A DNA stretch of 64,000 nt, from assembly GCA_963682105.1 (NCBI GenBank), contig OY821638.1:4821245-4885244 (forward strand), given 5' to 3'. Origin of the DNA: Smithellaceae bacterium. GTDB taxonomy: Bacteria > Desulfobacterota > Syntrophia > Syntrophales > Smithellaceae. The notes beneath the pieces are model-generated. The model saw nothing but the letters and a program-made list of their open reading frames with translations, did no database searches and was not told the origin of the DNA. Made by a program: the position numbers and the translations under genes. Shown here one piece after another: positions 1 through 64,000 of this stretch. Within the stretch, counting starts at the first letter, position 1; the number at the start of each line of letters is the position of its first letter.

Positions 1-1
1 T

Positions 2-991
2 GGTTCGGTTGGCGCATACCTGGCAGGTTTGGCCGAAAGGCCTGATTTCCTCATCTGCGGAGCGCCGGGCATCTGTGACACCAATGCCAATGCCATGCAG
101 TTCATGTCCGAGTATCTCAATATCCCGCTTTTTCAGCTCACCTTTCCTTCAAATCTGACGGGCAGAAGAATCACTGACTACCAGCGCACGGATTACAAGG
201 CTCTGATTGCATTTATAGAAGAACATGCCGGGGTCCGCCTGGATGAGGATAAACTCAGGTCCGTTCTTGAAGAGCACAGGCGCCAGGATGAGATCATCAA
301 CGAAATCTTTGACCTCACGAGACTGAAACCCTGTCCCATGCCGCCCATTTTCAACCTGTTCCTGTACAGCGGAAAGCTCCAGTCGTCGGGCAGGAAATCA
401 TTCACCACCCTTCTTGAATCCATGCTCGAAGTCGTAAGCGGAAATGCAAAGGCCGGAAGAGCCGGGACAACCTCGGGCAAAGAACGGGCGCGTCTGCTCA
501 TGTGCTACATTGACCATTACACGACGGACGGTCGTTTCTGGCAATGGCTGGACTCGCAGGAGATCAGCCTCCTGCCGACACTCATATTCACCTTTTTCAA
601 CAAGGGGATCAATTACGCGGAAGGCAGGGAGAGTCAGACCTACGAGATGAATACCTCCACCATGGATGCCATGCTTGACTCACTGGCGGACATCAACTCG
701 CGCATGCCCATGATCAAACAACTCCGGGGGCCGTATGATGCGGCAGGGCAGTGGCGGGAAGACCTCTTCTGCATGTCCAGGATCATGAAACCTGATCTGG
801 CGGTCTATATCGGCAGCATGGGATGCCGCAACAGCTATGGCGTAAACAAGCTGATCCAGCGCGATGCCGAGCGCTTTGGCCTGCCGACGCTGCTTTTGTT
901 CGCGGACGCCTTTGACGACCGCGTCGCGTCCTGGGAGTTCTGTGTAGACAAGATCAGCGAGTTCATGCACGTAAGGGGGATTGCCTCATGA
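2..991 (+). CDS. HGD-D family subunit (2-hydroxyacyl-CoA dehydratase / benzoyl-CoA reductase B/C type); 5' end lies outside the window
   Basis: The frame is open from nt 2 to the TTG at 29 that the ORF track used, so the gene starts upstream. The sequence (ICGAPGICDTNANAMQF, AVYIGSMGCRNSYGVNKL, LLLFADAFDDR) resembles the C-terminal two-thirds of HgdA/B-BcrB/C-type subunits. The stop overlaps the next start (ATGA at 988-991). Confidence 0.8.
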   Translation, partial: GSVGAYLAGLAERPDFLICGAPGICDTNANAMQFMSEYLNIPLFQLTFPSNLTGRRITDYQRTDYKALIAFIEEHAGVRLDEDKLRSVLEEHRRQDEIINEIFDLTRLKPCPMPPIFNLFLYSGKLQSSGRKSFTTLLESMLEVVSGNAKAGRAGTTSGKERARLLMCYIDHYTTDGRFWQWLDSQEISLLPTLIFTFFNKGINYAEGRESQTYEMNTSTMDAMLDSLADINSRMPMIKQLRGPYDAAGQWREDLFCMSRIMKPDLAVYIGSMGCRNSYGVNKLIQRDAERFGLPTLLLFADAFDDRVASWEFCVDKISEFMHVRGIAS

Positions 992-1770
992 TTGCAGCCG
1001 GATGCGATGTCGGTTCCCTGACCACCAAAGCGATCATTCTGAACAACACGCGGCTGCTGGGTCATGCCATTGTCCGGTCATCGGTCAACCCCGAGAAATC
1101 GGCTTACGAGGTCATGGAAAAGGCGCTTGCCTCCGCACGGCTTGCGATGGGTGACGTCGCCTTCTGCGTCGGGACAGGTTATGGAAGGGAGCGGATCGGT
1201 TTCGTGCAGAAGACCATTTCCGAAATTTCCTGCCATGCAAAGGGCGCTTATTTCCTCCAGCCGTCCATCCGCACGATCATCGATATCGGCGGACAGGACT
1301 GCAAGGCCATCCGCCTGGACGCAAAGGGGGAGATCGTCAAGTTCATCACCAATGACAAGTGTGCATCCGGCACCGGCAGATTTCTTGAAGTCATGGCGAA
1401 ACTCCTGGGTCTGAAACTCGATGAACTGGGAAGCATCTCGAATCAGGCCTCACAGCCGATCAACCTTGCCTCCACCTGCACGGTATGGGCCCAGGCGGAA
1501 GTCGTCATGCGCCTCAACGATGGCCTGTCCAAAGCGGATCTTGCTGCGGGCATCAATGATGCCATGGCCGCACGCGTTGCCATCCTGGCCCGCTCGGTGG
1601 GTCTCGAAAAGGATGTGTGCATGACAGGCGGCGTGGCGAAGAACACAGGAGTTCTTGAGGCCATGGAAAAGCAGTTGGGCATTCCCATGCGCAGGCTCAG
1701 AGTAGATCCCCAGATGATGGGCGCCCTGGGGGCGGCAGTGTTTGCCCGGGAAAAAACCGGAGGGAAATGA
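988..1770 (+). CDS. BcrAD_BadFG-type ATPase (HgdC / BcrA-BcrD-like electron-activating subunit), copy 1
   Basis: Carries the N-terminal GCDVGSLTTKA, DIGGQD, and the two cluster-cysteine contexts NDKCASGTGRF and STCTVWAQAEV typical of HgdC/BcrAD. ATGA overlaps couple it to both neighbours. Confidence 0.9.
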   Translation: MIAAGCDVGSLTTKAIILNNTRLLGHAIVRSSVNPEKSAYEVMEKALASARLAMGDVAFCVGTGYGRERIGFVQKTISEISCHAKGAYFLQPSIRTIIDIGGQDCKAIRLDAKGEIVKFITNDKCASGTGRFLEVMAKLLGLKLDELGSISNQASQPINLASTCTVWAQAEVVMRLNDGLSKADLAAGINDAMAARVAILARSVGLEKDVCMTGGVAKNTGVLEAMEKQLGIPMRRLRVDPQMMGALGAAVFAREKTGGK

Positions 1771-2555
1771 TGTTTGTAGCGGGATGCGATATCGGATCTT
1801 TAAGCGCCAAGGCCGTCATCATGAAAGATGACCGTATTGTCGCCTCTTCCGTCATCTTCGCGAGGCCGGAGCCGGAAGAATCGGCCCGGGTGGTTATGGA
1901 AGAGGCTTTGAAGAAGGCCGGTTTGTCCATGGATGAGATCGCCTGTTGCGTGGGTACGGGATACGGCAGGAACGCCATTCCCTTTGCCCGGGCCGTGGAG
2001 TCGGAGATCGCCTGCCACGGGAAGGCTGCCCAGTGGCTCAAACCCCAGGTCCGCATGGTCATCGATATCGGGGGCCAGGACGCCAAGGCCATCCGGATCG
2101 ATGAAACGGGCAAGGTCGTTCGCTACGCATACAATGACCGGTGCGCCTCCGGCACGGGCAGGTTCCTTGAGGTGATGGCGGGTTCCATGGGCATCGATCT
2201 CGACGCCATGGGTGATATTTCATTCCAGGCAAGGAATCCCGTCTCTCTGTCCAACCAGTGCGTGGTTTTCGCCGAGACCGAGATCATATCGCTCATCAAT
2301 GAGGGCAGGGACCTTGCGGATATTGTGGGCGGACTGCACAAGGCTTTGTCCCATCGGGTGGCATCGCTGGCCAGGAGCATCGAACTTGAAAGTGAAATCA
2401 CTTTGACAGGGGGGGTGGCGAAAAACCGGGGCATGTTTTGCGCCCTTCAGGAAGCCCTCGGAGTAAAACTGGTCCGTATGGACACGGACCCCCAGATCAT
2501 CGGCGCTGTCGGTGCTGCCCTCATGGCCGGACGGGCAGCCGCCGGGAACGGGTGA
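1767..2555 (+). CDS. BcrAD_BadFG-type ATPase, copy 2 (distinct paralog, tandem with copy 1)
   Basis: Carries GCDIGSLSAKA, DIGGQD, NDRCASGTGRF and NQCVVFAETE. Two different tandem ATPase genes is the arrangement seen in class I benzoyl-CoA reductases (BcrA/BcrD). Confidence 0.9.
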   Translation: MMFVAGCDIGSLSAKAVIMKDDRIVASSVIFARPEPEESARVVMEEALKKAGLSMDEIACCVGTGYGRNAIPFARAVESEIACHGKAAQWLKPQVRMVIDIGGQDAKAIRIDETGKVVRYAYNDRCASGTGRFLEVMAGSMGIDLDAMGDISFQARNPVSLSNQCVVFAETEIISLINEGRDLADIVGGLHKALSHRVASLARSIELESEITLTGGVAKNRGMFCALQEALGVKLVRMDTDPQIIGAVGAALMAGRAAAGNG

Positions 2556-3301
2556 CAGACACAGTGGAACTCTTTACTGAAACCATTTCCGCCGTGCGTG
2601 CTTTTGTCTCACAGACATCCGGCCTGCGATCCTGGATAGCTGATCCGAAACCATCCTGGCCCCCGGGCGGCGGACGGAATATCGTGTTCAAAGAAGACCT
2701 GGGCCTCGAGCTGGGCAGCCCGCAGAAGGAATCCGTATCTTGCCTTCTGTGGACCCATGATCTTGCTTCCATTGAAAACAACAAAGTGATTCTCGTGGGG
2801 CCTGACTTCCCTGAAAGCATGGAACAAAGCCTCCCCTTCGGGAAAGTGGTTCTGGCGGGCGTGGAGGGGTTCACGGAAGACGGCGCCTATGACCTGCACA
2901 AAGATTTGGATTTCCTCCGGTACAGCATCGACCTCAGGGGTTTCATGATGAGGTCTGCATCCCAGTACATGAGGGAATGGTGCCGGATCAGCACTGAAGC
3001 GATCCGGCAGGGCTTTTCCGCTCGTATCCTGGGCTCGGCCCTCATTGGCCTTTTTCTTGAAAAACCCTTTGTGAAGGCCGTGGAAGTCATTTATCTCACC
3101 TCCAGCCCCGAGGATGTGGTCAGGCTCAGGGAGATTACCTCGCCGGCCGAAAAGGTCATCGCAGCCATGAACAAGATGGCCTCGGAAATGGATTTCGAAT
3201 GTGCAAGCTGCGACTACCAGGAGGTATGTGACGATGCCTCCCAGCTCAAGGCCATGCGGGAAAGGCTCATGAAAAAGTCACAGGAGGCCTACGTTGAATG
3301 A
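2552..3301 (+). CDS. Acetyl-CoA synthase (AcsB/CdhC family) middle-domain-like protein, truncated, ending in CxxCx5C
   Basis: I start it at the in-frame GTG at 2552, which overlaps the upstream stop (GTGA); the ORF-track start at 2438 would overlap the ATPase gene by 118 nt. By eye, ILVGPDFPE...LPFGKVVLAG and RISTEAIRQGFSARILG...VEVIYLTSS resemble the ACS middle domain. The C-terminus is FECASCDYQEVC. Function is uncertain. Confidence 0.55.
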   Translation: MTDTVELFTETISAVRAFVSQTSGLRSWIADPKPSWPPGGGRNIVFKEDLGLELGSPQKESVSCLLWTHDLASIENNKVILVGPDFPESMEQSLPFGKVVLAGVEGFTEDGAYDLHKDLDFLRYSIDLRGFMMRSASQYMREWCRISTEAIRQGFSARILGSALIGLFLEKPFVKAVEVIYLTSSPEDVVRLREITSPAEKVIAAMNKMASEMDFECASCDYQEVCDDASQLKAMRERLMKKSQEAYVE

Positions 3302-4064
3302 CACCAGGATAGTGGCGATGTGCGGCAAGGGGGGCGTGGGGAAGACCTCCATTTCCGCGCTCATGGTAAAAAAACTCTCGGAGTCGAACCACCGGAAAGT
3401 TCTCGCCATTGATGCGGATCCTGCCGCGGGGCTTGCAACATCCCTGGGCATCTCCGTGCGCAAGACGGTGGATGATATCCGGAGAGATCTCATCTCAAAG
3501 ATCCGCAAAGGTGATGCGCCGGAAAACCGCCGGACACTGGAGTTGCTCGATTACGAGGTGTTCGACGCCCTCGAAGAACAAAACGGGTATGTCCTGCTCG
3601 CTATCGGAAGGCCTGAAGATGAAGGTTGCTTCTGCAAGGTGAACAACCTGCTCAAGGATATTATCCGTGACCTGACCGGCAAGTTCGATACCGTGCTCAT
3701 CGACGGAGAGGCCGGCATTGAACAGATCAACAGGCGCGTCATGAAGACCGTGGACCATCTGGTCCTTGTCTCGGACACCTCGGTAAAGGGCATCGGTGTG
3801 GCCAATACCATAGCCCTCGTGGCCTCTGATAAAAGGGCCGTCGACTTCAAGCGCATGGGCCTGATCCTCAACCGGGTGAGGGGCGAAGCAGAGGCCCTCG
3901 ACATCAGCCACAGGACAAATCTGGAGATTTACGGATGGCTGTCTGACGACGAGGCCATTCGGGATTTCGATTTCAGGGGCGCCCCCCTGACATCCATGCC
4001 CGAAAACTCACCCAGCCTGGAAATTGTCTCGGATATCCTGAGGAAGATGAATCTCGTTACATAA
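3294..4064 (+). CDS. CooC/AcsF-like MinD-family P-loop ATPase (metallocentre maturation type)
   Basis: TTG start 6 nt after AGGAGG (3282-3287). Has the deviant Walker A CGKGGVGKTS, and a GCFCK (CxC) motif at the position of the CooC metal-binding CxC. Overlaps the upstream gene by 8 nt. Confidence 0.8.
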   Translation: MNDTRIVAMCGKGGVGKTSISALMVKKLSESNHRKVLAIDADPAAGLATSLGISVRKTVDDIRRDLISKIRKGDAPENRRTLELLDYEVFDALEEQNGYVLLAIGRPEDEGCFCKVNNLLKDIIRDLTGKFDTVLIDGEAGIEQINRRVMKTVDHLVLVSDTSVKGIGVANTIALVASDKRAVDFKRMGLILNRVRGEAEALDISHRTNLEIYGWLSDDEAIRDFDFRGAPLTSMPENSPSLEIVSDILRKMNLVT

Positions 4065-5228
4065 ATGACATGGGTCGGGAGGGGGGATGCATTGAAAACA
4101 GATCAACCAAAGATCATGAAGGTGTTTGAAGGTCTTCTGGAAAATCCCCAGAACCGCCTGGTCGAGCAGGCGGCACAAAGCGGGCGTATACCCATCGGGT
4201 ATTCCTGCTCATTCGTTCCCGAACCCCTTCTCATGGCGGACAGGCTCTTCCCGGTGCGTCTCCATGCCATGGGAGTGGCGGGGACGGAGCTTGCCGACAA
4301 TTATCTCTCCAGTCTGCTCTGCTCATACACCCGCAGCATCCTTGAGTTTGCCATGGATGACAGGTACGACCTTATCCGGGGGTGGGTATTCGTTCCGTCG
4401 TGCGCGCACATGCAGCGCCTCACGGACAACCTTGACTATCTCAAGAAACCTTCCTTCATCCATGTTATCGACGTACCGCGCAAAGTGAACAGCGCCACCG
4501 TGGCATGGCAGACAGAAGAGCTTCGTATGCTTGCAGATAAGCTTTCAGAGCATTTCAACGTCGATATAAGTGATCATGCGCTTATGAAGGCCATCGAAGA
4601 GTGGAATCATTTCTGCTCCGTTGTAAGTAAAATCGGAGACCTAAGGAAAAGACCGAATCCTCCCATCACAGGGACCGAATTTCATTGTGCGGTTATGGCG
4701 TCCCTTGCCTCGCCCAAAGACCTGATTCTTCCGTATCTCGAGGCCCTGCACGATGAAATCAAACATCAGGATGCTAAAGAAAAATACCGTGCCCGTCTCA
4801 TGGTGGCAGGCGGCCATCTTCATGACCCTGAGTTCATCCGCGTCATCGAGTCCCAAGGTGGACTTGTAGTAGCCGACCGCTTCTGCACCGGTTCCATACC
4901 CGGCCTCAATCCCGTCAAGGTCAATGGTGACCCCTTCAGGTCACTGGCGGAACAATCCTTTGAGAAGGCACGCTGCCCGCGCATGATGGAAGATTTCGAG
5001 CACCGTCTTAAACTCATCATTGATACGGTAAAGGAATACAAGGTGGATGGCGTTGTGCTCGAGGTTATCAAGTTCTGCGACCTCTGGGGGGTGGATGCCA
5101 TGCCGCTCGTGAGCGCCCTGCGCAACGAAGGCATCCCGGTGCTGAAACTGGAGCGTGAATACCGCCTCGGCAGTGAAGGCCAGCTCCGCACCCGGGTCCA
5201 GGCATTCATTGAGAGTATGGGCAGATAG
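4065..5228 (+). CDS. HGD-D family subunit (HgdB/BcrC-like), module 2 small subunit
   Basis: The motifs IGYSCSFVPEPLL, VFVPSCAHMQRL and DGVVLEVIKFCDLWG are typical of dehydratase/BCR beta-type subunits. An alternative start is TTG 4092, 5 nt after GGGAGGGGGG (4077-4086). Confidence 0.85.
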   Translation: MTWVGRGDALKTDQPKIMKVFEGLLENPQNRLVEQAAQSGRIPIGYSCSFVPEPLLMADRLFPVRLHAMGVAGTELADNYLSSLLCSYTRSILEFAMDDRYDLIRGWVFVPSCAHMQRLTDNLDYLKKPSFIHVIDVPRKVNSATVAWQTEELRMLADKLSEHFNVDISDHALMKAIEEWNHFCSVVSKIGDLRKRPNPPITGTEFHCAVMASLASPKDLILPYLEALHDEIKHQDAKEKYRARLMVAGGHLHDPEFIRVIESQGGLVVADRFCTGSIPGLNPVKVNGDPFRSLAEQSFEKARCPRMMEDFEHRLKLIIDTVKEYKVDGVVLEVIKFCDLWGVDAMPLVSALRNEGIPVLKLEREYRLGSEGQLRTRVQAFIESMGR

Positions 5229-5255
5229 TGGTTTGAAAATGGAGGAATCCCGGAA

Positions 5256-6767
5256 ATGACAAACACACGTGCATACCCAAAATCTCTGGTCATGAGACTG
5301 TCGGAGACGGGGAAAAGGTTATGGCAGACATCCCTGCCGGAATATCTCATGAACTCGCCGGACCTGAATGCCGCGCTCACCTATATGAAATACTGGGCGC
5401 TCAACTACAACGAAATCGGAAAGTTCGGAATCGAATGTGCTGTCAAGCTAGGCCCTGTGGGTGCCATCCAGATGATCATCAACAGTCCCTGGCTTTTGAC
5501 CCTGCTGAAGATAAACGGCCTGATGAGGCGTTATGGCCGCGGCAGGAAAGGTCTGTACCTGGAGTCTGTCTGCATGACGCTGAACACCATCGTCACAGGA
5601 ACCAACGACACCTTGAGGCAGATGTTTTTTTATCCTGATAGACTGGTCATCATCGAGGATCTGGTGCCAACGGATATCATGCATGCCATGGGGCTTGCCG
5701 CCTACCAGCTCGAGGGAATGGGAATTATGCTTCCCATCATCGATCAGAACGCGGCCACGAAGTACATCGACGAGGCGGAAAACGAGGGCATGAATCCCGA
5801 TGCCTGTAGCCTGCCAAAAACGACCGTAGGCATGGTTCTTAAGGGCCACATGCCCAAGGGTCTTGCTCTCGTGAGTTCAAATCTTCCTTGTGATGCAGGG
5901 GCAGCCTCATATTCCTTCTTTCAGCGTGCGTACAATATTCCCATCTACCGAGTCGATGTACCATACCATTTCTACAATGAGCGGGCGGAAAACCTTTTCA
6001 TTGAAGATGTGAAGGGCATGATTGCCTGGCTCGAAAAACACACACCCGGCCGCATGGACTGGGATCGTTTCCGGGATATCTGCGAGAACCGCAACCGCAT
6101 GCTGGAACTTGAGCTTGAGCTGTGGGACATGCTGCGTGCACGACCCGCCCCTCTTGCGTCAGAGGCCGTATGGCTGAGCCACCTCTGGCACTATAATGTG
6201 ACACCGGATTATAAAACGTCTGTTCATCTCTTCGAGAATCTGGTGAAGATGGCCAGGAAAAACCTTGAGACCAATACCCCGGCCACGGAGAATGAACGGT
6301 ACCGAACCATCGTGTGGAACCCTCCCTTCCTCCATTTTTCCGACATTTTCAACTGGGCCGAGCGGACCTATGGTCTGACGCTTATGAACGACAGCATGTC
6401 CTATCACCATCACACGCCCATCGACACCTCCACGCCCGAATCTATGTTACGTGGTTGGAGCAGGATCGTCATGCAGGGTCCCATGGTTCGTCATACCCGG
6501 GGACCGGCCGAAAATTACCTCGACGATATTTTCCGCGCACATAAGCAGTTCGATCTTGACATGATATGGATTGCCAACCATGTGGGTTGCAAGGGCGGAC
6601 AGGCCATGAATGGTATTCTGCGTGAAAAATGCCGTGAGAAGAGAATACCTCTGCTAATTCTCGATTACGACCTTAGCGACCCGAGAATTGTTTCCCACGA
6701 CAACATGAAACGGCAGGTGGAGCATTTCATGGACAATGTCATGAAAGCGCCTCGCCTTAAACACTAG
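5256..6767 (+). CDS. HGD-D family subunit (HgdA/BcrB-like), module 2 large subunit
   Basis: 503 aa. Carries NPDACSLPKTTVG, SSNLPCDAGAASY and IWIANHVGCKGGQAMNG, typical of alpha-type subunits. GGAGGA lies 9 nt upstream of the ATG. Confidence 0.85.
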   Translation: MTNTRAYPKSLVMRLSETGKRLWQTSLPEYLMNSPDLNAALTYMKYWALNYNEIGKFGIECAVKLGPVGAIQMIINSPWLLTLLKINGLMRRYGRGRKGLYLESVCMTLNTIVTGTNDTLRQMFFYPDRLVIIEDLVPTDIMHAMGLAAYQLEGMGIMLPIIDQNAATKYIDEAENEGMNPDACSLPKTTVGMVLKGHMPKGLALVSSNLPCDAGAASYSFFQRAYNIPIYRVDVPYHFYNERAENLFIEDVKGMIAWLEKHTPGRMDWDRFRDICENRNRMLELELELWDMLRARPAPLASEAVWLSHLWHYNVTPDYKTSVHLFENLVKMARKNLETNTPATENERYRTIVWNPPFLHFSDIFNWAERTYGLTLMNDSMSYHHHTPIDTSTPESMLRGWSRIVMQGPMVRHTRGPAENYLDDIFRAHKQFDLDMIWIANHVGCKGGQAMNGILREKCREKRIPLLILDYDLSDPRIVSHDNMKRQVEHFMDNVMKAPRLKH

Positions 6768-6781
6768 CTGGAGAGCTCTAA

Positions 6782-8092
6782 ATGCATGCAATCGAAGATG
6801 CTCAACTGTATCGGAAGCTTGGGGGAAAAATAGACAACCTTCACGTGAGGGCGCCCTGGAATGAAACCTGGCACAGCATTCTTAAGGAGCTCTACACCAC
6901 GGATGAGGCCGACGTTGTAGTAAAAATGCCCTACACTTTATCTACACTGGAGCGAATCTCAAAGGTCACCAACGTTTCGCAGACCCGTCTGCAGGGCATC
7001 CTGGAAGGACTGTGCGCCAAGGGGCTTATCCTGGATCTCTGGAATGAAGATCTTGGACGGTTCTTCTATATGCCAAATCCCATAGCCATAGGGATCTTCG
7101 AATTTACGATGATGAGGTCCGGCAACGATCTAAATATGAAGAAGTGGGCCAGGCTCTTTCACGAATACTTCGGCTCCGTTCATGCAGCGAATTTTTCGCA
7201 TCATGAGCAGGTCTCCGCGCTAAGAGTTATCCCCGTCGAAGAATCGGTGAAAGAAGGCCATTACATGGAATTTTTCGGTTACGAAAAAGCCACATCGCTC
7301 ATTGAGAACGCCGGAAAACTGGCCATCGGCGTGTGCTCCTGCAGGAACGAAAAGCTGCATACCGGCATGAAAGAATGCGATGCTCCGCTGGATACCTGCA
7401 GTTTTTTAGGAATCGGTGCGGACTATGCGATCAGAAACAACTTTGCACGAGAGGTCACGAAATCCGAGATGCTGGATAATCTTGCCCGGTCCAGGGAATA
7501 CGACCTCGTGTTCTGTGCCGTGAACACCCGGAAGAACCCCATGGCTATCTGTCATTGCTGCAAATGCTGCTGTAATTTTCTGGGCGGCCTGACCCGCTAC
7601 GGGTATTCGAACAGTGTCATCACTTCAAGTTTTATTTCAAGTATCGATGCGGGAAAGTGCACGGGGTGCGGGAAATGCGTGAAGGTGTGTCCGGTGAACG
7701 CATTGAGCCTGGTTTCTGCACATGATCCTGAAAATAATAAAAGGAAGACGGTTCAGCTCAATACAGAGAGATGCCTGGGCTGCGGGCTATGCCCGGCAAA
7801 GTGTGCGACCGCAGCGATAGAGATGATGCTGCGCACCGGTGAAGTACTTCACCCCGAATCCATGTTCGAGGTGACCATCCTCGCATCGCTGGAACGCGGC
7901 ACGCTGCAGAATCAGATCTTCGACAACCCCCAGAGTGTGCCCCAGGAATTCATGAGGTCTTTTGTGGGTGCGTGCCTAAGACTGTCCCCGGTCAAGAGGG
8001 CCTTGATGAGCGATACATTCAGATCCACTTTTCTGAGAACCGCGAAGTTGACCGCGAAGTTTCAGGGCAAGGGATGGATGCTGGATATTTAG
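6782..8092 (+). CDS. Multi-cluster Fe-S protein: Cys-run CHCCKCCC plus a C-terminal 2x[4Fe-4S] ferredoxin domain
   Basis: CTGCGKCVKVCP and CLGCGLCPAKC are classical ferredoxin motifs. Additional cysteine groups are CSCRNEKLHTGMKEC and AICHCCKCCCNF. The N-terminal ~100 aa look winged-helix-like (weak evidence). Confidence 0.7.
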   Translation: MHAIEDAQLYRKLGGKIDNLHVRAPWNETWHSILKELYTTDEADVVVKMPYTLSTLERISKVTNVSQTRLQGILEGLCAKGLILDLWNEDLGRFFYMPNPIAIGIFEFTMMRSGNDLNMKKWARLFHEYFGSVHAANFSHHEQVSALRVIPVEESVKEGHYMEFFGYEKATSLIENAGKLAIGVCSCRNEKLHTGMKECDAPLDTCSFLGIGADYAIRNNFAREVTKSEMLDNLARSREYDLVFCAVNTRKNPMAICHCCKCCCNFLGGLTRYGYSNSVITSSFISSIDAGKCTGCGKCVKVCPVNALSLVSAHDPENNKRKTVQLNTERCLGCGLCPAKCATAAIEMMLRTGEVLHPESMFEVTILASLERGTLQNQIFDNPQSVPQEFMRSFVGACLRLSPVKRALMSDTFRSTFLRTAKLTAKFQGKGWMLDI

Positions 8093-8129
8093 TTCCGGCG
8101 CCATGAAATCATCACGACAGGAGAAGAAT

Positions 8130-8924
8130 ATGACAAAAAAGTATTTCGGCGGATGCGATGTGGGGTCGACAACAGGAAAAGCCGTGATCATCGATGAAGG
8201 CGACAACATCGTCGCCTCCTCCATTGTGCCGAGTGAAATCGACCCTGAGCTGACATCCACGCTCGCCCTTGAAAAAGCCTGTACGCAGATCCAGGGGCTT
8301 AGTGGGCGTGAGGGTCTCCATTATCTGATAGGTACGGGCTACGGCCGTAATGAAGTGCCCTTTGCCCATGAGAACATATCGGAGATCAGTTGTCATGCCA
8401 TGGGCGCATTTTTCTGCAAGCCGGAGATCAAGACCATTGTGGATATCGGCGGTCAGGACGTGAAGGCGATTGCTGTTGACGGCAACGGGTCAGTCATGGA
8501 GTTCGCCATGAACGATAAGTGCGCGGCAGGCACCGGCAGGTTCTTCGAGGCGATGAGCCGGATCTTCCGCATGGATCTTGAGAAGTTTTCAGATCTTTCC
8601 CTGAAGGCGAACAGGATTATCCCGGTAACGGCTCAATGCAGTGTCTTTGCCGAAAGCGAGGTCATCAGTCTTCTGGCCAGAAAGAATCCACCCGATGAGA
8701 TTGCCGCCGGCATCCAGACCGCCGTGTCCAAACGCTGTTTCACCCTGCTCAAGCGTATCGGCATGCGCCCCCAGGTGACGGTTACGGGCGGTTGTGCGAA
8801 GAACAGGGGCCTCATCAAGGCGCTCGCCGGCATCATCAATATGGACGTAACCAGCCTCCCCGTAGACCCTCAGATTATAGGTGCCCTGGGGGCGGCGGTG
8901 TATGCAAAGCAAAAAGGAATGTAA
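8130..8924 (+). CDS. BcrAD_BadFG-type ATPase, copy 3 (HgdC-like activator for module 2)
   Basis: Start moved to ATG 8130, 6 nt after AGGAG. Carries GCDVGSTTGKA, DIGGQD, NDKCAAGTGRF and AQCSVFAESE. Confidence 0.9.
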   Translation: MTKKYFGGCDVGSTTGKAVIIDEGDNIVASSIVPSEIDPELTSTLALEKACTQIQGLSGREGLHYLIGTGYGRNEVPFAHENISEISCHAMGAFFCKPEIKTIVDIGGQDVKAIAVDGNGSVMEFAMNDKCAAGTGRFFEAMSRIFRMDLEKFSDLSLKANRIIPVTAQCSVFAESEVISLLARKNPPDEIAAGIQTAVSKRCFTLLKRIGMRPQVTVTGGCAKNRGLIKALAGIINMDVTSLPVDPQIIGALGAAVYAKQKGM

Positions 8925-8954
8925 ACCAATATATGATGAAAGGATGGAGGAGCA

Positions 8955-10196
8955 ATGGGCAGGAATCTCGATAACCTTTTCGTATATCCAAAGCAGTTGA
9001 TGGATGATGAATCCCTGAGTGTCGTGAGACTTGTCAGGCAATGGTCCGACAAGGAGATCGTGACCAAGCGCATGGAATATCGTGAGGACTATGAGAAGCT
9101 CTTCGCGCTGAAGAGAAAAAATCTCTGCATCGATCTCGGACTCCAGAAGCTCACCGTCCCGGCCGATCTCGGAGGGTTCGGATGGAACAGCCCTTCAAAG
9201 GCCCCGGCCTTGCTCGCCCTTGCCTGTGAGACCGGACGCGCCGATGCATCCATAGGCGTCCTTGCAGCGGCATCCTGGGCGCTGTTCCTCATGTTTGCCT
9301 GTAAGCACAATCACAAAGACAGTCTCTGCGGCGCTTTGGCATCCCGGTATTCGGAAGAAGCGGTCCGGACTCCGGCTTTCATCCTGACAGGCCCCGGGAG
9401 AAAGGGAATAGAGACCCCTCTTTTCTTCGGCAGGTCTGTTCTGGCGCTTGCCGAAAGATCCGAAGCAGGCCTCACCCTGAACGGCAAAGACCTCCGTCCT
9501 CTCATCGCAGGCGGCATGGCCGATCTCTTTTGCGTAGTGTACGCTGACGAAAACGGCAAGGCCGGTATCGCGCTTGTACCCGCGGATGCAATGGGCATAA
9601 AACGAGGCCCGTCCATTCTCATGACCGGGCTTAATGCCTGCGGGAATTCACAGATCGATTTCGATCAAGTACCTTTAGCCGTGGAAAATATTCTGGATCA
9701 GGATGGAAATATTGAAGAGCTGTACACCTGGGCCAATCTGCTTCTCGGCGGTGTGAGTGTCGGCGCTGCAATGAATTTCTTTGAACTGCTGGCGGATTGG
9801 AGCGATAACCGGACCATCAAGGGAGGCATCATCCTGAAGGAAAACCCCCTGTGCGCATCGGTTCTTGCCGATGTCGCCGGGGAGATCGCCATGGCAAGGC
9901 TGCTGCTGGGCGATTTAGCCGCAATCATTGCGACGCAGACGGAATCCCGGGCGGAGACCATCCGGCGCGCCTTCACTTACGCCGGGATGATCGGCCACCG
10001 GGTTCAGCAGGGCGTCATGCATGCCATGAACCGCGGCCTGGAGCTCATGGGGTCGGCGGGCTACGCGAGGGAGTGGCATGTAGAAAAGCACTGGAGGGAC
10101 GTGAAAACGATCCAGTCGATACTTTACGGAGTCGCTGCCGAGGCGCCGATCAAAATGGACACTGCCCGGTTTTTCTATAACTGTACTGAGATTTAA
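8955..10196 (+). CDS. Acyl-CoA dehydrogenase family protein (atypical C-terminal motif)
   Basis: GGAGGAG precedes the ATG. The C-terminal EKHWRDVKTIQSILYGV aligns with the ACAD signature EK.MRDAKI.QIYEGT, but the Glu is absent. Confidence 0.8.
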   Translation: MGRNLDNLFVYPKQLMDDESLSVVRLVRQWSDKEIVTKRMEYREDYEKLFALKRKNLCIDLGLQKLTVPADLGGFGWNSPSKAPALLALACETGRADASIGVLAAASWALFLMFACKHNHKDSLCGALASRYSEEAVRTPAFILTGPGRKGIETPLFFGRSVLALAERSEAGLTLNGKDLRPLIAGGMADLFCVVYADENGKAGIALVPADAMGIKRGPSILMTGLNACGNSQIDFDQVPLAVENILDQDGNIEELYTWANLLLGGVSVGAAMNFFELLADWSDNRTIKGGIILKENPLCASVLADVAGEIAMARLLLGDLAAIIATQTESRAETIRRAFTYAGMIGHRVQQGVMHAMNRGLELMGSAGYAREWHVEKHWRDVKTIQSILYGVAAEAPIKMDTARFFYNCTEI

Positions 10197-10210
10197 GGAG
10201 AGGGTTGACC

Positions 10211-11485
10211 ATGAAACATATTGACGAATTCTCCCGGTCCGAAGAGTACATCTCCCCGTTTGACAGGCACTTCAGACGCCTGCTCAGAAAAACGATCGAG
10301 GAATCGATCATGCCCTACCGGAGGCAGTATGATGAGGACTGGAAGGATCATCATCTTATCGAGCCTGCATTCCACAGGATCATGGTCGGGCTCGGGCTTC
10401 AAAAGGGCCTGTTTCCTATGGAATATGGAGGGATGGGCCTGGCTAAATCCGATTATTTTTTCAGGGCGGGCTATATGGTCTGCGAGGAACTGGGCAGAGC
10501 CGATACCGGTTTTGCCGTCGCACTGGGAGTGACATACTGGCCCCTGCTCGTGATTTCGGTTGATCCTTATGTGAACGAGCGGCTCATTGCCGAGTTTGCG
10601 CCTATGTTCTGCAATGCGGACAAGGCTGTATTTGCAGCCAATGCAATGACCGAACCCCAGGGAGGTTCCGACATCGAAAACCTCGGCCTGCTCGGCGGTA
10701 AAACCATCCGCACGACGGCCCGCCTCGATGGCGACGAGTGGGTGATCAACGGCCACAAACTCTGGCCCACCAATTCAGGCGGCGTGTCGAAACTGTTCGG
10801 TGTACCTTGCACGACCAAGCCCGGATCAGATGATCCAAATGATTTTGCCTTTATTTATGTGCCTGCCGATCTGCCGGGCGTGACCCAGGGCGGCGCCTAT
10901 GAGAAAGCGGGCATGGCGGCGGACAAGAATGGCGATATCTGGTTGGAGGATGTCCGTGTCCCTTCCTGGTACCGGGCTCACGGTCCGGGCAGGGATGCCG
11001 AGGCCTTCTACCAGCTTATTCCTTTCGGCCAGGTTATGAGCTGCGCATTCCTGACCGGGGCCATGATGAACCTCTATGAGCGACTGTATGAATTTGTATC
11101 CACCCGCACATACAACAATCGTCCGCTCAAAGAGAACGACGCAGTAGCAGGAATCATCGGCCGTATAGCAGGTGACATCGACATTTGCAGAATTCTCGGC
11201 TACGAGTCTGCCATGATCGGGGACCGCAGGAACAAGCCCTATGGGAAGCCGCTGATTTCGGAAGACGTGGTGGGCAGGATCAGAAACATCAAGGACTTCG
11301 TGTCGGATAGAGCGGTGGACTGTTTTGGCAAGGCCATGGACGTGCTTGGCCTCTATGGCGCGGACCGCGACTGGGACATCGAGAAGCACTGGCGCGACAT
11401 TAAGATCGTTCAACTCTGGATGGGTGGCAAGCAGCTCTGCCAGATGGAGGCCGCCCGATACTTCTTTAACTGCGAGACTCTCTGA
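10211..11485 (+). CDS. Acyl-CoA dehydrogenase family protein (atypical C-terminal motif), paralog of the previous gene
   Basis: ATG 10211 is preferred over TTG 10205. Carries AMTEPQGGSD and EKHWRDIKIVQLWMGG, where Met replaces the canonical catalytic Glu. The C-terminal ARYFFNCETL matches ARFFYNCTEI of the neighbour. Confidence 0.8.
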   Translation: MKHIDEFSRSEEYISPFDRHFRRLLRKTIEESIMPYRRQYDEDWKDHHLIEPAFHRIMVGLGLQKGLFPMEYGGMGLAKSDYFFRAGYMVCEELGRADTGFAVALGVTYWPLLVISVDPYVNERLIAEFAPMFCNADKAVFAANAMTEPQGGSDIENLGLLGGKTIRTTARLDGDEWVINGHKLWPTNSGGVSKLFGVPCTTKPGSDDPNDFAFIYVPADLPGVTQGGAYEKAGMAADKNGDIWLEDVRVPSWYRAHGPGRDAEAFYQLIPFGQVMSCAFLTGAMMNLYERLYEFVSTRTYNNRPLKENDAVAGIIGRIAGDIDICRILGYESAMIGDRRNKPYGKPLISEDVVGRIRNIKDFVSDRAVDCFGKAMDVLGLYGADRDWDIEKHWRDIKIVQLWMGGKQLCQMEAARYFFNCETL

Positions 11486-11492
11486 GGTGACC

Positions 11493-11948
11493 ATGGATAA
11501 CAAACAGGACACAGGAATATTGGAAAATCAAACAAGCGTTGCTGAAGAGCTCCTTGCCAGCACCTCCTTCAAGGACAGCCTGCGGCTGTTCCTGAAGAAC
11601 ATCGATCCGGAGTCCGGTCCCGCGCTTGTCCGCACACTTATGGGCAAAGACGTTGAGGTCCCCATGGCGGTAATAAGCGCCATGCCGGCAATAGCGAACT
11701 GCCTTATCAAGATGGCCATGGAAATGGTGGCGCAGATACGGAAATACCCTGCACCGATGCTTACAGGCATGACGGAATCCCTGCTACAGGATGTGGACAG
11801 GGAAACGCTTGCCCGACTGATCGGGGAGATTCGGGAACTCGGCAAAGATATGGCTCCTGTCTTCAGAGCCTTTTCAGCGTCCCTCGAAGAACAGTCTTCC
11901 AAAGAAAAGGAGATGACATCATGCAAACGGGATCTTCCCCGCAAGTAA
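11493..11948 (+). CDS. Hypothetical protein (151 aa), paralog of the next gene
   Basis: ATG at 11493 lies 8 nt after the upstream stop. It shares the pattern ...D(P/S)(E/D)SG...V(R/K)TLMG(K/E)D(V/P)EV... with the downstream ORF. I recognise no family. Confidence 0.6.
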   Translation: MDNKQDTGILENQTSVAEELLASTSFKDSLRLFLKNIDPESGPALVRTLMGKDVEVPMAVISAMPAIANCLIKMAMEMVAQIRKYPAPMLTGMTESLLQDVDRETLARLIGEIRELGKDMAPVFRAFSASLEEQSSKEKEMTSCKRDLPRK

Positions 11949-12565
11949 ATGGCGACATCCTGAAAGCACTCCTGCGGTCCACGCTGGTCAAGGACCTCAT
12001 CAGGATCAACATGAACTCCAGGCATCCTGATTCAGGCAGGAGGACAGTGAAGACGCTTATGGGAGAAGACCCGGAGGTCTTCTTTGCGATCACCGGCGGC
12101 CTTCCCGTGACCGTCAACAACATGATCGGAGCGCTCACCGAGCTGGCGATACAACTGAACAAGTTATCGCCCGAACTTATGAAGTCATTCATGTCAAGCC
12201 TTGCGGACGACATCGACAGAGAGGCGGTCAGGGGGTGCGCAAAAGCCTGGACCGATCTGGCAGCGATGATGCTGCAGGCATCTCCGGAAATGAAGGCTCG
12301 CATTATACAAACCATACTGGCTGAAGGGCCCAGGATCAATGCCAATGCCATCAATGCCTTTTCACGATTCGTGAACGACATCACCCGGGACGACCCCGAG
12401 GCCTTCGGCAGATTCGTATCCAAAGTGACCGAAAACGTTGATGGCAAAGAACTGAGCAAAGCCGCCGCCACCATGACCAACGCTTTCCTCGACCGGAAAA
12501 TGCGCTGGTCGTCCTGGTTCTGGAAGCTGCTGTGGGGCAGGATGAAAAAGAAATTCGGGAGATGA
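11921..12565 (+). CDS. Hypothetical protein (214 aa), paralog of the previous gene
   Basis: AAGGAG (11907-11912) lies 8 nt upstream of the ATG. Overlaps the previous ORF by 28 nt. Mostly helical-looking, with a basic/aromatic C-terminal tail (KMRWSSWFWKLLWGRMKKKFGR). Confidence 0.6.
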   Translation: MQTGSSPQVNGDILKALLRSTLVKDLIRINMNSRHPDSGRRTVKTLMGEDPEVFFAITGGLPVTVNNMIGALTELAIQLNKLSPELMKSFMSSLADDIDREAVRGCAKAWTDLAAMMLQASPEMKARIIQTILAEGPRINANAINAFSRFVNDITRDDPEAFGRFVSKVTENVDGKELSKAAATMTNAFLDRKMRWSSWFWKLLWGRMKKKFGR

Positions 12566-12668
12566 AGCAAAAAGTTATCAGTGCGGGGAACATGATCAAC
12601 GGTATTGTCCGGTTAGCCCCATCACCAAAGTATGCAGCCTCCGTATACTTTAGCCGTAAATTTTGTCC

Positions 12669-12698
12669 TTGACAGACAGGACAAGGTTAAACTATACG
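12669..12698 (+). promoter_or_regulatory. Candidate sigma70-type promoter for the psiF-like gene
   Basis: TTGACA (12669-12674), 18-nt spacer, TATACG (12693-12698). The -35 sits inside an inverted repeat TGTCCT-N8-AGGACA. Sequence pattern only. Confidence 0.3.
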
Positions 12699-12829
12699 AT
12701 GTCAACGCATCATCTATTTTTTAATTAATCTTATTTGTTACGGAAAATCAGGAGAAGAACTCTTATCCCTTTCTGACGGGGAATCGGGCTTATTCTGTTT
12801 TTTCCGAATTAACTCCAAAGGAGGTTTCT

Positions 12830-13204
12830 ATGAAAGGGAAGTGGAAGATTGCAATGGCAGTGACCGTTGTCGCCGCGCTGATCCTGGTTGCGTTTGGCGC
12901 TTTGGCGGTCGAAACGGAGAAAAAAGCCAAGAGTCCCAAACAGCAGGCCCAGCAGGAAAAAATGAAAGCCTGCAATGCCGACGCCAAAGCCAAGGGGCTC
13001 AAGGGCGACGAACGCAAAAAGTTTATGAGTGAATGCCTCAAGGGCGACAAGGACACCTCGGCGACGCCTGCAACGCCGGCCAAAGACACCAAGGCGGCCC
13101 AGCAGGAAAAGATGAAAGCCTGCAACGCCGATGCCAAGGCCAAAGGTCTCAAGGGGGACGAACGCAAGAAATTCATGAGCGAATGCCTCAAGGCCGCTCC
13201 ATAA
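12830..13204 (+). CDS. psiF: PsiF-repeat protein (two PsiF repeats) with signal peptide
   Basis: AAGGAGG precedes the ATG and the N-terminus is hydrophobic. Two copies of AQQEKMKACNADAKAKGLKGDERKKFMSECLK match the PsiF repeat pattern (C-x20-C with KGD.R..FM..CLK). Confidence 0.85.
   Translation: MKGKWKIAMAVTVVAALILVAFGALAVETEKKAKSPKQQAQQEKMKACNADAKAKGLKGDERKKFMSECLKGDKDTSATPATPAKDTKAAQQEKMKACNADAKAKGLKGDERKKFMSECLKAAP
12947..13192. repeat. Internal tandem repeat of the psiF-like gene (2 x 96 nt, period 150 nt)
   Basis: 12947-13042 and 13097-13192 encode 32 identical residues. By my codon-by-codon comparison they differ at 11 synonymous third positions. Confidence 0.9.
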
Positions 13205-13245
13205 TATTCACCCCGACCAAGACTGTATTAACCTGATATTTTGAG

Positions 13246-13280
13246 AAACCGGCCCCAATCGAAACGGGGGCCGGTTTTTT
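13246..13280 (+). terminator. Rho-independent terminator after psiF, possibly bidirectional
   Basis: 11-bp stem AAACCGGCCCC / GGGGCCGGTTT, 10-nt loop, then a T6 run. It sits between the convergent psiF and slp genes. Confidence 0.8.
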
Positions 13281-13290
13281 ATCGCAGGAT

Positions 13291-13818
13291 TTAATGGCGA
13301 TACCGCGGGTAGGGACGCCACGGATAATAATAGTACGGATATGGATTCCAGAAGTACCAGGGGTCATAATAGGAGGGGGTATCCTCCCACTTTTCCCACA
13401 GGTGAAGGGCATTGGACTCGATAACCGGATAAGAGTATGGGTGTTCACCAATCAGCCGTTTTTCTTTTCCCGCAATCTTTCCCACAACCGTTATTTCGCG
13501 ATTTTTGCTGTAAAGGGCCGGGTCAAGAAAACCTCGATGGGAAAGAATAAAACGTCCCGCCGACTTATCCAAATTCGTGGGACGCTTCTGAAAATCGAGA
13601 TCCGTCTGCCTGACGATTATCAGAGTATCATTGGGTTTAGCGATGGTCTCAATGATAACGCCGCCCCAGATGACGCCTTCCCCTTTGAAGTTATCCGGGG
13701 CCTTTAAAACGTCGCTGAATGCGATGTCTCTTTTGACCTCCTGCATAACCTGTTGTGAGAAAGGAGCACAAGAAACGATCAATACGAAAAGGATTGGAAT
13801 GAAAAATTTAGTTCTCAT
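13291..13818 (-). CDS. Slp family outer-membrane lipoprotein, Tyr/Pro/Trp-rich C-terminal tail
   Basis: Lipobox LIVSC. The core VIWGGVIIE...LDFQKRP...SAGRFI...GFLDP matches the Slp pattern. The tail is YYDPWYFWNPYPYYYYPWRPYPRYRH. Confidence 0.8.
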   Translation of the reverse strand: MRTKFFIPILFVLIVSCAPFSQQVMQEVKRDIAFSDVLKAPDNFKGEGVIWGGVIIETIAKPNDTLIIVRQTDLDFQKRPTNLDKSAGRFILSHRGFLDPALYSKNREITVVGKIAGKEKRLIGEHPYSYPVIESNALHLWEKWEDTPSYYDPWYFWNPYPYYYYPWRPYPRYRH

Positions 13819-14352
13819 TTAAAACCCCACTCCCACGCCGCCGCCGATACCGCCGCCGCGGCTTCCACCAACCCCGCCGATGCCGATGCGAAATCGAGGC
13901 GTATTATAGGCGTCATCCGGCTTCCAGAGATAATGTTCACGGGCAGTTATCACGGGATACGTGTAATTGATATCACTGAGCGAGCGGGTGGTCTTGCCTT
14001 CCACCTGTCCTGCCACGGTCAACTTCCTGCCATTTGCATAGATGGTAGGGTCGAGGAAGCCCTTAATGCTGACGATAAAACGGCCTGCTGATTGATCGGC
14101 GTCCGATGGCCGCTGTTGATAGTCGAGGGGCTTTTCCAGAACCTCAATCCACGTTTCGTCAGCCTTCGGGGTTGTCGCAATGATCTGCCCTCCGAGAAGA
14201 ACGATCTTTCCTTTCATTAAATCGGGATCTTTCTGCAGCGCCGTAAAAGAGATACTTTTATCCACGGTGCTCATGGTCGTCTGCGAAATAACGGGAGCAC
14301 AGGCTGATATCAGCGCCACTATACATCCGATGATAACGATTTTTTTACTCAT
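13819..14352 (-). CDS. Slp family outer-membrane lipoprotein, Gly-rich C-terminal tail
   Basis: Lipobox LISAC. The core VLLGGQIIA...LDYQQRP...SAGRFI...GFLDP matches Slp. The tail is IGIGGVGGSRGGGIGGGVGVGF. It abuts the downstream slp paralog with no gap. Confidence 0.8.
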   Translation of the reverse strand: MSKKIVIIGCIVALISACAPVISQTTMSTVDKSISFTALQKDPDLMKGKIVLLGGQIIATTPKADETWIEVLEKPLDYQQRPSDADQSAGRFIVSIKGFLDPTIYANGRKLTVAGQVEGKTTRSLSDINYTYPVITAREHYLWKPDDAYNTPRFRIGIGGVGGSRGGGIGGGVGVGF

Positions 14353-14563
14353 TATTGACCTCGCTTTCCAATCGCGGGGGGTCGAGGTTTGTTAGAGAAC
14401 AACCAGATTGATCCATGCAACAACTACAACTTAAAGGTATTCTTTGTTCACAAAAAGTCAAGGGGATATTTATCCAATCAGTTGAGATTTTATCCGATAG
14501 AAATCACAATTCATGTCCGTTGTTCAATACGTACCGCTAATGATTTTCGAAAGCAGTATTACC

Positions 14564-14592
14564 TTGACAGGCCATAATGAAAAATATAAAAA
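14564..14592 (+). promoter_or_regulatory. Candidate sigma70-type promoter of the PqqD/HprK-like operon
   Basis: TTGACA (14564-14569), 17-nt spacer, TAAAAA (14587-14592). This is mutually exclusive with translation of the 30-codon ORF that starts at 14577. Confidence 0.3.
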
Positions 14593-14669
14593 AACTCTGC
14601 TTTGTCAGACAGGACGCAGACGCAAAAGAGCAGAAATTCATATTCTTTTCGGGAGTTCAGCATGTTTGA
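14577..14669 (+). CDS. Speculative 30-codon ORF (MKNIKKLCFVRQDADAKEQKFIFFSGVQHV) overlapping the PqqD-like start
   Basis: I translated it by hand. Its stop TGA (14667-14669) overlaps the PqqD-like ATG (14662) by 8 nt. The only upstream SD-like element is a weak AGG. No homology evidence. Confidence 0.15.
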   Translation: MKNIKKLCFVRQDADAKEQKFIFFSGVQHV

Positions 14670-15102
14670 TATATCTCAGCAAGTCATTCACGAAACCATC
14701 GACGGCGAAACGATGATTGTCCGTCTCGACAGCGGCAATTATTACAGCATGAATCCGATTGGCGGCCAGGTCTGGGCCTTGATTGAACAGGGGGCGTCAA
14801 AAGATCAGATTGTCTCCGCGTTTTCCGGGCTTTACGGCCTTGAAAAAAAGAGCGTTGAAGAGCCGATAGAAACTTTCCTCAAGTATCTCATTGTAGAAGA
14901 ACTGATTCTTCCCAACGGGGCGTCGTCGCATGCAGGCGCGGTGTATTCGCCCGCCGGCATGGAGCGCCTGACGGATTTCTTTGAACCGCCGCTTCTTTCC
15001 AAATATTCCGATATGCAGGAACTGCTCATCCTCGATCCCATTCATGACGTAAGCGATGCAGGCTGGCCGAATCCCAAGCCGGAAAAAGAGGATAATGGAT
15101 AA
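14662..15102 (+). CDS. PqqD family protein (RiPP-recognition-element-type peptide chaperone)
   Basis: ATG 14662 lies 6 nt after GGGAG. ETMIVRLDSGNYYSMNPIGGQVWALIEQGASKDQIVSAFSGLYGL...VEEPIETFLKYLIVEELI is the PqqD pattern. A ~55-aa C-terminal extension follows. Confidence 0.8.
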   Translation: MFDISQQVIHETIDGETMIVRLDSGNYYSMNPIGGQVWALIEQGASKDQIVSAFSGLYGLEKKSVEEPIETFLKYLIVEELILPNGASSHAGAVYSPAGMERLTDFFEPPLLSKYSDMQELLILDPIHDVSDAGWPNPKPEKEDNG

Positions 15103-16231
15103 CAGAGAAATCGGGCGGGAACCGCTTGCGACGGTGGAGCCTGCGGAAAGTCATGCGCTTCTCGACGCCTACTTCGATTCCGCACTGAAAATATTTATAT
15201 CCGCACAGGCAACGCACACCGGGCCTGTCAAAAAGTATTTCACGCTTTGCGGCAAAACCATAGAACTGACCTTTGCCAATGAGCGGCTTCTTCCTTACAT
15301 AACTCCTGCACTGGAACATATTGCGGCTTCCGCCGTGGACAGCCCTGCGCTTAAAGTCTTCATCTGGGACGATGCGACGACCGGAACCGTTATGCCCGCA
15401 CCGCCCTGGTTCGGCTATGCCGTGCAGAAGCAAGGCGGTCATCTGGAAGGCCTCTATACAAGACGGGGCGATGTCCGGGGGTTCAACAGCAGCCGCATCA
15501 AAACCGCTTACAACTGGTCCGCCAATGCGCTCAGCATGTATGACGCCGGCGAAGCAACAGCCCTGTACTGGACGAGGGACGCTCGGGATTTGCCTGCCTA
15601 TGAGACAAGCGCACCGATTCGAAACATTCTCAACTGGTGGGCCCAGGAGCGCAATTACCATTTTGCACACGGGGCGGCGGTCGGGACCGCGGACGGCGGA
15701 GTGCTTCTTGCGGGCAAGGGCGGATCGGGCAAGTCCACGGCGGCGCTGGCCTGCCTGAACTCGGGCCTGTTTTACGCAAGCGACGATTATTGCCTGGTTA
15801 CCGCGGACCCTGTGCCTGCGGCGTACAGCATATTTTCTTCCGCCAAGGTCGATCCCGGAAACATTTTCAGGGTTGAGCATATCGCGCCGTCGCGGGGCAG
15901 AACCGGAAACAAGTATGACGATAAAGAAGTCTTTTTTCTGTATCCGCGATTTGCCGACCGGATCATTCCGGGGTTTCCGCTGCGAGCCATCCTGCTGCCC
16001 CGGATCACCGGCAAGCCGCATTCGGCCTTAAGCCCGGCAACGCCGGCCGACGGCGTCAAGGCCCTGACCATCAGCACGATGTGCCAGTTTCCCGGCGCGG
16101 GTAAAAAAGTGGTGGATATCATGCAGCGCCTCGCCGCGGCGCTGCCCTGTTATCATCTGGATTTCGGGACGGACCCGGCACAGGTTCCCGCGTTGATTCT
16201 GAATCTGCTTGAAAAGAGAAAGGATGGATAA
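15095..16231 (+). CDS. HPr-kinase C-terminal-domain-like P-loop protein (HprK-related kinase)
   Basis: ATG 15095 overlaps the PqqD-like stop (ATGGATAA). The P-loop LLAGKGGSGKSTAALACL followed by FYASDDYCLV resembles the HprK GxSGxGKS...ADD core. Confidence 0.7.
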   Translation: MDNREIGREPLATVEPAESHALLDAYFDSALKIFISAQATHTGPVKKYFTLCGKTIELTFANERLLPYITPALEHIAASAVDSPALKVFIWDDATTGTVMPAPPWFGYAVQKQGGHLEGLYTRRGDVRGFNSSRIKTAYNWSANALSMYDAGEATALYWTRDARDLPAYETSAPIRNILNWWAQERNYHFAHGAAVGTADGGVLLAGKGGSGKSTAALACLNSGLFYASDDYCLVTADPVPAAYSIFSSAKVDPGNIFRVEHIAPSRGRTGNKYDDKEVFFLYPRFADRIIPGFPLRAILLPRITGKPHSALSPATPADGVKALTISTMCQFPGAGKKVVDIMQRLAAALPCYHLDFGTDPAQVPALILNLLEKRKDG

Positions 16232-16234
16232 GCC

Positions 16235-17419
16235 GTGAAGATCATCATGCTCAGCCCTTTTACGCCGTACCCGCCGGATTCGGGCGGACGCATCCGTCAA
16301 TGGGAGTTCATCAAATGTCTGGGCAGACGCCATGATCTGACGATCGTCTTTTTTATCAACAAAGGGGAGGAAAAGATTCTCGAAGGCGCCTTTGACGGCG
16401 TCTGTTCCCGGGTGGCCACGATTACACACGCTGGAGATACGGCGCCGACAGGCCCGCAATCTCTGCCCTGGCCGATGCGTTCCTACGGCGTGGAACCCAT
16501 GCGGAAGCTGCTTACGGAACTGGCCGCCAATCGCTATGATCTGCTCCTGACCGACTTTATTTACATGGCCCAGCACCGCTCCCTTTTTGACGCGCCGGCC
16601 GTCCTTCATGAGCACAACATCGAATCATCCATCTACAAACAATACTCCGAACTTCCCAATGTGCAGGATATGGAGATTTTCGGCATCCGGAAAGATGCTC
16701 TTTTCTGGAAGGCAACCTGGATGCTCATGCGTCAGTACGAAAACAAGACATGGCCCGCGTTCGATCTTCGGATTACCGTAAGCCGGCTCGATAAGACCCA
16801 GATGGACTCGCGCTGTCCGGACGGGCGAACCATTGTTGCCGAAAACGGCGTCAACACAAAGGACATTCGGCTGCTGCCGGTCAACCGTTCCAAGAAGATT
16901 CTGTTTGTCGGCACGATGAATTATTTTCCCAATGTAGATGGAGCTTTGTTTATGGTCCAGTCCATCATGCCCCATATCCGGCGTCTGGATCCGGATATCC
17001 GGCTGTGCATCGCGGGAAAAGATATTCCCCGTCATATTCGTGAGCTCGGCGCGGATACCCGGATAGAGATTATCTCTGATTTCCCGGATATTTCTGAGGT
17101 GGCGGCGGACTGTTGCCTGTCGGTGGTTCCTTTGAGGCTGGGCGGCGGTACGCGCATCAAAATACTCGAAGCCTTCGCCTTGGGACTGCCGGTGGTTTCC
17201 ACCGCAAAGGGATGCGAGGGGCTTGATGTTGAAGACGGCCGGCAGCTTGTTATCCGGGATGATCCGGAAGCCTTTGCCGAAGCGGTGGTCAGAGTTGCCA
17301 ACAACCATGAGCTGGCCGACTCGCTCCGCGAAAACGGCCGCAGTCTTGTGGAAGGACGATACGACTGGCAAAAGATATTCGAAACAGCCGAAGAGCAAAT
17401 GCTGAAACTGGTAAAATAA
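16235..17419 (+). CDS. Glycosyltransferase family 4 (GT-B, group 1)
   Basis: GTG start 3 nt after the upstream stop. N-terminal MKIIMLSPFTPYPPDSGGRIR; C-terminal SVVPLRLGGGTRIKILEAFALGLPVVST (EX7E-type region). Confidence 0.85.
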   Translation: MKIIMLSPFTPYPPDSGGRIRQWEFIKCLGRRHDLTIVFFINKGEEKILEGAFDGVCSRVATITHAGDTAPTGPQSLPWPMRSYGVEPMRKLLTELAANRYDLLLTDFIYMAQHRSLFDAPAVLHEHNIESSIYKQYSELPNVQDMEIFGIRKDALFWKATWMLMRQYENKTWPAFDLRITVSRLDKTQMDSRCPDGRTIVAENGVNTKDIRLLPVNRSKKILFVGTMNYFPNVDGALFMVQSIMPHIRRLDPDIRLCIAGKDIPRHIRELGADTRIEIISDFPDISEVAADCCLSVVPLRLGGGTRIKILEAFALGLPVVSTAKGCEGLDVEDGRQLVIRDDPEAFAEAVVRVANNHELADSLRENGRSLVEGRYDWQKIFETAEEQMLKLVK

Positions 17420-18789
17420 TGGACTCCCGGGTCGCAAGAAGCATCTATGAATTTCTTCGTCGCATCCTCAAACGGCGCTTCCGGATGATTTTCTTTTCGC
17501 CGGCAAGGGCCTTGAAGGCTGCATACCGTAAACCGGCAAGCCAGAATACGAACGCTTCGCTTGATGCAACAGGGCGTAACGTCCGGACGGCAAAGGAAAT
17601 TTCCATCCAGGAGAATGTCATTTCCTATCCGCTGACGGCGGCAACAGGCGAAAATGAACCGGGCATCCTCTATTTTGGAGGGCTTGCCAACCCTGAAACG
17701 CAAACGCTGATCCGCGAAGCCATCCATTGCCGTGGAATGGTTTGCAGTCAATCGCTTCCGGCAACCTCGGTTGAAAAGCAAATTCCTGTCAACTGTCTGG
17801 AAATCCGGCAACCGGTTCTTTACGGGGGAATCCTTTTTAACCATTTCGGTCATTTCATTCTGGAATCATTATCCCGGTTATATGCCTATCCGATGGTTCG
17901 GGACATTGATCCGTTTGTGTTGTTTTATAGCCAATGGGGGATCCCAAGGTACCTGGAGAAAAATAACTTTGTCAACCAGATCCTCACGGGACTCGGTATT
18001 CCGGTGCACAGACTGATCTTTGTTGAACGCGTCGCCAAAATTCGCACAGTCATCATTCCGGATCAAAAGTACGGCTTTGGATTGACCCGCCGGCCGGACG
18101 AGATGTTTTTGACGTTCATCAGAAGTTTTCGTTTTCAATATAAGATTCCCGGGGGGCTTAAAAAAGCGGAAAAGATCTACGTATCAAGATCCGGATTGCG
18201 CAATAAAGGAAGACAAATCGGCGAAAAGATTTTCGAGGCGTATCTCGCCGGCGAAGGATACGGAATATTTTATCCTGAACGGCATACCTTTTTCGAACAA
18301 TTGACGGTATACGCCCGCGCCGGAAAGCTGATTATCTCGGAGGGGAGCGCATTATTTTCATGTATGTTTCTCCCGGAAATGAACGCGGATATTGCCGTCG
18401 TCTGCAGAAGAAGAGAGCCGGATCACAGCATGCGCGGAGTAACGGACTGCCTGCATGATTCTGGCAGGAACATCCTGTGGATCGATGCCGTGCGCGAACA
18501 ATATCAATTTGGTCTCGATACCTGGGATGCGCTGGCTGATATCGACTGGTGCGAGGTGAGCCGTCTGTTGCGGAATCATGGTTTTGTAAATAATCCGTTC
18601 CGGCGCTTAGCCGACGACAAACATCTGGCGCTTGTCCGGTCCGAGCTCCGGGAATATCTGCGTGAGATATCCGGAAACCCGAAATTTGTCGATCACATGA
18701 TGCAATTAAAAGAAATCCACCCGTTCCGGATCGAACCTCTCGATCCTGGCGATTCCCGGGGTGGGGTAAAAGAGAGAAATCAGATATGA
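17419..18789 (+). CDS. Glycosyltransferase family 61 / DUF563 protein
   Basis: GGILFNHFGHFILESLSRLY and the later ISEGSALFS are the DUF563/GT61 hallmarks. The start overlaps the upstream stop (TAATG). Confidence 0.75.
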   Translation: MDSRVARSIYEFLRRILKRRFRMIFFSPARALKAAYRKPASQNTNASLDATGRNVRTAKEISIQENVISYPLTAATGENEPGILYFGGLANPETQTLIREAIHCRGMVCSQSLPATSVEKQIPVNCLEIRQPVLYGGILFNHFGHFILESLSRLYAYPMVRDIDPFVLFYSQWGIPRYLEKNNFVNQILTGLGIPVHRLIFVERVAKIRTVIIPDQKYGFGLTRRPDEMFLTFIRSFRFQYKIPGGLKKAEKIYVSRSGLRNKGRQIGEKIFEAYLAGEGYGIFYPERHTFFEQLTVYARAGKLIISEGSALFSCMFLPEMNADIAVVCRRREPDHSMRGVTDCLHDSGRNILWIDAVREQYQFGLDTWDALADIDWCEVSRLLRNHGFVNNPFRRLADDKHLALVRSELREYLREISGNPKFVDHMMQLKEIHPFRIEPLDPGDSRGGVKERNQI

Positions 18790-19496
18790 AGAAAAACGAA
18801 TCCATCAGTGTCATCATCCCGGTATACAACGGGGAGCGTTACATTGCCGAGGCCGTCGGAAGTGTCCTTGCACAGGATTACCCCCGGATCGAAATCGTCG
18901 CGGTGGATGACGGATCAACCGACCGCACCGCCGAATTACTGCGGTCTTATGCGAATGTGCACTACGTCTGTCAATCCAGACTGGGGGCTTCAGCCGCGCG
19001 CAACAACGGCGTTCGCTGTTCGTCAGGCGATTGGCTTGCCTTTCTGGACGCGGATGATCTCTGGATGCGCGATAAGCTGAAAGTGCAGACCGCCCTGTTG
19101 CGGACCAATCCCGACCTGGACATGGTTTTCGGATATGTCGAACAGTTCTACAGCCCGGAACTCGAGGCGTCGCTGAAAAGCAAAATAAAATTTGCCGAAG
19201 GCAGCATGCCCGGATATGTTCCGGGCTCCATGCTCGTCCGGAAAGATTCCTTTCTGAAGGTTGGCTTCTTCAATGAGGCATTCAAGATAGGTGAGTTCAT
19301 TGACTGGTACACGAGAGCGCTGGATTACGGTTTGAACGGTCATCTTGCCCGGGAAGTTGTGTTAAGAAGACGAATTCATGACGCCAATACCGGCATTCGG
19401 GAAAGGGATTCCCGCAAGGATTATCTGCGGGTGCTGAAAGCTTCGCTGGACAGACGAAGAATGAACGAAAAGAGAAAAGAGGCCGGTGGCGAATGA
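18786..19496 (+). CDS. Glycosyltransferase family 2
   Basis: ISVIIPVYNGERYIAEAVGSVLAQDYP..EIVAVDDGSTDRT plus the LDADD motif. ATGA overlap with the upstream gene. Confidence 0.9.
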   Translation: MKKNESISVIIPVYNGERYIAEAVGSVLAQDYPRIEIVAVDDGSTDRTAELLRSYANVHYVCQSRLGASAARNNGVRCSSGDWLAFLDADDLWMRDKLKVQTALLRTNPDLDMVFGYVEQFYSPELEASLKSKIKFAEGSMPGYVPGSMLVRKDSFLKVGFFNEAFKIGEFIDWYTRALDYGLNGHLAREVVLRRRIHDANTGIRERDSRKDYLRVLKASLDRRRMNEKRKEAGGE

Positions 19497-20650
19497 CGAC
19501 CGATAAAGAAGGCTTTTTCTGGCCGACGCACGAGCAGGAATTACTTCTTCAAGCGACGCTGCTCAAAGAGGAAAATGCCGTCACCGCATGGCGCAGTTGG
19601 GCCGCTTGCGTTAATTTCGATCGGCTGGATGCCGGCTCTCAGCGCCTTTTGCCCCTGCTTTATAAAAACCTCACCGATCAAAAGGTGAGGCATCCGGTTC
19701 TCGATGTGTACAAGGGGTTTTACCGGATGACCTGGTACAAGAACCGCCTTTTGTGCCATCGCATTACCGGTGTTTTACGTCTTCTGAATCAGCACGGCAT
19801 AGCGGCTCTGTTGTTGAAGGGGGCTGCTCTGGTCTCCCTTTATTATAAGGATTGGGCTCTGCGTCCGATGAATGACTTCGATTTGCTGGTGGAGCAGGAC
19901 CAGGTGATGAAAGCCGTTGAGCTTTTGTGCCGAAACGGCTGGACCCCGGTTGATTCACCGCCCGCCGAATCGGACTTTCAGACCCGGCATGCCTGTACGC
20001 TCACCGATGGTTCTGGCATCGAATTTGACCTTCACTGGCGGATCATGCATGAATCAGGCTGCAATGATGTTGATGACAACTTCAAGGGCAGCGCCATGCG
20101 GATCGATTTTTGCGGGGTTTACGTGTCCGTGCTGTCCCACACGGACCAGCTTTTTCACGTTCTTGTTCACGGCGTACGCTGGAACGTTATCGCGCCCCTG
20201 CGATGGGTTCCCGATGCAATGATGGTTTTGCGGGAAGCAGGATCGAAGATAGACTGGAACAGATTATTGCAGGAAGCCCGCGGCAGACGCCTTGTCGTCT
20301 CCCTGAAAAAATCGCTTACCTATCTTTATGACGGGTTTGCCGCGCCGATTCCGACTGACATCATGGCAACGGTGAAAAGATTGAAGCCGTCTGTGACGGA
20401 GCGACTGGAGTTTTGGATGAACAGCCGGCCCCGGGGGCTTCTGAGGGATATTGTTTATCTCTGGTTTACGCATGTCAGGACATCCGGCACTTCGGGATCG
20501 GTCAGGCTGTTGCTCCGATTTCCCTCTTTTCTCAGAACATTCTGGAAGGCGCCGGAGAAAAAGAACACGGCGGGTTTTCTGTTGGGCCGACTGATCAGAA
20601 GAATCTTTAATGGCGCCGGAGCATCACCCGGACAAAACCCGGCCGCCTGA
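19493..20650 (+). CDS. Uncharacterised nucleotidyltransferase family protein (NTP_transf_5 / PF14907-like)
   Basis: LLLKGAALVSLYYKDWALRPMNDFDLLVEQDQ...FDLHWRIMH matches the family pattern (LKG...R...D.DLLV...DLH). ATGA overlap with the upstream gene. Confidence 0.75.
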   Translation: MTTDKEGFFWPTHEQELLLQATLLKEENAVTAWRSWAACVNFDRLDAGSQRLLPLLYKNLTDQKVRHPVLDVYKGFYRMTWYKNRLLCHRITGVLRLLNQHGIAALLLKGAALVSLYYKDWALRPMNDFDLLVEQDQVMKAVELLCRNGWTPVDSPPAESDFQTRHACTLTDGSGIEFDLHWRIMHESGCNDVDDNFKGSAMRIDFCGVYVSVLSHTDQLFHVLVHGVRWNVIAPLRWVPDAMMVLREAGSKIDWNRLLQEARGRRLVVSLKKSLTYLYDGFAAPIPTDIMATVKRLKPSVTERLEFWMNSRPRGLLRDIVYLWFTHVRTSGTSGSVRLLLRFPSFLRTFWKAPEKKNTAGFLLGRLIRRIFNGAGASPGQNPAA

Positions 20651-20699
20651 AGAAGAGCCGCTGCTCGTAAGAAAATCACTGAAGAGGTATAATATTTTA

Positions 20700-22470
20700 A
20701 TGATTGCCGCCTTGTTAAAAAAAATATCAGGCGACTGGTATAATGAAAACATTTATTTCAAATATCGGATTCATAAAATGTCCCCCTGGAAGCGCATGCC
20801 GGCGCGATTTATTTTCCTGCCCATGGCCTTCGGGAGAAGACTCAACAAGTTCATCCGCGATAGACTGGAAATACCCGGCGTGGAAATGTCCATCATCACT
20901 CCCTGCAACCCGCATTGCAGAGACTGTGAAAGCCTGAATCCTCTTCATCCGCAACCGGTTGCTCCGGACATCGACCGGCTTATCAGGGATGCAAACGATT
21001 TTTTGTTCCACGTGGATTGTGTGCACCGCCTGATGATTACAGGCAGCGAGCCCTTTGCTTATCGTGAATTCCCTGCGCTCTTGACTTACCTGCTTGGGCA
21101 GGACAAAATTAATCTGGTGCATCTTTTCACCCGCGGTTCGGTTCTTCCAGGACCGGATATTCTGCAGTTACTCAGGCATCGCAAAATCCTGGTGACGATC
21201 AGCAGTTATCCGGCGGAAGATTCGCCGGATAAACCCCGTTTCATTGCCGTTATGGAAGAAAATTGCATCAATTACATGGTGAAAGATACCTGGCGGGATC
21301 TGGGCAGTTTCAATCCTGTTGCGGATGGCAGTCTGGACGCCATGAAACACCGTTTTGCAAGATGTGTCAGCAGAGTTCATAATCTGAACGGCGGCGAGTA
21401 CCATCTGTGCCCCCGGTCGGCTCATGGCCGGCAATTGAGACAGTTTTCTCCGGAGAAGCCGGAGAGCGTGATCTTCCGGGACAGGAAAAACCCTCAGGCG
21501 TTTAAAAAAGAGATGCGGCAACTTCTGCTGAAAAAGTATCTTACCGCCTGTCGCCAATGCGGGGGAAGCCGCAGAGAAACAAAAATGGACATCCTGTTAC
21601 AGACATTGTCGGGAAGATGGTACAATGAAAATATTTACTATAAATATCACATCCACAAGATGTCGCCGGGGCGGCAGGATGCAGCGCGGCTCTTGTTCCT
21701 GCCTTTGTCCATGGGGATAAAACTCAACAGTGCGATACGTCATCGATTGGAAATACCGCATATCGAACTGCCGATTACCACCCGCTGCAACCTGCGCTGT
21801 AAAGACTGCGGGAATTTAATTCCTTTTTATCCGCGTCCGGCTGATTTTGACGTGGAACAGTTGATTCAGGATGCCGATGACTTTCTGAATCATGTGCATC
21901 GGGTTCACCGTTTTATCGTTATGGGCGGTGAAACCTTTCTCTACCGGGAATTGCATCGATTATTAAGTCACCTGATTCAACAAAACAAGATTGGTCTTCT
22001 GCACCTTTTTACCAATGGTTCCGTCATCCCCAAAACAGAGATCCTGCAATTGCTGAAGCATCGCAAAATCCTGGTGTCCGTGAGCAGTTTCCCGGCGGAG
22101 GTGTCCCCCAACAAAGCCCGTTTCATTGATATCCTCGAAGAAAACCATATCAATTATAAAATAGAAGATCATTTGTGGCGGGATCTGGGCGGCATCAATC
22201 CGGACGTGGACAGCCGTCCGGAAACACTGAAGCGTCGTTTCGCCAATTGCAGCATTAAAGGGTGCCATAACTTGAGCAACGGCGAATATCATTTATGTCC
22301 CCGATCTGTTCATGGTGAGCAGTTGGGACAATTTGTGCCGGATGCCTCGGACAAAGTGGTCATCCGGAACCGGAAGGATCCCCATGCCTTTAAAAAAGAA
22401 CGGCAGGCTTTGCTTCGGAAAGAATATCTTGCCGCCTGCAGCAGATGTACGGGCAAACCCGAAGAAACCG
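20700..22470. repeat. Intragenic tandem duplication (module 1 20700-21584; module 2 21585 to about 22470)
   Basis: Aligning the two halves by eye gives roughly half identical residues and no stop codon between them. Confidence 0.85.
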
Positions 22471-22592
22471 TTTATCCGGGCATTCAGATATCCGGGGGTG
22501 TTGCAGATATAATCGGAAAAAACGACAGGCCGTCTTCAGAGGCCCGGGGAAAAAATCAGGATATTTCCGATCTTGCCCGCCTGAAAATCTGA
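20700..22592 (+). CDS. Fused twin radical-SAM enzyme (two paralogous ~295-aa rSAM modules in one ORF)
   Basis: Module 1 has ITPCNPHCRDC and module 2 has ITTRCNLRCKDC (both CxxxCxxC). Each module starts with ...SG.WYNENIY.KY.IHKMSP and ends with YL.AC..C. Start ATG 20700 is chosen by symmetry with the module 2 Met at 21585; the ORF is also open from 20610. Confidence 0.8.
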   Translation: MIAALLKKISGDWYNENIYFKYRIHKMSPWKRMPARFIFLPMAFGRRLNKFIRDRLEIPGVEMSIITPCNPHCRDCESLNPLHPQPVAPDIDRLIRDANDFLFHVDCVHRLMITGSEPFAYREFPALLTYLLGQDKINLVHLFTRGSVLPGPDILQLLRHRKILVTISSYPAEDSPDKPRFIAVMEENCINYMVKDTWRDLGSFNPVADGSLDAMKHRFARCVSRVHNLNGGEYHLCPRSAHGRQLRQFSPEKPESVIFRDRKNPQAFKKEMRQLLLKKYLTACRQCGGSRRETKMDILLQTLSGRWYNENIYYKYHIHKMSPGRQDAARLLFLPLSMGIKLNSAIRHRLEIPHIELPITTRCNLRCKDCGNLIPFYPRPADFDVEQLIQDADDFLNHVHRVHRFIVMGGETFLYRELHRLLSHLIQQNKIGLLHLFTNGSVIPKTEILQLLKHRKILVSVSSFPAEVSPNKARFIDILEENHINYKIEDHLWRDLGGINPDVDSRPETLKRRFANCSIKGCHNLSNGEYHLCPRSVHGEQLGQFVPDASDKVVIRNRKDPHAFKKERQALLRKEYLAACSRCTGKPEETVYPGIQISGGVADIIGKNDRPSSEARGKNQDISDLARLKI

Positions 22593-22606
22593 CTTGAATC
22601 CTGAGT

Positions 22607-23410
22607 TCAAACCTTCATACCCGGCAGGTTGAGCGATGCCGTGTTGCCGCCGTCCACCGGCAGGGCCTGTCCGGTGATGTAACTGGCCGCGTCGCTGGCT
22701 AAAAAGCAGATCGCCTGGGCCACTTCTTCCGGGCGACCGTAACGCCGCAGTTCACAGCGGCTGCCGAGCTTATCGACCTTGCCTTTATCACGGGCCAGCT
22801 CAAATATCGGACGGGTCATTCCCGTTTCGATCAGGCCGGGACAGACGGCGTTGACGCGGATGTTGAAGCCGCCCAGATCGCATGCTGCCGTTTGTGTAAA
22901 GTTAATCACGGCGGCTTTGCTGGCGCTGTAAGCGTTCAGGCCGGCGCCGGCGCGGATTCCGGCCACGGAGGCTGTATTGACGATGGCACCGGAATTTCTT
23001 CCCCGCATATGCTTTGCGGCGTGCTTGATCGCGAAAACGGCGCCCAGAACATTGACTTCATAAACATGCTGCCAGTCTTCTTTGGATTCCTGATCCAGCC
23101 CGAGAAACTCTCCCGTGATGCCCGCATTGTTGCACAGGATGTCAATCTGTCCGTAAGTCTGAACGGCAAAATTGATCAGCGCTTCGACATCGCTTTCCTT
23201 TGATACATCCGTCTGTCTGCCGACAACGGCGCCTTTTTCCTCTTTTACGAGACCGACGGTTTCCGTCAGGCCCTTTTCATTGATATCAGCCAACAGCAGC
23301 TTTGCGCCTTCGCGGGCAAAAAGAATCGCCGCCGCACGGCCGATGCCGTCTGCCGCTCCGGTGATGACAGCCACTTTTCCTTCCAGACGTCCATTTTCCT
23401 TGTTTGTCAT
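22607..23410 (-). CDS. Short-chain dehydrogenase/reductase (SDR)
   Basis: TGAADGIGRAAA (TGxxxGxG), NNAG, and YSASKAAV (YxxxK). Confidence 0.9.
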   Translation of the reverse strand: MTNKENGRLEGKVAVITGAADGIGRAAAILFAREGAKLLLADINEKGLTETVGLVKEEKGAVVGRQTDVSKESDVEALINFAVQTYGQIDILCNNAGITGEFLGLDQESKEDWQHVYEVNVLGAVFAIKHAAKHMRGRNSGAIVNTASVAGIRAGAGLNAYSASKAAVINFTQTAACDLGGFNIRVNAVCPGLIETGMTRPIFELARDKGKVDKLGSRCELRRYGRPEEVAQAICFLASDAASYITGQALPVDGGNTASLNLPGMKV

Positions 23411-23451
23411 TTTACTATAAACTCCTTTTTTTAGAATCTTTAATACTTTAT

Positions 23452-24216
23452 CTAAGTGAGGAAGCCGCCGTCAACGATAAAGTTTGCACCCGTTGTGAAG
23501 GAGGCCGCGTCGGAAACCAGATACAAAACCACTCCGGCAATTTCTCTCGGAACAGCATGCCTGTTCAGGGGAATCATTTTCACTGCGATGTCGTGGATGG
23601 CCTCATTGTCCATAATGGCTTTGGAGAAGTGTGTGTCCACTAAGCCGGGCAGGAGTGCGTTTACACGGATATTTTTCCCCGCAAGCTCTTTGGCAAAAGC
23701 CTGGGTCATGGAGATAAGTCCCGCCTTGGTCATGGAATAGACGCCTTGAAAAGGCGCAGGCCTGATCCCATTCACTGACGATACATTCACGATGGTTCCG
23801 CCTCCTGTCGCCTCCATGATCCTTGCCGCCTTCTGGATCATGAAGAAAGGCCCTTTGAGGTTCACGTCAAATGTTTTGTTCCAGACCCCTTCATCCGCAC
23901 CCATCATTTCCCCAAAGTATGGATTGGTGGCAGCATTGTTTATAAGGATGTCTACCCTGCCGCAGCTCTCTTTGATACCGGCGAAAAGCATATCGACCTG
24001 TTTGAGATCGCCGACATTGCAGGCCATGACATCAGTCATCCCTCCCCGGGATGCTATCTTAGAAGCCACTTCTTTCAGTGCATCAGCCTTCCTGCTTACC
24101 AGGATGCAATGTGCTCCGTAATCGGCAAGCGTGATGGCGATGGCCTCGCCTATGCCCCTGCTCGCGCCTGTGATCACTGCAACTTTTCCATTCAGATTGA
24201 AATCTACCTTATCCAT
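23452..24216 (-). CDS. Short-chain dehydrogenase/reductase (SDR)
   Basis: TGASRGIGEAIA, NNAA, and YSMTKAGL (YxxxK). Confidence 0.9.
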   Translation of the reverse strand: MDKVDFNLNGKVAVITGASRGIGEAIAITLADYGAHCILVSRKADALKEVASKIASRGGMTDVMACNVGDLKQVDMLFAGIKESCGRVDILINNAATNPYFGEMMGADEGVWNKTFDVNLKGPFFMIQKAARIMEATGGGTIVNVSSVNGIRPAPFQGVYSMTKAGLISMTQAFAKELAGKNIRVNALLPGLVDTHFSKAIMDNEAIHDIAVKMIPLNRHAVPREIAGVVLYLVSDAASFTTGANFIVDGGFLT

Positions 24217-24271
24217 GCTGGTCTCCTTACCGGTATTTCATTGTGATCCGGAAATCTTAAAACGTAAATCG

Positions 24272-25144
24272 CTAGCGCAGACCCACGAGGTCTGCGAAAT
24301 TTTTTCCCAGGAGCCTTTCCCTGACACTTGTGTCAGGAAACATCCTGTCAATTCTGCGTTTGATGAAGCCATAGTCGTACTGGTGCTCGGGTCCGTGAAA
24401 ACCGTAAGGACCGTCCGTGCCGAAGAAAAGCCGGTCCTCGCCGATGAACTCGACCGCACTGCGTGTGGCTGTTTCGCTGGTATAGCTCGTCTGCGAGAGA
24501 TCCAGATACACGTTTTTCATCGGTTTGATCTTCTTCCAGGTGTCGGCATAACCGGGAAAGCCCGCATGGGCCAGGATGAGCTTGAGGTCCGGTACTTTTT
24601 TCAGCAGGGCTTCGAAATTGCCTTCTTCCTCGAATCCGGTGTGAATGAGCAGCGGTTTGCCTATTTTGGCCAGCCGCCCGGCGACAGGCTCAAGTTCCAC
24701 AGGAGGAAAGTGATGCCAGAAAGGGTGTGCCTTGACGCCGATAAATCCCTTCTGGTCTTGATACTTCTCCAACTCATCCACCTGGCTTTTCTTTCCTCTG
24801 GGGTTGACAAAAACCCATCCGAGAAACTTATCCGGATGCTTCTCTACAGTATCAAAAACTTTCTTATTATCCGGATCGGTCGTAATCGGGTATGGCGTTC
24901 CCAGAATCTTGAGATCACCTTTATCCGTAAAATTTGAAATCAGGGCTTTGCCGATTCCCCGTAAAAAACGGTTTTCCAGAAGAGTCTGCAGGAGATTGAT
25001 GAGAAACCTGGGCGGTTCGGCAAAAGGTTCGATCAAAGACCCCATCAGCGCAACTTTGTCAATACCGCATTTCTGCATCTCGCCAATCAGTCGATCTACT
25101 GAGTAGACCCTTTCTTCCAGATGATAATGGCAATCAATGATCAT
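24272..25144 (-). CDS. Amidohydrolase-2 family metal-dependent hydrolase
   Basis: N-terminal MIIDCHYHL (HxH), with later HAGFPG and FGTDGPY. The family contains lactonases, decarboxylases and hydratases. Confidence 0.8.
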   Translation of the reverse strand: MIIDCHYHLEERVYSVDRLIGEMQKCGIDKVALMGSLIEPFAEPPRFLINLLQTLLENRFLRGIGKALISNFTDKGDLKILGTPYPITTDPDNKKVFDTVEKHPDKFLGWVFVNPRGKKSQVDELEKYQDQKGFIGVKAHPFWHHFPPVELEPVAGRLAKIGKPLLIHTGFEEEGNFEALLKKVPDLKLILAHAGFPGYADTWKKIKPMKNVYLDLSQTSYTSETATRSAVEFIGEDRLFFGTDGPYGFHGPEHQYDYGFIKRRIDRMFPDTSVRERLLGKNFADLVGLR

Positions 25145-26790
25145 ATCTTCCCCGCCTTTTCCAGTTCGAGACGCCGAAGTTCCTTTTTCATGACCTTGCC
25201 GGTAGGATTTCTCGGAAAGTCATCCACAAATTCTATAAAACTGGGGATTTTGTAGCGCGCAAGTTTTTCCTGGAGATAGGTCTTCAATTCTTCGTCCGTC
25301 ATGGAATCTTTTTCATGCAGCACGACGAAGGCTTTAACCTTTTCCGTAAGCGCCGGGTCCGGAACACCTATAACCGAGACCTCTCTTACTTTGGGATGGG
25401 TTTCGATGGCCATCTCCACCTCCCGGGGATAGATGTTTTCTCCGCCGCGGTTGATCATGTCCTTTTTCCGGTCAACGATGAAAATGAAGCCGTCCTTGTC
25501 CATGATTCCCATGTCTCCGGTGTGCAGCCAACCATCCTTAATGGTATCTCTTGTGGACTCCGGTTGATTATAATAGCATAGCATAACTTGGTCGCCCCTG
25601 ATACAGATCTCTCCGGGTTCCCCTGTGGGCATCTCATTGTTGTTGTCGTCCAGAATTTTCAACTCATTGCCCGGAATTCCAACGCCGACAGACCCCGGTT
25701 TTCTCTTGCCCAGAGGAGGATTTGCGGTCGATATGCCGTGCGCCTCGGAGAGGCCGAAACCCTCGATGATTTCCGTATTGAACTTGTCTCTGAATGTGTT
25801 GATGAGGTCGACGGGCATGGGGGCGGCTCCGCTGAATGCATATCTCAGCTTCAGTCGCGAACGGTCAATTTTCTCCGGGTCCGCAGTAAACAGCACAAAA
25901 GCATACAACGCCGGCACGCCCATGACGACCGTGATGCCGTAATCCAGAATAGGCTCCCAGAAGTCGTTGGGCGAGGGACTTTTGCGCAGGCAGATGGTCA
26001 GTCCGGCAAACATGAGGGGGAATGTCCACACACAGATAGGGTTTACGTGGAACATGGGAAGAACCATGAGCATCACATCGTTATCCCTGTAGCAATTCAT
26101 GCTTGCCATTCCCCTGCACAAGGACAATTGTCCGGCATTTTTAAGCAGGATGCCCTTGGGGCGCCCGGTGGTTCCCGAAGAGTACAATAGAAGAAAGGGA
26201 TCGTCCGGCTTCTGGGGCACAAAGGCTTCGTTTGTCGGGTAGTTTAGAAGAATTTCCGAAAGGGTCGTTTCCACCGGCCCGAATGCATGCCCGGTTCCGG
26301 TGACCACTTCAACCACAATGGGTTTATGGGTTGCCTGTTCATATCCTGCGGCAAACGGCTTCATAAACTCGCTTCCCACAAAGACGATTTTTGGTTTGGC
26401 ATCATCAAGAAGATAGGCTATTTCCGGACCCTGGAGCATAAAATTGACGGCTCCGGAAATGGCTCCAAGTTTCTGGATGCCAAACATAATATGGAAAACT
26501 TCGGGAGAGTTGAGAACCAGAAAGGAGACAAAATCGCCTTTCCGGATGCCTTTGCTTTTCAGAAAGTTGGCTACCCTGTTGGCGCGTTCATTGACTTGCC
26601 GGTATGTTATAACCTGTTCATAAAAATAAACAAACGTTTTATGCGGAATCTCCGCTGCCCTGGCGACAAGCATTTCCGCAGGACTGTCGAATTCGGTTTT
26701 TAATCCCTTTAATACAGATATCTGATTCAGTGGACACGCATCGATCGTGACCTTCTGTGCTGCAAGACCCATGGTTGTTTCTCCTTTCAT
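25141..26790 (-). CDS. AMP-forming acyl-CoA synthetase (ANL superfamily)
   Basis: Carries YSSGTTGRPKG (A3 motif), GEICIRG and WLHTGDMG..D.DGF, with the C-terminal lysine context PRNPTGKVMK. Confidence 0.9.
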   Translation of the reverse strand: MKGETTMGLAAQKVTIDACPLNQISVLKGLKTEFDSPAEMLVARAAEIPHKTFVYFYEQVITYRQVNERANRVANFLKSKGIRKGDFVSFLVLNSPEVFHIMFGIQKLGAISGAVNFMLQGPEIAYLLDDAKPKIVFVGSEFMKPFAAGYEQATHKPIVVEVVTGTGHAFGPVETTLSEILLNYPTNEAFVPQKPDDPFLLLYSSGTTGRPKGILLKNAGQLSLCRGMASMNCYRDNDVMLMVLPMFHVNPICVWTFPLMFAGLTICLRKSPSPNDFWEPILDYGITVVMGVPALYAFVLFTADPEKIDRSRLKLRYAFSGAAPMPVDLINTFRDKFNTEIIEGFGLSEAHGISTANPPLGKRKPGSVGVGIPGNELKILDDNNNEMPTGEPGEICIRGDQVMLCYYNQPESTRDTIKDGWLHTGDMGIMDKDGFIFIVDRKKDMINRGGENIYPREVEMAIETHPKVREVSVIGVPDPALTEKVKAFVVLHEKDSMTDEELKTYLQEKLARYKIPSFIEFVDDFPRNPTGKVMKKELRRLELEKAGKI

Positions 26791-26817
26791 TGATGTGTCG
26801 CTTCGCCTGGCAGGCGA

Positions 26818-28311
26818 TTAAACCATTTTTGTCAGCGTTCCGGGTTTCAGTTGTTCGATTCCCGCAAGGTAATTGGCAAGATGTTCCCGAAGTTTGATGT
26901 CGTACTGGGATGTGATGGCAATCTGCTCCATGATGGGTGATCCGCCGCCGTGATAGTTGCCATAGTTCATCGATCCGGTGGCTGAGGAACAGGTAAAATC
27001 AATGAAGGACAGCCAGAACCGAATCTGATGCTCGATCGGTATTTTGGGATTGCGCATCAGGTATTTCTCCAGTGTTGCTTTGGTTTCCGGATTGGTGAGA
27101 TCACCTTCATAGGGGAATGTGGCTGGCAGGCCGCCTGCGATGTTGCAGAGAATTTCCTGCTCGTGGAAGACGGCTTCGCCGGTGAGGCATCGGCCCACAT
27201 TGGCATAAATCGAATTCGGGATGTAGCTGCCCGGTCCGTAGGGTATGGGGCCCATTCCCGGGACATAAATTTCAGGCTTTGCCGTGGCCGATGCGGTAAA
27301 GCCCGCCGCATAACCCAGTTCCGAAACCGTGATGATTTCCGCCAGCATTTCCCGGATGTGCGATTCTTTCCTGATGCCATTGACATTGGCGGCCTGCGAA
27401 GCCATGCCCAGAAGAACATCACCGATCGCCGGCTTGCAGCCTGAATAGCTGTGACGGTGAAACAGCGCAAACAGAAGGGCGCAGGCGCCGCCGTGCATAT
27501 TTTCCCCGCAGAGGAACACGCGTTCCCACGGCACAAAGACGTTATCAAAGACCACATAGGAATCCGTATAACCCCCATCAAAGCCCCGTTGGTAATGCTT
27601 ACGCTCGCGCATCGCATGGATATGGACGATTTGCCTTACTCCCTCATGATCGGCCGGGACGGCAAACGCAACGGCATAGTCTTTCTCATCCGGACCCAGC
27701 GCGCGGGTGGGCACAACCATAATTTCATCGGCAATCGACGCCTCCGAGATATGGACTTTGCAGCCATTGACAACGATGCCGTCTTTCTTTTTTTCCACCA
27801 CATGAAGGTATGCATCCGGATCCGTCTGCTCGGCCGGTCTTTTCAATCGCTCGCCTTTCACATCCGTCTGGGCGCTGCACCCCACCAGATCGTTTTTCTG
27901 GAAATAGTCAAGCCACTTCAGAAAATTTTTATGGTATTCCGTGTTGCCGTTGTTCTGCTTGTCGGCTTCGAAGGAAGCGGCATTGACGGCGTTGAGCGCA
28001 TCGCATCCCATGCACCGCTGGATGCATAAGCCGACCTTCCTGCAAAGGGCACGCGTCATGTTCTGCTTTTTATGCAGATCCTCAGGAGACTGATGAACAT
28101 GGCAGAACCGGTTGATGATTTCACCTGATAAATGGGATTTGGCCGTGCACAGGTCTTTGAGCTCGGGATCGCATGCGGCGTCAAAAGTAACGCCCATGAC
28201 ATTAAGAACCTTCTGCTGGACTTCATCGGTTCGGTCAATTTTATTCCCGTCAAAAAATAAATTCCGCCGCATCTTTCTTAAGCCTTCTACGTATTGCTCT
28301 CTCGTTCTCAT
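26818..28311 (-). CDS. 4-hydroxybutyryl-CoA dehydratase / vinylacetyl-CoA isomerase family protein (AbfD-like), paralog 1
   Basis: 497 aa with AAAGGAGG SD. It has CIQRC (Cx3C) and HRHSYSGC (Hx6C), matching the AbfD [4Fe-4S] ligand spacing (C99/C103/H292/C299 in the Clostridium enzyme, from memory). Confidence 0.8.
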   Translation of the reverse strand: MRTREQYVEGLRKMRRNLFFDGNKIDRTDEVQQKVLNVMGVTFDAACDPELKDLCTAKSHLSGEIINRFCHVHQSPEDLHKKQNMTRALCRKVGLCIQRCMGCDALNAVNAASFEADKQNNGNTEYHKNFLKWLDYFQKNDLVGCSAQTDVKGERLKRPAEQTDPDAYLHVVEKKKDGIVVNGCKVHISEASIADEIMVVPTRALGPDEKDYAVAFAVPADHEGVRQIVHIHAMRERKHYQRGFDGGYTDSYVVFDNVFVPWERVFLCGENMHGGACALLFALFHRHSYSGCKPAIGDVLLGMASQAANVNGIRKESHIREMLAEIITVSELGYAAGFTASATAKPEIYVPGMGPIPYGPGSYIPNSIYANVGRCLTGEAVFHEQEILCNIAGGLPATFPYEGDLTNPETKATLEKYLMRNPKIPIEHQIRFWLSFIDFTCSSATGSMNYGNYHGGGSPIMEQIAITSQYDIKLREHLANYLAGIEQLKPGTLTKMV

Positions 28312-28342
28312 ATGGGCCTCCTTTGAATAGTTAATATATTGA

Positions 28343-28366
28343 ACAGTACTGTCTGTTATTACAGAC
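28343..28366. promoter_or_regulatory. Overlapping palindromes in the abfD1 leader
   Basis: ACAGTACTGT (28343-28352) is a perfect 10-bp palindrome. GTCTGT-TATT-ACAGAC (28351-28366) is a perfect 6-bp-arm inverted repeat. Confidence 0.35.
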
Positions 28367-28384
28367 TTGATTTTGCATGTTAAA

Positions 28385-28435
28385 ATCTTAAGTGAATAAG
28401 CTTAACTTGACAATTTCGTTAGAAGACAATAACAT
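28385..28435. promoter_or_regulatory. Back-to-back divergent promoter candidates (abfD1 operon and araC-type gene) with overlapping -35 boxes
   Basis: Plus strand: TTGACA 28407-28412, 17-nt spacer, TAACAT 28430-28435. Minus strand: TTGTCA (complement of 28408-28413), 17-nt spacer, TAAGAT (complement of 28385-28390). Confidence 0.4.
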
Positions 28436-28483
28436 TGTCATTTACGGACAATTATTGGACAATAATATTGTCATTTGCGGACA
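28425..28483. promoter_or_regulatory. Two tandem 26-bp operator-like units spaced 33 bp
   Basis: GACAATAACATTGTCATTTACGGACA (28425-28450) and GACAATAATATTGTCATTTGCGGACA (28458-28483) are 24/26 identical. Each contains the inverted repeat GACAAT-N3-ATTGTC. They lie between the putative -10 and the araC-type ATG. Confidence 0.5.
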
Positions 28484-28491
28484 GGGGTGAT

Positions 28492-29538
28492 ATGAGAAAA
28501 CATTCAAACACGGACACGCATTTCACATCAAAAGGAGTTCTGCCGTATTATCGCTCGGTCAATATCCTGTCGGTCGTTGTCCATTATATGGAAAAGCTTG
28601 GGTTTGATGCAGATGATCTTCTTGCCGGCAGCGGCATTCAGGCAGGCGACCTGGACGACCCGGATGTTTTTGTAACGCCGGAACAGGAATTTAAGGTCAT
28701 GCGCAAGATCGTTGCCTTGAAACCGGACCCGACGATAGGGTTCGTTCTGGGACAGCAGTACCATATCGGAGTTTACAATAAGATCGGAGCGGCGGTTTGC
28801 AGCAGTGACACGCTGCTTGAGGCCTTAAAAATACTCTTTCAATATATCGATCTCACCATGACCTATTTCCAGTACGATCTTGAGGTGAGGGATAATCTTG
28901 TTTTTATAAAAATCAGGGAGCTTATTGACCTCAAGGAACTGCGCAAATTTATCTGTGAAAGAGAATTTTCCGCCGCGCATCGGATCGTCTGCGACGCCCT
29001 TCAGTTACTCATACCGTTTAATGAAGTCAGACTTGCTTACCCGAAGCCGGCGCATGCCTCTACCTATAAGGATGCATTCCGGTGTCCGGTTTATTTTAAT
29101 GCTCCTGAACACATGGTCGTTTTTGACAGCAAGTATCTCTTCATGCGGTTGCCGATGGCAAATCCGCTGATGAAAAAAACATACGAGAAAGAATGCAGGC
29201 AATTGTGCCTTCGCCTGCAGGTACAGGAGTCCGCCACCGATCAGGTGCGGCATAACATTTTTTTCGGCCCTGAAGGCCTGCCGTCGTTGGGCCAGTTGTC
29301 CCGGAACATGAGTATTTCATCCAGAACCCTGAGACGCCGTCTGGCAGAAGAGGGAACATCCTTTAAGGCATTGGGGGCGGAAATTCTGAAAGAAAAGGCA
29401 ATCAATCTGATTCAAACGACATCCCGGCCGATGGAGCAGATTGCCGCGGAACTCGGATACAGTGATCTGCCGAATTTTTACCGTGCCTTCAGGAACTGGA
29501 CCGGGCATAAACCCAGTTATTATCGTGAAAGAAAATAA
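28492..29538 (+). CDS. AraC family transcriptional regulator
   Basis: ATG 28492 follows an AGGGGTGA SD. The C-terminal HTH region is LSRNMSISSRTLRRRLAEEGTSFKAL...IAAELGYSDLPNFYRAFRNWTG. Confidence 0.9.
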   Translation: MRKHSNTDTHFTSKGVLPYYRSVNILSVVVHYMEKLGFDADDLLAGSGIQAGDLDDPDVFVTPEQEFKVMRKIVALKPDPTIGFVLGQQYHIGVYNKIGAAVCSSDTLLEALKILFQYIDLTMTYFQYDLEVRDNLVFIKIRELIDLKELRKFICEREFSAAHRIVCDALQLLIPFNEVRLAYPKPAHASTYKDAFRCPVYFNAPEHMVVFDSKYLFMRLPMANPLMKKTYEKECRQLCLRLQVQESATDQVRHNIFFGPEGLPSLGQLSRNMSISSRTLRRRLAEEGTSFKALGAEILKEKAINLIQTTSRPMEQIAAELGYSDLPNFYRAFRNWTGHKPSYYRERK

Positions 29539-29593
29539 CTGAACGGCTCCGGTTATAAGCAAAACCATACTGAGTAGGTCTATTGCCGTTAGT

Positions 29594-29640
29594 GAAAAAA
29601 AAGAAACTCCGGAAGGCAACCGTTGCCTTCCGGAGTTTCT
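29594..29640 (-). terminator. Rho-independent terminator of abfD2 (39-nt perfect palindrome)
   Basis: 29602-29640 pairs perfectly (19 bp around C29621). The A-run at 29595-29601 becomes a U-tract on the minus strand. It lies between the convergent araC-type and abfD2 genes. Confidence 0.8.
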
Positions 29641-29669
29641 GATATGGGTATTCAAAGCCTGTTGAACGG

Positions 29670-31163
29670 TTAAGTCATTTTAGTCAGCGTTCCCGCCTTC
29701 AGGGGTTCAATTCCCGCCAGATAATTGGCCAGATGTTCCCGAAGTTTGATATCATACTGGGAGGTAATGGCAATCTGTTCCATGATCGGCGATCCGCCGC
29801 CGTGATAGTTGCCGTAGTTGATCGATCCGGACGTTGACGAACAGGTGTAATCAATGAAGGACAGCCAGAACCGAATCTGATGCTCGATCGGTATTTTGGG
29901 ATTGCGCATCAGGTATTTTTCCAGCGTTGCCTTGGTTTCCGGATTGGTGAGATCGCCTTCATAGGGGAAGGTGGCCGGCATGCCGCCTGCAATGTTGCAC
30001 AGAATTTCCTGCTCATGGAACACGGCTTCGCCGGTGAGGCATCGGCCCACATTGGCGTAGATCGAATTCGGAATGTAACTGCCCGGTCCGTAGGGGACAG
30101 GACCCAGTCCCGGAATATAGATTTCCGGTTTGGCCATGGCCGATGCGGTAAAGCCTGCGGCGTACCCCAGTTCCGAAACCTTGATAATTTCAGACAGCAT
30201 TTCCCGGATATGCGACTCTTTCTTGACGCCGTTGACATTGGCGGCCTGAGATGCCAGGCCCAAAACGATGTCGCCGATGGCAGGCTTGCAGCCGGAATAG
30301 CTGTGACGGTGGAACAGCGCAAACAGGAGAGCGCAGGCGCCGCCGTGCATATTCTCGCCGCAGAGGAACACGCGGTCCCACGGCACGAAAACATGGTCAA
30401 AAACAATATAGGAATCCGAATAGCCGAAACTGAAGCCTCTTTGATAATGCTTGCGTTCGCGAAGCGTATGAAGATGGACGATCTGCTTTACGCCTTCATG
30501 ATCAGCGGGCACGGCAAACGCAACGGCATAATCTTTTTCATCCGGACCCAGCGCGCGGGTGGGCACAACCATGATTTCATCGGCAATGGACGCCTCCGAG
30601 ATATGGACCTTGCAGCCATTGACGATGATGCCGTCTTTATTTTTTTCCACCACATGGAGATAGGCATCCGGGTCTGTCTGCTCGGCCGGTCTTTTCAACC
30701 GCTCGCCTTTCACATCCGTCTGGGCGCTGGCGCCGACCAGATCGTTTTTCTGGAAATATTCGAGCCATTTCAGGAAATTTTTATGGTACTCCGTGTTGCC
30801 GTTGTTCTGCTTGTCCGCTTCGAAGGAGACGGAATTGACGGCGTTGAGCGCGTCGACGCCCATACACCGCTGGATGCACAGGCCGACTTTTCGGCACAGG
30901 GCGCGGGTCATGTTCTGCTTTTTATGCAGATCCTCCGGAGACTGATGAACGTGGCAGAACCGGTTGATCGTTTCGCCCGTCAGATGGGATTTGGCCGTGC
31001 ACAGGTCCTTCAGTTCGGGATCGAAGGCCGCGTCAAAGGTAACGCCCATGACGTCGATCACCCTTTTCTGGACCTCGTCGGTTCGGTCAATCTTGTTGCC
31101 GTCAAAATATAAATTCCGTCGCATCTTTTTCAGACCTTCTATGTACTGCTCTTTGTTTCTCAT
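29670..31163 (-). CDS. AbfD-like dehydratase family protein, paralog 2
   Basis: Start moved to ATG 31163 (AAAGGAGG SD, same geometry and 497-aa length as paralog 1). It keeps CIQRC and HRHSYSGC. Confidence 0.8.
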   Translation of the reverse strand: MRNKEQYIEGLKKMRRNLYFDGNKIDRTDEVQKRVIDVMGVTFDAAFDPELKDLCTAKSHLTGETINRFCHVHQSPEDLHKKQNMTRALCRKVGLCIQRCMGVDALNAVNSVSFEADKQNNGNTEYHKNFLKWLEYFQKNDLVGASAQTDVKGERLKRPAEQTDPDAYLHVVEKNKDGIIVNGCKVHISEASIADEIMVVPTRALGPDEKDYAVAFAVPADHEGVKQIVHLHTLRERKHYQRGFSFGYSDSYIVFDHVFVPWDRVFLCGENMHGGACALLFALFHRHSYSGCKPAIGDIVLGLASQAANVNGVKKESHIREMLSEIIKVSELGYAAGFTASAMAKPEIYIPGLGPVPYGPGSYIPNSIYANVGRCLTGEAVFHEQEILCNIAGGMPATFPYEGDLTNPETKATLEKYLMRNPKIPIEHQIRFWLSFIDYTCSSTSGSINYGNYHGGGSPIMEQIAITSQYDIKLREHLANYLAGIEPLKAGTLTKMT

Positions 31164-31268
31164 ATGTGCCTCCTTTAAGACGTGTCTTATGTCGATCAAT
31201 AAATTATTGACGTTCATAATATTTGTCTATATTTTAACTCATAATAAATAAAAATCAATAAATATTAA

Positions 31269-31297
31269 TTGACAGTAATTATAAGTTGGTTTAATAT
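31269..31297 (+). promoter_or_regulatory. Candidate sigma70-type promoter of the tetR-type gene
   Basis: TTGACA (31269-31274), 17-nt spacer, TAATAT (31292-31297), inside an AT-rich divergent region. Confidence 0.45.
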
Positions 31298-31431
31298 TAC
31301 TATTACATTGATTATTTTGCGTTTCTTAGAACGGTTGTATGGGTTCATATGGCCCATTACCACAGGCGAAGATACTTGCCTTTTGACGTGCCGTGATTTA
31401 GATTGCAGACCCAACACAACAAGGAGAGTTT

Positions 31432-32133
31432 ATGGCCAGAGATGATATCAAGGAAGCCAGAAAAGATAATGTTATTGAATCCGCTCTGCAGGTGTTTGCG
31501 GAAAAAGGTTATGCGGATGCCACCATGACCGATATCGCAAAAAAAGCGGGTGTTTCCACGCCGGTTTTGTATGAATATTTTAAAACCAAGGAGGATTTGC
31601 TTTTTGCCATTCCGGAAAAATTTACCGGAGAGCCGGCGCAAATGTTTGATTTTATGCTTCCCTACCTTCGAGGGCCTGAAGCAAAAATAAGGGGAATTGT
31701 TCAGGGGTATTTGACTCTTTATGAAAGCAACCCTCTTTACACGTCCCTGGTCATGCTGGAATTAAAAACAAATCGAAGGTTCTTGAAAACGAATGCATAC
31801 AGCCTCATCAAGAAGGTTGCCCATATCCTTCTGGAAAGCATTCGGGAAGGAATCAACGACGGAACATTTAAAGAGAATACCGATGCTTTTTTGATCCGAT
31901 CCATGATTTTGGGCGCCATTGAGCATCTGTGCGTCCGCAAGCTTCTGCTCGGGGAACCGAAAAATCTCCTTTTGTATGTTGATCCGATGGTTGATACGAT
32001 TCTGGATGGAATCAAGAAGCAGTCAAAACAGGTTTCCATTAATCTGAATCTGAATAATCTGGAGTTGCCGGACCGTCCGGCGGCCGATTTGCCGAAAGGA
32101 AGAAAAGCAGGCGCCGGAAAGAAATCATCCTGA
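31432..32133 (+). CDS. TetR/AcrR family transcriptional regulator
   Basis: The N-terminal HTH is ESALQVFAEKGYADATMTDIAKKAGVSTPVLYEYFKTKEDLL. AAGGAGAG SD. Confidence 0.9.
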   Translation: MARDDIKEARKDNVIESALQVFAEKGYADATMTDIAKKAGVSTPVLYEYFKTKEDLLFAIPEKFTGEPAQMFDFMLPYLRGPEAKIRGIVQGYLTLYESNPLYTSLVMLELKTNRRFLKTNAYSLIKKVAHILLESIREGINDGTFKENTDAFLIRSMILGAIEHLCVRKLLLGEPKNLLLYVDPMVDTILDGIKKQSKQVSINLNLNNLELPDRPAADLPKGRKAGAGKKSS

Positions 32134-32170
32134 GGACCGGCGCGGCTTTCTATTATGGTGTACATGGGCT

Positions 32171-32941
32171 ATGCAATCAGAAGATTATGAACGTCTGAAA
32201 TACGCCCGCGGCCTTCTTGAAACCCCGGGGCTTGCAGCACGGCTTTCAAATATGATCGGCATGCCCTTTGAGAAGGCCTTTGAATATCTGCCGGCAAAAT
32301 GGTCTGACTCGATCCAGACGATTACCCGGAAATCTCTGTGGCATGCGCTCGACATTGCCGTCAAAACCTTTGACCGGCATGAAAAAAGATTAGCCAGTAA
32401 TGCCCTTCATAAAGTTCTTGTTGCCGCGTCGGGAGGAGTGGGTGGCGCTTTTGGGCTTCCGGCGCTGGCCATTGAATTGCCGGTTACAACCGTCATTATG
32501 TTCCGGTCCATTGCCGATATCGCCAGAAGCGAAGGGGAGGATCTTCAGCAGATGGAAACCAGGCTCGCCTGTCTTGCGGTTTTTGCTCTGGGAGGAAACT
32601 CCGCCAAAGACGACGGCGCTGAGGGCGGCTATTACGCAGTGAAGATCCTGCTGGCCCAGCAGTTGTCCGAGGCTGCCAGGTATATTGTGCAAAGGGGAAT
32701 TGCCGAAGAAGGAGCCCCTGCGCTGGTCAGGCTTCTGGCCACAATCGCCTCAAGATTCGGCGTCACCGTGTCACAGAAAGCCGCCGCATCGGCGGTTCCG
32801 CTTATCGGCGCAGCCGGAGGCGCGCTCATCAACTCTCTCTTTATGGAACATTTCCAGAACATGGCAAGAGGGCATTTCATGATGAGGGGGCTCGAAAAAA
32901 AATACGGTCCGGAAGAGGTTTCCCGCCTGTATCACCTATAA
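32171..32941 (+). CDS. EcsC family protein
   Basis: ASGGVGGAFGLPALAIELPVTTVIMFRSIADIARSEG resembles the EcsC core (GG.SG.GG...DLP....I.LR). Confidence 0.65.
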   Translation: MQSEDYERLKYARGLLETPGLAARLSNMIGMPFEKAFEYLPAKWSDSIQTITRKSLWHALDIAVKTFDRHEKRLASNALHKVLVAASGGVGGAFGLPALAIELPVTTVIMFRSIADIARSEGEDLQQMETRLACLAVFALGGNSAKDDGAEGGYYAVKILLAQQLSEAARYIVQRGIAEEGAPALVRLLATIASRFGVTVSQKAAASAVPLIGAAGGALINSLFMEHFQNMARGHFMMRGLEKKYGPEEVSRLYHL

Positions 32942-32973
32942 CCTATCGCCCATCGCCTATAACCTCTGGCCTA

Positions 32974-33558
32974 TCATCCATTTGCCTTCTCTACATCTTC
33001 CGGCGTATTCAGATTCCGGAAAAGACGGCCGTCCGCATTAAAAGGTTTGATTTGCTCTTCCCCGATGGTCAAAACGCGCATATCGCGGTAGAAACCGGTA
33101 ATTTTGAGTTTATCCATCAGCAGCAGTCTTTTGATGTTGGGCAGACAGTTGCGCGAGTAAATGGCGTGCAGGGGCTGATAGCCTTCCGGGAGATCCGGGA
33201 CGATGATGTCATGTTTGCCGGACTGTCCAATCAGATATGAGATAAAATCTTTGTTCAAAAAAGGCATGTCGCAGGGGCTGACAAAAGCATAGGGGGTTCT
33301 GGCATAAGACAATCCTGTGTATATCCCGCAGAGAGGGCCTTTGCCTTTGTAAATATCCGTCACCACGGCAGCGTCGCTAAATTCCAGGTAAGAAAGAGGA
33401 TCGTTGGTGACGATAATGATTTCGGCAAACAGTTGACGGTAAATATCAAGGGTCCTGTCGATCAGGCGGATTCCGTCGATTTCCAGGAATGCTTTATTGG
33501 TTCCCATACGGGAATTTTTACCCCCCGCCAGAAGAATGCCGGTTGTTTTGGAATTCAT
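32974..33558 (-). CDS. mobA: Molybdenum cofactor guanylyltransferase (MobA-like)
   Basis: GILLAGGKNSRMGTNKAFLEI and later SPCDMPFL are MobA family motifs. 194 aa. Confidence 0.8.
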   Translation of the reverse strand: MNSKTTGILLAGGKNSRMGTNKAFLEIDGIRLIDRTLDIYRQLFAEIIIVTNDPLSYLEFSDAAVVTDIYKGKGPLCGIYTGLSYARTPYAFVSPCDMPFLNKDFISYLIGQSGKHDIIVPDLPEGYQPLHAIYSRNCLPNIKRLLLMDKLKITGFYRDMRVLTIGEEQIKPFNADGRLFRNLNTPEDVEKANG

Positions 33559-33690
33559 ATTATTTCCTGTCTAATTGATCCAAAAGATTTTCCTGCTTTT
33601 TAACTGTCTTAATTGTATATCTTATTTGAAGATCAAGATGATTGTCCATTCATTTTTATCTATGATTGATAGAACGATGAATTGAGGAAT

Positions 33691-33726
33691 CCGGGAATGT
33701 CCCGACCGATAACAGGACATTCCCGG
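33691..33726 (-). terminator. Stem-loop downstream of the acetate-channel gene (no clear U-tract)
   Basis: 12-bp perfect stem CCGGGAATGTCC / GGACATTCCCGG with a 12-nt loop, 23 nt past the stop. Confidence 0.4.
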
Positions 33727-33748
33727 TGACTTGATGTTAAAGCTGGTT

Positions 33749-34306
33749 TTAACCGATCGGTAAAATTACTTTTCCGAATTTTTCATTAATGACCTCGGCC
33801 ATGGCAAGGTAAATGGCGGAGAGTCCGCAGAAGATACCTTCGTAGCCGGTCACGACCGCCCATGTTCCTTTCCATTCGAATGCATCACGTGCCGCAAGCA
33901 TCCAGAACAGAATGGTCAGAGACAGAAAGACCACCTGAAGCGCCCGATTTGCCTTCCAGGTGCCGATCCACATGAAAAATGTAAACAGACCCCACATGAA
34001 GAGATAGCAAGCCATGAATGCTTCACCGTTTGCCGGTATTCCGAACTTTCCATTGAAATAAATAAGGAATACCAATGTTAACCAGAAAAATCCATAGGAT
34101 GTGAAGGCAGTAGTGCCAAAGGTATTACCTTTTTTAAATTCCATGCATCCCGCGACGACTTGGGCCATTCCGCCATAGAAAATGCCCATTGCTAAAATAA
34201 CTGCGTTGACCGGAAAAAAACCTGCGTTGTGGATGTTTAAGAGAACAGTGGTCATTCCAAAACCCATCAGACCCAATGGTGCAGGATTAGCAAGATTGTC
34301 AGACAT
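33749..34306 (-). CDS. GPR1/FUN34/YaaH family acetate/succinate channel (SatP-like)
   Basis: Start moved to ATG 34306 (AAGGAGGGGG SD). Carries the NPAPLGLMGFG signature and is multi-pass hydrophobic. Confidence 0.85.
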   Translation of the reverse strand: MSDNLANPAPLGLMGFGMTTVLLNIHNAGFFPVNAVILAMGIFYGGMAQVVAGCMEFKKGNTFGTTAFTSYGFFWLTLVFLIYFNGKFGIPANGEAFMACYLFMWGLFTFFMWIGTWKANRALQVVFLSLTILFWMLAARDAFEWKGTWAVVTGYEGIFCGLSAIYLAMAEVINEKFGKVILPIG

Positions 34307-34403
34307 AAAAACCCCCTCCTTACAAATATTTTTTTTGTCCTTATTAGAATTTTGACTATAAGTCAAATACAGAAATCAAAAAAATAAAAAAATATTTTAA
34401 GAC

Positions 34404-34440
34404 AAAAAAATAAACACCCGGACGGTTATTGCCGTCCGGG
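34404..34440 (-). terminator. Rho-independent terminator of the giant activase gene
   Basis: 9-bp GC-rich stem CCCGGACGG / CCGTCCGGG with a 6-nt loop. On the minus strand it is followed by TGTTTATTTTTTTG. Confidence 0.7.
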
Positions 34441-34487
34441 CTGATGAAGTGGAAAGATACGTAATATTATGTGATTGGTGATGTCGT

Positions 34488-37400
34488 TTATCTGGATATT
34501 TTTCGATCAATGGCGATTGATTTTGTGCCATCACGCTCCACCATGGTCTGAATATCGCCCTTGCCTTTGAAGCGTTTGACATTCAGCATGAAGATTTCCA
34601 GCTTGCTTAAGACGTTGGGCGGCAGCAGGTTGCCGTCGATTTCAATGGAAATCGTCGGATATTTTCTTTCTCTGGCCCAAGGCGTGTACAATCCTTCAAT
34701 GACGCGGCCGATCAGGCAGGCAAACGGCGAAATGTTCACAATACCAGAGAAGCCGTCCATCATGGCGGTGGCGGCCACGCCGCTGGAGATACTGATTTCC
34801 GAATACAGTTCGAGTCCAACAAAATGCTTTTCGGTATTTTTCATGATCGCTTTCATGTCGTGAGGCGTGTGCGGAACCAGGCCGGTCGTACTCAAAGTGT
34901 CTCGAACTTTTCTTTCCACGTTCTTTTTATAGATATGTTCGATTCTCCAGCCGATGAGGTCCCGGAATTCCTGCGCAAAGACGCGCCGATACCATGGGTG
35001 TAGGCTGAGTTTCTTTTTAAGCTCGTAATGACGGACAAAATCGCAGTAGTAAAACCATTCGGCGACATTCGACACCTTACCGACAATGCCGTGGCGGCTG
35101 AACTGCTGAATGAGTTCGTCGACGGCAAAATCATCGCGCCGGACGTAGATTTCCCCGACAATCAGAACCTTGGGACAGTCTTCCATTTTCCGTGCCAGCG
35201 GGATTTTAGAGATCGTGTTGGCGATTTCCTTGAGAACCGGCAGGACTTTGGTGATATCCTTCTCGGCCACTCCGAGCATCTTTTGCCAGATCCCGTCGTA
35301 AATCCGCATGGCCTCGGCGGGATCGGCGGCGCATGTTCTAAGCGATGTTTCAACATCTTTCATATAGTCGCCGATAATCGCCGCCCACCAGGCGTACTTG
35401 GTAAATTCCGGGCCCAGTTCCGTGTAGGAATTATCCGAATCCATCGTGAAGACCACGACGTTTTCCATGCGTAGATCGCGGAAGAGATTTTCATAGAAGA
35501 CGAAATACTGGCCGGTCCGGCAGGGACCGGTCGTGGTCGGGACAAACAGAATATAAATTTCATCTTTGCGGTATTCATCTGACGCCAGATATTTCAACGC
35601 ACTCCCCAGCACCAGGTGTGAAGGCAGACATTCCTTGCCGGATGCGTGGTTGCGGGCCAGTTGCAGGGTATAGATATCCGGAACGGGCATCGCTTGTGCA
35701 TTGAGTCCCAGACCGCGAATCGTCGCACCGACCATCTCCGCTGAAAGTCTGCCCATGTTGGACAGAAGCAGCTTGACGCGCGGGTTGTTCTTGATCGGTA
35801 TTTTCTCTCCGGTAACGGTGTTTTTAATATGAATCTCTTCACCTTTGTTGTTGATGAAGCGCAGGCCGTTATCGTAGCGTTCCTCGCGGATGTCCGTGAG
35901 TTTGGAGCGGTATCCTTCGATGATATCCAGAAACGCCTCAATGCGTGTGTCGACACCGGCATCCGCCGTGTGCGAATCCAGCTCGAGAATCAGGAACGGC
36001 TTCGTGCCCATGATCCATTTCAGATAATGCAGCATGAAGGAGTCGGGTGCGCAGGAGAAGTTGGAAATGTAGGTTACAAAGATGTTGTCTTCATCTTTAA
36101 GCAGCATGGCGGCTTTCATATCCTGCTGCCCGTAATACCAGTACATGTTGGGATAAATAGGCAAATCGGCAAAAGGCAGTATATCGAAGGGAATAACCGA
36201 ATGTCCGCGGGAAGTGTACTTCCGGGGGATGCCCATGTTGGCGTCGGCGGTAAAGGAATTGTAAGGCCGTCCCAGAACGGCAATCACCGGGCGTTTGGCC
36301 TTTTTGGATTCCTCAAGCGCCTCTCTGCCCAGCGCAGTGAACCGGGCAAAGCATTCCATCTGCTTTTGATACGCGAGATCAAATGCATTCCGGGCGTCGC
36401 TTTCGTTTACGCCCAGAGCTGCGGCCATGGCGATAAACGGTTCGGCGGCTTTTTCCAGACCGTACATAAAACTGACGACCGGTGCGAGGTATTTTCCCTC
36501 CGGAATTTCCGGGAAGGCTTTCTTGATGTAGTAGGGCAGGCTCTGCGTGATCGGACAGAAGTTGGCCGGAGAGTTCTTTTCGTAGCTTTCCATGTCGCGG
36601 AAGTGCGGCAGGAAAATGTAATCGATCTTGCGGTTGAAAATATCCTGAACCGCGCCGTGCGCAATTTCCGCCGGGAAACAATAACTGCTTTCTACTCGGG
36701 CCGTTCCTTCATGGGCGATTTCTTCAGAAACAAATGTTTCTATGCCCAGCGCATGGAAAAACCAGGCATACAGAGGCCAGAGCGTATAAATGGAGAAGCA
36801 GCGGGGAATGCCGACAACGTAGGTGTGTTTTTTAACCAGTTCTTCGGGATTCGGCGCGCATTCCTTAAAGAGGATGTCGTTGCGTTTCTCGATGTAATCG
36901 ACAACGCCGGCTTCATTGAATTCTTTCTTCTTCCGGATATTGGCGTATTTGTTACAGCGGCCGCCGAACATGTATTTATGCCCGTTGACGTTGAGAATGC
37001 GGATCGGGCAGAAATTATCGCAGGCTTTGCATTGGAATTCCTTCTCGTGGACGATGCTGGTCGCAAGGATCGAATCGATATCATAGGATGACTTGGACAG
37101 GAAGCCTTCCTCAACTTTCTGTTTGGCAAGGATTCCCACACCGAAACACCCCATCAGTTCAGGATCGGGAGGGACGAGAATGTTTTTATCCAACAACATC
37201 GCAAACGCCAGCGGAACAGCCTTGTTTTTGGCGACGCCGCCCTGCAGGACGATGTTTTTGCCGATGTTACGGTTGCCGACCACCCGGTTGAGGTAGTTCG
37301 ATACGATCGATGTGACGATGCCGGCCGTGATGTCTTCGCGTGAGGCGCCCTGCTGCACGGCATTGCGAATGTCAGAGTTAATAAAGGCGGAGCAATGTTC

Positions 37401-38798
37401 CCCGAATTTCAGCGGCTCTTTGGCTGCGAGCGCTATATCGCCGATCAGCGCGGCATCGGGAATGTTCAGGTCCCCCTGCGCCGATTCTTCCAGAAACGAT
37501 CCGGTTCCCGCGGAGCAGGCTTCGTTCATGGCGTAATCGATGGGGACTTTATTTTTCAACGAAACATACTTGGCGTCCTGGCCGCCGATTTCGAAGATGG
37601 TGTCGATATTGTCTCTGTAAAATGTCGTACCGACGGCATGAGCAATGATTTCATTATACACGCCGGGGGTTTCCAGAAAGACGCCGAGAATTTCGCGTGA
37701 CGATCCTGTCGTGGAGGCAAGCGTAATGCTGATTTTGCCGTCGCCGATATCCTCGCGGATCTGTTTTTTCATTTCGATCAGACAGTTCTTCAGTGCGCTG
37801 ACGGGATCGCCATGTGTGCGTCCATAGAAAGAAGCGGTGATTTCATTAGTTTCCATGTCGATCAGACAGGCCTTGGTTGTTGTTGAACCGCCGTCGACGC
37901 CGAGGATATATTCCCGCCCTGCAACGACCTTGCCTTTTTGTGAAGGCAGATAAGTGACTTTACCCTGAGCGGTTTGCAGGCTTTTAAAACGCTTAAACTG
38001 AATCCGGCTGTTCTTAAACAATGCATCGAGAGAGGGCAGGGGGCTTCCTGAAGCTTGAGCCAGAAGCGCCGCGCCGTAGGCTTCAAAATAAGGCGCCTCC
38101 GGGGGTACGATAAATTCAATTTCAGGCATGCGTTCGCGGATAAATTTCAGGATATAAGGATTCTGGGTTACGCCGCCGACCAGCAGGACTTTTCCTTTTT
38201 CGATTCTGGCGCGCTTGAGAAAATCAACGACTTTGATGGCCATCACATCGCTGAGCGACAACACGATGTCGCCGGTTTTGGCTTCGCCTTTGTTCAGGCG
38301 GTGTGTGCAGTCGCTTTTCATGAAAACGGAACAGCGCGAGGAGAGCTTCAGGACGCAGGAGTCGGCCGGAATCGAATGGATGTCGTTGAGCTTCATATTC
38401 ATCCGCGCCAGTTGCTGTTTAAAAAATTCTCCTGTGCCCGATGCGCACTTGTTTCCTGAAAAACTGGTGATGATTTTTTTATTCGAATCGATTGTATAAA
38501 CAACGAGATCTTCACCGCCCAGAGACACCAGGGCATCCACCTGATCGTTTGAGTAACGCAAAGCTTCTTCAATACAGAGAGGTTCGATCACGCTGTTGAT
38601 GTTTAAAAGATGCCGTCCTTCTGTGCCCGTAGCCAGTGTTTGAACACCGGCCTGGATTTGATGAGACGATAATACTTTTTTCAGTGTTTCGAGAAAGCTT
38701 CCTTCGTGCGGTTCCACCGCATTCCACAAAATGCTGTTTCCTTCCAGCATGGCAACTTTAATGTTAGAAGCACCAATATTGATTCCCAGGCTGTACAT
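34488..38798 (-). CDS. Fusion protein: two BcrAD_BadFG activase ATPase domains plus a DUF2229-type (activase-related) C-terminal half
   Basis: Start moved to ATG 38798 (GAGGAG SD); 1436 aa. Domain 1: GINIGASNIKV, GGED, NKCASGTGEF, SSRCSVFMKSD. Domain 2: GVDGGSTTTKA, GGQD, NEACSAGTGSF, GEHCSAFINSD. Then CKACDNFC...GGRCNKY and a ~750-aa region typical of putative CoA-substrate-specific enzyme activase proteins. Confidence 0.8.
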   Translation of the reverse strand: MYSLGINIGASNIKVAMLEGNSILWNAVEPHEGSFLETLKKVLSSHQIQAGVQTLATGTEGRHLLNINSVIEPLCIEEALRYSNDQVDALVSLGGEDLVVYTIDSNKKIITSFSGNKCASGTGEFFKQQLARMNMKLNDIHSIPADSCVLKLSSRCSVFMKSDCTHRLNKGEAKTGDIVLSLSDVMAIKVVDFLKRARIEKGKVLLVGGVTQNPYILKFIRERMPEIEFIVPPEAPYFEAYGAALLAQASGSPLPSLDALFKNSRIQFKRFKSLQTAQGKVTYLPSQKGKVVAGREYILGVDGGSTTTKACLIDMETNEITASFYGRTHGDPVSALKNCLIEMKKQIREDIGDGKISITLASTTGSSREILGVFLETPGVYNEIIAHAVGTTFYRDNIDTIFEIGGQDAKYVSLKNKVPIDYAMNEACSAGTGSFLEESAQGDLNIPDAALIGDIALAAKEPLKFGEHCSAFINSDIRNAVQQGASREDITAGIVTSIVSNYLNRVVGNRNIGKNIVLQGGVAKNKAVPLAFAMLLDKNILVPPDPELMGCFGVGILAKQKVEEGFLSKSSYDIDSILATSIVHEKEFQCKACDNFCPIRILNVNGHKYMFGGRCNKYANIRKKKEFNEAGVVDYIEKRNDILFKECAPNPEELVKKHTYVVGIPRCFSIYTLWPLYAWFFHALGIETFVSEEIAHEGTARVESSYCFPAEIAHGAVQDIFNRKIDYIFLPHFRDMESYEKNSPANFCPITQSLPYYIKKAFPEIPEGKYLAPVVSFMYGLEKAAEPFIAMAAALGVNESDARNAFDLAYQKQMECFARFTALGREALEESKKAKRPVIAVLGRPYNSFTADANMGIPRKYTSRGHSVIPFDILPFADLPIYPNMYWYYGQQDMKAAMLLKDEDNIFVTYISNFSCAPDSFMLHYLKWIMGTKPFLILELDSHTADAGVDTRIEAFLDIIEGYRSKLTDIREERYDNGLRFINNKGEEIHIKNTVTGEKIPIKNNPRVKLLLSNMGRLSAEMVGATIRGLGLNAQAMPVPDIYTLQLARNHASGKECLPSHLVLGSALKYLASDEYRKDEIYILFVPTTTGPCRTGQYFVFYENLFRDLRMENVVVFTMDSDNSYTELGPEFTKYAWWAAIIGDYMKDVETSLRTCAADPAEAMRIYDGIWQKMLGVAEKDITKVLPVLKEIANTISKIPLARKMEDCPKVLIVGEIYVRRDDFAVDELIQQFSRHGIVGKVSNVAEWFYYCDFVRHYELKKKLSLHPWYRRVFAQEFRDLIGWRIEHIYKKNVERKVRDTLSTTGLVPHTPHDMKAIMKNTEKHFVGLELYSEISISSGVAATAMMDGFSGIVNISPFACLIGRVIEGLYTPWARERKYPTISIEIDGNLLPPNVLSKLEIFMLNVKRFKGKGDIQTMVERDGTKSIAIDRKISR

Positions 38799-38913
38799 AA
38801 AAACTCCTCTAAGTAAATAATCCGTACTGTCATTATTACGATTAGCGCTTATCGTCAAGTACCCAATCGCATAAAAACAAACAGGATAACGTAATGTAAG
38901 GAGTGTGAAAACG

Positions 38914-38951
38914 AAAGAAAAAAAGCTGATGGCCGTTGCCATCAGCTTTTT
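38914..38951 (-). terminator. Rho-independent terminator after atpB
   Basis: 10-bp stem AGCTGATGGC / GCCATCAGCT with a 4-nt loop. An A-run on one side and a T-run on the other give a U-tract on the minus strand. Confidence 0.8.
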
Positions 38952-38999
38952 ACTAATTTAAATTAAAAATCAATGTCCCTTTCGGGAGGCCATTGAATT

Positions 39000-39671
39000 T
39001 TAATGACCTTCTTCCATGGCGCCGCCGATATACATCATGGCCAGTAGCATGAAAACCAGCGTCTGAACGACGGAGGTGAAAATCATCAAAATCATAATGG
39101 GCAGAGGAACGATCAGCGGAACCAGAAGCAGAACCACCAGGAGAACGATGTCTTCACCGGCGATGTTTCCGAAAAGCCGGAACGTCAGTGAAAGTGGACG
39201 TGACAAATGGCTGATGATTTCAATGGGCAGCATGAGCGGAATGAGCCACCATACCGGACCCAGAAACTGTTTGAAGTATTTGGGGCCGTGGGTCATCACG
39301 CCGACAATGTGAGTCATGAAAAAGACAACAAGCGCCATGGCCGCATTGGTGTTGATGTTGGCCGTCGGCGATTCGAAACCGGGGATGATGCCGATCAGGT
39401 TCGACGTCAGGATGAAGAGTCCGATGGTTGCAATCAGCGGAAAGAATTTCTTTCCATGATGTCCCATCGTATCGAGAAGCAGCGAGTGAAAACCGTCTAC
39501 GATGACTTCCATCACGTTTTGCAGGCGGCCCGGATAAACTTGCATACTGCGCGTAGCCAGAAATGAAAGCACAGACAGAATCGCGACGACAAACAACGTG
39601 TTGAAGACAATGGTCATATTAATGCCCACATCCTTGAGCAACGTCGTGTGGAAGAATATTAGGGGTTCCAT
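39000..39671 (-). CDS. atpB: F-type ATP synthase subunit a
   Basis: [20 protein letters not shown] contains the conserved essential Arg context (LS..LRLFGN). Five or six TM-like segments. Confidence 0.9.
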
Positions 39672-39677
39672 TTGTGT

Positions 39678-40073
39678 CTAACCTACCTCCTCAATAAAGT
39701 TTTTTTTTGCCAGGGCTATGATCATGGTGACAACCATATTGATCACGACCACGGAAAGTCCGATCACCAGGCCGAAAATGTCAACCGTCTTGGTTACAAT
39801 CAGCAGGTACAAAACGACGCCGGTCAGAATCAGGCGTATATAGTATTTAATCATCGTCGGTTGCTTGACGTTGCCTGAAAGATTTTTGAAAAGACCGCGC
39901 AGGCCGAATACCATGCCGTGAAAATTGAGAATACTGATAAAACCGCCCAGAAGGACGCCTAAATAAAATTTTTGTGATGCAAAAATCAATGAAGGAATAA
40001 ACAGAATCGCCAGAATGATCCAGTTGGCAATTTCAAGTCTTCTTTGGAACGGGTCTTTGGCGATGTGGTTCAC
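39678..40073 (-). CDS. atpI: ATP synthase protein I (AtpI-like)
   Basis: 131-aa hydrophobic protein directly upstream of atpB, with the typical position and four TM-like segments. Family call rests on context and composition. Confidence 0.6.
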   Translation of the reverse strand: MNHIAKDPFQRRLEIANWIILAILFIPSLIFASQKFYLGVLLGGFISILNFHGMVFGLRGLFKNLSGNVKQPTMIKYYIRLILTGVVLYLLIVTKTVDIFGLVIGLSVVVINMVVTMIIALAKKNFIEEVG

Positions 40074-40323
40074 TTTTCAAACTCTTTATGATGGTTTCTT
40101 CATCCTGAAAATTTTTCTTAATCAAAACATATATGTTACGAAATCCAGCCGTAATGCCGATCATCAGAAAGACAACGGTAAATACGTTACCGGAATCAAA
40201 CTTCCCATCTAAAAACCGTCCTATCAGGAGGCAGCCGAAAATCGCCAGAACCATTGCGATTCCGATGCTGCTGGCGTACGCCATCTGGATGGCCAATTTT
40301 TTAGTTTCGCTATCCATTTCCAT
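40033..40323 (-). CDS. AtpZ/ATPase_gene1 family small membrane protein
   Basis: 96 aa. IGIAMVLAIFGCLLIGRFLDGKF...VFLMIGITAGFRN fits the AtpZ pattern (two TM helices, G..LD). It lies upstream of atpI. Confidence 0.6.
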   Translation of the reverse strand: MEMDSETKKLAIQMAYASSIGIAMVLAIFGCLLIGRFLDGKFDSGNVFTVVFLMIGITAGFRNIYVLIKKNFQDEETIIKSLKSEPHRQRPVPKKT

Positions 40324-40382
40324 TTAGTGTGCGCTCCTTAACATGCGCTAAAAACAAAGTCAATCAAAAACATGACCGCCGT

Positions 40383-41345
40383 TCATTTTTTGTGTAAAAA
40401 ATGCCGGTTTTTTTTATACCAGTCAATAGTTTTTTGAAGTCCGGTGGCGAGATCGGTTTTTGACTTAAAACCGAATTCTTTCAATGCTCTCGTTGTGTCG
40501 AGCCGGCGGCGGGGCTGACCGTCAGGTTTGGAGAAGTCCCAGATTATTTTTCCGGAAAATCCAGACAAACGTGCGATCATTTCGGTCAGATCTTTGATGG
40601 AAATTTCGTTACCCGTGCCGATATTCACCGGTTCGCTTTTTTCGTACAGATCGGCGGCCATGCAGATGGCTTCTGCTGCATTTTCAACATAAAAAAACTC
40701 CCGGGTTGCAGATCCTGTTCCCCATACTTCCAGGGTATCCGAATGGGAATCCATTGCATCAAAACATTTCTTGATTAGCGCCGGAATGACATGGGAGGAG
40801 CGGGGATCGAAATTGTCGCCCGGTCCATAAAGATTGACGGGAAGAAGGAAAATAGAGTTAAATCCATATTGTTGACGATAAGCCTGGGACTGAACCAGCA
40901 TCATTTTTTTCGCCAGCCCATAAGGCGCATTGGTGTCTTCCGGATATCCCATCCAGATGTCTTCTTCCTTGAAAGGCACCGGTGTGAGTTTCGGATATGC
41001 GCAAATAGTGCCCAAGGCGACAAACTTTTCAATCTTATGCAGATAAGCCTCATGAATAAGTTGGGAACCCATGATCAGGTTATCGTAAAAGAGCTCAGCC
41101 GGTCTTTCCCGATTGAAACCGATGCCGCCGACTTTGGCGGCCAGATGGATGACCACATCCGGTTTTTTGTCATCGAACATGCGCCGGATGTCGGCCAGAA
41201 CGGTTAAATTATATTCAGGAAGATCGGCAATGTCGATGCTCCGGCAACCATAGGCACCAAGCGCATGCGTAAGGTGTTGTCCCAGAAATCCTTTGCCTCC
41301 GGTTACGGTAATGCGTTTGTTTTTCAGCAAGTTGAGAGCCCTCAA
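40383..41345 (-). CDS. fcl: GDP-L-fucose synthase (GDP-4-keto-6-deoxymannose 3,5-epimerase/4-reductase)
   Basis: Extended SDR with VTGGKGFLG, the YGLAKK (YxxxK) motif and 320 aa. It lies 3 nt downstream of gmd, the canonical gmd-fcl pair. Confidence 0.8.
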
Positions 41346-41348
41346 AAT

Positions 41349-42380
41349 CTAGCCGATGCGTTCCGAGTTGAGGCAGGAAAAGCCCGCGTCAACTAGGGTT
41401 TTTTCTTTCTTCGCCAACTCGAGATCTGCCGCGATCATCATGTCGATGAGCCGGTCAAAAGTGACTTTAGGCTGCCATCCAAGAATTTTTTTTGCTTTGG
41501 ATGCATCTCCCAGCAAGACGTCAACTTCGGTGGGGCGAAAATACCGGGGATCAATGGCAACATACTGAGCATAATCCAGATCGAGCTTACTGAAGACTTT
41601 TTCCGCAAATTCTCTTACGGAATGCGTCTCGCCGGTTGCAATGACATAATCGTCGGGTTTGTCCTGCTGCAGCATCAACCACATGGCTTCCACAAAATCA
41701 CCGGCAAATCCCCAGTCTCTTTTAGCTTCCAGATTACCCAGATAAAGCTTATCGCGAAGCCCGACCTTGATTTGCGCTGCGGCGCGTGTGATTTTCCGGG
41801 TAACGAACGTCTCGCCGCGCTTCGGTGATTCATGATTGAAGAGAATGCCGTTAGTGGCGAAGATTCCGTATGCGTCGCGATAGTTCTGTACTATGTAATA
41901 AGCGTATACTTTGGCGGCGGCGTAAGGGCTGCGGGGCTGAAAAACCGTTTTCTCACTTTGAGGCGGCAGAGCGGCGCCGAACATTTCACTGGATGATGCC
42001 TGATAAAATTTCGTTTTGATCCCGGTTTTGCGGATCGATTCCAGAAGCCTGAGTGTTCCAAGACCTGTGATGTCGCTTGTATATTCGGGCATATCGAAGC
42101 TGACCCGCACATGGCTTTGAGCGCCCAGATGATAGATTTCATCAGGCTTGATGGACGACAATAAATCCATCAGTTGACCGGAAACGCTCAAATCGCCAAA
42201 ATGCAAATACAGTCTGGCTTTCGGATCGTGAAGATCGTGATATAAATGATCGATGCGATCCGTATTAAATGTACTGGATCGGCGGATCAGACCATGCACC
42301 TCATAGCCTTTGTTGAGTAAAAACTCGGCAAGGTAGGAACCATCCTGCCCCGTAATACCGGTGATAAAAGCTTTCTTCAT
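41349..42380 (-). CDS. gmd: GDP-mannose 4,6-dehydratase
   Basis: Start at ATG 42380. [46 protein letters not shown] is near-canonical Gmd. Also has YAAAKVY and LFNHESPRRG-like FNHESPKRG. Confidence 0.92.
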
Positions 42381-42433
42381 AAGCACCTGCTTCTCTTTCT
42401 TTTGCCTTGGACCTTGATCCTTGTACCTGATGT

Positions 42434-43753
42434 TTACAACCGCCAGTAGTTGATTCCCAGCGCTTGAGCCTGCAGAGGATCAAACACGGCTTTGACATCC
42501 AGTAAAATGGGGCGGTTTTTGCGGCAGAACGCAGAGATTTTTTCGACTCCCATTTCCTGATACTCGCGATGAGCGACCGCCAGAATGACCGCATCCACGT
42601 CTTTCATTTCTTTAAAAGACTTAAGTTCAATGCCGCAATGATCGCGGGCTTCTTCCGGAATGGCCAGCGGATCGTGCGCCAGAACGGTTACACCGTAATC
42701 CTCCAGTTCGTTGATAATATCGACAACGCGCGTGTTGCGCAAATCCGGAACATTTTCCTTGAAGGAAAGCCCGAGCACCGCCACACGCGCTTTTTTCACC
42801 TGAATGTCCGCGGCGATCAACATTTTAACGGTGCGTTCCGCGATGTACTTGCCCATGTTGTCATTGATCCGGCGTCCGGAGAGAATCACTTCCGGGCGAT
42901 AGCCGATGCTTTCCGCTTTATAGGTCAGATAATAGGGATCGACGCCGATGCAGTGGCCACCCACCAGGCCCGGCCGGAAATTGAGGAAGTTCCATTTTGT
43001 GCCGGCGGCCTCAAGGACCTCCAGCGTGTCAATGCCCATTTTGTTGAAGATAATCGCCAGTTCGTTCATGAGCGCGATGTTGATGTCGCGCTGTGTGTTT
43101 TCGATGACCTTTGCGGCTTCGGCAACTTTGATGGAAGACGCCCGGTGCAGGCCGACTTTGACAACCGCGCTGTAAATGCCTTCCAGCAAATCCAGAGTAT
43201 CCGTATCGGAAGCGGAAATAATCTTGACGGTATTGTCGACGGTGTGAACTTTATCGCCCGGGTTGATGCGTTCGGGCGAATAACCGACTGTAAAATCCCT
43301 GCCAAATTTCAGTTTTGATTCCCGCTCCAGAACGGGAACGCAGATATCCTCCGTGACACCGGGATAAACCGTGGATTCATATACGATGCAGGACCCTGCG
43401 GACATGTGTTTGCCGATGATGGCCGAGGCGTTTTCCATGGCGCCCAGATCGGGAACATGGAAGTGATCCACCGGCGTGGGGACGGCAACGATGAAAAGCT
43501 TGCAGGCGGCTAGATCCGTGGGTTTTGACGTAAAATGCATTTTCGCTTTTTTCAGTTCCGCATCCGAAACTTCCATCGTGCGGTCATGCCCCTTTTTGAG
43601 TTCGGCGACATTGGCTTCGCTGACGTCATACCCCACGACGGTAAAATGGCGCGATAAATGGACAGCCAGAGGCAGGCCGACGTAACCCAGCCCGACGACG
43701 GCAATTTTGTTTTTCCCCGCATAGAAAGATTGAGCAGTCAGAGTCTTTTTCAT
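42434..43753 (-). CDS. Nucleotide-sugar 6-dehydrogenase (UDP-glucose/GDP-mannose dehydrogenase family, TviB/WbpO-like)
   Basis: [15 protein letters not shown], the catalytic Cys context GGHCIGVDP, and 439 aa. Confidence 0.85.
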
Positions 43754-43833
43754 GTTTATCCCTCAACTGATGTATTTTAGGTCAACAAATAAAAATTTCT
43801 ACCTTAAATGGTTGATGCTTGTCAATGCGACGG

Positions 43834-45117
43834 TTATAAATTTTTCAATGTTTTTGATAGACCCGATAACGTTTTGTCGAGATCCTCCCGGGTGTGGGCA
43901 AATGATAAAAATCCCGCTTCAAATTGCGACGGCGCCAGCCAGACGCCGTTTTTCAACATGCCGTGGAAGAATCGTGCGTACATTCCGGTATCCGATTTCA
44001 TCGCGCTTTGCAGATCGTAAACAGGGCCCTCCTGGAAAAAAACAGTAAACATAGAGCAGAATTGATTGGTGCAAACCGCAATGCCCTTTTCCCTGAATAA
44101 TTTTTCACTTTCGAAACAAAGAATATCGGTTTTCTGGGTTAATTCATTAAATATTTTTTCTTTGGATTTGAGAAGAGCAAGCGTTGCTCTTCCGGCGCTC
44201 ATCGCCAGGGGATTTCCCGACAAGGTGCCTGCCTGATAGACATCGCCTGCGGGGGCCAGTCTTTCCATGATCTCTTGTTTCCCGCCCACGGCGCCGACAG
44301 GCATGCCGCCGCCAATGATTTTTCCCAGGCATGTCAGGTCCGGTGTAATACCGATCATATTCTGATAACCGCCGAACAAAAAGCGAAAACCTGTAATGAC
44401 TTCATCAAATATCAGGACGATGCCGTGTTGAATTGTAAGTTCCCTTAGTTTCTTCAGAAAGTTTTCTTTCGGAAGAACGACACCCATATTACCGGAAACC
44501 GGTTCAACGATCACGGCTGCAAGTTCTGATCCATATCGCAAAATGGCATTTTCCAGTGCGTCCGTGTCGTTGTAGGGAAGGCTCAGGGTGAGTCTGGCCA
44601 GTTCTTCGGGAATGCCCGGAGAGCCGGGAATGCCCAGCGTGGTGACGCCTGATCCCGCCTTGATCAGAAGCGAGTCGGCATGGCCGTGGTAGCAGCCGTC
44701 GAATTTAAGAATCATGTTTCGTCCGGTGTAACCTCGGGCCAGGCGGATGGCCGTCATTGTTGCTTCCGTGCCGGAACTGGTCATGCGCACCCGTTCAATG
44801 GATGGAATGGCTTCGCAGATCAACCGGGCCATCTGAGTTTCCACTTCCGTGGGCGCCCCAAAGCTTGTTCCCTGTCCGGCCGCACGACAGATGGCCTCTG
44901 TGACGTCCGGATGGGCATGCCCCAGAATCATCGGCCCCCAGGACAACACATAGTCAATATATTCATTGCCTGCTGTGTCATAAATTTTGCTCCCGTTCGC
45001 TTTTTGGACGAAAACAGGATTGCCGCCCACCGATTTCCAGGCGCGCACCGGCGAGTTGACACCGCCGACAATAACCTCGCTTGCCTTCGCAAAAGAATCC
45101 GTTTTCAATTGAGTCAT
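43834..45117 (-). CDS. hemL: Glutamate-1-semialdehyde 2,1-aminomutase
   Basis: Start moved to ATG 45117, which shares one nt with the upstream stop (TGATG). Carries GGVNSPVRA, YIDYVLSWGPMILGH and FDEVITGFR, with the Lys context LGKIIGGG. Confidence 0.92.
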   Translation of the reverse strand: MTQLKTDSFAKASEVIVGGVNSPVRAWKSVGGNPVFVQKANGSKIYDTAGNEYIDYVLSWGPMILGHAHPDVTEAICRAAGQGTSFGAPTEVETQMARLICEAIPSIERVRMTSSGTEATMTAIRLARGYTGRNMILKFDGCYHGHADSLLIKAGSGVTTLGIPGSPGIPEELARLTLSLPYNDTDALENAILRYGSELAAVIVEPVSGNMGVVLPKENFLKKLRELTIQHGIVLIFDEVITGFRFLFGGYQNMIGITPDLTCLGKIIGGGMPVGAVGGKQEIMERLAPAGDVYQAGTLSGNPLAMSAGRATLALLKSKEKIFNELTQKTDILCFESEKLFREKGIAVCTNQFCSMFTVFFQEGPVYDLQSAMKSDTGMYARFFHGMLKNGVWLAPSQFEAGFLSFAHTREDLDKTLSGLSKTLKNL

Positions 45118-45593
45118 CAGAAATACTCCGGAGACGTTTTTTTGTATTCGTGTCGGCTTTCCAGAACGAGGAAATCGTCGCATTGTATGGCAGCCGACAT
45201 TTGCTGAATCAGCGCTGCAAGCTTTTCATCCTGCGCGTGCAGCATGGTAAAAAGATTATATCTGTTTTGAAAAGCCGGGCTTCTTTCGTAACAATGAGAA
45301 ATGAATGACAGCGAAGCAAACTTCTTCCCGGCGAATTCGATCGAATCAGGCGGTACGGCCCACATCACCAGAGCGTTTCTGGAGTAGCCGGCTTTCTGAT
45401 GACGAAGAATAGCGCCGAATTTTCTGATAATGCCTTGCCGGGAAAGCTTTTGCAGCCAGGTCATTAATTCATCGCTTTCGAGACCGCAGATGTTTGCAAT
45501 CGCCGCAAATGGTTTTGCCTGAAGGGGGATATCCTTTTGAAGAATTTGCGCCGCTTTTTTTTCCTGTATCGTGAATGTTTGCATGGTGTTCAC
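45117..45593 (-). CDS. Siroheme decarboxylase subunit (AhbA/AhbB, NirD/L/G/H-like, Lrp/AsnC fold)
   Basis: 158 aa. LQKDIPLQAKPFAAIANICGLESDELMTWLQKLSRQGIIRKFGAILRH fits the NirDL/Ahb pattern, and it is coupled to hemL. Confidence 0.7.
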   Translation of the reverse strand: MNTMQTFTIQEKKAAQILQKDIPLQAKPFAAIANICGLESDELMTWLQKLSRQGIIRKFGAILRHQKAGYSRNALVMWAVPPDSIEFAGKKFASLSFISHCYERSPAFQNRYNLFTMLHAQDEKLAALIQQMSAAIQCDDFLVLESRHEYKKTSPEYF

Positions 45594-45669
45594 TTTTATC
45601 CTGCCTGCATTGTAAAATCAAGCTGAGCATTAGGTTTTTAAAAAAAATTAAACTGTTCGCAAAAAAATC

Positions 45670-45699
45670 TTGACAATGCCTTCAAGGATCGTTAAGAAT
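45670..45699 (+). promoter_or_regulatory. Candidate sigma70-type promoter of atpE
   Basis: TTGACA (45670-45675), 17-nt spacer, TAAGAA(T) (45693-45699), preceded by an A/T-rich UP-like tract. Confidence 0.4.
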
Positions 45700-45809
45700 A
45701 ACTGAAAATGACCGGCAGTCGTAAATTTTCGTGAAAGGAGGGTTGGAAAAATAAAATACTCAACGATTCCGGGCATTAAATTAATCAAAAAATCACAAGG
45801 AGGCTGTAA

Positions 45810-46184
45810 ATGAAAAAAGGTTTAGCTTATTCAGTGCTGGCGATGGTGTTGATGATTGTTTGTGCTCCGTTCGTTATGGCAGCTCCCGAAGCAGCGGCTC
45901 CGGCGGCAGGCGTTGATTACACGAAGGCCATTGTCATGGGTTGCGCATTGCTGGGCGCAGGCATTGCAATCGGCGTCGGCGCGGTTGGCGCGGGTCTTGG
46001 TCTTGGTCAGGCGACAAGCGGCGCGGCTAATGCAGTCGGCAGAAATCCCGAAGCTCAGGGTAAAGTCATGTTGACCATGATGGTTGGTATGGCTATGACG
46101 GAATCCGTCGCAATTTATGCGTTGGTTATTTCACTGGTTATGTTGTTTGCAAACCCGATTTTGAAGATGATTGGCCTTGGCTAA
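45810..46184 (+). CDS. atpE: F-type ATP synthase subunit c with an N-terminal signal-peptide-like extension
   Basis: AAGGAGG SD. The C-terminal hairpin GLGQATSGAANAVGRNPEAQGK...MAMTESVAIYALVISLVMLFANP is a c-subunit (RNPE loop, carboxylate Glu). The extra N-terminus is MKKGLAYSVLAMVLMIVCAPFVMA. Confidence 0.9.
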   Translation: MKKGLAYSVLAMVLMIVCAPFVMAAPEAAAPAAGVDYTKAIVMGCALLGAGIAIGVGAVGAGLGLGQATSGAANAVGRNPEAQGKVMLTMMVGMAMTESVAIYALVISLVMLFANPILKMIGLG

Positions 46185-46210
46185 TCAAAAATAATTAGCT
46201 ATACTCTCAA

Positions 46211-46253
46211 GGGAGAAGAAGCAAATAACAATGGACTTCTTCTCCCTTTTTTT
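46211..46253 (+). terminator. Rho-independent terminator of atpE
   Basis: 11-bp stem GGGAGAAGAAG / CTTCTTCTCCC with a 14-nt loop, then T7. Confidence 0.85.
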
Positions 46254-46304
46254 ATGCCTGATGATCAGGGAAAGCATGACCATAACGGATCAGGGCGCGC
46301 GTCT

Positions 46305-46712
46305 TTAATCTCCGGTAACCACTTTTTCCCGTAATACTTTGATTTCTGCACGCTTATGCTTGGCTTCAAGGATTTTTTCTTTAGCCCGCTGGCTTCTCTT
46401 TCTCTTTTGACGCCTTATCTTTTCAATCTTTTCTTTTTCAGCGGCAATGAACCCCTTTTGCTGCTGTTCGATTTTATCCAGAAGCAGACGGCGTGCTATA
46501 AAACGATTTAAGGTTTGCGATCTTTCCCTCTGGCATTTGACGGAAAGACCGGTGGGAATGTGCACAAGATGAACACACGATGAGCTTTTATTGACTTTTT
46601 GTCCGCCGGGACCGGAGGAACGGACGAAGGATTCTTCAAATTCGGTGTCACAAACGCCGAGTTCCTGCATTCGTGCGGCGAGGGCTTTTTCTTTATCAGC
46701 GGATACCGGCAT
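46305..46712 (-). CDS. RF-1 domain GGQ protein (ArfB/YaeJ-like peptidyl-tRNA hydrolase)
   Basis: SSGPGGQKVNKSSSCVHLVH.PTG is the GGQ domain. The C-terminal third is a Lys/Arg-rich tail (RRQKRKRSQRAKEKILEAKHKR), as in ArfB. Confidence 0.75.
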   Translation of the reverse strand: MPVSADKEKALAARMQELGVCDTEFEESFVRSSGPGGQKVNKSSSCVHLVHIPTGLSVKCQRERSQTLNRFIARRLLLDKIEQQQKGFIAAEKEKIEKIRRQKRKRSQRAKEKILEAKHKRAEIKVLREKVVTGD

Positions 46713-46729
46713 GGTCGGCCCCTGAAGAT

Positions 46730-47161
46730 TTATGGAATGGAGTATATTTCATCGCCGATTAGATTGATCCAGTTCTCCGTAAGGATCTCTCTGGCTTCTT
46801 CCAGTTTATCGACGCCCAGAATCACGATGGTTTCCTTCCCGATGCGATTGATGGTTGTATAAACATAAAGAATATTAATCTCCGCTTTAGCCAGAGGTTT
46901 AAAAATGGCGTTGATGCCGCCGGAGTGGAGGGGAACTTCAGCGGCCAGCACCGGAGTGACTTCAAAGTTGAAATTGAAGCTGCTCAGGAGCGCGGCGGCG
47001 CGGTCGGGATCATTCACGACCAGGCGAACCCGGCTGTCATGCTCGATACTGGCGGCTGCCACGGCAATCGTAGCGATATCTTCTTCGTCAAGAATATGGG
47101 TCAGTTTGGCAAAAGTGCCGGGGATGTTGCCTAGCAGAACGGAAATTTGTTTAACGGCCAT
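46730..47161 (-). CDS. ACT domain-containing protein (two ACT-like halves)
   Basis: ISVLLGNIPGTFAKLTHIL and a second V.LHSGGINAIFKPLAKAEINI repeat. Composition is typical of small-ligand-binding ACT proteins. Confidence 0.65.
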   Translation of the reverse strand: MAVKQISVLLGNIPGTFAKLTHILDEEDIATIAVAAASIEHDSRVRLVVNDPDRAAALLSSFNFNFEVTPVLAAEVPLHSGGINAIFKPLAKAEINILYVYTTINRIGKETIVILGVDKLEEAREILTENWINLIGDEIYSIP

Positions 47162-47173
47162 AAAATATCCTCA

Positions 47174-47713
47174 TTAATCCTGAACGTAATCGTATCCGGC
47201 GTTGAAAGCCTTCCTGTTGATTTCGGCAAGAGATTTCTTTCGGCTGCCCATAATGGATTCCAGGCTTTTCAGGTAGATTTCAGGAGAAACGACATTTGAT
47301 TTTTTTATAAAGGCGCCCATCATGATGATATTCGACACACGGCTGTTGCCCAGTTCCTGTGCCATGTCTGCGCAGGGGATGCATATCGTTTTGACATCCT
47401 GACGGATGGGACGCCCCTCAACGATGGATGAATTGATAAAAATCGTTCCATTGGACACAACCTTGTTTTGAAAGGAAATGAGGGACGGCGAATTCATCAC
47501 CACCAGGTAATCAGGTTCCGAAGCGACCGGAGAGGCTATTTCTTCGTCTCCCATGGCGACGGTGCAATTGGCGGTTCCACCCCTCATTTCTGCGCCGTAA
47601 GCGGGAAGATAGGTGACGTGCAATCCTTTATTCATGGCCGCGTTGGCCAGGCTGATTCCCATCATCAAAACGCCCTGACCGCCAAAACCCGAGAAGAATG
47701 CTTTAACGATCAT
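47174..47713 (-). CDS. 2-oxoacid:ferredoxin oxidoreductase, gamma subunit
   Basis: FSGFGGQGVLMMG...YGAEMRGGTANC is the OFOR gamma pattern. ATGA overlap with beta. Confidence 0.9.
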   Translation of the reverse strand: MIVKAFFSGFGGQGVLMMGISLANAAMNKGLHVTYLPAYGAEMRGGTANCTVAMGDEEIASPVASEPDYLVVMNSPSLISFQNKVVSNGTIFINSSIVEGRPIRQDVKTICIPCADMAQELGNSRVSNIIMMGAFIKKSNVVSPEIYLKSLESIMGSRKKSLAEINRKAFNAGYDYVQD

Positions 47714-48483
47714 GACTGGCCCTCCGCAATTTTCTTCAAATCTGCGATATTGTCTTTGAAGACACCGGGAGGAAATTCCTTAGCCATCACGTCGTCGATC
47801 CATTTGCATGAATCAATGGACGACATCTTCCAGTTTGTCGGGCACATGGAGAGAATTTCGATCATGGAAAAACCGAGTCCGTCCAGTTGGCACTGAAAAG
47901 CCTTTCGAATGGCCTTTTTCGTTTTATTAACGCCAGCCGGAGAACTTACCGAGCATCTTTCCAGATAAGTAACACCTCCAATCTGGGAGAAAATTTCACA
48001 AACTTTAACCGGATAGCCGTCGAGCGCCTGTTTCCGTCCGGTGGGGCTTGTTGTCGTTTTCTGGTTCAGCATGGTGGTCGGCGCCATCTGCCCGCCGGTC
48101 ATGCCGTAAACGGCGTTATTGATAAAGATGACGGTGATGTTTTCACCGCGGTTGGCGGCATGAAAACTTTCAGCCATGCCAATGGCGGCAAGATCTCCGT
48201 CGCCCTGATAGGAAAAGACCAGGCGGTCCGGAAGAGAGCGTTTGATGCCGGACGCCATGGCCGGCCCGCGGCCGTGAGGCGCTTCAATCATATCCACGTC
48301 AAAGTAATTATAGGCCAGAACGGCGCATCCCGCCGGCGGCACACCAATAGTTATTCCCCGGATGTCCATTTCATCGATGATTTCGCAGACAACGCGATGG
48401 GCGATGCTGTGACCGCAACCCGGGCAATAATGGTAAATGTTATGTTTTAAACTTTTGGGATGCTGAAAAACTATTTTTGACAT
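47710..48483 (-). CDS. 2-oxoacid:ferredoxin oxidoreductase, beta (TPP-binding) subunit
   Basis: CPGCGH near the N-terminus and the GDGD...NN..YGMTGGQ TPP motif. Confidence 0.9.
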   Translation of the reverse strand: MSKIVFQHPKSLKHNIYHYCPGCGHSIAHRVVCEIIDEMDIRGITIGVPPAGCAVLAYNYFDVDMIEAPHGRGPAMASGIKRSLPDRLVFSYQGDGDLAAIGMAESFHAANRGENITVIFINNAVYGMTGGQMAPTTMLNQKTTTSPTGRKQALDGYPVKVCEIFSQIGGVTYLERCSVSSPAGVNKTKKAIRKAFQCQLDGLGFSMIEILSMCPTNWKMSSIDSCKWIDDVMAKEFPPGVFKDNIADLKKIAEGQS

Positions 48484-48516
48484 GTTAATCGAATCCTTAA
48501 TTGTGATGATCGGACA

Positions 48517-49575
48517 TCAATCTTTTTTCGTATAGATCTTGGCAACAACATTGGCCAACTCCGCAGGCGTCGGCACAGCGCCGCCCGGGCGTCCATGGAA
48601 TTCAATGTTGGCGTACCCCTGCAATGCCAGGCGAACATCCTCAAGCATCTGGCCGGTGCTCATTTCAAAAACCAGGTAGTTTTTTATTTTGGCCGATAGT
48701 GCTCTTAACTTTAATTCCGGAAAAGGCCACAGGGAAATCGGTCGGAACAGACCAACTTTCATGCCGTGTTCACGCAGTCTTTTGATGGCGCCCTTGGCGA
48801 TTCTTGCCGCGGTGCCGTAAGCCACAATGACCACGTCGGCGTCGTCGGTCAGATGCTCTTCGTGGAGCGTTTCATTTTTTTTGATGACCTGATATTTTCG
48901 CTCCAGCTTCCAGTTATGCTCTTCGCTGTCAATCGGATCCAGAAGCAGGCCGCGGATAAATTTGCTTTTGCCCGTTCCTGCGCCCCTCAGCATAAACTTT
49001 TCGGGATAATTGCGGGGTTTTGGCTTCTTGAAAATGACCGGCTCCATCATTTGCCCCATCATGCCGTCGGCCAAAATCATTACCGGCGTACGGTATTTAT
49101 CGGCCAGATCAAAAGCATCCATAGTCAAGTCGGCCAATTCCTGGCAGGTGGCCGGCGCCAGAACAATCGTGCGGTAGTCGCCATGACCGCCGCCGCGGGT
49201 GGCCTGGAAATAATCCCCCTGCGAGGGGCGGATGTTGCCTAATCCCGGGCCGCCGCGCATAATATTGACAATGATGCCGGGGAGTTCACAGGCGGCCATG
49301 GAAGAAATGCCTTCCTGCTTCAAGTCAATGCCGGGGCTTGAAGAAGATGTCATGACGCGGACGCCGGTCCCGCTGGCGCCGGCAATCATGTTGATGGCGG
49401 CAATTTCACTTTCCGACTGGATAAATACGCCGCCTTCCGCGTTGCGGATATGCTCGGCCATATATTCGGTCAGTTCGTTTTGCGGGGTAATGGGGTAACC
49501 GGCATAAAACCGGCAACCGGCGCGGATCGCCGCTTCGCCGATAATATTGTTTCCTGACATTAATACTTTATTCAC
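48517..49575 (-). CDS. 2-oxoacid:ferredoxin oxidoreductase, alpha subunit
   Basis: MSGNNIIGEAAIRAGCRFYAGYPITPQNE is the canonical OFOR alpha N-terminus. Confidence 0.9.
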   Translation of the reverse strand: MNKVLMSGNNIIGEAAIRAGCRFYAGYPITPQNELTEYMAEHIRNAEGGVFIQSESEIAAINMIAGASGTGVRVMTSSSSPGIDLKQEGISSMAACELPGIIVNIMRGGPGLGNIRPSQGDYFQATRGGGHGDYRTIVLAPATCQELADLTMDAFDLADKYRTPVMILADGMMGQMMEPVIFKKPKPRNYPEKFMLRGAGTGKSKFIRGLLLDPIDSEEHNWKLERKYQVIKKNETLHEEHLTDDADVVIVAYGTAARIAKGAIKRLREHGMKVGLFRPISLWPFPELKLRALSAKIKNYLVFEMSTGQMLEDVRLALQGYANIEFHGRPGGAVPTPAELANVVAKIYTKKD

Positions 49576-49777
49576 GGTAGACCTCTATTGCGACATCCGG
49601 ACACATGGTTGCGCAAATTGCGCAGCCGTTGCATTCCTTCTCTTCGTCGGCGCAGACGGGGTGATATCCCTGCGTGTTAAATTCCGTGGAAGGCACGATA
49701 TGGCCTTTGGGGCAGAAATGAATACAGAGATGACACTCCTTACACAGTTCTTTTTTTACCTTAATATATCCTTTCAC
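49568..49777 (-). CDS. 2-oxoacid:ferredoxin oxidoreductase, delta subunit (2x[4Fe-4S] ferredoxin)
   Basis: CKECHLCIHFCP and CNGCAICATMCP. GTG start. Overlaps alpha by 8 nt. Confidence 0.85.
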   Translation of the reverse strand: MKGYIKVKKELCKECHLCIHFCPKGHIVPSTEFNTQGYHPVCADEEKECNGCAICATMCPDVAIEVYRE

Positions 49778-49895
49778 ATTCTGTCCCCGATTCGTTTTTA
49801 CCTGGAATTCAATTCCTTTTGGCGGATGCTATCTGTCCCATAATGCCTAGAATGTCAAGCAATTTTAGACAGCCGGGCAGCCGGAATCCTTGCCC

Positions 49896-50396
49896 TCAGA
49901 TTTTAGTGATCTGGAAACCTTCGAGCTTGATAGCGACGGAGCGCTGCAACAATTCGATGGAAATAACGAAAAGTTCTTTTTGCGGCTCCGCTTTAACCAC
50001 CGTTCCTTCAATGCCGGCAAAGGGGCCGTCAATGATTTTCGCCGCCTCACCCGCTTTCGGATACTGCAGAGTGAACATTTCCACTTTTTTATCCATCAGG
50101 CGCTGAATGGCCTGGATTTTTTCATCCGGCACCGGCAGTGGTTCGGCGTTTTCCTTTTTTCCCAGGATACGCACAACACCGAATGTCTTGAGAATGGCCA
50201 GTTTTGTTTCATTATCCAGCGTTCCTTCAACAAAAAGATAACCGGGGAAGAGCGGCACCGATATCTTCTTTTTCCGGTCTTTTCGCTTGCTCCATACTTC
50301 CATCTCCGGTAAAAAAGACGTCAGGCGTTTCTGGAGAAGTCCGTTATGGGCTTTGTATTCATGTCGGCTTTTCGTATGTACGGCATACCACGGCAT
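49896..50396 (-). CDS. Specialised NusG paralog (UpxY/RfaH/LoaP-like transcription antiterminator)
   Basis: The NGN domain starts with WYAVHTKSRHE...FPGYLFV, and the C-terminal KOW is GPFAGIEGTV. At 166 aa it lacks the housekeeping secE/rplK context. Confidence 0.75.
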   Translation of the reverse strand: MPWYAVHTKSRHEYKAHNGLLQKRLTSFLPEMEVWSKRKDRKKKISVPLFPGYLFVEGTLDNETKLAILKTFGVVRILGKKENAEPLPVPDEKIQAIQRLMDKKVEMFTLQYPKAGEAAKIIDGPFAGIEGTVVKAEPQKELFVISIELLQRSVAIKLEGFQITKI

Positions 50397-50480
50397 AACA
50401 GTCCTTTGTATTCTTAATGTTTCCGTGCAAAATAACGCCCATCAACTATAGCATGTGTTTATTTTTTGCAATGGAGAAAA

Positions 50481-52076
50481 ATGAAAGTTTTCCGGCTCAA
50501 CGGCTTAAAGCTGACTTTAGATGAGGGGGAAGAAGGCCTTGTGCCAAAGGCTGCCCGTGCGCTGGGCATTCTGACCGGTGATATTGACTCGCTGCAAGTT
50601 CTCAGAAAAGCGCTGGATGCAAGGCGAAACAGACCTCCCCATTTTGTTTATGCCGTAAAAATTGTTGTGTCCGATCAAATCCTGCCTCCGGAGATTATGC
50701 CGGAGGGAATGCAGATATCCCCTTTTCAGGATGATCCGACTGTTGATCCGTCAACGCCGGTTTTAAAAGTTAAACAGCCGGTTGTTGTGATCGGCAGCGG
50801 TCCGGCCGGTCTTTTTGCCGCCTATGCCCTGGCTGTGAAAAGTATTCCGGTTGTGTTGCTGGAAAGAGGCCGTCCGGTGGAACAACGTATAAAAGATGTG
50901 GCTCTATTCTGGGACAAAGGTGTGCTCGATCCGCAAAGCAACGTTCTTTTCGGCGAGGGAGGCGCGGGCACTTTTTCTGACGGAAAGCTGACCAGCCGCA
51001 GTAAAAATCCTTATGCGGGCTGGGTGAAAAAAGTACTGGTCGAGATGGGGGCGCCGTCATCTGTTTTGGCGGATGCCAAGCCCCACATCGGTACGGATCG
51101 TTTGCGCAAGGTGCTGGTTAATGTGCGTCAGAGACTGCTGGAATGCGGGTGCCTGATCCGGTTTGAATCGCAGGTGACGGATATCGTCATCCGGCAGGGC
51201 GTCATCGCCGCACTGGTGGTCAATGGACAAGAAGAAATTCAGGCTGAGCATGTGATTCTGGCAATCGGTCAGAGCGCCGACGATACCTATTATAAATTGT
51301 CGGAGCGGGGAGTGAAGATGGAACCCAAACCGTTTGCCATGGGGGCGCGCGTGGAACACCCGCAGACACTGATTAATTCCATGCAGTATGGGCAATGGTC
51401 GGGACATCCGCAGTTGCCCCCGGCCGAATATTTTGTCACAGCCGCTTTATCCAAGCAGGATCGGTCCGTTTATACCTTCTGCATGTGTCCGGGAGGACAG
51501 GTCATTGGTTGCAGCGCTTTTCCCGGAACTGTTATCACCAACGGTATGAGCCGCCAGGCCCGCAGTGGAGAATTTGCCAACAGCGCAGTTGTGGTCAACG
51601 TTCGAACAGATGATTTTTTATCGTGGGGATTGCCTCTGGGTGGTTTGGAATTTCGAAAACACTGGGAGCAGAAAGCATTTGTTGCGGGCGGTGGCAATTA
51701 TTGCGCTCCGGCCCAGAAATTGAACGATTTTGTGCATGGTAAGATATCCGGTGAAGTCGGAAAAACCAGTTTTTTACCCGGTGTAAAGTCGGTTGATCTA
51801 TCAGAAGTGTTTCCGTTTTTCGTAACGGAGGCCCTTCGCGCGGGGCTGGGGCAGATGAATCGGAAAATGCCGGGGTTTCTGTTCGACGATGCGCATCTGA
51901 TCGGCGTGGAAACGCGGACGTCATCGCCTGTTCGCATTTGCCGCACGGCGGACGGCCAAAGTGAAACCGTCCGGGGACTTTACCCGTGTGGGGAAGGCGC
52001 AGGTTACGCCGGCGGCATTATCAGTTCGGCGCTGGATGGGATTAAAGCAGCTCTGAACATTATTTCACAGAAGTAA
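50481..52076 (+). CDS. FAD-dependent oxidoreductase (COG2509-like, uncharacterised)
   Basis: Dinucleotide fold VVVIGSGPAGLFAAYALA...LLERG, and a C-terminal LYPCGEGAGYAGGI typical of this family. Start ATG 50481 is preferred over TTG 50466. Confidence 0.75.
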   Translation: MKVFRLNGLKLTLDEGEEGLVPKAARALGILTGDIDSLQVLRKALDARRNRPPHFVYAVKIVVSDQILPPEIMPEGMQISPFQDDPTVDPSTPVLKVKQPVVVIGSGPAGLFAAYALAVKSIPVVLLERGRPVEQRIKDVALFWDKGVLDPQSNVLFGEGGAGTFSDGKLTSRSKNPYAGWVKKVLVEMGAPSSVLADAKPHIGTDRLRKVLVNVRQRLLECGCLIRFESQVTDIVIRQGVIAALVVNGQEEIQAEHVILAIGQSADDTYYKLSERGVKMEPKPFAMGARVEHPQTLINSMQYGQWSGHPQLPPAEYFVTAALSKQDRSVYTFCMCPGGQVIGCSAFPGTVITNGMSRQARSGEFANSAVVVNVRTDDFLSWGLPLGGLEFRKHWEQKAFVAGGGNYCAPAQKLNDFVHGKISGEVGKTSFLPGVKSVDLSEVFPFFVTEALRAGLGQMNRKMPGFLFDDAHLIGVETRTSSPVRICRTADGQSETVRGLYPCGEGAGYAGGIISSALDGIKAALNIISQK

Positions 52077-53154
52077 ATCGCCCGTCGACTATGATGTCGG
52101 CGCCTTTTTTCAGAATTTTCCGGACCGACAAAAGTTTAGCGTCCTGCAGATTGCGGATATGAAGATCACCGACCGCTTCAATGCCTTTACCGATAATTTT
52201 CGGCGCAATGACAGTGACCAAACGGTTGACCAGATTTTCTTTCAGGGCGGACGTAATGATTTTTGCGCCGCCTTCAATCAGAATGGATGATATCTGCCTG
52301 CCGGCGAGGATTTTTAACAAATTTTTCAGGTCAACATGCCCCTGCTTGTCAGGAGAGATCGTGACCAGATCGGCGCCTGCTTTTTTCAGCGCGATAAACT
52401 TTTTATCGGAGGCGTTTTTTGTTGTGGCGATTAATGTCGGCGCTTCGGCGAGATTCTGCAAGACATTGACATGATCCGAAATAGAAAGAGAGGAATCTAC
52501 GATGACCCTTAAAGGGTTGCGTCCCTTAACTCTCCTGACGGTCAGCGCCGGATTATCCGCTATGACGGTTCCTATGCCGGCAAGCACGGCGTCATGTTCG
52601 GCTCTCAATCTGTGGGCAAAGGTCAGGGACGAGGGGGAACTGATCCATTGGGAGTTGCCGGTTGATGTCGCAATCCGGCCGTCAAGGGATTGAGCGTATT
52701 TGACCGTGACAAAAGGCATGCCGGTTTCCATGTAATAAAAGAAGACTTCATTAAGATCGCGGCATTCATTTTCCAGAACACCCACAGTGGTCTGGATGCC
52801 GGCATCGTGAAGGCGGTTGATTCCCTTGCAGGCAACCAGCGGATTGGAATCGGTCGCGCCGATGACGACTCGTCCGAGTTTGTGACGGATAATAAGATCT
52901 GTACACGGGGGCGTTTTGCCGTGATGGCAGCAGGGTTCCAGCGTTACATAAATTATTGCGCCTGCAACGTTTTCCGTGGCGTTAAGAATGGCGTTGACTT
53001 CCGCATGATTTTCTCCGCAGCATTCGTGATAACCCTGACCGATAATCCGGTTATTCTTCACAACGACCGCGCCGACCATGGGATTCGGACTTGCATAGCC
53101 GCGGCCTCTGGTCGCCAGTTTCAAAGCAAGTTTCATGTAATCGTCGTCATTCAT
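52060..53154 (-). CDS. ribD: Bifunctional riboflavin biosynthesis deaminase/reductase
   Basis: NPMVGAVVV...GYHE..G..HAEVNA...TLEPCCHHGKTPPC is the deaminase zinc site, and a reductase half follows. The 3' end overlaps the convergent FAD gene by 17 nt. Confidence 0.92.
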   Translation of the reverse strand: MNDDDYMKLALKLATRGRGYASPNPMVGAVVVKNNRIIGQGYHECCGENHAEVNAILNATENVAGAIIYVTLEPCCHHGKTPPCTDLIIRHKLGRVVIGATDSNPLVACKGINRLHDAGIQTTVGVLENECRDLNEVFFYYMETGMPFVTVKYAQSLDGRIATSTGNSQWISSPSSLTFAHRLRAEHDAVLAGIGTVIADNPALTVRRVKGRNPLRVIVDSSLSISDHVNVLQNLAEAPTLIATTKNASDKKFIALKKAGADLVTISPDKQGHVDLKNLLKILAGRQISSILIEGGAKIITSALKENLVNRLVTVIAPKIIGKGIEAVGDLHIRNLQDAKLLSVRKILKKGADIIVDGRFTSVK

Positions 53155-53269
53155 GGGGAGTTATTACCTCAGGGGCTGAATGATTGTAAAGCATTTTATT
53201 CCGGGAAATGTAATATTTCTATTGACTTCTGATAAAAAAACAGGATAGCCTTATCAAAAATTAAAAGGA

Positions 53270-54046
53270 ATGACATCAGGGATGATTTTATACATATTCG
53301 CCTTCATTTTCGGCGCGGTGGTCGGCAGCTTCCTGAATGTCTGCATATTCCGTATCCCGGCAAAAGGGTCCATCGTCAAACCTTCTTCGCAATGCCCCCA
53401 GTGTCATCACCCCATCCGTTTTTACGACAATATTCCGATCATCAGTTTTTTAATATTGCGGGCAAAATGCCGCGACTGCGGCGCAAAGATTTCCTGGCGG
53501 TATCCTCTGGTCGAACTGATTACCGCCGCTTTTACGCTGGTGCTGTTTATGAAGTTCGGCCTGACCTTGAAGTTTCTGGTTTTTTTCATTTTCACGGCCG
53601 CTTTGATTGTTATTACATTTATTGATCTGGACCATCAAATCATTCCGGACGTTATTTCGCTGCCGGGCATCCCGATTTTTTTTCTGGCGGCCATCTTCAT
53701 TACGGGAGTGCCGTGGCAAGAAGCCGTCATCGGGTTACTCATTGGAGGCGGCGTGCTTTTTGCGATCGCGTTTGTTTACGAGTTTCTCACGAAGCGCGAA
53801 GGGATGGGCGGGGGCGATATCAAGCTTCTGGCTATGATCGGCGGTTTTTTCGGGTGGAAATCGCTGATATTTATTCTGCTGTTCAGCTCTCTGGCCGGAG
53901 CGCTGGTCGGCGTTGCCGTTATGATTATTCAGAAAAAAAATATGAAATATGCCGTGCCGTTCGGTCCCTTTCTTTCAGCCGCGGCCGTGGCATACATATT
54001 TCTGGGGGCGTCTTTCATCCAGTTTTTAATACCGGTTTACAAGTAG
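53270..54046 (+). CDS. pilD: Prepilin peptidase / N-methyltransferase (A24 family)
   Basis: The zinc-ribbon-like CPQCHH...CRDCG, then the active-site contexts IDLDHQIIPD and GGGDIKLLAMIG. Confidence 0.92.
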   Translation: MTSGMILYIFAFIFGAVVGSFLNVCIFRIPAKGSIVKPSSQCPQCHHPIRFYDNIPIISFLILRAKCRDCGAKISWRYPLVELITAAFTLVLFMKFGLTLKFLVFFIFTAALIVITFIDLDHQIIPDVISLPGIPIFFLAAIFITGVPWQEAVIGLLIGGGVLFAIAFVYEFLTKREGMGGGDIKLLAMIGGFFGWKSLIFILLFSSLAGALVGVAVMIIQKKNMKYAVPFGPFLSAAAVAYIFLGASFIQFLIPVYK

Positions 54047-54153
54047 CATCAGACGATCAGGCGGAGATTCGTCTGCTGCTGCCGGAAATATATAAAATAT
54101 AGTTTCTTCTGCAATTCAAAAAAAACATTATTGCTGCATGGATGCGTTTGTTT

Positions 54154-54630
54154 ATGGAGAACAAAAAAATAGATCAGGGTTTTTCCCTGCTGGAAATTTG
54201 TATCGTCATCGCGATGATTGCTATTGTCGTCGCGATAGCAGCGCCATCTATATCCGCTTACTATAGAACCTATAAATTCAAAGAGTATGCCTACTCCATG
54301 GAGAGTCTTGTGAGAGTCAGTAAATTAACGGCCATGGAAAGATCGGTCAACGCCGGCGTCTGTGTAGACAGCGCCGCTAAAACAATAAGCATTGTCAATA
54401 TGAAAGACAGCAGAAGCAAAAGTCAAATATGCTCAGGCGCCGTGTTGAACACACTGCGCATAGAGGATAGCTTTGTTTCTCTGTCGGGCAGCGCCATCGC
54501 TTTTGATCCGAGGGGGTTTGCGATTTTCATAGGCAATGTCTGCGTCAGTAACGATGCGAAATACTACAAAGTGATTATCAGCAGGTTTGGAGCGATACGA
54601 ATCGATAGAGGGGCAGGGGGGTGTTCATGA
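54154..54630 (+). CDS. Type IV minor pilin / pseudopilin, GspH-FimT family
   Basis: Prepilin N-terminus MENKKIDQG/FSLLEICIVIAMIAIVVAIAAP (G-1, E+5), and a body resembling FimT/GspH (A.SEA...VC...GR). Confidence 0.8.
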   Translation: MENKKIDQGFSLLEICIVIAMIAIVVAIAAPSISAYYRTYKFKEYAYSMESLVRVSKLTAMERSVNAGVCVDSAAKTISIVNMKDSRSKSQICSGAVLNTLRIEDSFVSLSGSAIAFDPRGFAIFIGNVCVSNDAKYYKVIISRFGAIRIDRGAGGCS

Positions 54631-55040
54631 TAAACGTTGGTTTCGGGTTTTTTAAAAAAAAGTTGAAATGTATGAGCGGTTTCACCGTCATTGAAAGCCT
54701 GATCGCCGTGACACTTGTTATGGTTATCTGTCTGTCCTGCATGGGAATGATTTCTTTCTTCGCGAGATGTACAAAACAGGACACGCTCAACACCTGTCTT
54801 TTGCAGGCGGCGTCGTCCGGAATCGAAGCGGTCAGAGCCGATACATCCACCTCGTTTATTAAGGTATCGTGCGGCGGATACACGGCGAATGTCAGTATTA
54901 CATCCCTGGGCACGCTTCCACAGACAGCGCCGGCAATGGGCTTGGAAACAAAAGCCTGTGTAGAGATTACTTCTACGTCCGAAATTGAAGGCAAAAAAAT
55001 GGTCCTCAAAGATTTTATCTGCAATTTTCCAAAGGGGTAA
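54627..55040 (+). CDS. Type IV minor pilin (PilV-like)
   Basis: The ATG overlaps the upstream stop (ATGA). The prepilin motif is ...KKKLKCMSG/FTVIESLIAVTLVMVI. Confidence 0.7.
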   Translation: MINVGFGFFKKKLKCMSGFTVIESLIAVTLVMVICLSCMGMISFFARCTKQDTLNTCLLQAASSGIEAVRADTSTSFIKVSCGGYTANVSITSLGTLPQTAPAMGLETKACVEITSTSEIEGKKMVLKDFICNFPKG

Positions 55041-55043
55041 CAA

Positions 55044-55982
55044 ATGAAAGGCAAACCATCCTCAGCAGACGGAAGGGAATGCGGGTTTACGCTTGTTGAA
55101 ATGCTGATTGCGCTGTTGATCAGCGCCGTTATTCTGACAGTCGTCATATCGATGTACACGACGTCGGCCAAAACCTTTCAAAGCGTGAAAGACATCTCTG
55201 ACGTAAAGGAGATCGGCAAGTCCGGCATGGCGCAACTGGAGTGGCTTTTTCAAAGATGGGGAACGTCCACTCCCTGCGATAATGCAAACACGGCTTTATG
55301 CACGTCGGCAGGGCTGGACTGCCGGGTCAACGAAATCTTTGTCTATCCTCCGCCCAGTTCGGTTTGCATCACAATTTTTGATCGTAATCCCGATGAAATA
55401 TTCTTTTATGCCAACCTTTACGGAAACGGATTTGTCCATATTCCGCCCGTTGAAGATTCGACAATCCTCGGTGTTAAAAGTTGCCGGTTATCCACGGAAA
55501 AGAGCGATAACTGTTATCATATAAAAATGGGAGCGAAGTTTCTTGTCGATCAGCAGAATATGTCGGTTTACAAGCCCCTTATTTTTTCGCTGTCCGCTCT
55601 TTCTTCCAACAATCTTGTCTGCACAGACGGCACCATTGAGGCCAACGCGACTGTTTCTGCCCGGGCGAAGGCGCTCAATGGTTCTTTAGACTCAAGCGGT
55701 TCAGCCAAAATCTATACGCTTGAAGGCGGGGAAGTGCTTTTGCGCGTTCCCCATTTAGTGAGACTCTTTTGCAAACCCAATGCAAGTGACGGCGACCGGA
55801 TGTGGCTTTATATGGAATTGACGGATATGTCGTCGGATTGCGGCGCCCATGAGAAGCCTCAGCCTTTGATTCCCGTGAATTCTTTTAACGTCCGGACGCA
55901 GGGAGAGGGAGTGGTCGTGACGATGCAGGTGCGCGGGGCCGGCGGGAAAGGCATGGACATGGAGCGGCATTTTGGAAGGTAG
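55044..55982 (+). CDS. Type IV minor pilin (PilW-like)
   Basis: The prepilin motif is ...GRECG/FTLVEMLIALLISAVILTVV. 312 aa, in the PilW position. Confidence 0.7.
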   Translation: MKGKPSSADGRECGFTLVEMLIALLISAVILTVVISMYTTSAKTFQSVKDISDVKEIGKSGMAQLEWLFQRWGTSTPCDNANTALCTSAGLDCRVNEIFVYPPPSSVCITIFDRNPDEIFFYANLYGNGFVHIPPVEDSTILGVKSCRLSTEKSDNCYHIKMGAKFLVDQQNMSVYKPLIFSLSALSSNNLVCTDGTIEANATVSARAKALNGSLDSSGSAKIYTLEGGEVLLRVPHLVRLFCKPNASDGDRMWLYMELTDMSSDCGAHEKPQPLIPVNSFNVRTQGEGVVVTMQVRGAGGKGMDMERHFGR

Positions 55983-56037
55983 GCCAACGTGTTTCATGCG
56001 GCTTTCAACTGATGGAGAGAAATCCGGGAGGACATGG

Positions 56038-57963
56038 ATGAATAATAAAGGATTTTCATTAATTACGGTTCTTGTTTTGTCGCTTGTCATGTTTCTGATC
56101 GGCGGGACGGGCCTCTACATTGCCGCAACCAATTTCAGGGCGACGCGGGCGGACATTAATCTGAACATTGCGGAAAAAGCGTCCAATGCGGGCCTGCTCA
56201 ATGCCTTTGATCATATTAACATGAAAGGCACGGGGGCGAAAAACGAAGAGTACGAGAGCCCTTTGGGCAATGCGTCTTACAAAACGAAAACAACGTTCGG
56301 TGGAAAAAATGTATGGTTTGTCAGCTCTCAGGGGATATACGACCGCGGGAAAGTTATAAAAACAGCCATGTTTCAGGGATATTACGGCGTTGGCCTTTAC
56401 ACGGTCAGAGGGCAGGTTGACGCCGACCTGGAAGGAGCGAGACTCTCCGGTTGCGATATGGATTCGACAGTGGCCTCCAATTGCTACGTTCCCGCTTTTA
56501 TTGCATTCACAACCAAAATTCCCTCATCGAAACCCGAGGCCTGTACGGACAAAGACGGCAAGTCTGTTTCCGCCGCCGTCGACGGGAAATCGGCCGGTGT
56601 GTACGGAAACCCTGCCACATATAATTTGGATCAGGGAGATTTGTCTAAAATTTTTTTTAAAGTTAAATGTTTCAATAAGTTTAATAATACCGGCTGTAAG
56701 GTCAGCCTGCTGGATTATCTGGAAAATGACTATGGTTGGAATTCCGCCCATACGGAGCAGCAGATGTTTTTTCAGCAGACGGGCGCCAATGCCAATAGGC
56801 TCGGCATACCGGTTGTCAGTCTTTCTCCGCCTGATTTGCCGACCAGTGGCGCCGGCGCCTGTATCTATTCTCTGGCAATCGGTTTAAATTTGGCGGCAAC
56901 TGCAACTTTCAAAGACTGCAAAGAAATAGTGATCACTTCAACGCCTGTAATAACAGGCAACGGAACAAGGAGTGGACAGCCAGTCAAGATTTACGCTTAT
57001 GGCGGGACCCCGACATTCAGCAGCGCGTCGAATTTCAAATTATTTACGACAACTGCATTTACCGTTACGAATTCATCTGATTTTGCGATCAACGGCACGT
57101 CTGATAACGCCATAAACACCGGCAATAGCAATTTTAGCATTAACTCGACAGGAAAAACCGTTTTTAAAGGCGCCAACAGCGGTTTCGTCCTTAACACCAC
57201 CGGAACCACCACTTTAAACGGAACAATCGGTGCAACGGCATATCCGTTTAGAATCGTCTCAACGAATAAGATTACCGCCGAAGCAGAGGCCGTTTTGACG
57301 AATGGGACATTGATAACCGGGCCTGTGACGACCAATGTCGCGAATAATGAGGGAATAAACCTCAGCTCTTCCCCTCAGAATCTGGAAGCAAAGGGCAATG
57401 TGACCTTCGACAATGTCAATATATTTGCCCGGAAGCTCGATTTTGCCGAATATTCAACCGTGAGAATTTTAAATAGTCTGGTTTACGTTTATGCGCATGC
57501 CTGCCCGGAATGCTCCAGATCGACCAGTAACTCTTCACTGGTTGCCTGCGAGCAAGATAGCGGGTGGTGCGGCTGGTACGGGAAAAACATCAGTTTCAAT
57601 ATCGGGCGGGATTTGGATGGAACCGCCAAGCCCGTTCTCTTTATTTCAAACAATACGTCTGTAAAAGTTGAAAGTCCCCGTGGTGTTGCTTATACCTGGG
57701 GGGTCTGGTACGGAGAGGATGTGACTTATTTGATATGGAAGAATCAAAACGGATGGGATTTCAGCGGTTTTCTGATAAGAAATTTTCCTCCTGATCTTGT
57801 GCTCGGGATCTCCTTAAAGAGCAGTAAGATCAGATTGAATTTTTCAAAGTCCGTCATTGATGCCATATCCGGCAGATACAGATTTTTTCGCCAGGTGGAA
57901 TGTGTGCGCGATCCTCTGACGCCCAAAGCGCAAATGATCCAGACCAGAATGACCAATTATTGA
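56038..57963 (+). CDS. PilX-N-terminal-domain pilus protein with a large Asn/Thr/Gly-rich, beta-helix-like body
   Basis: ATG 56038 lies 5 nt after GGGAGGA. MNNKGFSLITVLVLSLVMFLIGGTGLYIAATNFRATR is the PilX_N pattern. The middle has repetitive N.S.F.IN.TG-type segments, and the C-terminal region has CPEC...C...C. Confidence 0.65.
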   Translation: MNNKGFSLITVLVLSLVMFLIGGTGLYIAATNFRATRADINLNIAEKASNAGLLNAFDHINMKGTGAKNEEYESPLGNASYKTKTTFGGKNVWFVSSQGIYDRGKVIKTAMFQGYYGVGLYTVRGQVDADLEGARLSGCDMDSTVASNCYVPAFIAFTTKIPSSKPEACTDKDGKSVSAAVDGKSAGVYGNPATYNLDQGDLSKIFFKVKCFNKFNNTGCKVSLLDYLENDYGWNSAHTEQQMFFQQTGANANRLGIPVVSLSPPDLPTSGAGACIYSLAIGLNLAATATFKDCKEIVITSTPVITGNGTRSGQPVKIYAYGGTPTFSSASNFKLFTTTAFTVTNSSDFAINGTSDNAINTGNSNFSINSTGKTVFKGANSGFVLNTTGTTTLNGTIGATAYPFRIVSTNKITAEAEAVLTNGTLITGPVTTNVANNEGINLSSSPQNLEAKGNVTFDNVNIFARKLDFAEYSTVRILNSLVYVYAHACPECSRSTSNSSLVACEQDSGWCGWYGKNISFNIGRDLDGTAKPVLFISNNTSVKVESPRGVAYTWGVWYGEDVTYLIWKNQNGWDFSGFLIRNFPPDLVLGISLKSSKIRLNFSKSVIDAISGRYRFFRQVECVRDPLTPKAQMIQTRMTNY

Positions 57964-58029
57964 CATTCGAAGCGTTCAATATTTGCGGAGGTTCGAGGAA
58001 GCGCCGCTTATCAGAGACTCAGATGAATA

Positions 58030-58064
58030 AAAAAAGCAGAACCGGTGTGACTCTGCTTCTTTTA
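58030..58064 (+). terminator. Weak terminator-like hairpin after the pilin operon
   Basis: 7-bp stem AAGCAGA / TCTGCTT with an 11-nt loop, flanked by an A-run and CTTTTAT. Confidence 0.4.
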
Positions 58065-58211
58065 TCTCAAAAAATCGGATCCGGTAAAAACCATTCCGTT
58101 GTGTTTATACCCGCAGCCAACCTCAGAAAACGGTTGTTGTACACATCTGTCCTGCGATGAGACATCCTGAGACATTGCACGAATTAAAAAGATAGCGTCA
58201 TGGATGCATTA

Positions 58212-60683
58212 TCAAATAAGGATGGTTTTTATTTTAATCACGGCCACACTGTTGGTCTGTTCGGATGGAATGCGCAGAACATTTTGAACGATATCGACAG
58301 GGCGGACGGAGCCGGTCTGGGAGTGACAAAGTGTCGTTTCCACTTTCCTGTCATTTTTGTTCAGGGTCAGCGACTCGACAAAAGGCCGGATATCACGCGT
58401 GACGATTTTCCCTTTGGCGGTTCGGGTAATTTCAAAAGAGTTATCAGCCAGAAATTTTTCAATATTGCCGCCGATGATGTCCATCCGGTCTTCGGTCGTG
58501 TCTGCCGGCAGAATCAGATCGTAAGAAAATCCGTACAGAGCTTTGGCCAGGTCTTTGGCCACCCAGGGTAGAAGCTGAATGGCGGTGATGTCAACGCCTG
58601 CGGGCAGGGCTGCATTGATTTCTTTCCGGAGGACGGAAAGATCCTGTGTAAATTCGGAGGCGGTCACATCCATAAACTCCTGCCGGCTTTCCATTCCCAC
58701 GGAGGTGGCGGTGGCGAAAGATATTTTCGGATGCGGATGGAATCCCGCCGTATAGGCCAGTTGCAGCGAACTGCGTTTGATTGCACGCGTGATGGCCTGC
58801 ATCAGTTCCAGATGGGATAAAAACCGGGCGCGGCCGGTTTTGGCAAAACTCATCCGATAGACTTTTTCTCCGGCCGTAGTGTCTTGCACCGCCCGTTTCG
58901 GAGGTGGCGCGCTGATGTCCTTTGACGAAAAAACATTTTGAATATCTTTAAAATCGCAAACGCCGCAATTCTGACAGACATCATAGCGGCAGTCGGGTGT
59001 TGTGTTTTGCAGACGGGCGTTTTGTTTTTCCGCCAGCAGAAAGTCGCGGCTCAAACCGCAGTCGATATGATCCCAGGGCAGCGCTTCATCAGGGGAGCGT
59101 TCGCGCAGGTAATCGTCAACGGAAATGCCGGTTTCGGACATTGCCTCCTGCCACAGCTCGAAACGGAAAAGTTCACCCCACCCGTCAAAGCGGCAACCTT
59201 TCGAAAAAGCGCATAAAAGCAGCTCGCCGATTTTTTCATCGCCGCGGGAAAACATCCCTTCCAGCAGGCTCATCCGGGCGTCGTGCCATTTGACGGCCAG
59301 ATTGCGGTTCTGGATTTTGCGGCGGATCAGATCCTGGCGGGCGAATGTTTCATCCAGGGAGAGTTGTTTTTCCCATTGAAAGGGGGTGTGGGGTTTCGGA
59401 ACAAACGTCGAAAGGCTGACCGTCACCTGGCCGCGCCGGCGGGCGGCGCGAAGCGCCTGATAGGCCATGTCGATGATTCCGGCCACATCGCTTTCATCTT
59501 CTTCGGGCAGGCCGATCATGAAGTAAAGTTTAACGGTTTTCCAGCCGGCGGCAAAAACCTTGTCAACAGAATCCAGCAAATCTCCGGCAGTGTTGCCTTT
59601 ATTGATAATCCGGCGCATTTTATCGGTTCCCGCTTCCGGGGCCAGCGTGAAACTCGTTTTGCGCGTTTTCTTGATTTCTTCGATTAGTGCAACGCTGAGA
59701 GTTTCGACGCGCAGTGACGGAAGAGCCAGAGCGACGCGATCGGCGTAATATTTTTGCATCAGGGCCTGCATTAAAGGTTCAATGCAACCGTAGTCGCCGG
59801 AACTCAGCGACAGAAGCGAAATTTCATCATGGCCGGTATTCCTGAGCGCCTGATCGGCCATGCCCATCAAGAGTTGCGCGTTTCTTTCGCGATAGGGACG
59901 CCAGATCATGCCCGCCTGGCAGAAACGGCAGCCGCGTGTACAGCCGCGCGCGATTTCCAGCACAATTCGGTCGTGGACCGTCTGCATGAGCGGCACGACG
60001 GGCGCCACGGGATGCGGCCAGGCGTTAAGATCCACCGCTTTTCTCTTTTTGATGACGGTCTTGTTCGTATGGACGGCGGGAACGTAGATGCCCTCGATAC
60101 TCGCAAGTTTTTCCAGCAGGCCGTGTCGGGTGACATGCTGTTTCCTGCCGGATGCGACGGCGTCGGCGATTTGAGCGACAACTTCCTCGCCTTCGCCGAT
60201 GACGAACGCGTCGATGAAAGCAGCCATCGGCGCCGGATTAAAACAGCAGGGACCGCCGGCAATAATCAGCGGGTGGTGATCCAGACGCTCGTTTCTTTTC
60301 AGCGGAATGTTCCCTAGCTCCAGCATGTTGAGAACGTTGGTGTAGGAGAGTTCATACTGGAGAGAAAATCCGATGATATCAAAATCCGTGAGCGGTGTAT
60401 TGGATTCCAGAGATGTGAGCGGCAACCCGTGTTTGCGCAACTGGGATTCGCGATCCGGCCAGGGTGCAAAACATCGTTCGGCCCAGACATCGGGCAGGGC
60501 ATTTAATATAGCGTAAAGAATCTGCATGCCCAGATGCGACATGCCGACTTCATACGTGTCGGGAAAAGATAAAAGAAACCGGCAAGCGGCGCCGGGTTTA
60601 CGCACGGCGTTGACTTCCGCGCCGATGTAACGGCTGGGCTTTTCAGCGCTTTGCAAAAGCTCATCGAGAATGTCTGGGCTCAT
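58212..60683 (-). CDS. Radical SAM protein of the TIGR03960 type fused to a TIGR03936/DUF2344-type domain
   Basis: N-terminal EKPSRYIGAEVN, the rSAM site IARGCTRGCRFC, and a C-terminal third with YRMSFAKTGRARFLSHLELM...GFHPHPKISF, typical of the DUF2344 partner. Confidence 0.8.
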   Translation of the reverse strand: MSPDILDELLQSAEKPSRYIGAEVNAVRKPGAACRFLLSFPDTYEVGMSHLGMQILYAILNALPDVWAERCFAPWPDRESQLRKHGLPLTSLESNTPLTDFDIIGFSLQYELSYTNVLNMLELGNIPLKRNERLDHHPLIIAGGPCCFNPAPMAAFIDAFVIGEGEEVVAQIADAVASGRKQHVTRHGLLEKLASIEGIYVPAVHTNKTVIKKRKAVDLNAWPHPVAPVVPLMQTVHDRIVLEIARGCTRGCRFCQAGMIWRPYRERNAQLLMGMADQALRNTGHDEISLLSLSSGDYGCIEPLMQALMQKYYADRVALALPSLRVETLSVALIEEIKKTRKTSFTLAPEAGTDKMRRIINKGNTAGDLLDSVDKVFAAGWKTVKLYFMIGLPEEDESDVAGIIDMAYQALRAARRRGQVTVSLSTFVPKPHTPFQWEKQLSLDETFARQDLIRRKIQNRNLAVKWHDARMSLLEGMFSRGDEKIGELLLCAFSKGCRFDGWGELFRFELWQEAMSETGISVDDYLRERSPDEALPWDHIDCGLSRDFLLAEKQNARLQNTTPDCRYDVCQNCGVCDFKDIQNVFSSKDISAPPPKRAVQDTTAGEKVYRMSFAKTGRARFLSHLELMQAITRAIKRSSLQLAYTAGFHPHPKISFATATSVGMESRQEFMDVTASEFTQDLSVLRKEINAALPAGVDITAIQLLPWVAKDLAKALYGFSYDLILPADTTEDRMDIIGGNIEKFLADNSFEITRTAKGKIVTRDIRPFVESLTLNKNDRKVETTLCHSQTGSVRPVDIVQNVLRIPSEQTNSVAVIKIKTILI

Positions 60684-60718
60684 TAATTTATTTTCCGTAT
60701 TTTGGATGCAAGGTCTGT

Positions 60719-61144
60719 TTATTCTTCCGTTTCCGGAGAATTGTTTTTCGCCTGATACTTGAAAGGATTGAGTTTGATATCCCGGAGCGTGGAGAGCGCC
60801 AATTTTTTCGCAAAATTGGGCGAAGCCAGATAATTCAGTGTATTATTTTTAAAGGTGTCTATCAACTCGGTCCGGGTGGCCGATTCGTCCTTATCGTATA
60901 CGAATGTTCGTTCCCGTCTGTGTTCGTAAGTCAACTCCTTGCCGAAAATATTGACAAGTGTCCAGTATTCGTCTGCCGATGAAAAAAAAGATTCCAGCAC
61001 GTCGATTTTCATCGAAAAAGTCAGTTCGACTTTTTTAGTATCCGCGGCAATGCGTCGGGTTAAATCGGCAATGGTCAGTTTAAGACCGTTGGGTAAATTA
61101 ATTTCCTCAATAATATTCATGTTTCGTGATGTTTCCTGCTTCAT
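60719..61144 (-). CDS. Hypothetical protein (141 aa)
   Basis: Clean ORF with coding-like composition. I recognise no motif. Confidence 0.5.
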   Translation of the reverse strand: MKQETSRNMNIIEEINLPNGLKLTIADLTRRIAADTKKVELTFSMKIDVLESFFSSADEYWTLVNIFGKELTYEHRRERTFVYDKDESATRTELIDTFKNNTLNYLASPNFAKKLALSTLRDIKLNPFKYQAKNNSPETEE

Positions 61145-61272
61145 TATTTAAGGGCGCTCTTATCATTTTTAGGCTTGACCTGCAACGTTAATCCTTCTAT
61201 AAAGTGCCCGCCGTTTCTGTGAAACGATTTTTTAATGTTTCCCGAGTACTTCGGAAATGGTCAGAGGTTGCA

Positions 61273-62091
61273 ATGTCTTCATCCGATGAAATTATGGTGC
61301 TTTGCCAGCCGGACCCCGGCAAGTCCTGCGGAGCCTGCTGCGGATTATATAATTATGTCGATTCGTCGCGCGAATCGCTGATCCGGAGGTTGCGCACCCG
61401 CACGAAGCGATTCGGCGAAATGGTAAAAATGCCCGGCGATATTGAAAGTTATGCGGAAGCGACTTTCGCCGCGGAAGATTTCCGCAAACGTTATGAAGTG
61501 ATTTACTGCTGCGAGTATCTCGGTTTTCTCGACGCCGGTGAAAAGAAGGTAGGCTGCCTGCTGCATCCGATGCAAAACGACGGCATCGATATGCGCGGCG
61601 GATCGTTTTACGGGCAGGAAGTCTGCGCCGGGCATCTGTGTCCCAGCCATCACTTTATTCCCCGCTCCCAGCAACTTATTTTATTAAAGATCATTGACGA
61701 CTGGTATCTTTACGGCCTTTGTCTGACGGATATCGATCTGGTTGTGACATACTTCCGGATCATCGCCGACCGGGTCGGTCAGGAACTTAAACCCGAAACT
61801 TTCGATCACGAGGGGCTGAAAAAAATCGCGCTGGCGTATTTAAACTGGAAGACAACCTGGCCTTTCCGGTCGTCCGACGCCAACCGCCTGGGCAAGTATT
61901 ATTTTGACGGTTCGCAATACATGATCAGCCATATCGACTACGAAAAATTCGGCCGCGACATCTCCCCGCTCAATTCCATTTTTCTGAGTTTGTCTTCCGA
62001 GTTCTCAAGCGCTGATCAACTGGAAGCGGCGGAAAAAATGGTTTGGGACAATATCGAGCAGTTTGTATCGCTTTATCGCAAAATCTTTTGA
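61273..62091 (+). CDS. Hypothetical Cys-rich protein (CGACCG motif)
   Basis: ATG 61273 lies 5 nt after AGAGG. The N-terminal CQPDPGKSCGACCG recalls the CxxCxxCC zinc/iron-chelating (YkgJ-like) motif. Further Cys/His occur at YCCEY, GCLLHP and CAGHLCPSHH. Confidence 0.55.
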   Translation: MSSSDEIMVLCQPDPGKSCGACCGLYNYVDSSRESLIRRLRTRTKRFGEMVKMPGDIESYAEATFAAEDFRKRYEVIYCCEYLGFLDAGEKKVGCLLHPMQNDGIDMRGGSFYGQEVCAGHLCPSHHFIPRSQQLILLKIIDDWYLYGLCLTDIDLVVTYFRIIADRVGQELKPETFDHEGLKKIALAYLNWKTTWPFRSSDANRLGKYYFDGSQYMISHIDYEKFGRDISPLNSIFLSLSSEFSSADQLEAAEKMVWDNIEQFVSLYRKIF

Positions 62092-62162
62092 TTTTATATT
62101 GACAGGCGGTTGGAAACTTGAGTAGTATTTCAAGGTAAATCCTTTGTGCTGAAGGGTATTTA

Positions 62163-62687
62163 ATGGCTGAAGCATCCAGAGAAATTCTCATTGGCCGAAG
62201 CGACATCGCCAGGCGGGTCCGGGAAGTTGCCGGCGACGTTTCGCGTGATTTTGCCGCAGGCGAGGTGGTCGTGGTCGGCGTTCTCAAGGGATCTTTTATT
62301 TTTATGGCGGATTTGATCCGGGAAATCACCATTCCCTGCCGGATGGATTTCATCCGCGCGGCCAGTTACGGCGACGGTTCTGAAAGTTCCGGCCGGATCA
62401 CCATTACAAAAGATATCGAACTGGATATTGCGGGGCGCGATGTTCTGATTGTTGAGGATATCATTGACACCGGCCTGACGCTCAAATCCATTGTCGATAC
62501 TTTGAAAGGCCGCAATCCGCGGTCACTGAAAGTCTGCGCCTTTCTGGACAAGCGTAAAAGAAGAAAAGTTCCGTTTGAGGCGGATTACGTCTGTTTTGCC
62601 ATAGACGATGGTTTTGTGATCGGCTACGGTCTGGATTTCAATGAAGAGTATCGTTACCTGCCGGATGTATATGTCGTGCAAACCTGA
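62163..62687 (+). CDS. hpt: Hypoxanthine phosphoribosyltransferase
   Basis: VVVGVLKGSFIFMADLIR and the PRPP motif DVLIVEDIIDTGLTL. 174 aa. Confidence 0.92.
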   Translation: MAEASREILIGRSDIARRVREVAGDVSRDFAAGEVVVVGVLKGSFIFMADLIREITIPCRMDFIRAASYGDGSESSGRITITKDIELDIAGRDVLIVEDIIDTGLTLKSIVDTLKGRNPRSLKVCAFLDKRKRRKVPFEADYVCFAIDDGFVIGYGLDFNEEYRYLPDVYVVQT

Positions 62688-62717
62688 ACGGATATTTCAT
62701 TAAAAAGAGGGAGAACG

Positions 62718-63743
62718 ATGATCATTCAATGCAAGCAATGCAAGACGAAGTTTCGTTTTGACGATGCGCTGATGGAAGGCGACGGCTTATGGATGCGTTG
62801 CAGCCGGTGTCAGCATGTGTTTTTTCATGATAATCCCGCCAAAATAAAACCCGCGGCGGATACGGCGATTGAGCCGTTCACGGTGAAAGCGCCGGATAAA
62901 GCCGTTGAAAAAGAAGTCAGACGTCCGTCTTTTGAGCCGGCCGTTAAGGAAACTGTTGTCAACGCACATAAGGAATCTGTTGCGGGGACGCAGGATGAAG
63001 ATATGAAATCTTTCATGAAAGAAGTCATCGGCGAAGAAAAAACGCCGGAGGCTGAACCTGTCCCGGTTTCCAAACCGCACCGTCAGGAAGCGCCCGAGGT
63101 GCAGATTGACTTTACGCAGGTTGCGCAATTTCCGCCGGAACTGGAAGAGCCTTTACAGGAAGCGGAGGAAAAGCCTGCACCGCCGGCACGAAAGAAAAGC
63201 AGTGGATGGAGATTTGCGATCTGGTCTATTCTGGTGATTATCATCATTCCCGCCATCGTTTATTTTTTCCTTTTCCCGGATCTGGGGGAACGGTATATTC
63301 AAATCGCCCGGAAGTATATCGGCGGCATCTCTCAGCCCACGGAAGGCCAGGTGGTGATGGCACAGGTTAAACTTCAGGATATCCGCCAGCGGATTGTCAC
63401 GAATCTCGTTTTGGGCAATATCCGCGTCGTGGAGGGGACAGCCGTCAATCAGGCTGATTTTCCCGTATCCCGGGTGCGGATTAAAGGAGAGATTCTGGAC
63501 GCCTATGCCGTTGTTCAGGGTGAACGCGTCAGCTTCGCCGGAAATGCCCTGACAGAGGAAGAGCTGGCCAATATGTCTGAAGAAGATATTCAAAAACGAT
63601 TGTCACGCCCGGAAGGCCGCAACAATATTAATGAGAGGGTGCTTCCCAACGGGCGCATACCGTTTATGATTGTTTTTACAAAAGAGAAGCCGGGAATCAT
63701 CAAGACGACCGTCGTGGTCGCCGGAGCGGAACGCCTGCTGTGA
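62718..63743 (+). CDS. MJ0042-type zinc-ribbon protein with one TM segment and a DUF3426-like C-terminal domain
   Basis: MIIQCKQCKTKFRFDD...MRCSRCQHVF zinc ribbon, an acidic/Pro linker, the TM segment WRFAIWSILVIIIIPAIVYFFLF, then a C-terminal beta-rich domain. Confidence 0.75.
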   Translation: MIIQCKQCKTKFRFDDALMEGDGLWMRCSRCQHVFFHDNPAKIKPAADTAIEPFTVKAPDKAVEKEVRRPSFEPAVKETVVNAHKESVAGTQDEDMKSFMKEVIGEEKTPEAEPVPVSKPHRQEAPEVQIDFTQVAQFPPELEEPLQEAEEKPAPPARKKSSGWRFAIWSILVIIIIPAIVYFFLFPDLGERYIQIARKYIGGISQPTEGQVVMAQVKLQDIRQRIVTNLVLGNIRVVEGTAVNQADFPVSRVRIKGEILDAYAVVQGERVSFAGNALTEEELANMSEEDIQKRLSRPEGRNNINERVLPNGRIPFMIVFTKEKPGIIKTTVVVAGAERLL

Positions 63744-63818
63744 GCCCGTTTCTTACGATATCCAATATCGGATAAAACTTGCCGCGCTTTTGCGGCGATT
63801 GAAGTAAAGGTTAAATTT

Positions 63819-64000
63819 TTGAGGTACGAAGGAAATATTTTCCGCCCCTTCAGTGAGGCGAATAGCTATCTGTTGCAGTGTACCATCGGTTGTTCCCACA
63901 ATGCCTGTACGTTTTGCGCCATGTACAAGGATAAAAAATATCGCGTCCGCGAGCTTTCCGAAATTCTGGAAGACATCCGTATGGCGAAGGATTATTACGG
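63819..64000 (+). CDS. Radical SAM protein, 3' end outside the window
   Basis: Not in the ORF track because the window ends before any stop. TTG 63819 lies 8 nt after AAAGG. My hand translation [41 protein letters not shown] contains CxxxCxxC. Confidence 0.6.

Follow-up and report, generated by a model that had tools for sequence, protein, structure and literature searches.

What do the enzymes of an operon act on when it combines a peptide-binding protein, a kinase and several glycosyltransferases? The question is raised by seven tightly packed genes (g1 to g7), located on the + strand between positions 14662 and 22592 of the window, i.e., of the whole 64,000-nucleotide stretch of DNA analyzed.

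The operon and its proteins

The genes follow each other in the order PqqD/RRE, kinase, GT4, GT61, GT2, PF14907 and radical-SAM. Together with a promoter-like site and the main motifs, they are as follows:

14564–14592, + strand: promoter-like site read from the sequence (TTGACA, 17-nt spacer, weak −10 TAAAAA)
14662–15102, + strand: g1, 146-aa PqqD-family RRE protein with RRE domain, variable linker and conserved tail (PF05402, profile and fold matches)
14662–14913, + strand: RRE (winged-helix) domain of g1, residues 1–84 (TbiB1 alignment over residues 4–85)
15095–16231, + strand: g2, 378-aa HPr-kinase-like (ScmC-like) P-loop kinase (family profile, conserved residues, predicted fold)
15668, + strand: His192 of g2 (sequence)
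15713–15739, + strand: P-loop GKGGSGKST of g2 (sequence)
15779–15793, + strand: SDDYC of g2 (sequence)
16235–17419, + strand: g3, GT4 glycosyltransferase, lineage-variable accessory (PF13692 84 bits, PF00534 51 bits)
17419–18789, + strand: g4, GT61/DUF563 glycosyltransferase, rare accessory (PF04577 46.7 bits, cut-off 27)
18786–19496, + strand: g5, GT2 glycosyltransferase, conserved core (PF00535 118 bits)
19493–20650, + strand: g6, PF14907 (NTP_transf_5) nucleotidyltransferase-fold protein, conserved core (145 bits, cut-off 31.2)
19817–19885, + strand: KG...DFD signature of g6 (sequence)
20700–22592, + strand: g7, internally duplicated radical-SAM enzyme, halves 20700–21650 and 21651–22592 (PF04055, two stretches)
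20904–20927 and 21786–21809, + strand: CX3CX2C motifs of g7 (sequence)

Coordinates and junctions agree with the seven-gene operon, joined by overlaps and short gaps, that the first-pass annotation had described. The overlap between g1 and g2 is ATGGATAA; a 3-nt gap (GCC) separates g2 from g3, whose start codon is GTG; TAATG is common to the end of g3 and the start of g4; g4/g5 and g5/g6 overlap by ATGA; and the 49-nt gap between g6 and g7 holds a GAAGAGG ribosome-binding site. The site at 14564–14592 is a plausible candidate promoter, to judge from its sequence. A TTGACA or TTGACT box lies at the equivalent place 5′ of the PqqD gene in three related loci (L001, L002, and L020); a consensus promoter scan left the site unflagged, as its −10 fails the rule. 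No membrane helix was predicted in any of the seven proteins. A scan of 41 ORFs of the window revealed neither a lasso cyclase nor a B2-type protease nor an ABC exporter (some 20 further ORFs, most of them shorter, lie outside the scan), in line with the earlier report that the window contains no cyclase, protease or exporter.

The Pfam families previously proposed for these proteins were confirmed for PF05402, PF13692/PF00534, PF04577, PF00535, PF14907, and PF04055; that of the HPr kinase C-terminal domain, PF07475, was not, g2 scoring 20.4 bits, below the cut-off of 33.3. The assignment of g2 as a kinase is hence based not on PF07475 but on three other lines of evidence. The family profile matches the HPr kinase/phosphatase structure 1knx (E 9e-4). 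The catalytic residues (H..GxGGxGKS..DD) are conserved, H192, G207, G210, G212, S214, T215, and D230 being invariant in the family and K213 and D231 at least 90% conserved. The AF2 model (pLDDT 89.7) has a two-domain PEPCK/HprK-superfamily fold, with PEP carboxykinases as top fold matches (E 4e-10). Precomputed PF27840 ScmC matches of g2 homologues are marked weak or faint. The residues essential in the lasso-peptide kinase BsfK (His, the P-loop Gly, Lys and Ser, and Asp-Asp) are all kept in g2, and BsfK activity is strongly stimulated by the RRE BsfB1. A two-domain PEPCK-like fold would equally suit a small-molecule substrate.

The g1 protein scores 42.4 bits against PF05402 (cut-off 23.4) and 51.6 bits against the NCBIfam model lasso_PqqD_Bac, under its cut-off of 80. 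Its family profile matches TbiB1 (E 8e-16), PbaB1 (7e-14), and LppB (4e-6), and with the AF2 model (pLDDT 80.8) Foldseek matched the TbiB1–leader complexes 5v1u and 5v1v at a target TM of 0.88. By this likeness to TbiB1 and PbaB1, the RRE domain of g1 is predicted to be a genuine leader binder of the lasso B1 type.

With respect to the remaining proteins, g3 reaches 148 bits, below the cut-off of 317, with TIGR03087 (the PEP-CTERM/XrtA EPS transferase model), and for g6 neither NCBIfam nor the PDB gave a sequence match. The two halves of g7 are 55% identical, each with CX3CX2C and four further conserved Cys, including extra Cys in HLCPRS and ACxxC. Its closest PDB sequence match is 7wzv (1.5e-7), and its top NCBIfam match, a twitch-domain rSAM model, gives 40.6 bits, under the cut-off of 170. 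A search of 5.8 billion proteins gave only 27 homologues of g7, and each copy whose neighborhood was read (window, L001, L002, L022, and L023) lies beside a PqqD-kinase-GT-PF14907 cassette.

The C-terminal tail of g1

The operon had been described as having no annotated precursor, and no conserved small ORF was found 5′ of it in four close relatives. The conserved tail of the PqqD protein itself, which opens with a lasso-type leader motif, is a strong candidate. Its features are:

14977–15069, + strand: conserved tail of g1, residues 106–136, candidate built-in leader plus substrate (family conservation)
14980–14997, + strand: leader-like motif F107-x-x-P110-x-L112 (family counts)
15001–15015, + strand: K114-Y-S-D-M118 (family counts)
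15034–15045, + strand: D125-P-I-H128 (family counts)
15061–15069, + strand: G134-W-P136 (family counts)

The tail is the best-conserved part of the protein in 133 family members, with the near-invariant consensus FxxPxL..KY[S/T]DM..LLxLDPIH[D/E]V..GWP. The motif [F/Y]xxPx[L/I/V] is present in 132 of them, the remaining one having A for P (F in 131 and Y in 2; P in 132; L, I or V in all 133). Within the KYSDM segment, Y occurs in 129 (F in 4) and S or T in 129; DPxH is kept in all 133, with I as third residue in 132 and V in 1, and GWP in 130. The tail is known from about ten phyla. When it was searched for alone, 1,667 representatives of 50%-identity clusters were obtained, and it is nearly always located at the C-terminus of proteins of ~150 aa. 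In the related loci the motif occurs once per locus and is confined to the PqqD gene.

Discrete lasso and LPP RREs bind the leader motif [Y/W]xxPx[L/V/I/F/A] (PMC10368454, PMC13381572), and in crystal structures of RRE–leader complexes the residues right after this motif extend the RRE beta-sheet (PMC13381572, PMC10368454). The first six residues of the tail consensus, FxxPxL, fit the [Y/W]xxPx[L/V/I] form bound by B1 RREs. In the AF2 model of g1, residues 101–120 have a pLDDT of 82–88, with a strand at 112–115 and a helix at 118–123; the predicted strand directly follows F107xxP110xL112, in the register of the solved complexes. From pLDDT and DSSP we infer that the tail docks in the RRE cleft; alternatively, two molecules may be in contact, or the prediction may be over-confident.

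From sequence and model, we give slightly less than an even chance to the proposition that the pathway acts on the tail itself. The phosphorylated Ser of BsfA and LppA lies 18–19 residues past the aromatic anchor; in g1 this place is taken by D125-P126 of the invariant DPIH, with no Ser/Thr. A near-invariant "core" is atypical of RiPP natural products, whose cores vary, and no hydroxyl residue is invariant across the 133 tails; these observations count against the tail as substrate. S/T is missing from four of the 133 sequences and Y is replaced by F in four, although none of the sequences examined lacks both hydroxyls.

A different gene arrangement exists in L012. The RRE there has 87 aa and no tail; 16 nt after it comes a 37-aa ORF whose ribosome-binding site is a perfect AAGGAG, and then a GT2 gene bearing a PqqD domain of its own (33.6 bits, cut-off 23.4) and the kinase gene. 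The 37-aa product, ..EEYTKPTIDKHDPIN..GTPPS, contains YxxPxI and DPI and ends in Ser; it aligns with the g1 tail in the expected register, at an hhalign E of 0.27, without statistical support. The sequence suggests that L012 is a natural split version, with a separate peptide in place of the fused tail.

This arrangement bears on another role for the tail, in which its FxxPxL would fill the RRE cleft in cis as a pseudo-leader and hold a permanent "leader-bound" activating state, with helix, DPIH and GWP serving as docking handle for the kinase, the PF14907 protein and the glycosyltransferases; the true acceptor, whether peptide, protein or small molecule, would then be unlinked. Conservation as extreme as that of the tail fits an interface touching several conserved enzymes, and the lack of an invariant Ser/Thr/Tyr points the same way. 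RREs can potentiate partner enzymes, and LppB is insoluble without its peptide, so that a fused leader could merely stabilize the RRE. However, no candidate unlinked substrate is known, the tail motif is on no other protein in the loci, and the tail-less RRE, separate peptide gene and GT2-borne second RRE of L012 make up the layout of an ordinary precursor rather than of a docking handle. We regard such an adaptor role as unlikely, at about one chance in five.

Related loci

The comparison set comprised 28 related loci from about ten phyla. Their recurring core consists of RRE, kinase, GT2 and PF14907, with GT4, GT61 and the twin radical-SAM gene as lineage-specific additions; this recurrence in many phyla shows that the gene arrangement is not due to chance. 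GT2, in one to five copies, adjoins the kinase in 25 of the 28 loci, and fusions occur as GT2-PqqD (L012), kinase-GT2 (L027) and triple-GT2 (L026). By tblastn, g6 was found in 22 of 28 loci, g3 in 10 and a g4 orthologue in L001 only. The description of the PqqD-like, kinase and nucleotidyltransferase genes as a trio interrupted by glycosyltransferases is not supported, since GT2 itself belongs to the core. Of 22 PF14907 family members, 11 keep the nucleotidyltransferase signature; in loci with two copies, it is typically one of them that does.

The loci are rich in glycosyltransferases, in sets that vary between them (one to five GT2 plus GT4, GT10, GT25 or GT61), which would suit a pathway to a polysaccharide, a glycolipid or a small-molecule glycoconjugate. 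In that case the kinase would act on a sugar or on a lipid-linked or soluble intermediate, PF14907 would activate or transfer, the glycosyltransferases would build an oligosaccharide, and the RRE would be a recruited scaffold without peptide substrate. Also in its favor are the SDR, GlcNAc 2-epimerase, sulfotransferase and gluconolactonase-like genes of related loci, the position of L026 among LPS-core and lipid A genes, the location of LPP and paeninodin clusters in capsule loci, the EPS transferase model as best match of g3, the PEPCK-like fold of the kinase, and the nucleotide-sugar genes (GDP-mannose dehydratase, epimerase, UDP-glucose/GDP-mannose dehydrogenase) 18–21 kb from the operon. 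Against it, the operon contains no Wzx/Wzy, priming polyprenyl-phosphate transferase, flippase, polymerase or membrane protein; genomic surroundings vary and are mostly not polysaccharide loci, with unrelated housekeeping or catabolic genes around the operon in the window, L020, L022, L023, L024, and L025; the RRE is similar in sequence to proven leader binders and a matching leader motif is under strong selection; and a GT2-RRE fusion exists. We consider this pathway improbable, more so than the adaptor role. The core lacks a protease, yet MsbA-like exporters are encoded in four related loci, a finding more in keeping with the release of a small product than with a 16-kDa protein, and one that counts against modified g1 as the product.

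Proposed pathway and known systems

Sequence and models make it fairly probable that the operon directs phospho-glycosylation of a peptide or protein. The first-pass annotation had preferred this to an ordinary polysaccharide locus, and the B1-type RRE, the BsfK residues, the GT2-PqqD and kinase-GT2 fusions, the lack of Wzx/Wzy and the varied surroundings favor it. The best reading, to which sequence, models and analogy lend about even odds, is a self-contained, RRE-guided phospho-glycosylation of the g1 tail. The RRE domain would bind FxxPxL, in cis or between two g1 molecules, presenting the invariant KY[S/T]DM..LDPIH..GWP segment to the enzymes. Next, g2 would phosphorylate a hydroxyl in the KY[S/T]DM..GWP segment, Ser116 and Tyr115 being the best candidates. 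A first sugar, sugar-phosphate or nucleotide may then be placed on the phosphate by g6; there is a precedent in PsmN, which adds hexoses to the phospho-Ser of pseudomycoidin. LppN is inactive without an unknown partner, and in the loci studied here GT2 always adjoins the PF14907 gene. The glycan would be extended by the core GT2 (g5) plus, in this lineage, GT4 (g3) and GT61 (g4), and g7 might modify the glycan or a residue of the tail, e.g., His128 or Trp135, in a lineage-specific way. As no protease or exporter was found among the window ORFs scanned, the product would be a ~16 kDa cytoplasmic phosphoglycoprotein, or be released by unlinked factors.

The operon had also been assigned to the "HPr-rel-A system". 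The curated cut-offs contradict this: with cut-offs of 200 for both, TIGR04352 gives 26.5 bits and TIGR04355 33, and TIGR04353 has no match even at E ≤ 10. The same trio of proteins (PqqD-like, HprK-like, PF14907) is together here and lasso B1 models give the RRE its highest scores, which would also fit a decayed lasso-peptide cluster from which genes A, B2, C and D have been lost. However, no Asn-synthetase-like cyclase or B2 protease was found in any of the 28 loci, and the module is intact, widespread and under selection, with its own conserved tail and GT2, which is not a pattern of decay. Either origin is very improbable.

What is new is the proposal that the "missing" substrate peptide forms the end of the peptide-binding protein which the operon itself encodes. 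The operon is a real, uncharacterized relative of the systems by which bacteria phosphorylate and glycosylate small peptides of ribosomal origin. Among those described, it comes closest to the tailoring genes for a kinase and a nucleotidyltransferase that belong to the lasso peptides paeninodin, pseudomycoidin and Bsf, and to the linear polyphosphorylated peptides (LPP) described in 2026.

The operon, its proteins and its surroundings

The seven forward-strand open reading frames delimited by the first-pass annotation were recovered with the same boundaries, and are referred to here as g1 to g7.

Genes of the operon and of its upstream flank (window coordinates)
Within 12830-14352, + strand: PsiF-repeat gene, upstream of the operon, beyond the Slp genes
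Within 12830-14352, - strand: two tandem Slp-family outer-membrane lipoprotein genes, directly upstream of the operon and divergent from it
14662-15102, + strand: g1, PqqD/RRE protein, first gene of the operon
15095-16231, + strand: g2, HPr-kinase-like protein, overlapping g1 in ATGGATAA
16235-17419, + strand: g3, GT4 glycosyltransferase, GTG start, 3-nt gap after g2
17419-18789, + strand: g4, GT61 glycosyltransferase, junction with g3 TAATG
18786-19496, + strand: g5, GT2 glycosyltransferase, junction with g4 ATGA
19493-20650, + strand: g6, PF14907 protein, junction with g5 ATGA
20700-22592, + strand: g7, twin radical-SAM protein, 49-nt gap after g6 with a GAAGAGG ribosome-binding site

Most of the domain assignments made in that annotation were borne out by Pfam: the PqqD domain of g1 (42.4 bits, over the cut-off), the GT4 domain of g3 (PF13692, 84 bits), the GT61 domain of g4 (PF04577, 46.7 bits), the GT2 domain of g5 (PF00535, 118 bits) and the radical-SAM domain of g7, which matches PF04055 in two stretches. 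As g6 matches PF14907 with 145 bits, a nucleotidyltransferase-family protein is encoded in the same operon as g1 and g2. The assignment that fell short was that of g2, for which the HPr-kinase C model gives 20.4 bits, below its cut-off of 33.3. No membrane helices are predicted in any of the seven operon proteins. Among the 41 window ORFs scanned we found no lasso cyclase, B2 protease, ABC exporter (an MsbA-like exporter of the LppD type included) or Wzx/Wzy protein, and neither the operon nor these ORFs include a SpI-type or other peptidase. The TTGACA at 14564 was not among the sites called by a promoter scan, and a search 3′ of g7 returned no terminator. PADLOC gave no defence-system match, the sole similarity being a generic radical-SAM one to viperins.

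The flanking genes are unrelated to the operon. Two acyl-CoA dehydrogenase genes lie on the + strand further upstream, and the genes 3′ of the operon, convergent with it, encode two SDR proteins, an amidohydrolase, an AMP-ligase and HpaB. Within 26818-31217, an AraC-family regulator gene is placed between two HpaB-type (4-hydroxyphenylacetate 3-hydroxylase-like) paralogues, adjoined by the AMP-ligase, amidohydrolase and two SDR genes. A large gene set of the 2-hydroxyacyl-CoA dehydratase/benzoyl-CoA-reductase type occupies 29-8924 (+ strand) and 34488-38942 (- strand); it comprises three HGD-D subunits, two BcrAD/BadFG activators, a CdhC-like protein, a CbiA/MinD-type ATPase, a ferredoxin-domain protein and a 1,484-aa double-activase protein with DUF2229, and is of a kind typically seen in the anaerobic breakdown of aromatic compounds or amino acids by Syntrophales. 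Three nucleotide-sugar genes, for an NAD-dependent epimerase/dehydratase, a GDP-mannose 4,6-dehydratase and a UDP-glucose/GDP-mannose dehydrogenase, lie at 40383-43753 (- strand), 18-21 kb downstream of the operon, and could be a source of sugar donors for it. At 55044-57963 (+ strand), a gene for a pilin-like protein, which has an N-terminal methylation motif, precedes one for a protein of 663 aa without Pfam match. The radical-SAM protein encoded nearby at 58212-60683 (- strand) is 823 aa long and has the domains Radical_SAM_N2 and DUF2344.

The kinase-like protein g2 has more than 700 detectable homologues, with little or no variation in the P-loop GKGGSGKST, in a His upstream of it and in the segment SDDYC; the conserved residues are H192, G207-T215 and D230-D231. 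The family profile matches the HPr kinase/phosphatase structures 1knx (E 9e-4) and 1ko7 across the H..GxGGxGKS..DD segment, and in the g2 model (pLDDT 89.7) both domains fit PEP carboxykinases (E 4e-10). In the lasso-peptide kinase BsfK, mutagenesis has shown that the His, the P-loop Gly/Lys/Ser and the Asp-Asp pair matter, and all of these are kept in g2. By profile, model fold and these BsfK-essential residues, g2 belongs to the HprK/PEPCK P-loop superfamily. It is not an HPr kinase proper, as it scores 19.7 bits with the bona fide HprK model TIGR00679, the cut-off of which is 240.

With 55% identity between its two halves, g7 is internally duplicated. Each half carries a CX3CX2C motif (CNPHCRDC and CNLRCKDC) and four further Cys, with conserved Cys at the RC/NC position, in HLCPRS and in ACxxC. 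To judge from its sequence, g7 conforms to the radical-SAM Cys pattern of the twitch/SPASM type, CX3CX2C plus putative auxiliary-cluster Cys. It reached the cut-off of none of the curated radical-SAM subfamilies of NCBIfam, and its best PDB sequence match is 7wzv. The family is small, with 27 homologues among 5.8 billion proteins, and every homologue whose neighbourhood was read lies beside a PqqD-kinase-glycosyltransferase-PF14907 cassette.

The RRE protein, its tail and the related loci

A scan of one genome per species, together with look-ups of homologues, yielded 28 related loci (numbered with an L below). Their sources are Smithella and other Smithellaceae, Nitrospiraceae, Cyanobacteria, Bacillota, Planctomycetota, Margulisiibacteriota, Anaerolineae, Acidobacteriota, Binatia, Rhodobacteraceae and unclassified metagenome contigs. 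By tblastn and clustering, the core that recurs in them consists of the PqqD gene, the kinase gene, one to five GT2 copies (some fused together) and one or two PF14907 genes. tblastn placed a GT4 gene in 10 of the 28 loci, a GT61 gene in one and a g7-type radical-SAM gene in four (twin in L001, L002 and L023, single in L022). An MsbA-like ABC exporter is encoded inside the module in L006, L008, L014 and L025. The remaining accessories, not the same in every locus, are SDRs, a TPR-GT2-GT2 fusion, a sulfotransferase, a GlcNAc 2-epimerase, a gluconolactonase-like protein, GT10, GT25, an APH-type kinase and other radical-SAM/SPASM proteins. Two PF14907 paralogues exist in many loci (L003, L004, L007, L008, L015, L017), in many cases with one ahead of the PqqD gene and the other closing the module; typically the KG...R..DxD nucleotidyltransferase signature is retained, under a strict pattern, in a single paralogue, and the one lacking it may, on this sequence criterion, be catalytically inactive.

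The g1 family profile matches solved RREs of the lasso B1 type (TbiB1 8e-16, PbaB1 7e-14, TfuB1 3e-6) and LppB (4e-6) of the linear polyphosphorylated peptide (LPP) pathway, and residues 1-84 of the g1 model superpose on TbiB1-leader complexes with a target TM of 0.88. On these profile matches and this superposition, g1 is a B1-type RRE of the kind that binds a YxxPxL leader. Its best NCBIfam models are lasso_PqqD_Bac, followed by the WgkC-type and ScmD models; against the lasso_PqqD models it stays below cut-off (lasso_PqqD_Bac 51.6 bits, cut-off 80). Proteins of the g1 family are 140-155 aa long, compared with about 85-100 aa for discrete RREs. They consist of the RRE domain, a variable linker and a C-terminal tail, which is the best-conserved part of the protein and has the consensus FxxPxLxKY[S/T]DMQELLxLDPIH.

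Residue counts in the tail of 133 g1-family sequences (window residue numbering)
F107: F in 131, Y in 2
P110: P in 132
L112: L, I or V in 133
K114: K in 131
Y115: Y in 129, F in 4
S116: S or T in 129
D117: D in 133
M118: M in 131
DPIH 125-128: in 133, the third residue being I in 132 and V in 1
GWP 134-136: in 130

At least one hydroxyl of the Ser116 and Tyr115 positions is kept in every sequence examined. The tails of more distant loci, for example L016 and L018, carry an exact YxxPxL. There is one leader-like tail motif per locus, and it is confined to the PqqD gene. When the tail alone (46 residues) was searched against 1.84 billion cluster representatives, 1,667 proteins were matched at E≤0.001, nearly all of them of about 150 aa and matched at the C-terminus. 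These 1,667 are representatives at 50% identity, and the g1-type family spans about ten phyla.

Discrete lasso and LPP RREs recognise the motif [Y/W]xxPx[L/V/I/F/A]; in RRE-leader complexes the aromatic residue and the Leu occupy two hydrophobic pockets with the Pro between them, and in the crystal structures the residues right after the leader motif extend the RRE beta-sheet (PMC10368454, PMC13381572). In the AF2 model of g1, the linker (85-100) is of low confidence and pLDDT is 88 at 101-110 and 82 at 111-120. A beta-strand (112-115) directly follows F107xxP110xL112, in the register of the RRE-leader crystal structures, and precedes a helix (118-123). The model suggests that the tail may dock in an RRE cleft.

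We searched for a conserved small ORF before or beside the operon and found none in the window, L001, L002 or L020. One candidate precursor, a 30-codon ORF at 14577-14669 (+ strand) that encodes MKNIKKLCFVRQDADAKEQKFIFFSGVQHV and ends in ATGTTTGA across the g1 start codon, was rejected because it is not conserved in those three loci; it would moreover begin upstream of the likely transcription start, and is probably not a gene. The small ORFs preceding the module in further loci, L003, L007 and L015 among them, have no mutual similarity and look spurious. Neither of two stand-alone tails of a 45-53-aa class was accepted: P0340 overlaps a 105-aa PqqD ORF by 20 nt in another frame and is most likely a frameshift artefact, and P0350 starts 37 nt from a contig end. 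Some 5 kb before its tail-bearing set, on the upstream side, L010 (4350-7677, Bacillota) has a second set with tail-less PqqD, kinase-like and PF14907 genes. This second set may represent a pathway of the LPP or lasso type whose precursor is a separate peptide; a search of its vicinity for a small ORF with YxxPxL gave none.

The sole locus with a tail-less RRE (87 aa) is L012 (7020-9698), from Candidatus Margulisiibacteriota SAG AM-311-D06. Sixteen nucleotides past the RRE stop, and behind a perfect AAGGAG ribosome-binding site, a 37-aa ORF (7299-7412) encodes MDKNKTVKKIEEKEEYTKPTIDKHDPINSAAIGTPPS, with YxxPxI, DPI and a C-terminal Ser, the last being the position phosphorylated by paeninodin-type kinases. 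Aligned to the tail with hhalign, this peptide falls in the expected register at E 0.27, which is not significant. The next gene encodes a GT2 with a C-terminal PqqD domain of its own (33.6 bits, cut-off 23.4) and is followed by the kinase gene; the contig ends before any PF14907 gene. L012 is a natural split version of the system. In L027 (5703-9779), kinase and GT2 are fused into a protein of 610 aa, and the PqqD gene (105 aa) and the tail (a 45-aa ORF) lie in different frames with a 20-nt overlap. The contig is of long-read style; a frameshift error is the probable cause of this frame break, and a genuine split the less likely one. The three variants, that is the split and the GT2-RRE fusion of L012 and the kinase-GT2 fusion of L027, support a peptide substrate.

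A different view is that the operon makes a non-peptide glycoconjugate or polysaccharide and has recruited an RRE. The wealth of glycosyltransferases and sugar-modifying accessory genes speaks for it, as do the PEPCK-like fold of g2, the ties of LPP and paeninodin clusters to capsule loci, and the context of L026 (9541-14453). There the module, with a triple-GT2 fusion, lies on the opposite strand amid LPS-core and lipid A genes (Kdo kinases, GT9, LpxK, WaaA, MsbA, LpxB). The first-pass annotation had considered that related operons might always sit in EPS/LPS loci with Wzx/Wzy genes; the contexts vary instead, and L026 is the sole annotated relative amid LPS genes. The module lies amid catabolic genes in the window, L022 and L023. 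In L025 (9586-20078) it is directly 3′ of ftsZ and includes, besides four GT2 genes, a radical-SAM gene of another type and an ABC exporter. In L020 it stands among housekeeping genes behind a tRNA-Met gene (9338-9414), which may mark an insertion site. Besides these varied contexts, selection acting on the leader motif and the lack of a membrane or priming component in the operon count against a glycoconjugate or polysaccharide pathway, and we consider it quite improbable. The set expected of a polysaccharide locus (priming polyprenyl-phosphate transferase, flippase or ABC exporter, polymerase or chain-length regulator) was not found beside the operon glycosyltransferases.

A possible pathway and what it would mean

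A peptide-directed pathway can be outlined from these elements. The RRE would bind the tail at FxxPxL, either within one molecule (in cis) or in a second molecule, for which the RRE-leader crystal structures are a precedent. A tail hydroxyl would then be phosphorylated by g2, the best candidate acceptors being Ser116 and Tyr115; BsfK, LppK and PadeK phosphorylate a Ser of RRE-bound precursors. The first sugar would be joined to the phosphate by g6, which keeps the NTase-type KG...DxD signature, as PsmN does on pseudomycoidin. From gene content only, we further propose that the glycan would be extended by GT2, GT4 and GT61 and the product tailored by the twin radical-SAM protein g7. In the LPP study LppN was inactive and its authors suspected a missing partner (PMC13381572); by analogy, the GT2 neighbour is a concrete candidate for it.

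Some features weigh against the tail as substrate. The phospho-Ser of BsfA and LppA lies 18-19 residues past the aromatic anchor, a position taken here by D125-P126 of DPIH. RiPP antibiotics do not usually have a near-invariant core, which would suit a docking interface or a product of cofactor-like or structural nature better. The core is also found without a protease, though exporters exist in some relatives. As acceptor position, invariant core and protease absence weigh in this direction, we hold that the operon probably serves peptide- or protein-directed phospho-glycosylation as a general class, and are close to evenly divided, leaning slightly against, on whether the tail itself is the substrate. 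The tail might otherwise act as an adaptor or pseudo-leader that keeps the RRE activated and recruits the enzymes to an unlinked substrate, which seems unlikely to us. Less likely than not, in our view, is its most specific form, in which the PqqD protein would be a ribosomal scaffold with its own leader and substrate, bearing a phosphodiester-linked oligosaccharide on the tail and, in Syntrophales, a radical modification. If this scaffold reading is true, bacteria would phosphoglycosylate a dedicated carrier protein conserved from cyanobacteria to Planctomycetota, and the modified tail or a released fragment would be a conserved cofactor-like, signalling or envelope glycoconjugate, not a variable antibiotic.

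RRE domains offer a class-independent handle for mining RiPP pathways. An RRE with its cognate leader-like motif and a conserved core on one polypeptide would be a new pathway organisation, and would explain the thousands of PqqD-only proteins of more than 110 aa without detectable precursor. The large family (1,667 representatives) provides a compact genetic system of RRE-tail, kinase, PF14907 and GT2 with which to settle the PF14907 function, left open for PsmN, BsfN and LppN. Should the product be a phosphodiester-linked glycan on a protein, protein phosphoglycosylation would become a widespread bacterial modification, and the twin radical-SAM family, with its 27 homologues, would be an orphan enzyme with a defined substrate. 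The interest of the system rests on family size and breadth, the proposed RRE-substrate fusion, the PF14907 handle and the orphan twin radical-SAM protein.

Comparison with known systems

The first-pass annotation had given the trio of PqqD protein, kinase and nucleotidyltransferase the label HPr-rel-A. The operon does have this general trio of protein types in common with HPr-rel-A, the adjacent nucleotidyltransferase (PF14907) included, but the curated models are not matched: TIGR04352 (HprK_rel_A) gives 26.5 bits with g2 against a cut-off of 200, TIGR04355 (HprK-related kinase B) gives 33.1 bits, above the TIGR04352 score and still far below its cut-off of 200, and TIGR04353 (PqqD family chaperone) has no match on g1 even at E≤10. 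Membership of HPr-rel-A is contradicted by these curated cut-offs, and descent from a decayed lasso cluster by an intact, widespread and specifically elaborated module; either origin appears very improbable indeed.

SynChlorMet cassettes (ScmC/ScmD/ScmE/ScmF, TIGR04248-04251, Pfam PF27840 for ScmC) resemble the operon in a PqqD-like and a ScmC-like (HprK-like) protein, two radical-SAM modules and no identified precursor. The scores set them apart: ScmD reaches 18 bits against 100 and ScmE 21 bits against 400, and PF27840 comes up only in precomputed matches on g2 homologues, graded weak or faint. The relatives of g7 make up a narrow family, and its Cys pattern is twitch-like, not that of a full SPASM domain. 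To our knowledge, GT2 and PF14907 genes are not part of the Scm cassettes as TIGRFAMs describes them. RRE-glycosyltransferase fusions are listed as uncharacterised in RRE-Finder surveys, and the GT2 of L012 is exactly such a PF00535-PF05402 fusion; the association with kinase and PF14907 and the tail are not described there (PMC7470986, PMC12710340). Literature searches, including those for PF14907 and "HprK-related kinase", returned no description of a system of this type.

The LPP pathway of Paenibacillus alginolyticus (lppA-K-B-S-D-N; Popov et al., Nat Commun 2026, PMC13381572) is, like the operon, non-lasso and RRE-dependent. By protein type, each has a discrete lasso-type RRE together with an HprK-like kinase and an uncharacterised NTP-transferase; both have an RRE-binding motif [Y/W/F]xxPx[L/V/I], and in both the final product is suspected to be glycosylated. 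The MsbA-like exporter of the LPP core (LppD) has counterparts in L006, L008, L014 and L025, and none was found among the scanned window ORFs. Only LPP has a SpI-type leader peptidase and a separate precursor gene, whereas in the operon the leader-like motif and the near-invariant "core" are fused to the RRE itself and GT2 is an obligatory neighbour (25 of the 28 loci). The LPP consensus YxxPxVLxHQxIxFETxxS (phosphorylated Ser3) is absent from the operon, and the g1 profile is nearer to lasso B1 proteins (8e-16, 7e-14) than to LppB (4e-6). LPP is limited to Bacillota (PMC13381572), while the present system is found in about ten phyla.

The K/N tailoring branch of lasso peptides comprises paeninodin (PadeK), ThcoK/SyanK, pseudomycoidin (PsmK/PsmN) and Bsf (BsfK/BsfB1/BsfN). 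Three protein types are shared with the operon: a B1 RRE, an NTase-fold protein and an HprK-like kinase, the catalytic residues of which are identical. Within this branch, the Bsf RRE stimulates BsfK, and pseudomycoidin receives one or two hexoses on its phospho-Ser from PsmN. Neither precursor A nor a B2 protease, C cyclase or D exporter was found in the scanned window ORFs or in the related loci, and the annotated relatives L020 and L022-L027 have neither an Asn-synthetase-like cyclase nor a transglutaminase-like protease. As the lasso A, B2, C and D genes are absent, the operon can form no lasso; it has several dedicated glycosyltransferases and a radical-SAM enzyme instead. In how it works, the operon thus resembles both the lasso K/N tailoring branch and LPP, and it is a member of neither, because it lacks a separate precursor, a leader peptidase (B2/SpI) and a cyclase. 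What is new with respect to both is the obligatory GT2 and the fused tail with its putative leader and core.

Follow-up and report, generated by a model that had tools for sequence, protein, structure and literature searches.

Genomic context of the tandem radical-SAM gene

Within the window, the whole stretch of 64,000 nucleotides of Smithellaceae DNA that was analysed, an operon of seven genes was found on the + strand, ending in a gene for a tandem twitch radical-SAM protein (20700..22592). The first gene (14602..15102) encodes a PqqD-family protein (PF05402) with a C-terminal extension that was found to be conserved on alignment (KYSDMQELLILDPIHDVSDAGWP). It is followed by a homologue of HprK/ScmC-like P-loop kinases (15056..16231), for which matches to PF07475, TIGR04355 and TIGR04352 were weak, with HprK models scoring 20–33 bits, and whose orthologue gave a weak match to ScmC. 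Three glycosyltransferase genes, assigned with Pfam to GT4 (16235–17419), GT61 (17419–18789) and GT2 (18786–19496), come next, and a nucleotidyltransferase-family gene (PF14907, NTP_transf_5, E 3.6e-42; 19493..20650) precedes the radical-SAM gene. It should be noted that, as regards the substrate of the radical-SAM protein, the presence of a PqqD/RRE protein in the operon fits a peptide as well as it fits a sugar. A promoter and terminator scan of positions 14200–22900 gave counts close to the shuffled expectation and so no information on where the operon starts or ends, or on a promoter within it.

The same operon, in the order PqqD, HprK-like kinase, GT4, (GT61), GT2, PF14907 nucleotidyltransferase and fusion, was present at six loci (L001, L002, L004, L007, L009 and L010) from Smithella/Smithellaceae and 'Deltaproteobacteria' MAGs. 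Among the loci compared, the fusion was carried by Syntrophales-type bacteria only and was always the last gene of its operon. An orthologous operon of Nitrospiraceae, with genes 57–66% identical, has one HygY-like enzyme in the slot of the fusion; this enzyme shares 38% identity with a putative HygY (E 4e-79), as against 23% with the second module of the fusion. In more distant cassettes the nucleotidyltransferase is preceded by a GlcNAc-2-epimerase of PF07221, and other orthologous or paralogous cassettes contain one radical-SAM module (L005, L006 and L041) or none. Distant members of the module family adjoin GT2 genes without any PqqD, and some occur as pairs of adjacent paralogous genes (L035/L036, L032 and L021). 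Comparison of the ORFs of 20–130 amino acids at 11–26 kb of the window with those of seven related loci detected no precursor peptide, all matches being alternate-frame shadows inside cassette genes. A literature search for cassettes related to PF14907 and HprK found nothing relevant.

Duplication and fusion of the two modules

The tandem gene lies in an ORF (20610..22592, +) of 660 amino acids with no internal stop. The ATG at 20700 is likely to be the true start of the gene, because most homologues begin at the corresponding MIAALLKK in the homologue alignment and an AAGAGG lies 11 nt upstream of it. The ORF comprises a first module (M1; 20700..21584, residues 31–325) and a second module (M2; 21585..22589, residues 326–660), which were 55% identical in a BLASTP comparison (162/292 residues, 73% positives, 2 gaps, E 2e-121). 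The similarity extends from the N-terminal helices (SGxWYNENIYxKYxIHKM) through to the C-terminal CxxC and Cys set. Pairwise alignment of the halves therefore goes well beyond the generic radical-SAM core, and it bears out the earlier description of two complete radical-SAM modules, arranged head-to-tail in one ORF without an intervening stop and aligning along their whole length with roughly half of their residues identical. A tail of 120 amino acids unique to the C-terminus had also been described, which proved to be one of about 40 amino acids (residues 621–660) whose first residues, PGIQ, are a motif of the family (22476..22487). This motif follows M2, is also found in single-module relatives and is absent after M1. 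The 34 amino acids past it (22488..22589) are unconserved and have low pLDDT, in an AF2 model in which residues 610–660 fall below 50.

Module 2 had been noted to begin with its own Met, and a Met is indeed encoded at 21585. It is, however, replaced by Ile in the 93%-identical homologue P0001 and by Val, Pro or Leu in others. As this Met is not conserved there is no evidence for an internal start, and initiation at 21585 was considered unlikely.

The same two-module architecture was found in at least 22 homologues of 577–660 amino acids with 50–93% identity, including some on contigs of 1.2 Mb and 4.8 Mb and on Smithella/Smithellaceae (Syntrophales) chromosomes. Their inter-module junction is kept, with CxxCxGSxxET followed by LLxxLxGxWYNEN. 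The gene is the product of a true tandem duplication within one ORF, conserved among these homologues, and the duplicated unit is a twitch radical-SAM enzyme of about 300 amino acids that is distantly related to the sugar-acting SpeY and HygY. Identity between M1 and M2 ranges from 36 to 85% within the fused homologues, and the high values in P0006 (85%) and P0005 (61%) probably reflect gene conversion. Recent gene conversion between the halves was rejected for the window, where the modules share 65% identity at the DNA level and the longest exact match is only 19 nt.

Conservation of motifs in the two modules

Conservation was assessed with 142 single-module relatives, 25 M2 sequences and 15 M1 sequences, with 167 canonical modules serving as the reference of invariance for M1. 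As had been observed before, both modules keep the CxxxCxxC motif and a C-terminal Cys set (C..C..CxxC). The ligands of the radical-SAM cluster are C99, C103 and C106 in M1 (CNPHCRDC; 20904..20927), conserved in 15/15 M1 sequences, and C393, C397 and C400 in M2 (CNLRCKDC; 21786..21809), conserved in 25/25 M2 sequences. The twitch-type auxiliary-cluster residues are C252, C267, C314 and C317 in M1 (21357..21566) and C547, C563, C610 and C613 in M2 (22242..22454). M2 has an additional Cys552 within a GCH motif, a candidate H-atom donor; the corresponding epimerase-type Cys position of M1 is occupied by Val256.

The SAM-binding motifs differ between the modules. In M2 they read MGGETF (21921..21938) and FTNGS (22008..22022), and in M1 TGSEPF (21039..21056) and FTRGS (21126..21140), with Ser146 in place of the second Gly of the GGE motif and Arg175 in place of the Asn of the TNG motif. 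The readings VMGGETF for module 2 and ITGSEPF for module 1 given by the first-pass annotation were therefore correct. The second Gly of GGE was found in all of the single-module relatives and in 25/25 M2 sequences, but in only 4/15 M1 sequences, the others having S, Y, V, D or A. The Asn of TNG is likewise present in 100% of the single-module relatives and of the M2 sequences, as against 3/15 for M1 (R, P, D or T in the others). The extra Cys, aligned with position 183 of SpeY, occurs in 81% of the single-module relatives, 92% of the M2 sequences and a single M1 sequence of 15. The Gln of PGIQ is found in 92% and 100% of the first two groups and is absent from M1. M1 thus retains all seven cluster Cys and has lost the GGE Gly, the TNG Asn, the 183-aligned Cys and PGIQ, with replacements that vary by lineage. 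The M2 of the window retains every residue that is conserved across the 142 single-module relatives, GGE, TNG and the 183-aligned Cys included. The M1 copies of P0005, P0006 and P0011 keep canonical GGE and TNG motifs, and the Glu of GGE, the T/G/S of the TNG strand and P180 are kept in 14–15 of the 15 M1 sequences. A change of the GGE Gly to Ser together with loss of the TNG Asn is no proof that SAM binding has been lost.

Mean pairwise identity was 55.2% among M1 sequences and 60.6% among M2 sequences, with M2 the more conserved in 82/91 pairs, and M2 was nearer than M1 to the single-module protein P0027 in 14/14 proteins. By these comparisons M1 is the faster-evolving copy. The classification against PF04055 (gathering threshold 29.5 bits) that had been suggested matched both halves, giving 57.4 bits for the whole protein, 40.8 bits for M2 alone, above the threshold, and 19.4 bits for M1 alone, below it. 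As for the asymmetry of the modules, purifying selection on M1 and its intact radical-SAM triad would also suit a second active site.

Relationship to SpeY, HygY and other radical-SAM families

SpeY is the twitch radical-SAM dehydrogenase of spectinomycin and HygY the twitch radical-SAM epimerase of hygromycin B. To our knowledge, sugar epimerases and dehydrogenases of the twitch radical-SAM kind have been described for a small number of aminoglycoside pathways only. In a library that contains a single representative of each 50%-identity cluster, about 3,400 relatives of the module family were detected at E values of up to 1e-3. Among characterised proteins, SpeY was the closest in sequence (7wzv; phmmer, E 7e-8). 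A family profile aligned with SpeY over both core and twitch (E 2.4e-14), and with MoaA (2e-6) and YydG (0.05) over the core alone. In agreement, the best fold match with Foldseek was 7wzv, 'Twitch Radical SAM Dehydrogenase SpeY' (E 6e-10, TM 0.59), with further matches to MoaA (E 8e-6) and BtrN (E 3e-4). The AF2 model of the fused protein had a pLDDT of 68.9 and a pTM of 0.53 from an alignment of 27 sequences; it is of moderate quality only, and its inter-module geometry is unreliable.

The modules resemble SpeY (PDB 7WZV/7WZX/7X0B) and HygY in consisting of about 300 amino acids with a radical-SAM core followed by a C-terminal twitch domain, in the sense of the published definition (PMC10114671). 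The four twitch Cys of each module form invariant columns with C175, C194, C241 and C244 of the SpeY orthologue P0175, and no match to Pfam SPASM was obtained for either module even at E up to 1. This answers the question of SPASM or twitch type raised by the first-pass annotation, each module being classed by its sequence as a radical-SAM core with a four-Cys twitch domain, a putative site for one auxiliary cluster. BtrN and MoaA similarly have a C-terminal domain that resembles a shortened SPASM and offers a single auxiliary [4Fe-4S] site, but their similarity is remote and mostly within the core, they act on other substrates and they are single-module proteins.

Position 183 is Ser in SpeY orthologues and Cys in the Streptomyces hygroscopicus homologue P0219, which we presume to be HygY, and it aligns with Cys552 of M2 and Val256 of M1. 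In SpeY and HygY this residue is reportedly the switch between the two activities, Cys giving an epimerase and Ser or the lack of a thiol a dehydrogenase, and the Ser183 and Cys183 found in the orthologues are indirectly in line with this. The C183A variant of HygY is said to turn into a dehydrogenase, and SpeY with its Ser183 is reportedly a dehydrogenase.

There are also clear differences. Only about 20% of the residues are identical to those of SpeY, and the protein of the window belongs to a separate family, distinguished by a two-helix extension at the N-terminus and the PGIQ motif at the C-terminus. The enzyme is duplicated and fused, and its gene lies in an operon, in anaerobic Syntrophales, of PqqD, kinase, nucleotidyltransferase and glycosyltransferase genes, unlike SpeY and HygY of the actinomycete aminoglycoside clusters. 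With 18–21% identity to SpeY orthologues, and with none of the module family among the 119 clade members recovered in a SpeY-fragment search, the family is judged from these alignments and searches to be a distant relative of the SpeY/HygY clade and not a member. No NCBIfam model reached its cutoff for the fused protein or the single-module relatives; the best scores for NF033640 (N_Twi_rSAM) were 40.6–41.1 bits, with 27–44 bits for single-module relatives, against a curated cutoff of 170.

Similarity to lasso peptide, SynChlorMet and FbiC systems

[quoted passage not shown] The operon shares with the tailoring systems of paeninodin (HPr-kinase homologues) and pseudomycoidin (kinase PsmK and nucleotidyltransferase PsmN) a trio made up of a PqqD-family protein, a P-loop protein resembling HPr kinase and a member of a nucleotidyltransferase family, which in the window is PF14907. 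In lasso clusters the tasks of this trio are leader binding, C-terminal Ser phosphorylation and hexose addition to the phosphate (PMC8498205). The operon differs in that it includes three glycosyltransferase genes along with the radical-SAM fusion and lacks a recognisable gene for a precursor, and Pfam and NCBIfam searches detected neither an asparagine-synthetase-like lasso cyclase nor a B2 peptidase among its seven genes.

The SynChlorMet (SCM) cassette likewise joins a PqqD-like protein (ScmD), an HprK-like protein (ScmC) and two paralogous radical-SAM units (ScmE and ScmF). Weak cross-matches were found to ScmD (17.7 bits), ScmE (21.2), ScmF (27.7, for P0027) and, on an orthologue, ScmC. 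These fell far below the ScmC/D/E/F equivalog cutoffs of 100–400 bits (100 for ScmD and 400 for ScmE). ScmE and ScmF are, moreover, SPASM proteins from separate genes, and the SCM cassette contains neither glycosyltransferases nor a PF14907 gene.

FbiC (FO synthase) is a fusion of CofG and CofH, which are encoded by separate genes elsewhere, and both of its fused domains are active, each making its own 5'-deoxyadenosyl radical (PMC11917521). It was the only tandem radical-SAM protein found in a literature search. Like the fusion, FbiC has a pair of homologous radical-SAM domains within a single polypeptide; however, it joins long-diverged paralogues that are both active, whereas the copies of the window type show motif decay in one of the two. 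No CofG, CofH or FbiC model was among the NCBIfam matches at E up to 1, and the resemblance is one of analogous architecture only.

Proposed function

The reading that we favour on balance is that the gene encodes a putative sugar-tailoring enzyme in which an epimerase-type M2 is joined to M1, a partner that is drifting but retains its cluster sites. The first-pass annotation had left a choice between a true two-active-site fusion and a catalytic module paired with a degenerate or scaffold module. The evidence leans to the latter, because M2 keeps all of the family-invariant residues and M1, which has mainly its cluster Cys, has lost SAM-motif residues in most lineages. M2 would be the working catalyst, its radical-SAM cluster cleaving SAM. 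The resulting 5'-deoxyadenosyl radical would abstract a hydrogen atom from a carbinol carbon in one sugar of the glycoconjugate that is built by the operon, and Cys552 would give an H atom back from the opposite face, resulting in epimerisation, with the twitch cluster of M2 performing the redox bookkeeping. M1 would no longer be an equivalent epimerase. Judging from its residues, it is most likely a partner domain that carries clusters and has impaired SAM binding, functioning either as an electron relay or as the scaffold of a pseudo-dimer. Where a lineage has kept GGE and TNG, as in P0011, M1 may have remained a dehydrogenase-type site that lacks the Cys. Phospho-glycosylated lasso peptides offer an analogy for the operon as a whole, whose products probably add phosphate and sugars to a peptide or protein that the PqqD protein recruits.

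A less probable but possible account is that of a true two-active-site enzyme, with both modules cleaving SAM and each catalysing a different radical step, either on one sugar or on successive ones; M1, without the Cys, could for example be a SpeY-like dehydrogenase and M2, with it, a HygY-like epimerase, in parallel to FbiC. This would be consistent with CxxxCxxC and all four twitch Cys in both modules of every member, with purifying selection on M1 (mean pairwise identity of 55%, and the GGE Glu, T/G/S and P180 kept almost throughout), and with the canonical GGE and TNG in M1 of P0005, P0006 and P0011. The adjacent paralogue pairs suggest that two such enzymes can cooperate, and FbiC offers a precedent for two active domains (PMC11917521). 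However, positions invariant in the 167 canonical modules are replaced by many different residues in 11–12 of the 15 M1 sequences, and such varied replacements at two positions point to relaxed constraint and not to a new specific function. M1 alone scores under the Pfam radical-SAM threshold, and related cassettes make do with one radical-SAM module or none. The dehydrogenase activities mentioned above for HygY C183A and for SpeY with Ser183 would also agree with two sites.

It is improbable that the protein is a RiPP maturase, acting on amino acids of a peptide delivered by PqqD (RRE), for example by C-alpha epimerisation or cross-linking, with the glycosyltransferases serving a separate purpose. 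The PqqD-family gene is the first of the operon, the SCM cassette has a comparable combination of PqqD-like, HprK-like and two radical-SAM proteins, and weak NCBIfam matches were obtained to the maturases WgkB, HxsC, AlbA, PapB and ScmE/F. A Cys as H-atom donor and a twitch-like domain are likewise features of the peptide epimerases of EpeE/YydG type (PMC13012085). The maturase matches, however, cover the generic N-terminal core only and are far under their cutoffs (e.g. 21 bits vs 400), and the sole solved structure that aligned over core and twitch is that of the sugar enzyme SpeY (E 2.4e-14, vs 0.05 for YydG). Relatives lie in glycosyltransferase loci without PqqD, related cassettes fill the slot with either a sugar epimerase of PF07221 or an enzyme like HygY, and no conserved precursor ORF adjoins the cassette. 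An artefact, in which a stop or frameshift overlooked in sequencing or assembly made a single ORF of two adjacent paralogous genes, such as those of distant family members (L035/L036), is practically excluded, since the continuous frame recurs in at least 22 independently assembled homologues, and both the conserved junction and the lack after M1 of the PGIQ motif of free-standing family proteins speak against it.

Beyond the favoured reading of a catalytic M2 with a drifting partner, we offer as speculation, with rather low confidence, that the operon represents an undescribed, widespread RRE-guided pathway for the phospho-glycosylation of a peptide or protein. The sugar of this pathway would, in Syntrophales, be modified by a radical epimerase in which the duplicated M1 has turned into a radical-SAM pseudoenzyme, with its two [4Fe-4S] clusters serving M2 as electron relay or scaffold. 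Such a pathway may be directed at the PqqD protein itself, on its invariant C-terminal tail.

The modules reveal a large uncharacterised sister family of the twitch radical-SAM sugar epimerases and dehydrogenases, to which the ~3,400 relatives belong. The fused halves constitute a natural experiment, M2 having the SAM motifs and the Cys that reportedly decides between epimerase and dehydrogenase, and M1 only the cluster Cys, with drifting SAM-contact residues. They offer a tractable system for the role of a radical-SAM cluster once SAM chemistry is no longer demanded of it, and for the evolution of pseudo-dimeric radical-SAM enzymes. The gene also flags a conserved cassette of PqqD, kinase, nucleotidyltransferase and glycosyltransferase genes in which epimerase-type accessory enzymes are interchangeable.

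Architecture of the tandem gene

The gene is a single uninterrupted ORF of 660 aa on the + strand of the window (20610..22592), in which the first-pass annotation had recognised two homologous radical-SAM modules without an internal stop. This was borne out by pairwise alignment: module 1 (M1, 20700–21584, 295 aa) and module 2 (M2, 21585–22589, 335 aa) are identical at 162 of 292 positions (55%; 73% positives, two single-residue gaps, E 2e-121), close to the earlier estimate of about half. The similarity reaches well past the generic radical-SAM core, to which it might have been limited, and takes in the N-terminal 'SGxWYNENIYxKYxIHKM' and the C-terminal cysteines. Both modules carry a CxxxCxxC motif (20904–20927 in M1 and 21786–21809 in M2, both +) and a C-terminal C..C..CxxC set, and the SAM motifs had been read correctly to the residue as ITGSEPF (M1) and VMGGETF (M2). 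Two details required correction: the unique C-terminal tail, given as 120 aa, is about 40 aa long and opens with the family motif PGIQ, and the Met assigned to the start of M2 (21585) is not conserved, being Ile in a 93%-identical homologue. The start codon of the whole gene is likely that at 20700, since most homologues start there and the sequence AAGAGG is found 11 nt before it. In nucleotide sequence the two halves share 65% identity, spread fairly evenly along their length, and their longest exact match is 19 nt, from which the duplication in this genome is judged to be old rather than the product of recent conversion or an assembly repeat.

Assignment to the twitch radical-SAM enzymes

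Pfam models were applied as had been proposed earlier, and PF04055 was found in both halves, at 40.8 bits in M2 and at 19.4 bits, below the 29.5-bit threshold, in M1. A SPASM domain was not detected by Pfam in either module, and no curated NCBIfam model reached its cutoff, the best being the twitch family NF033640 (41 bits vs a cutoff of 170). The nearest solved structure was 7WZV, both in a single-sequence search (E 7e-8) and with a 12-sequence family profile aligned from CxxxCxxC through the terminal CxxC (E 2.4e-14); the next structures, MoaA (2e-6) and the peptide epimerase YydG (0.05), matched in the core only. The full-length protein was modelled with AlphaFold2 (mean pLDDT 68.9, pTM 0.53); core strands scored 80–94 and the cluster loops low, as expected of an apo model. 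The best Foldseek match of this model was again 7WZV, 'Twitch Radical SAM Dehydrogenase SpeY' (E 6e-10, SpeY-normalised TM 0.59), followed by MoaA, SkfB, SuiB and BtrN. BtrN, MoaA, SpeY and HygY are known twitch radical-SAM enzymes. In a joint alignment the auxiliary-cluster cysteines C175, C194, C241 and C244 of the SpeY orthologue P0175 form invariant columns, which hold C547/C563/C610/C613 of M2 and C252/C267/C314/C317 of M1. Because of these matched columns and the lack of a SPASM domain, each module is assigned a predicted radical-SAM core plus twitch domain, with ligands both for a radical-SAM cluster and for a twitch [4Fe-4S] cluster, distantly related (~20% identity) to SpeY/HygY. The latter are sugar-acting, and the fused protein lies outside their clade. 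A fused double radical-SAM architecture is likewise present in FbiC, where CofG and CofH are joined (PMC11917521), but the present protein is not of the FbiC family. It is best described as a lineage-restricted internal duplication in an uncharacterised SpeY-like twitch family, with the first module decaying asymmetrically. The tandem fusion overturns nothing in current understanding; its architecture and asymmetry would be of interest to radical-SAM specialists, while its function remains inferred.

Asymmetric conservation and proposed chemistry

As a conservation reference, 142 diverse single-module representatives were used, giving 29 alignment columns conserved at ≥75%. M2 (n = 25) retains essentially all of these, and M1 (n = 15) retains all seven cysteines (15/15 each) plus several structural residues. 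The second Gly of GGE, at 100% in both the single-module proteins and M2, is kept in 4/15 M1 copies and is otherwise S, Y, V, D or A; the Asn of TNG, also at 100% in both, is kept in 3/15 (otherwise R, P, D or T). The extra Cys in 'GCH' occurs in 81% of single-module proteins, 92% of M2 and 1/15 of M1, and the terminal Gln of PGIQ in 92%, 100% and none, respectively. The many differing replacements across clades indicate relaxed constraint at the M1 SAM-contact positions and not a new specific requirement; the M1 cluster ligands evidently remain under strict selection. M1 copies are on average 55.2% identical to one another and M2 copies 60.6%, M2 is the better conserved module in 82 of the 91 comparisons, and a single-module outgroup is nearer to M2 in 14/14 proteins; by these measures M1 evolves faster. 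Canonical GGE and TNG persist in the M1 copies of three homologues (P0005, P0006 and P0011), so this decay is lineage-specific and incomplete.

A search with a SpeY fragment retrieved native-length orthologues of 302 aa with Ser183 within W-x-S-H-T; Cys183 is found in P0219, a homologue from Streptomyces hygroscopicus and putative HygY, and in its relatives. The 'GCH' cysteine of M2, Cys552, aligns to this column, which is occupied by Val256 in M1 (pairwise HMMER and MAFFT alignments agree on Cys552). Cys183 of HygY is reportedly the H-atom donor completing epimerisation, and its removal is said to give a dehydrogenase; the reverse Ser-to-Cys change in SpeY reportedly gives an epimerase. By analogy with these roles, M2 and the majority of family members look like epimerases; M1, if it has any activity, would be of the dehydrogenase type. 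M2 would cleave SAM and abstract a hydrogen atom from a sugar carbinol, Cys552 would give one back from the opposite face to complete epimerisation, and the twitch cluster may handle the thiyl or substrate-radical electron. With its clusters, M1 could serve as the partner in a pseudo-dimer or as an electron relay, and in lineages with intact motifs may add a second, Cys-less (oxidising) site. A catalytic M2 paired with a degenerate, cluster-bearing M1 is the arrangement towards which we lean, with some reservation. Two fully active sites, which would accord with the intact M1 cysteines and sit poorly with the eroded GGE and TNG, are possible but doubtful.

Genomic context

The fusion (20610/20700..22592) closes a run of seven closely spaced + strand genes, some of which overlap, and is preceded by those for a PqqD-family protein (14602–15102), an HprK/ScmC-like P-loop protein (15056–16231), GT4 (16235–17419), GT61 (17419–18789), GT2 (18786–19496) and a PF14907 nucleotidyltransferase-family protein (19493–20650). 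The same cassette lies beside every fused homologue examined, and this PqqD/kinase/nucleotidyltransferase/GT cassette is undescribed. The contexts of homologues of the PqqD protein share a core of this protein, the kinase-like protein, GTs and PF14907, with a varying accessory enzyme. This slot is filled in Syntrophales by the tandem protein and in loci L005 and L006 by one enzyme of the same family. An otherwise 57–66% identical Nitrospiraceae operon has one HygY-like twitch enzyme there (38% identity to putative HygY, E 4e-79; 23% to M2), four more distant cassettes have a member of the PF07221 GlcNAc-2-epimerase family, and in one case the slot is empty. Distant members of the radical-SAM family lie in GT2-rich loci without PqqD. 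These loci, together with the occupation of one slot by three epimerase-type enzymes that are at most distant relatives of each other, argue for a sugar, and against the backbone of a peptide, as the target of the radical-SAM protein. A new pathway to a glycoconjugate may be encoded by the cassette. A peptide-directed maturase, which the leading PqqD gene might bring to mind, is improbable. Neither a lasso cyclase nor a B2 peptidase was found among the operon genes, no conserved small ORF (candidate precursor) was present beside the cassette (window 14352–14602 and flanks of related loci), and the cross-locus small-ORF matches were all alternate-frame shadows of cassette genes.

The PqqD protein, for which 452 homologues were found, has a C-terminal extension of ~60 aa, lacking a Pfam annotation and ending in a near-invariant KYSDMQELLILDPIHDVSDAGWP (about 15001–15069). 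This motif is kept even between cassettes just 33–37% identical overall, and is carried by the PqqD-family genes of the related loci L001 (4165–4623), L002 (5292–5729), L004 (3701–4141), L005 (14696–15124, −) and L006 (2788–4065). The extension could be a partner-docking tail or the modified substrate itself. The kinase-like gene begins 47 nt before the end of the PqqD gene (15056–15102), and overlaps of similar size are seen at most orthologous loci (for example L002 5671–5729 and L004 4092–4141), that in L001 missing per the gene-finder calls; this suggests translational coupling. It should also be noted that the core cassette is widespread beyond Syntrophales (L041 10001–16406, L042 10001–16516, L043 10001–16108, L044 9001–15374, L045 4953–11083), and that an ABC exporter adjoins it in L042 and L043.

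L005 (9791–15124) and L006 (1610–7596) carry a strongly diverged paralogous cassette, with identities of 36–38% (PqqD), 26–29% (kinase-like) and 31% (PF14907). Their single-module radical-SAM gene is 61–67% identical to M2 despite this divergence, a discordance that points to loss of a module or to transfer. Fusions are also found within this cassette itself, namely a double GT2 of 457 aa and, in L006, a GT2-PqqD fusion. L006 is labelled as a Bathyarchaeia MAG, for which binning contamination or HGT is possible.

Distribution and origin of the fusion

A search of 5.8 billion proteins gave 26 relatives, 22 of them full-length two-module proteins (577–660 aa, 50–93% identity), some of them encoded on a 4.78-Mb chromosome of Smithellaceae and on a 1.19-Mb contig. 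With so many two-module homologues, a conserved junction and an M1 without the C-terminal PGIQ of free-standing members, the hidden stop or frameshift against which the first-pass annotation had cautioned is excluded, and there is next to no chance that the fusion is an artefact. The single, tandem and fused forms it had proposed surveying were all found. In a scan of 185,579 species genomes the fused gene occurred in Smithella, Smithellaceae and 'Deltaproteobacteria' MAGs, all Syntrophales. An M2 HMMER scan of 1.84 billion cluster representatives gave 3,395 relatives at E ≤1e-3 and 2,046 at E ≤1e-10, with the fused form represented by one cluster plus fragments. Nearly all are single-module proteins of ~300 aa, or of ~400 aa with an added N-terminal Rossmann-like domain. 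This domain is weakly similar to PglD_N / sugar C-methyltransferase-C, which hints at nucleotide-sugar binding. The closest single-module relatives, P0027 (52% identity) and those of the Syntrophomonadaceae loci L011–L014, share the N-terminal helices and PGIQ tail. Among distant relatives, two paralogues are neighbouring separate genes in L035 (1488–2651 and 2658–3830; same in L036), and also in L021, L025, L029 and L032 (9608–10789 and 15419–16597 in the last); an aldo-keto reductase is joined to the radical-SAM enzyme in L029 (883–3117). The hosts of the L035, L036, L032 and L029 genes are Lachnospiraceae and Gastranaerophilales.

In neighbour-joining trees of M1, M2 and single-module sequences, all M1 and M2 formed one clade with the two single-module genes of L005 and L006 (80% bootstrap), other single-module proteins lying outside. 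The M1 sequences clustered with 60% support, or 81% when P0005 and P0006 were left out, and branching inside M1 and inside M2 was roughly congruent, all of which is consistent with a single duplication at the root of the fused lineage. Between the M1 and M2 of one protein, identity is 36–55%, except in P0005 (61%) and P0006 (85%). The extreme value in P0006, whose M1 again has GGE, TNG and the extra Cys in the alignment of fused homologues, suggests later gene conversion between modules in some lineages (P0006, P0005).

Remainder of the window

Immediately upstream of the operon lie two tandem paralogous genes for Slp-family outer-membrane lipoproteins (13291–13818 and 13819–14352, both −), and a PsiF-repeat protein with two internal repeats is encoded at 12830–13204 (+). 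Elsewhere in the window, the gene content is suggestive of acyl-CoA metabolism as in syntrophs. The region 29–8924 encodes HGD-D 2-hydroxyacyl-CoA-dehydratase-type subunits, three BcrAD/BadFG activator ATPases, a ferredoxin and a CdhC-like protein; further along are two HpaB-like paralogues (26818–28311 and 29670–31217 (−)) and a 1484-aa protein with BcrAD ATPase domains and DUF2229 (34488–38942, −).

Follow-up and report, generated by a model that had tools for sequence, protein, structure and literature searches.

The closest relatives of solved structure of the proteins described here are two 4-hydroxybutyryl-CoA dehydratases (4HBDs), AbfD of C. aminobutyricum (PDB 1u8v) and the archaeal enzyme of Nitrosopumilus maritimus (6vjr). 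AbfD also has vinylacetyl-CoA isomerase activity, which is reflected in the PDB name of 6vjr. Four AbfD residues, T190, E257, Y296 and E455, have been reported to be important for dehydratase activity (bioRxiv 10.1101/2020.02.05.935528). HpaB oxygenase components (e.g. T. thermophilus HpaB, 2yyg) have the Pfam domains and the overall fold in common with the proteins of this study but are devoid of the Fe-S ligands. A different, aerobic route from 4-hydroxyacyl-CoAs into β-oxidation is described (PMC11342911, PMC6692424) for Lva of Pseudomonas putida (levulinate) and for mammalian ACAD10/ACAD11, which phosphorylate the 4-hydroxyl group, after which an ACAD domain eliminates the phosphate.

Two AbfD-like genes are located in a 64,000-nt stretch of DNA from a Smithellaceae bacterium (the window). 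Their products align over the full length with AbfD and 6vjr (~36-40% identity) and have the same fold, identical Cys, Cys, His, Cys ligands, Tyr296, Lys300 and the HGxGSP loop. In contrast to AbfD and 6vjr, they belong to a separate clade in which Glu455 is replaced by Gly or Ala and Glu257 by Asp and which has an 11-residue β-hairpin insertion, and the genes of this clade are found with TetR, SDR and β-oxidation genes and with varied CoA activators. With Lva and ACAD10/ACAD11 the likeness would be a functional analogy, in which CoA activation is combined with a step of the SDR type at C4 and a 4-hydroxyacyl-CoA is turned into an enoyl-CoA; the systems are not homologous, no kinase is present in the one described here, and a radical Fe-S flavoenzyme of the oxygen-sensitive type would act directly.

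Gene organization and comparison of the two copies

The features of the locus are the following (Pfam E-values in parentheses).

22607..23410, minus strand: SDR2, short-chain dehydrogenase, last gene of the operon (adh_short_C2, 3.8e-67)
23452..24216, minus strand: SDR1, DHRS4-like SDR of the carbonyl-reductase type (adh_short_C2, 6e-65)
24272..25144, minus strand: Amidohydro_2 metal-dependent hydrolase or decarboxylase (PF04909, 4.4e-26, 92.8 bits)
25141..26790, minus strand: acyl-CoA ligase, AMP-binding (AMP-binding, 9e-85)
26818..28311, minus strand: AbfD-like enzyme, predicted [4Fe-4S]/FAD type, paralog 1, first gene of the operon
28312..28434, no strand assigned: divergent control region of AraC and paralog 1, aligning along its full length with the AraC-AbfD intergenic region of locus L001
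28435..29538, plus strand: AraC-family regulator, divergent from paralog 1 (Arabinose_bd, 1e-40; HTH_18, 1e-17)
29602..29640, minus strand: intrinsic terminator of paralog 2, a perfect 39-nt palindrome (18-pair stem, 3-nt loop, then T7)
29670..31163, minus strand: AbfD-like enzyme, predicted [4Fe-4S]/FAD type, paralog 2, monocistronic
31195..31273, minus strand: two palindromes GTCAAT-N5/8-ATTGAT (31195-31211 and 31254-31273; pattern search), putative TetR operators
31432..32133, plus strand: TetR-family regulator, divergent from paralog 2 (TetR_N and TetR_C_4)

Both paralogs are 497 aa long. BLASTP gave 449/497 identical and 481/497 positive positions without gaps, and the number of substitutions is exactly 48, in agreement with the first-pass annotation, which had described copies of about 90 percent identity without indels and with some 48 substitutions. 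At the DNA level the copies are 86.7% identical (198 differences in 1494 nt), with 143 of the differences at third codon positions. A dS of 0.62 and a dN/dS of 0.08 were determined for the pair, the latter indicating strong purifying selection on both copies. Their likeness ends at the boundaries of the coding sequences (CDS), and the flanks have just chance 7-10-mers in common.

As annotated before, and as borne out by ORFs and Pfam matches, paralog 1 lies beside the AraC gene and heads a five-gene operon in which it is followed by genes for a CoA ligase, an Amidohydro_2 protein and two SDRs. The ligase gene, whose stop codon overlaps the start of the Amidohydro_2 gene, has an orthologue at the same position in locus L002; its product clears the NF004837 subfamily cutoff and has FadD13 as best PDB match. 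SDR1 clears the cutoff of NCBIfam NF005446 (best PDB match DHRS4, 3o4r, 5e-50), and its orthologues (72-82% identity) adjoin TetR-AbfD in ~24 other loci. Orthologues of SDR2 come after the Amidohydro_2 gene in loci L001, L002, L057 and L081. The Amidohydro_2 protein has a DCHYH motif in its N-terminal part, further His residues after it and the Asp of a GTDGP motif. Sequence and profile searches of the PDB gave only weak matches to 3ij6, LigW decarboxylases and 3cjp (E 1e-6 to 3e-3) and no specific similarity to lactonases of the LigI/fuconolactonase type. The lactonase role proposed at first pass has therefore gained no specific support, as the weak matches are with an uncharacterised hydrolase and with LigW decarboxylases. 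The host is a Smithella-like anaerobe.

Among 80 related loci, the AbfD-like gene is adjoined by TetR in 35, by an SDR of the SDR1 type in 24 and by a 3-hydroxyacyl-CoA dehydrogenase gene in 24; linkage to the Amidohydro_2 gene is confined to the Smithella group. Genes for ligases of two other types, for family III CoA-transferases, for an acyl-CoA dehydrogenase and for an enoyl-CoA hydratase are also among the neighbours. Further variants of the CoA activator are a ligase of 674 aa and a CoA-transferase of family I. The context is heterogeneous: many loci comprise just TetR and the AbfD-like gene, or the latter without a partner. In Desulfarculus baarsii, TetR stands beside a monocistronic AbfD-like gene.

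Fold, family and active site

Both copies have the Pfam architecture HpaB_N (1.4e-86) and HpaB_C (2.2e-50). In phmmer searches of the PDB the best match was 1u8v (E 2.7e-92), followed by 6vjr (E 2.4e-75), whereas HpaB structures matched far more weakly (E ~1e-28) and over just ~350 residues. An AlphaFold model (pLDDT 86, pTM 0.87; lowest confidence at residues 455-467, beside the active-site loop of interest) had 1u8v (TM 0.81) and 6vjr as top Foldseek matches. Both genes are thus predicted to code for enzymes of the AbfD fold (4-hydroxybutyryl-CoA dehydratase/vinylacetyl-CoA isomerase) that depend on a [4Fe-4S] cluster and FAD.

Clade placement is that of an NJ tree with 100 bootstraps. The clade of the window proteins was recovered with a bootstrap value of 100 and the canonical 4HBD clade with 95, and the two were exclusive sisters in 0/100 replicates. 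In a representative library of 1.84 billion proteins the whole clade forms one 50%-identity cluster, the next clusters being at 48, 44, 44 and 40% identity. Its members occur in Thermodesulfobacteriota and Desulfotomaculum-type Firmicutes, and no paper describing it was found in the literature searched. The paralogs hence fall in a distinct, widespread and apparently uncharacterised clade outside the characterised 4HBDs. Several members are named 4-hydroxybutyryl-CoA dehydratase by JGI, and NCBI names for homologues are of the HpaB type.

The Cx3C and Hx6C motifs noticed at first pass as matching the ligand spacing of AbfD are C96/C100 and H285/C292 in both paralogs, and they align with C99/C103 and H292/C299 of AbfD. 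In 120 sampled clade members, C99, C103, H292, C299, Y296 and K300 (AbfD numbering) are invariant. Position 455 is Gly in 96/120, Ala in 24/120 and Glu in none; it corresponds to Gly451 in both paralogs. Position 257, Glu in AbfD, is Asp in 120/120, and all 120 carry the 11-residue β-hairpin insertion (window residues ~345-355), which is missing even from the nearest sister clusters. Thr190 is replaced by Ser in most members, and further changes are Ala460 to Gly, Gln189 to Ile and His196 to Asp. The changes at 190 and 257 are conservative and Tyr296 is retained; with Glu455 lost, the catalytic set is incomplete in the paralogs. The full T-E-Y-E set (190, 257, 296, 455) is kept in the characterised 4HBDs and their clusters, from Clostridium to a thaumarchaeon.

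The NCBI names and the HpaB_N and HpaB_C matches would suit two-component flavin monooxygenases with phenolic acids as substrates. This identity has next to no chance of being correct and was ruled out by the [4Fe-4S] ligand pattern, which HpaB lacks, and by phylogeny, in which HpaB-type sequences form a separate clade; the assignment to the AbfD type made at first pass was thereby upheld. Scores also remained below the equivalog level (TIGR02309: 146 bits, cutoff 480; TIGR02310: 54 bits, cutoff 885), and the host lineage is strictly anaerobic.

Regulators and transcription signals

The AraC-family regulator has an N-terminal domain of the Arabinose_bd type and a double HTH, and is 77% identical to its L001 orthologue. 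The intergenic alignment with L001 contains long invariant blocks, and a promoter-like site is present on the minus strand (28413-28385). The AraC protein would control the paralog 1 operon.

The C-terminal domain of the TetR-family protein is FadR/YsiA-like; its best NCBIfam match is Bacillus-type FadR, below the cutoff. The two palindromes are the only matches to GTCAAT-N5/8-ATTGAT in the window (0.07 expected), and conservation in L081 extends to the distal one. They overlap the hexamers of promoter-like sites upstream of paralog 2 (31268-31241 and 31258-31231), and via these two operators the FadR-like TetR encoded divergently probably represses paralog 2. The Shine-Dalgarno context AAAGGAGGC(C/A)CAT ATG precedes both copies; for paralog 2, the start at 31163 is backed by conservation of the Shine-Dalgarno sequence and ATG in L081. 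The terminator begins 30 nt past the stop codon of paralog 2, has 9 GC pairs among its 18, and is the strongest terminator-like site within 22000-32500. All elements previously ascribed to paralog 2 (monocistronic gene, own Shine-Dalgarno sequence, palindromic terminator, TetR neighbour) are therefore present.

History of the duplication

Loci L001 and L081 are single-copy loci of different related genomes. The unit of AraC and paralog 1 is collinear with L001 (flanking dS 1.05-1.73), and that of TetR and paralog 2 with L081. Both 5' junctions therefore predate coalescence of the CDS, and thus any conversion or recombination was ancient. Collinearity of each regulator-gene unit with the locus of a different genome implies an older duplication whose CDS were homogenised or recombined long ago; the stand-alone gene of the ancestral style is paralog 2.

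The 90% protein identity without indels, the restriction of likeness exactly to the CDS and a slightly smaller distance between the copies (dS 0.62) than from either to the nearest other genome (0.77-0.79) could be taken to indicate a recent tandem duplication or recent homogenisation by gene conversion. Such a recent event is very improbable and was largely refuted, not only by the age of the junctions but also by the dS of the pair, which matches the values for single-copy flanking genes when the window is compared with L081 (0.63-0.87). Moreover, no long identical tract was detected: identical runs reach 70 nt at most, and no more than four paralog-shared informative sites are consecutive. 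The duplication is not recent, and it is not unusual either. The recent origin suggested at first pass was accordingly given up, and its proposal of gene conversion holds only in the form of an old homogenisation or recombination, for which synteny argues.

Predicted function

Overall, the locus is best explained, with a little better than an even chance, by an AbfD-type radical dehydratase/isomerase whose substrate would be a 4-hydroxyacyl-CoA different from the C4 compound. The adjacent ligase would form the CoA thioester of a free acid, a role that non-homologous ligases or CoA-transferases would take elsewhere. The AbfD-like enzyme would then remove the γ-hydroxyl group by radical chemistry and/or shift the double bond, and the resulting 2-enoyl-CoA would enter β-oxidation. 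Candidate substrates are 4-hydroxyacyl-CoAs with a longer, branched or cyclic acyl group or, alternatively, a 4-oxoacyl-CoA that would first be reduced by the DHRS4-like SDR. That 4-hydroxybutyryl-CoA is probably not the substrate is suggested by E455G, E257D, T190S and A460G together with the 11-residue insertion. Of the lactone or hydroxy-acid pathway sketched at first pass, a CoA-thioester route for a hydroxy- or oxo-acid fits the 80 loci; 4-hydroxybutyrate or GABA is not the default substrate, since the clade lies outside the characterised 4HBDs and lacks the catalytic Glu455.

Both copies could nevertheless be ordinary 4HBDs (EC 4.2.1.120/5.3.3.3) serving catabolism of 4-hydroxybutyrate, GABA or succinate semialdehyde, as the JGI names of several clade members have it. 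Full-length identity of ~40% to AbfD of C. aminobutyricum, the same fold and the retained Fe-S ligands, Tyr296 and Lys300 are in line with this, as are crotonase and 3-hydroxyacyl-CoA dehydrogenase genes that adjoin the gene in some loci and whose products would consume crotonyl-CoA. Another residue may compensate for Glu455, with 4-hydroxybutyryl-CoA still the substrate. We consider this unlikely: the reportedly critical Glu455 is Gly or Ala throughout the clade while bona fide 4HBDs hold the complete T-E-Y-E set, the clade is separate (bootstrap 100/95) with an insertion of its own, and the frequent neighbours in the 80 loci included no partner specific for 4-hydroxybutyrate.

Loss of Glu455 could also mean that dehydratase activity is gone altogether. 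The clade would then have kept only the isomerase half-reaction known from AbfD and, controlled by a FadR-like TetR, provide an auxiliary Δ3-Δ2-enoyl-CoA isomerase for β-oxidation of fatty acids that are unsaturated or unusual, a role compatible with the β-oxidation neighbours and with the frequency of stand-alone genes beside FadR-like TetR in fatty-acid-oxidising anaerobes (Desulfarculus, Desulfotomaculum relatives, Syntrophothermus, Smithella). It appears quite doubtful, because Tyr296, Lys300 and all four ligands of the cluster are strictly retained in 120/120 members, which suggests that cluster chemistry is still used, and because linkage to SDRs and to enzymes of CoA activation speaks for a dedicated substrate and against general fatty-acid oxidation.

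The two AbfD-like genes and their surroundings

Paralogs 1 and 2, whose products resemble AbfD, the 4-hydroxybutyryl-CoA dehydratase (4HBD) of Clostridium aminobutyricum, both encode 497 amino acids. The first-pass annotation had counted about 48 substitutions and no indels between them; alignment gave 449 of 497 identical residues, no gaps and exactly 48 substitutions. Its calls for the neighbouring ligase, amidohydrolase, SDR and regulator genes agreed with Pfam.

Genes of the paralog-1 operon, paralog 2 and adjacent regulators (window positions; neighbours by Pfam)
22607-23410, SDR2
23452-24216, SDR1
24272-25144, Amidohydro_2 protein
25141-26790, AMP-binding CoA ligase
26818-28311, minus strand, paralog 1, 497 aa
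28435-29538, plus strand, AraC regulator
29670-31163, minus strand, paralog 2, 497 aa
31432-32133, plus strand, TetR regulator

Spacing in the paralog-1 operon is tight (from paralog 1 onwards 27 nt, a 4-nt overlap, 55 nt and 41 nt). Both paralogs are preceded by AAAGGAGGC(C/A)CAT ATG, and their similarity to each other does not extend beyond the coding sequences. Downstream of paralog 2, the terminator described for it was found as a perfect 39-nt palindrome plus T7. Exact-sequence look-ups returned no record of either paralog. An upstream start of paralog 2 at ATG 31217 (515 aa) was rejected in favour of the ATG at 31163, since it is this ATG and its Shine-Dalgarno sequence that are conserved in L081, a related locus on a 326-kb JGI metagenome contig that also encodes the closest protein (P0001, 93%). 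A 410-aa antisense ORF within paralog 2 (29880-31112, plus strand) was dismissed as a shadow ORF, an artefact of codon bias; the same shadow ORF lies opposite orthologues in about ten other loci (ORF cluster C5).

Family and fold of the AbfD-like proteins

In phmmer searches against the PDB, the best matches were AbfD (1u8v, 2.7e-92) and the Nitrosopumilus 4HBD (6vjr, 2.4e-75), while HpaB-type oxygenases reached at most about 1e-28 over partial length. An AlphaFold model (pLDDT 86, pTM 0.87) had 1u8v as its best structural match (TM 0.81). The predicted [4Fe-4S] ligand spacing was borne out, as C96, C100, H285 and C292 align with C99, C103, H292 and C299 of AbfD. A reading as HpaB oxygenases was rejected: scores against the NCBIfam HpaB equivalogs fell far short (146 bits, cutoff 480), the Cys ligands are present, and in a neighbour-joining tree (100 bootstraps) the HpaB-type sequences without Cys ligands formed a separate group in which the window proteins were not placed. 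Both proteins are thus on the AbfD side of the HpaB superfamily.

A conserved clade with a different active site

The window family forms one cluster among 1.84 billion representatives at 50% identity (representative P0044, 76% identity); the next clusters follow at 48, 44, 44, 40 and 39%. Members of the clade holding both paralogs (hereafter window clade) lie on at least 265 stretches of species-representative genomes and make up more than 120 clusters at 90% identity. Bootstrap values were 100% for this clade and 95% for the canonical clade, i.e. the biochemically characterised 4HBDs and their relatives; the two were exclusive sisters in no replicate.

Active sites were compared in an alignment of 103 full-length representatives, with the roles of the catalytic residues of AbfD as reported in a preprint (bioRxiv 10.1101/2020.02.05.935528). 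Characterised 4HBDs and their clusters had the ligands CCHC together with T190, E257, Y296 and E455 (AbfD numbering), whereas both paralogs and all clade members in this alignment had CCHC with Ser, Asp, Tyr and Gly. None of 120 clade members has Glu at position 455, where Gly stands in 96 and Ala in 24; position 257 is Asp in all 120. A460 and Q189 are likewise replaced throughout (by Gly and Ile, 120/120), and H196 by Asp or Glu. All 120 also carry an 11-residue insertion, KPE(I/V)Y.PG.G.. (window residues ~345-355), which forms a beta-hairpin in the predicted model and is missing from AbfD and the nearest sister clusters.

The proteins keep the CCHC ligands but differ in catalytic pattern and clade, which makes them members of the AbfD structural family and, judged by these residues, would set them outside the functional class of 4-hydroxybutyryl-CoA dehydratases, a tested defining feature of which they lack. 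The earlier label of an AbfD-type dehydratase therefore holds at the level of the fold; active-site residues and clade placement do not justify a specific enzyme name. No description of the window clade was found in the full-text literature searched, although subscription journals may hold one. Many further clusters of the HpaB/AbfD superfamily in the 103-representative alignment have the Cys ligands with other residues at 257, 296 and 455, so that AbfD-like Fe-S flavoenzymes form a broad radiation; in this analysis no match to a characterised enzyme was made for any of them.

Gene neighbourhood and regulators

ORFs were called and clustered in 80 related loci and checked with Pfam. A TetR gene lies beside the AbfD-like gene in 35 of the 80 loci, mostly immediately upstream; an SDR1 orthologue (72-82% identity) and a 3-hydroxyacyl-CoA dehydrogenase are each found nearby in 24. 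Subsets of loci have enoyl-CoA hydratase, long acyl-CoA dehydrogenase, family III CoA-transferases, two other types of acyl-CoA synthetase, carboxyltransferase or an isochorismatase-like hydrolase. The order in the Smithella group is TetR, AbfD-like gene, CoA activator, then Amidohydro_2 and SDR2, where the place of the activator is taken by the 549-aa ligase or by a 674-aa ligase unrelated to it; family I CoA-transferase subunits occupy this position in locus L039. That the activator varies by non-orthologous replacement while the AbfD-like gene beside it stays the same speaks for activation of a free acid, which is then passed to the AbfD-like enzyme. The gene is monocistronic with a divergent TetR gene alongside in Desulfarculus baarsii, and stands alone in Desulfotomaculum arcticum.

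SDR1 is similar to DHRS4-type carbonyl reductases. The Amidohydro_2 protein shows the typical HxH...H...H...D pattern and, by sequence and profile, weak similarity to LigW decarboxylases and an uncharacterised hydrolase; its assignment as a lactonase, for which specific similarity was not found, was therefore dropped. The pathway sketched initially, from lactone or hydroxy acid via CoA thioester and radical dehydration to SDR-mediated oxidation, is plausible in outline; its lactonase step found no support.

The intergenic region shared by TetR and paralog 2 can be aligned with its L081 counterpart, includes a long, nearly invariant block and contains two palindromes.

Putative TetR operators upstream of paralog 2
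31195-31211, palindrome GTCAAT-N5-ATTGAT
31254-31273, palindrome GTCAAT-N8-ATTGAT

The window has no other match to GTCAAT-N(4-9)-ATTGAT (0.07 expected by chance). The distal palindrome is conserved in L081, and both overlap promoter-like hexamers, which is a classical repressor layout; they are probably operators of TetR. As the exact palindrome recurs only in L081, with a variant upstream of the AbfD-like gene in locus L027, a family-wide operator is not shown across the related loci. The C-terminal domain of TetR is of the YsiA/FadR type, which suggests an acyl-CoA as effector. The region between AraC and paralog 1 is highly conserved with the Smithella locus L001.

Proposed function

Ketyl-radical dehydration at an unactivated gamma-hydroxyl group is known from very few enzymes, AbfD among them, and, to our knowledge, only the C4 reaction has been characterised. 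On balance, we favour AbfD-type radical dehydration or isomerisation for the window clade as well, with a substrate that is probably not 4-hydroxybutyryl-CoA and an enoyl-CoA product. The AbfD-like enzyme would act on a CoA ester by radical dehydration and/or double-bond isomerisation and deliver an enoyl-CoA to beta-oxidation, in keeping with the linkage of these genes to CoA activation, SDRs, beta-oxidation genes and FadR-like TetR regulators. Paralog 2 would be the TetR-repressed stand-alone version; paralog 1 would be part of a five-gene module under AraC control, in which the substrate is also activated and pre-processed. Canonical 4HBD function, with which the fold and the CCHC ligands agree, is unlikely given the replacement of Glu455 by Gly or Ala in every clade member and the position of the clade apart from the canonical one. 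A role in isomerisation only, one of the two activities considered for the radical enzyme, is less likely still.

Within the favoured reading of radical chemistry on another substrate, a more specific proposal is tentative. The clade, as marked by CCHC, Ser/Thr-Asp-Tyr-Gly/Ala and the 11-residue hairpin, may represent a radical dehydratase of new specificity. By this route, anaerobic and independent of ATP, gamma-hydroxy (or SDR-reduced gamma-oxo) acyl-CoAs longer or bulkier than C4 would be converted directly to enoyl-CoAs for beta-oxidation. Each of the two copies might then be adapted to its own substrate or inducer, one controlled by an acyl-CoA-sensing TetR and the other by AraC. If true, this route would be what the phospho-elimination pathways of Lva and ACAD10/11 correspond to in anaerobes.

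A sister clade that is large and conserved, keeps the cluster and has the catalytic Glu replaced suggests unexplored substrate scope in fatty-acid- and hydrocarbon-degrading syntrophs and sulfate reducers. For the same reason, its genes should not serve as metagenome markers of 4-hydroxybutyrate pathways or 4HB carbon-fixation cycles. This uncharacterised clade is the most interesting element of the region, above the duplication.

Age and history of the duplication

The window derives from a Smithella-like member of the Syntrophales. Its best genome matches are Smithella MAGs (L001, 90% protein identity; L002 and L003, 84-85%), and its flanking genes keep their order in L081 (87% nucleotide identity) and in L001 (81%). 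Alignment of the two copies gave a dS of 0.62 and a dN of 0.050 (Nei-Gojobori); the dN/dS of 0.08 places both under strong purifying selection. Single-copy flanking genes differ from L081 by a dS of 0.63-0.87 and from L001 by 1.05-1.73, which means that the divergence between the two paralogs roughly equals that between the window and L081. The longest identical run is 70 nt. There is no sign of a recent event, and the recent duplication inferred earlier is wrong.

Private sites number 81 in paralog 1, 97 in paralog 2 and 106 in the gene of L081, close to a trichotomy. Regional bias in a mosaic check of the three was weak, and a post-hoc breakpoint test would fail correction. Paralog 2, its intergenic region and TetR form one collinear alignment with L081, which has that unit only. 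L001, in turn, is collinear with the unit of paralog 1, AraC and the intergenic region between them, and has no other; both single-copy loci share the same flanks, MobA and Amidohydro_2. The 5' junction of each unit thus seems to predate the point at which the two coding sequences coalesce. In the simplest account, an older tandem pair would have had its coding sequences homogenised or recombined around the window-L081 split, and one unit would later have been lost in each relative. Paralog 1 shares more sites with L001 than paralog 2 does (97 vs 67; distant outgroups are symmetric), an excess that fits residual orthology from an old pair and is suggestive, not conclusive. Of the gene conversion considered initially, old homogenisation or recombination is what synteny and this residual signal suggest.

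The duplication itself is ordinary, as multi-copy states are common in the family: tandem copies occur in L022, L024 and L025, at least four assemblies contribute two loci each, and several other genomes have two or three copies. Second or third copies, in tandem or close by, in L022, L024, L025, L018 and L068 are 62-63% or 33-39% identical to the window protein. Ten of the 48 substitutions cluster in the 38 residues 226-263 around Asp250, the equivalent of Glu257; these changes are private to paralog 2, since L081 agrees with paralog 1 there, a pattern compatible with some functional divergence. In the single AbfD-like orthologue of L001 (9917-11407), codon 481 is an in-frame stop (HLAN*LAGIE); either the protein lacks its last 17 residues or the assembly is wrong at this point.

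Other genes of the window

A gene cluster at 29-11485 (plus strand) encodes three BcrAD/BadFG-type activator ATPases, a CdhC-like protein, a MinD/CbiA-like ATPase, a 2x[4Fe-4S] protein, two HGD-D (2-hydroxyacyl-CoA dehydratase / benzoyl-CoA-reductase-like) subunits and two acyl-CoA-dehydrogenase-like proteins, and looks like a separate ATP-dependent radical CoA-ester module. A 1484-aa fusion of BcrAD_BadFG ATPase and DUF2229 ('CoA enzyme activase') at 34488-38942 (minus strand) is conserved and syntenic in L081 and L001. Two Slp-family outer-membrane lipoprotein genes lie in tandem at 13291-14352 (minus strand). They are followed at 15056-22592 (plus strand) by a glycosyltransferase cluster (GT4, GT61-like, GT2), an NTP_transf_5 protein gene and, at its end, a gene for a 660-aa radical SAM protein, which is convergent on the paralog-1 operon and adjoins SDR2 in L001 too.
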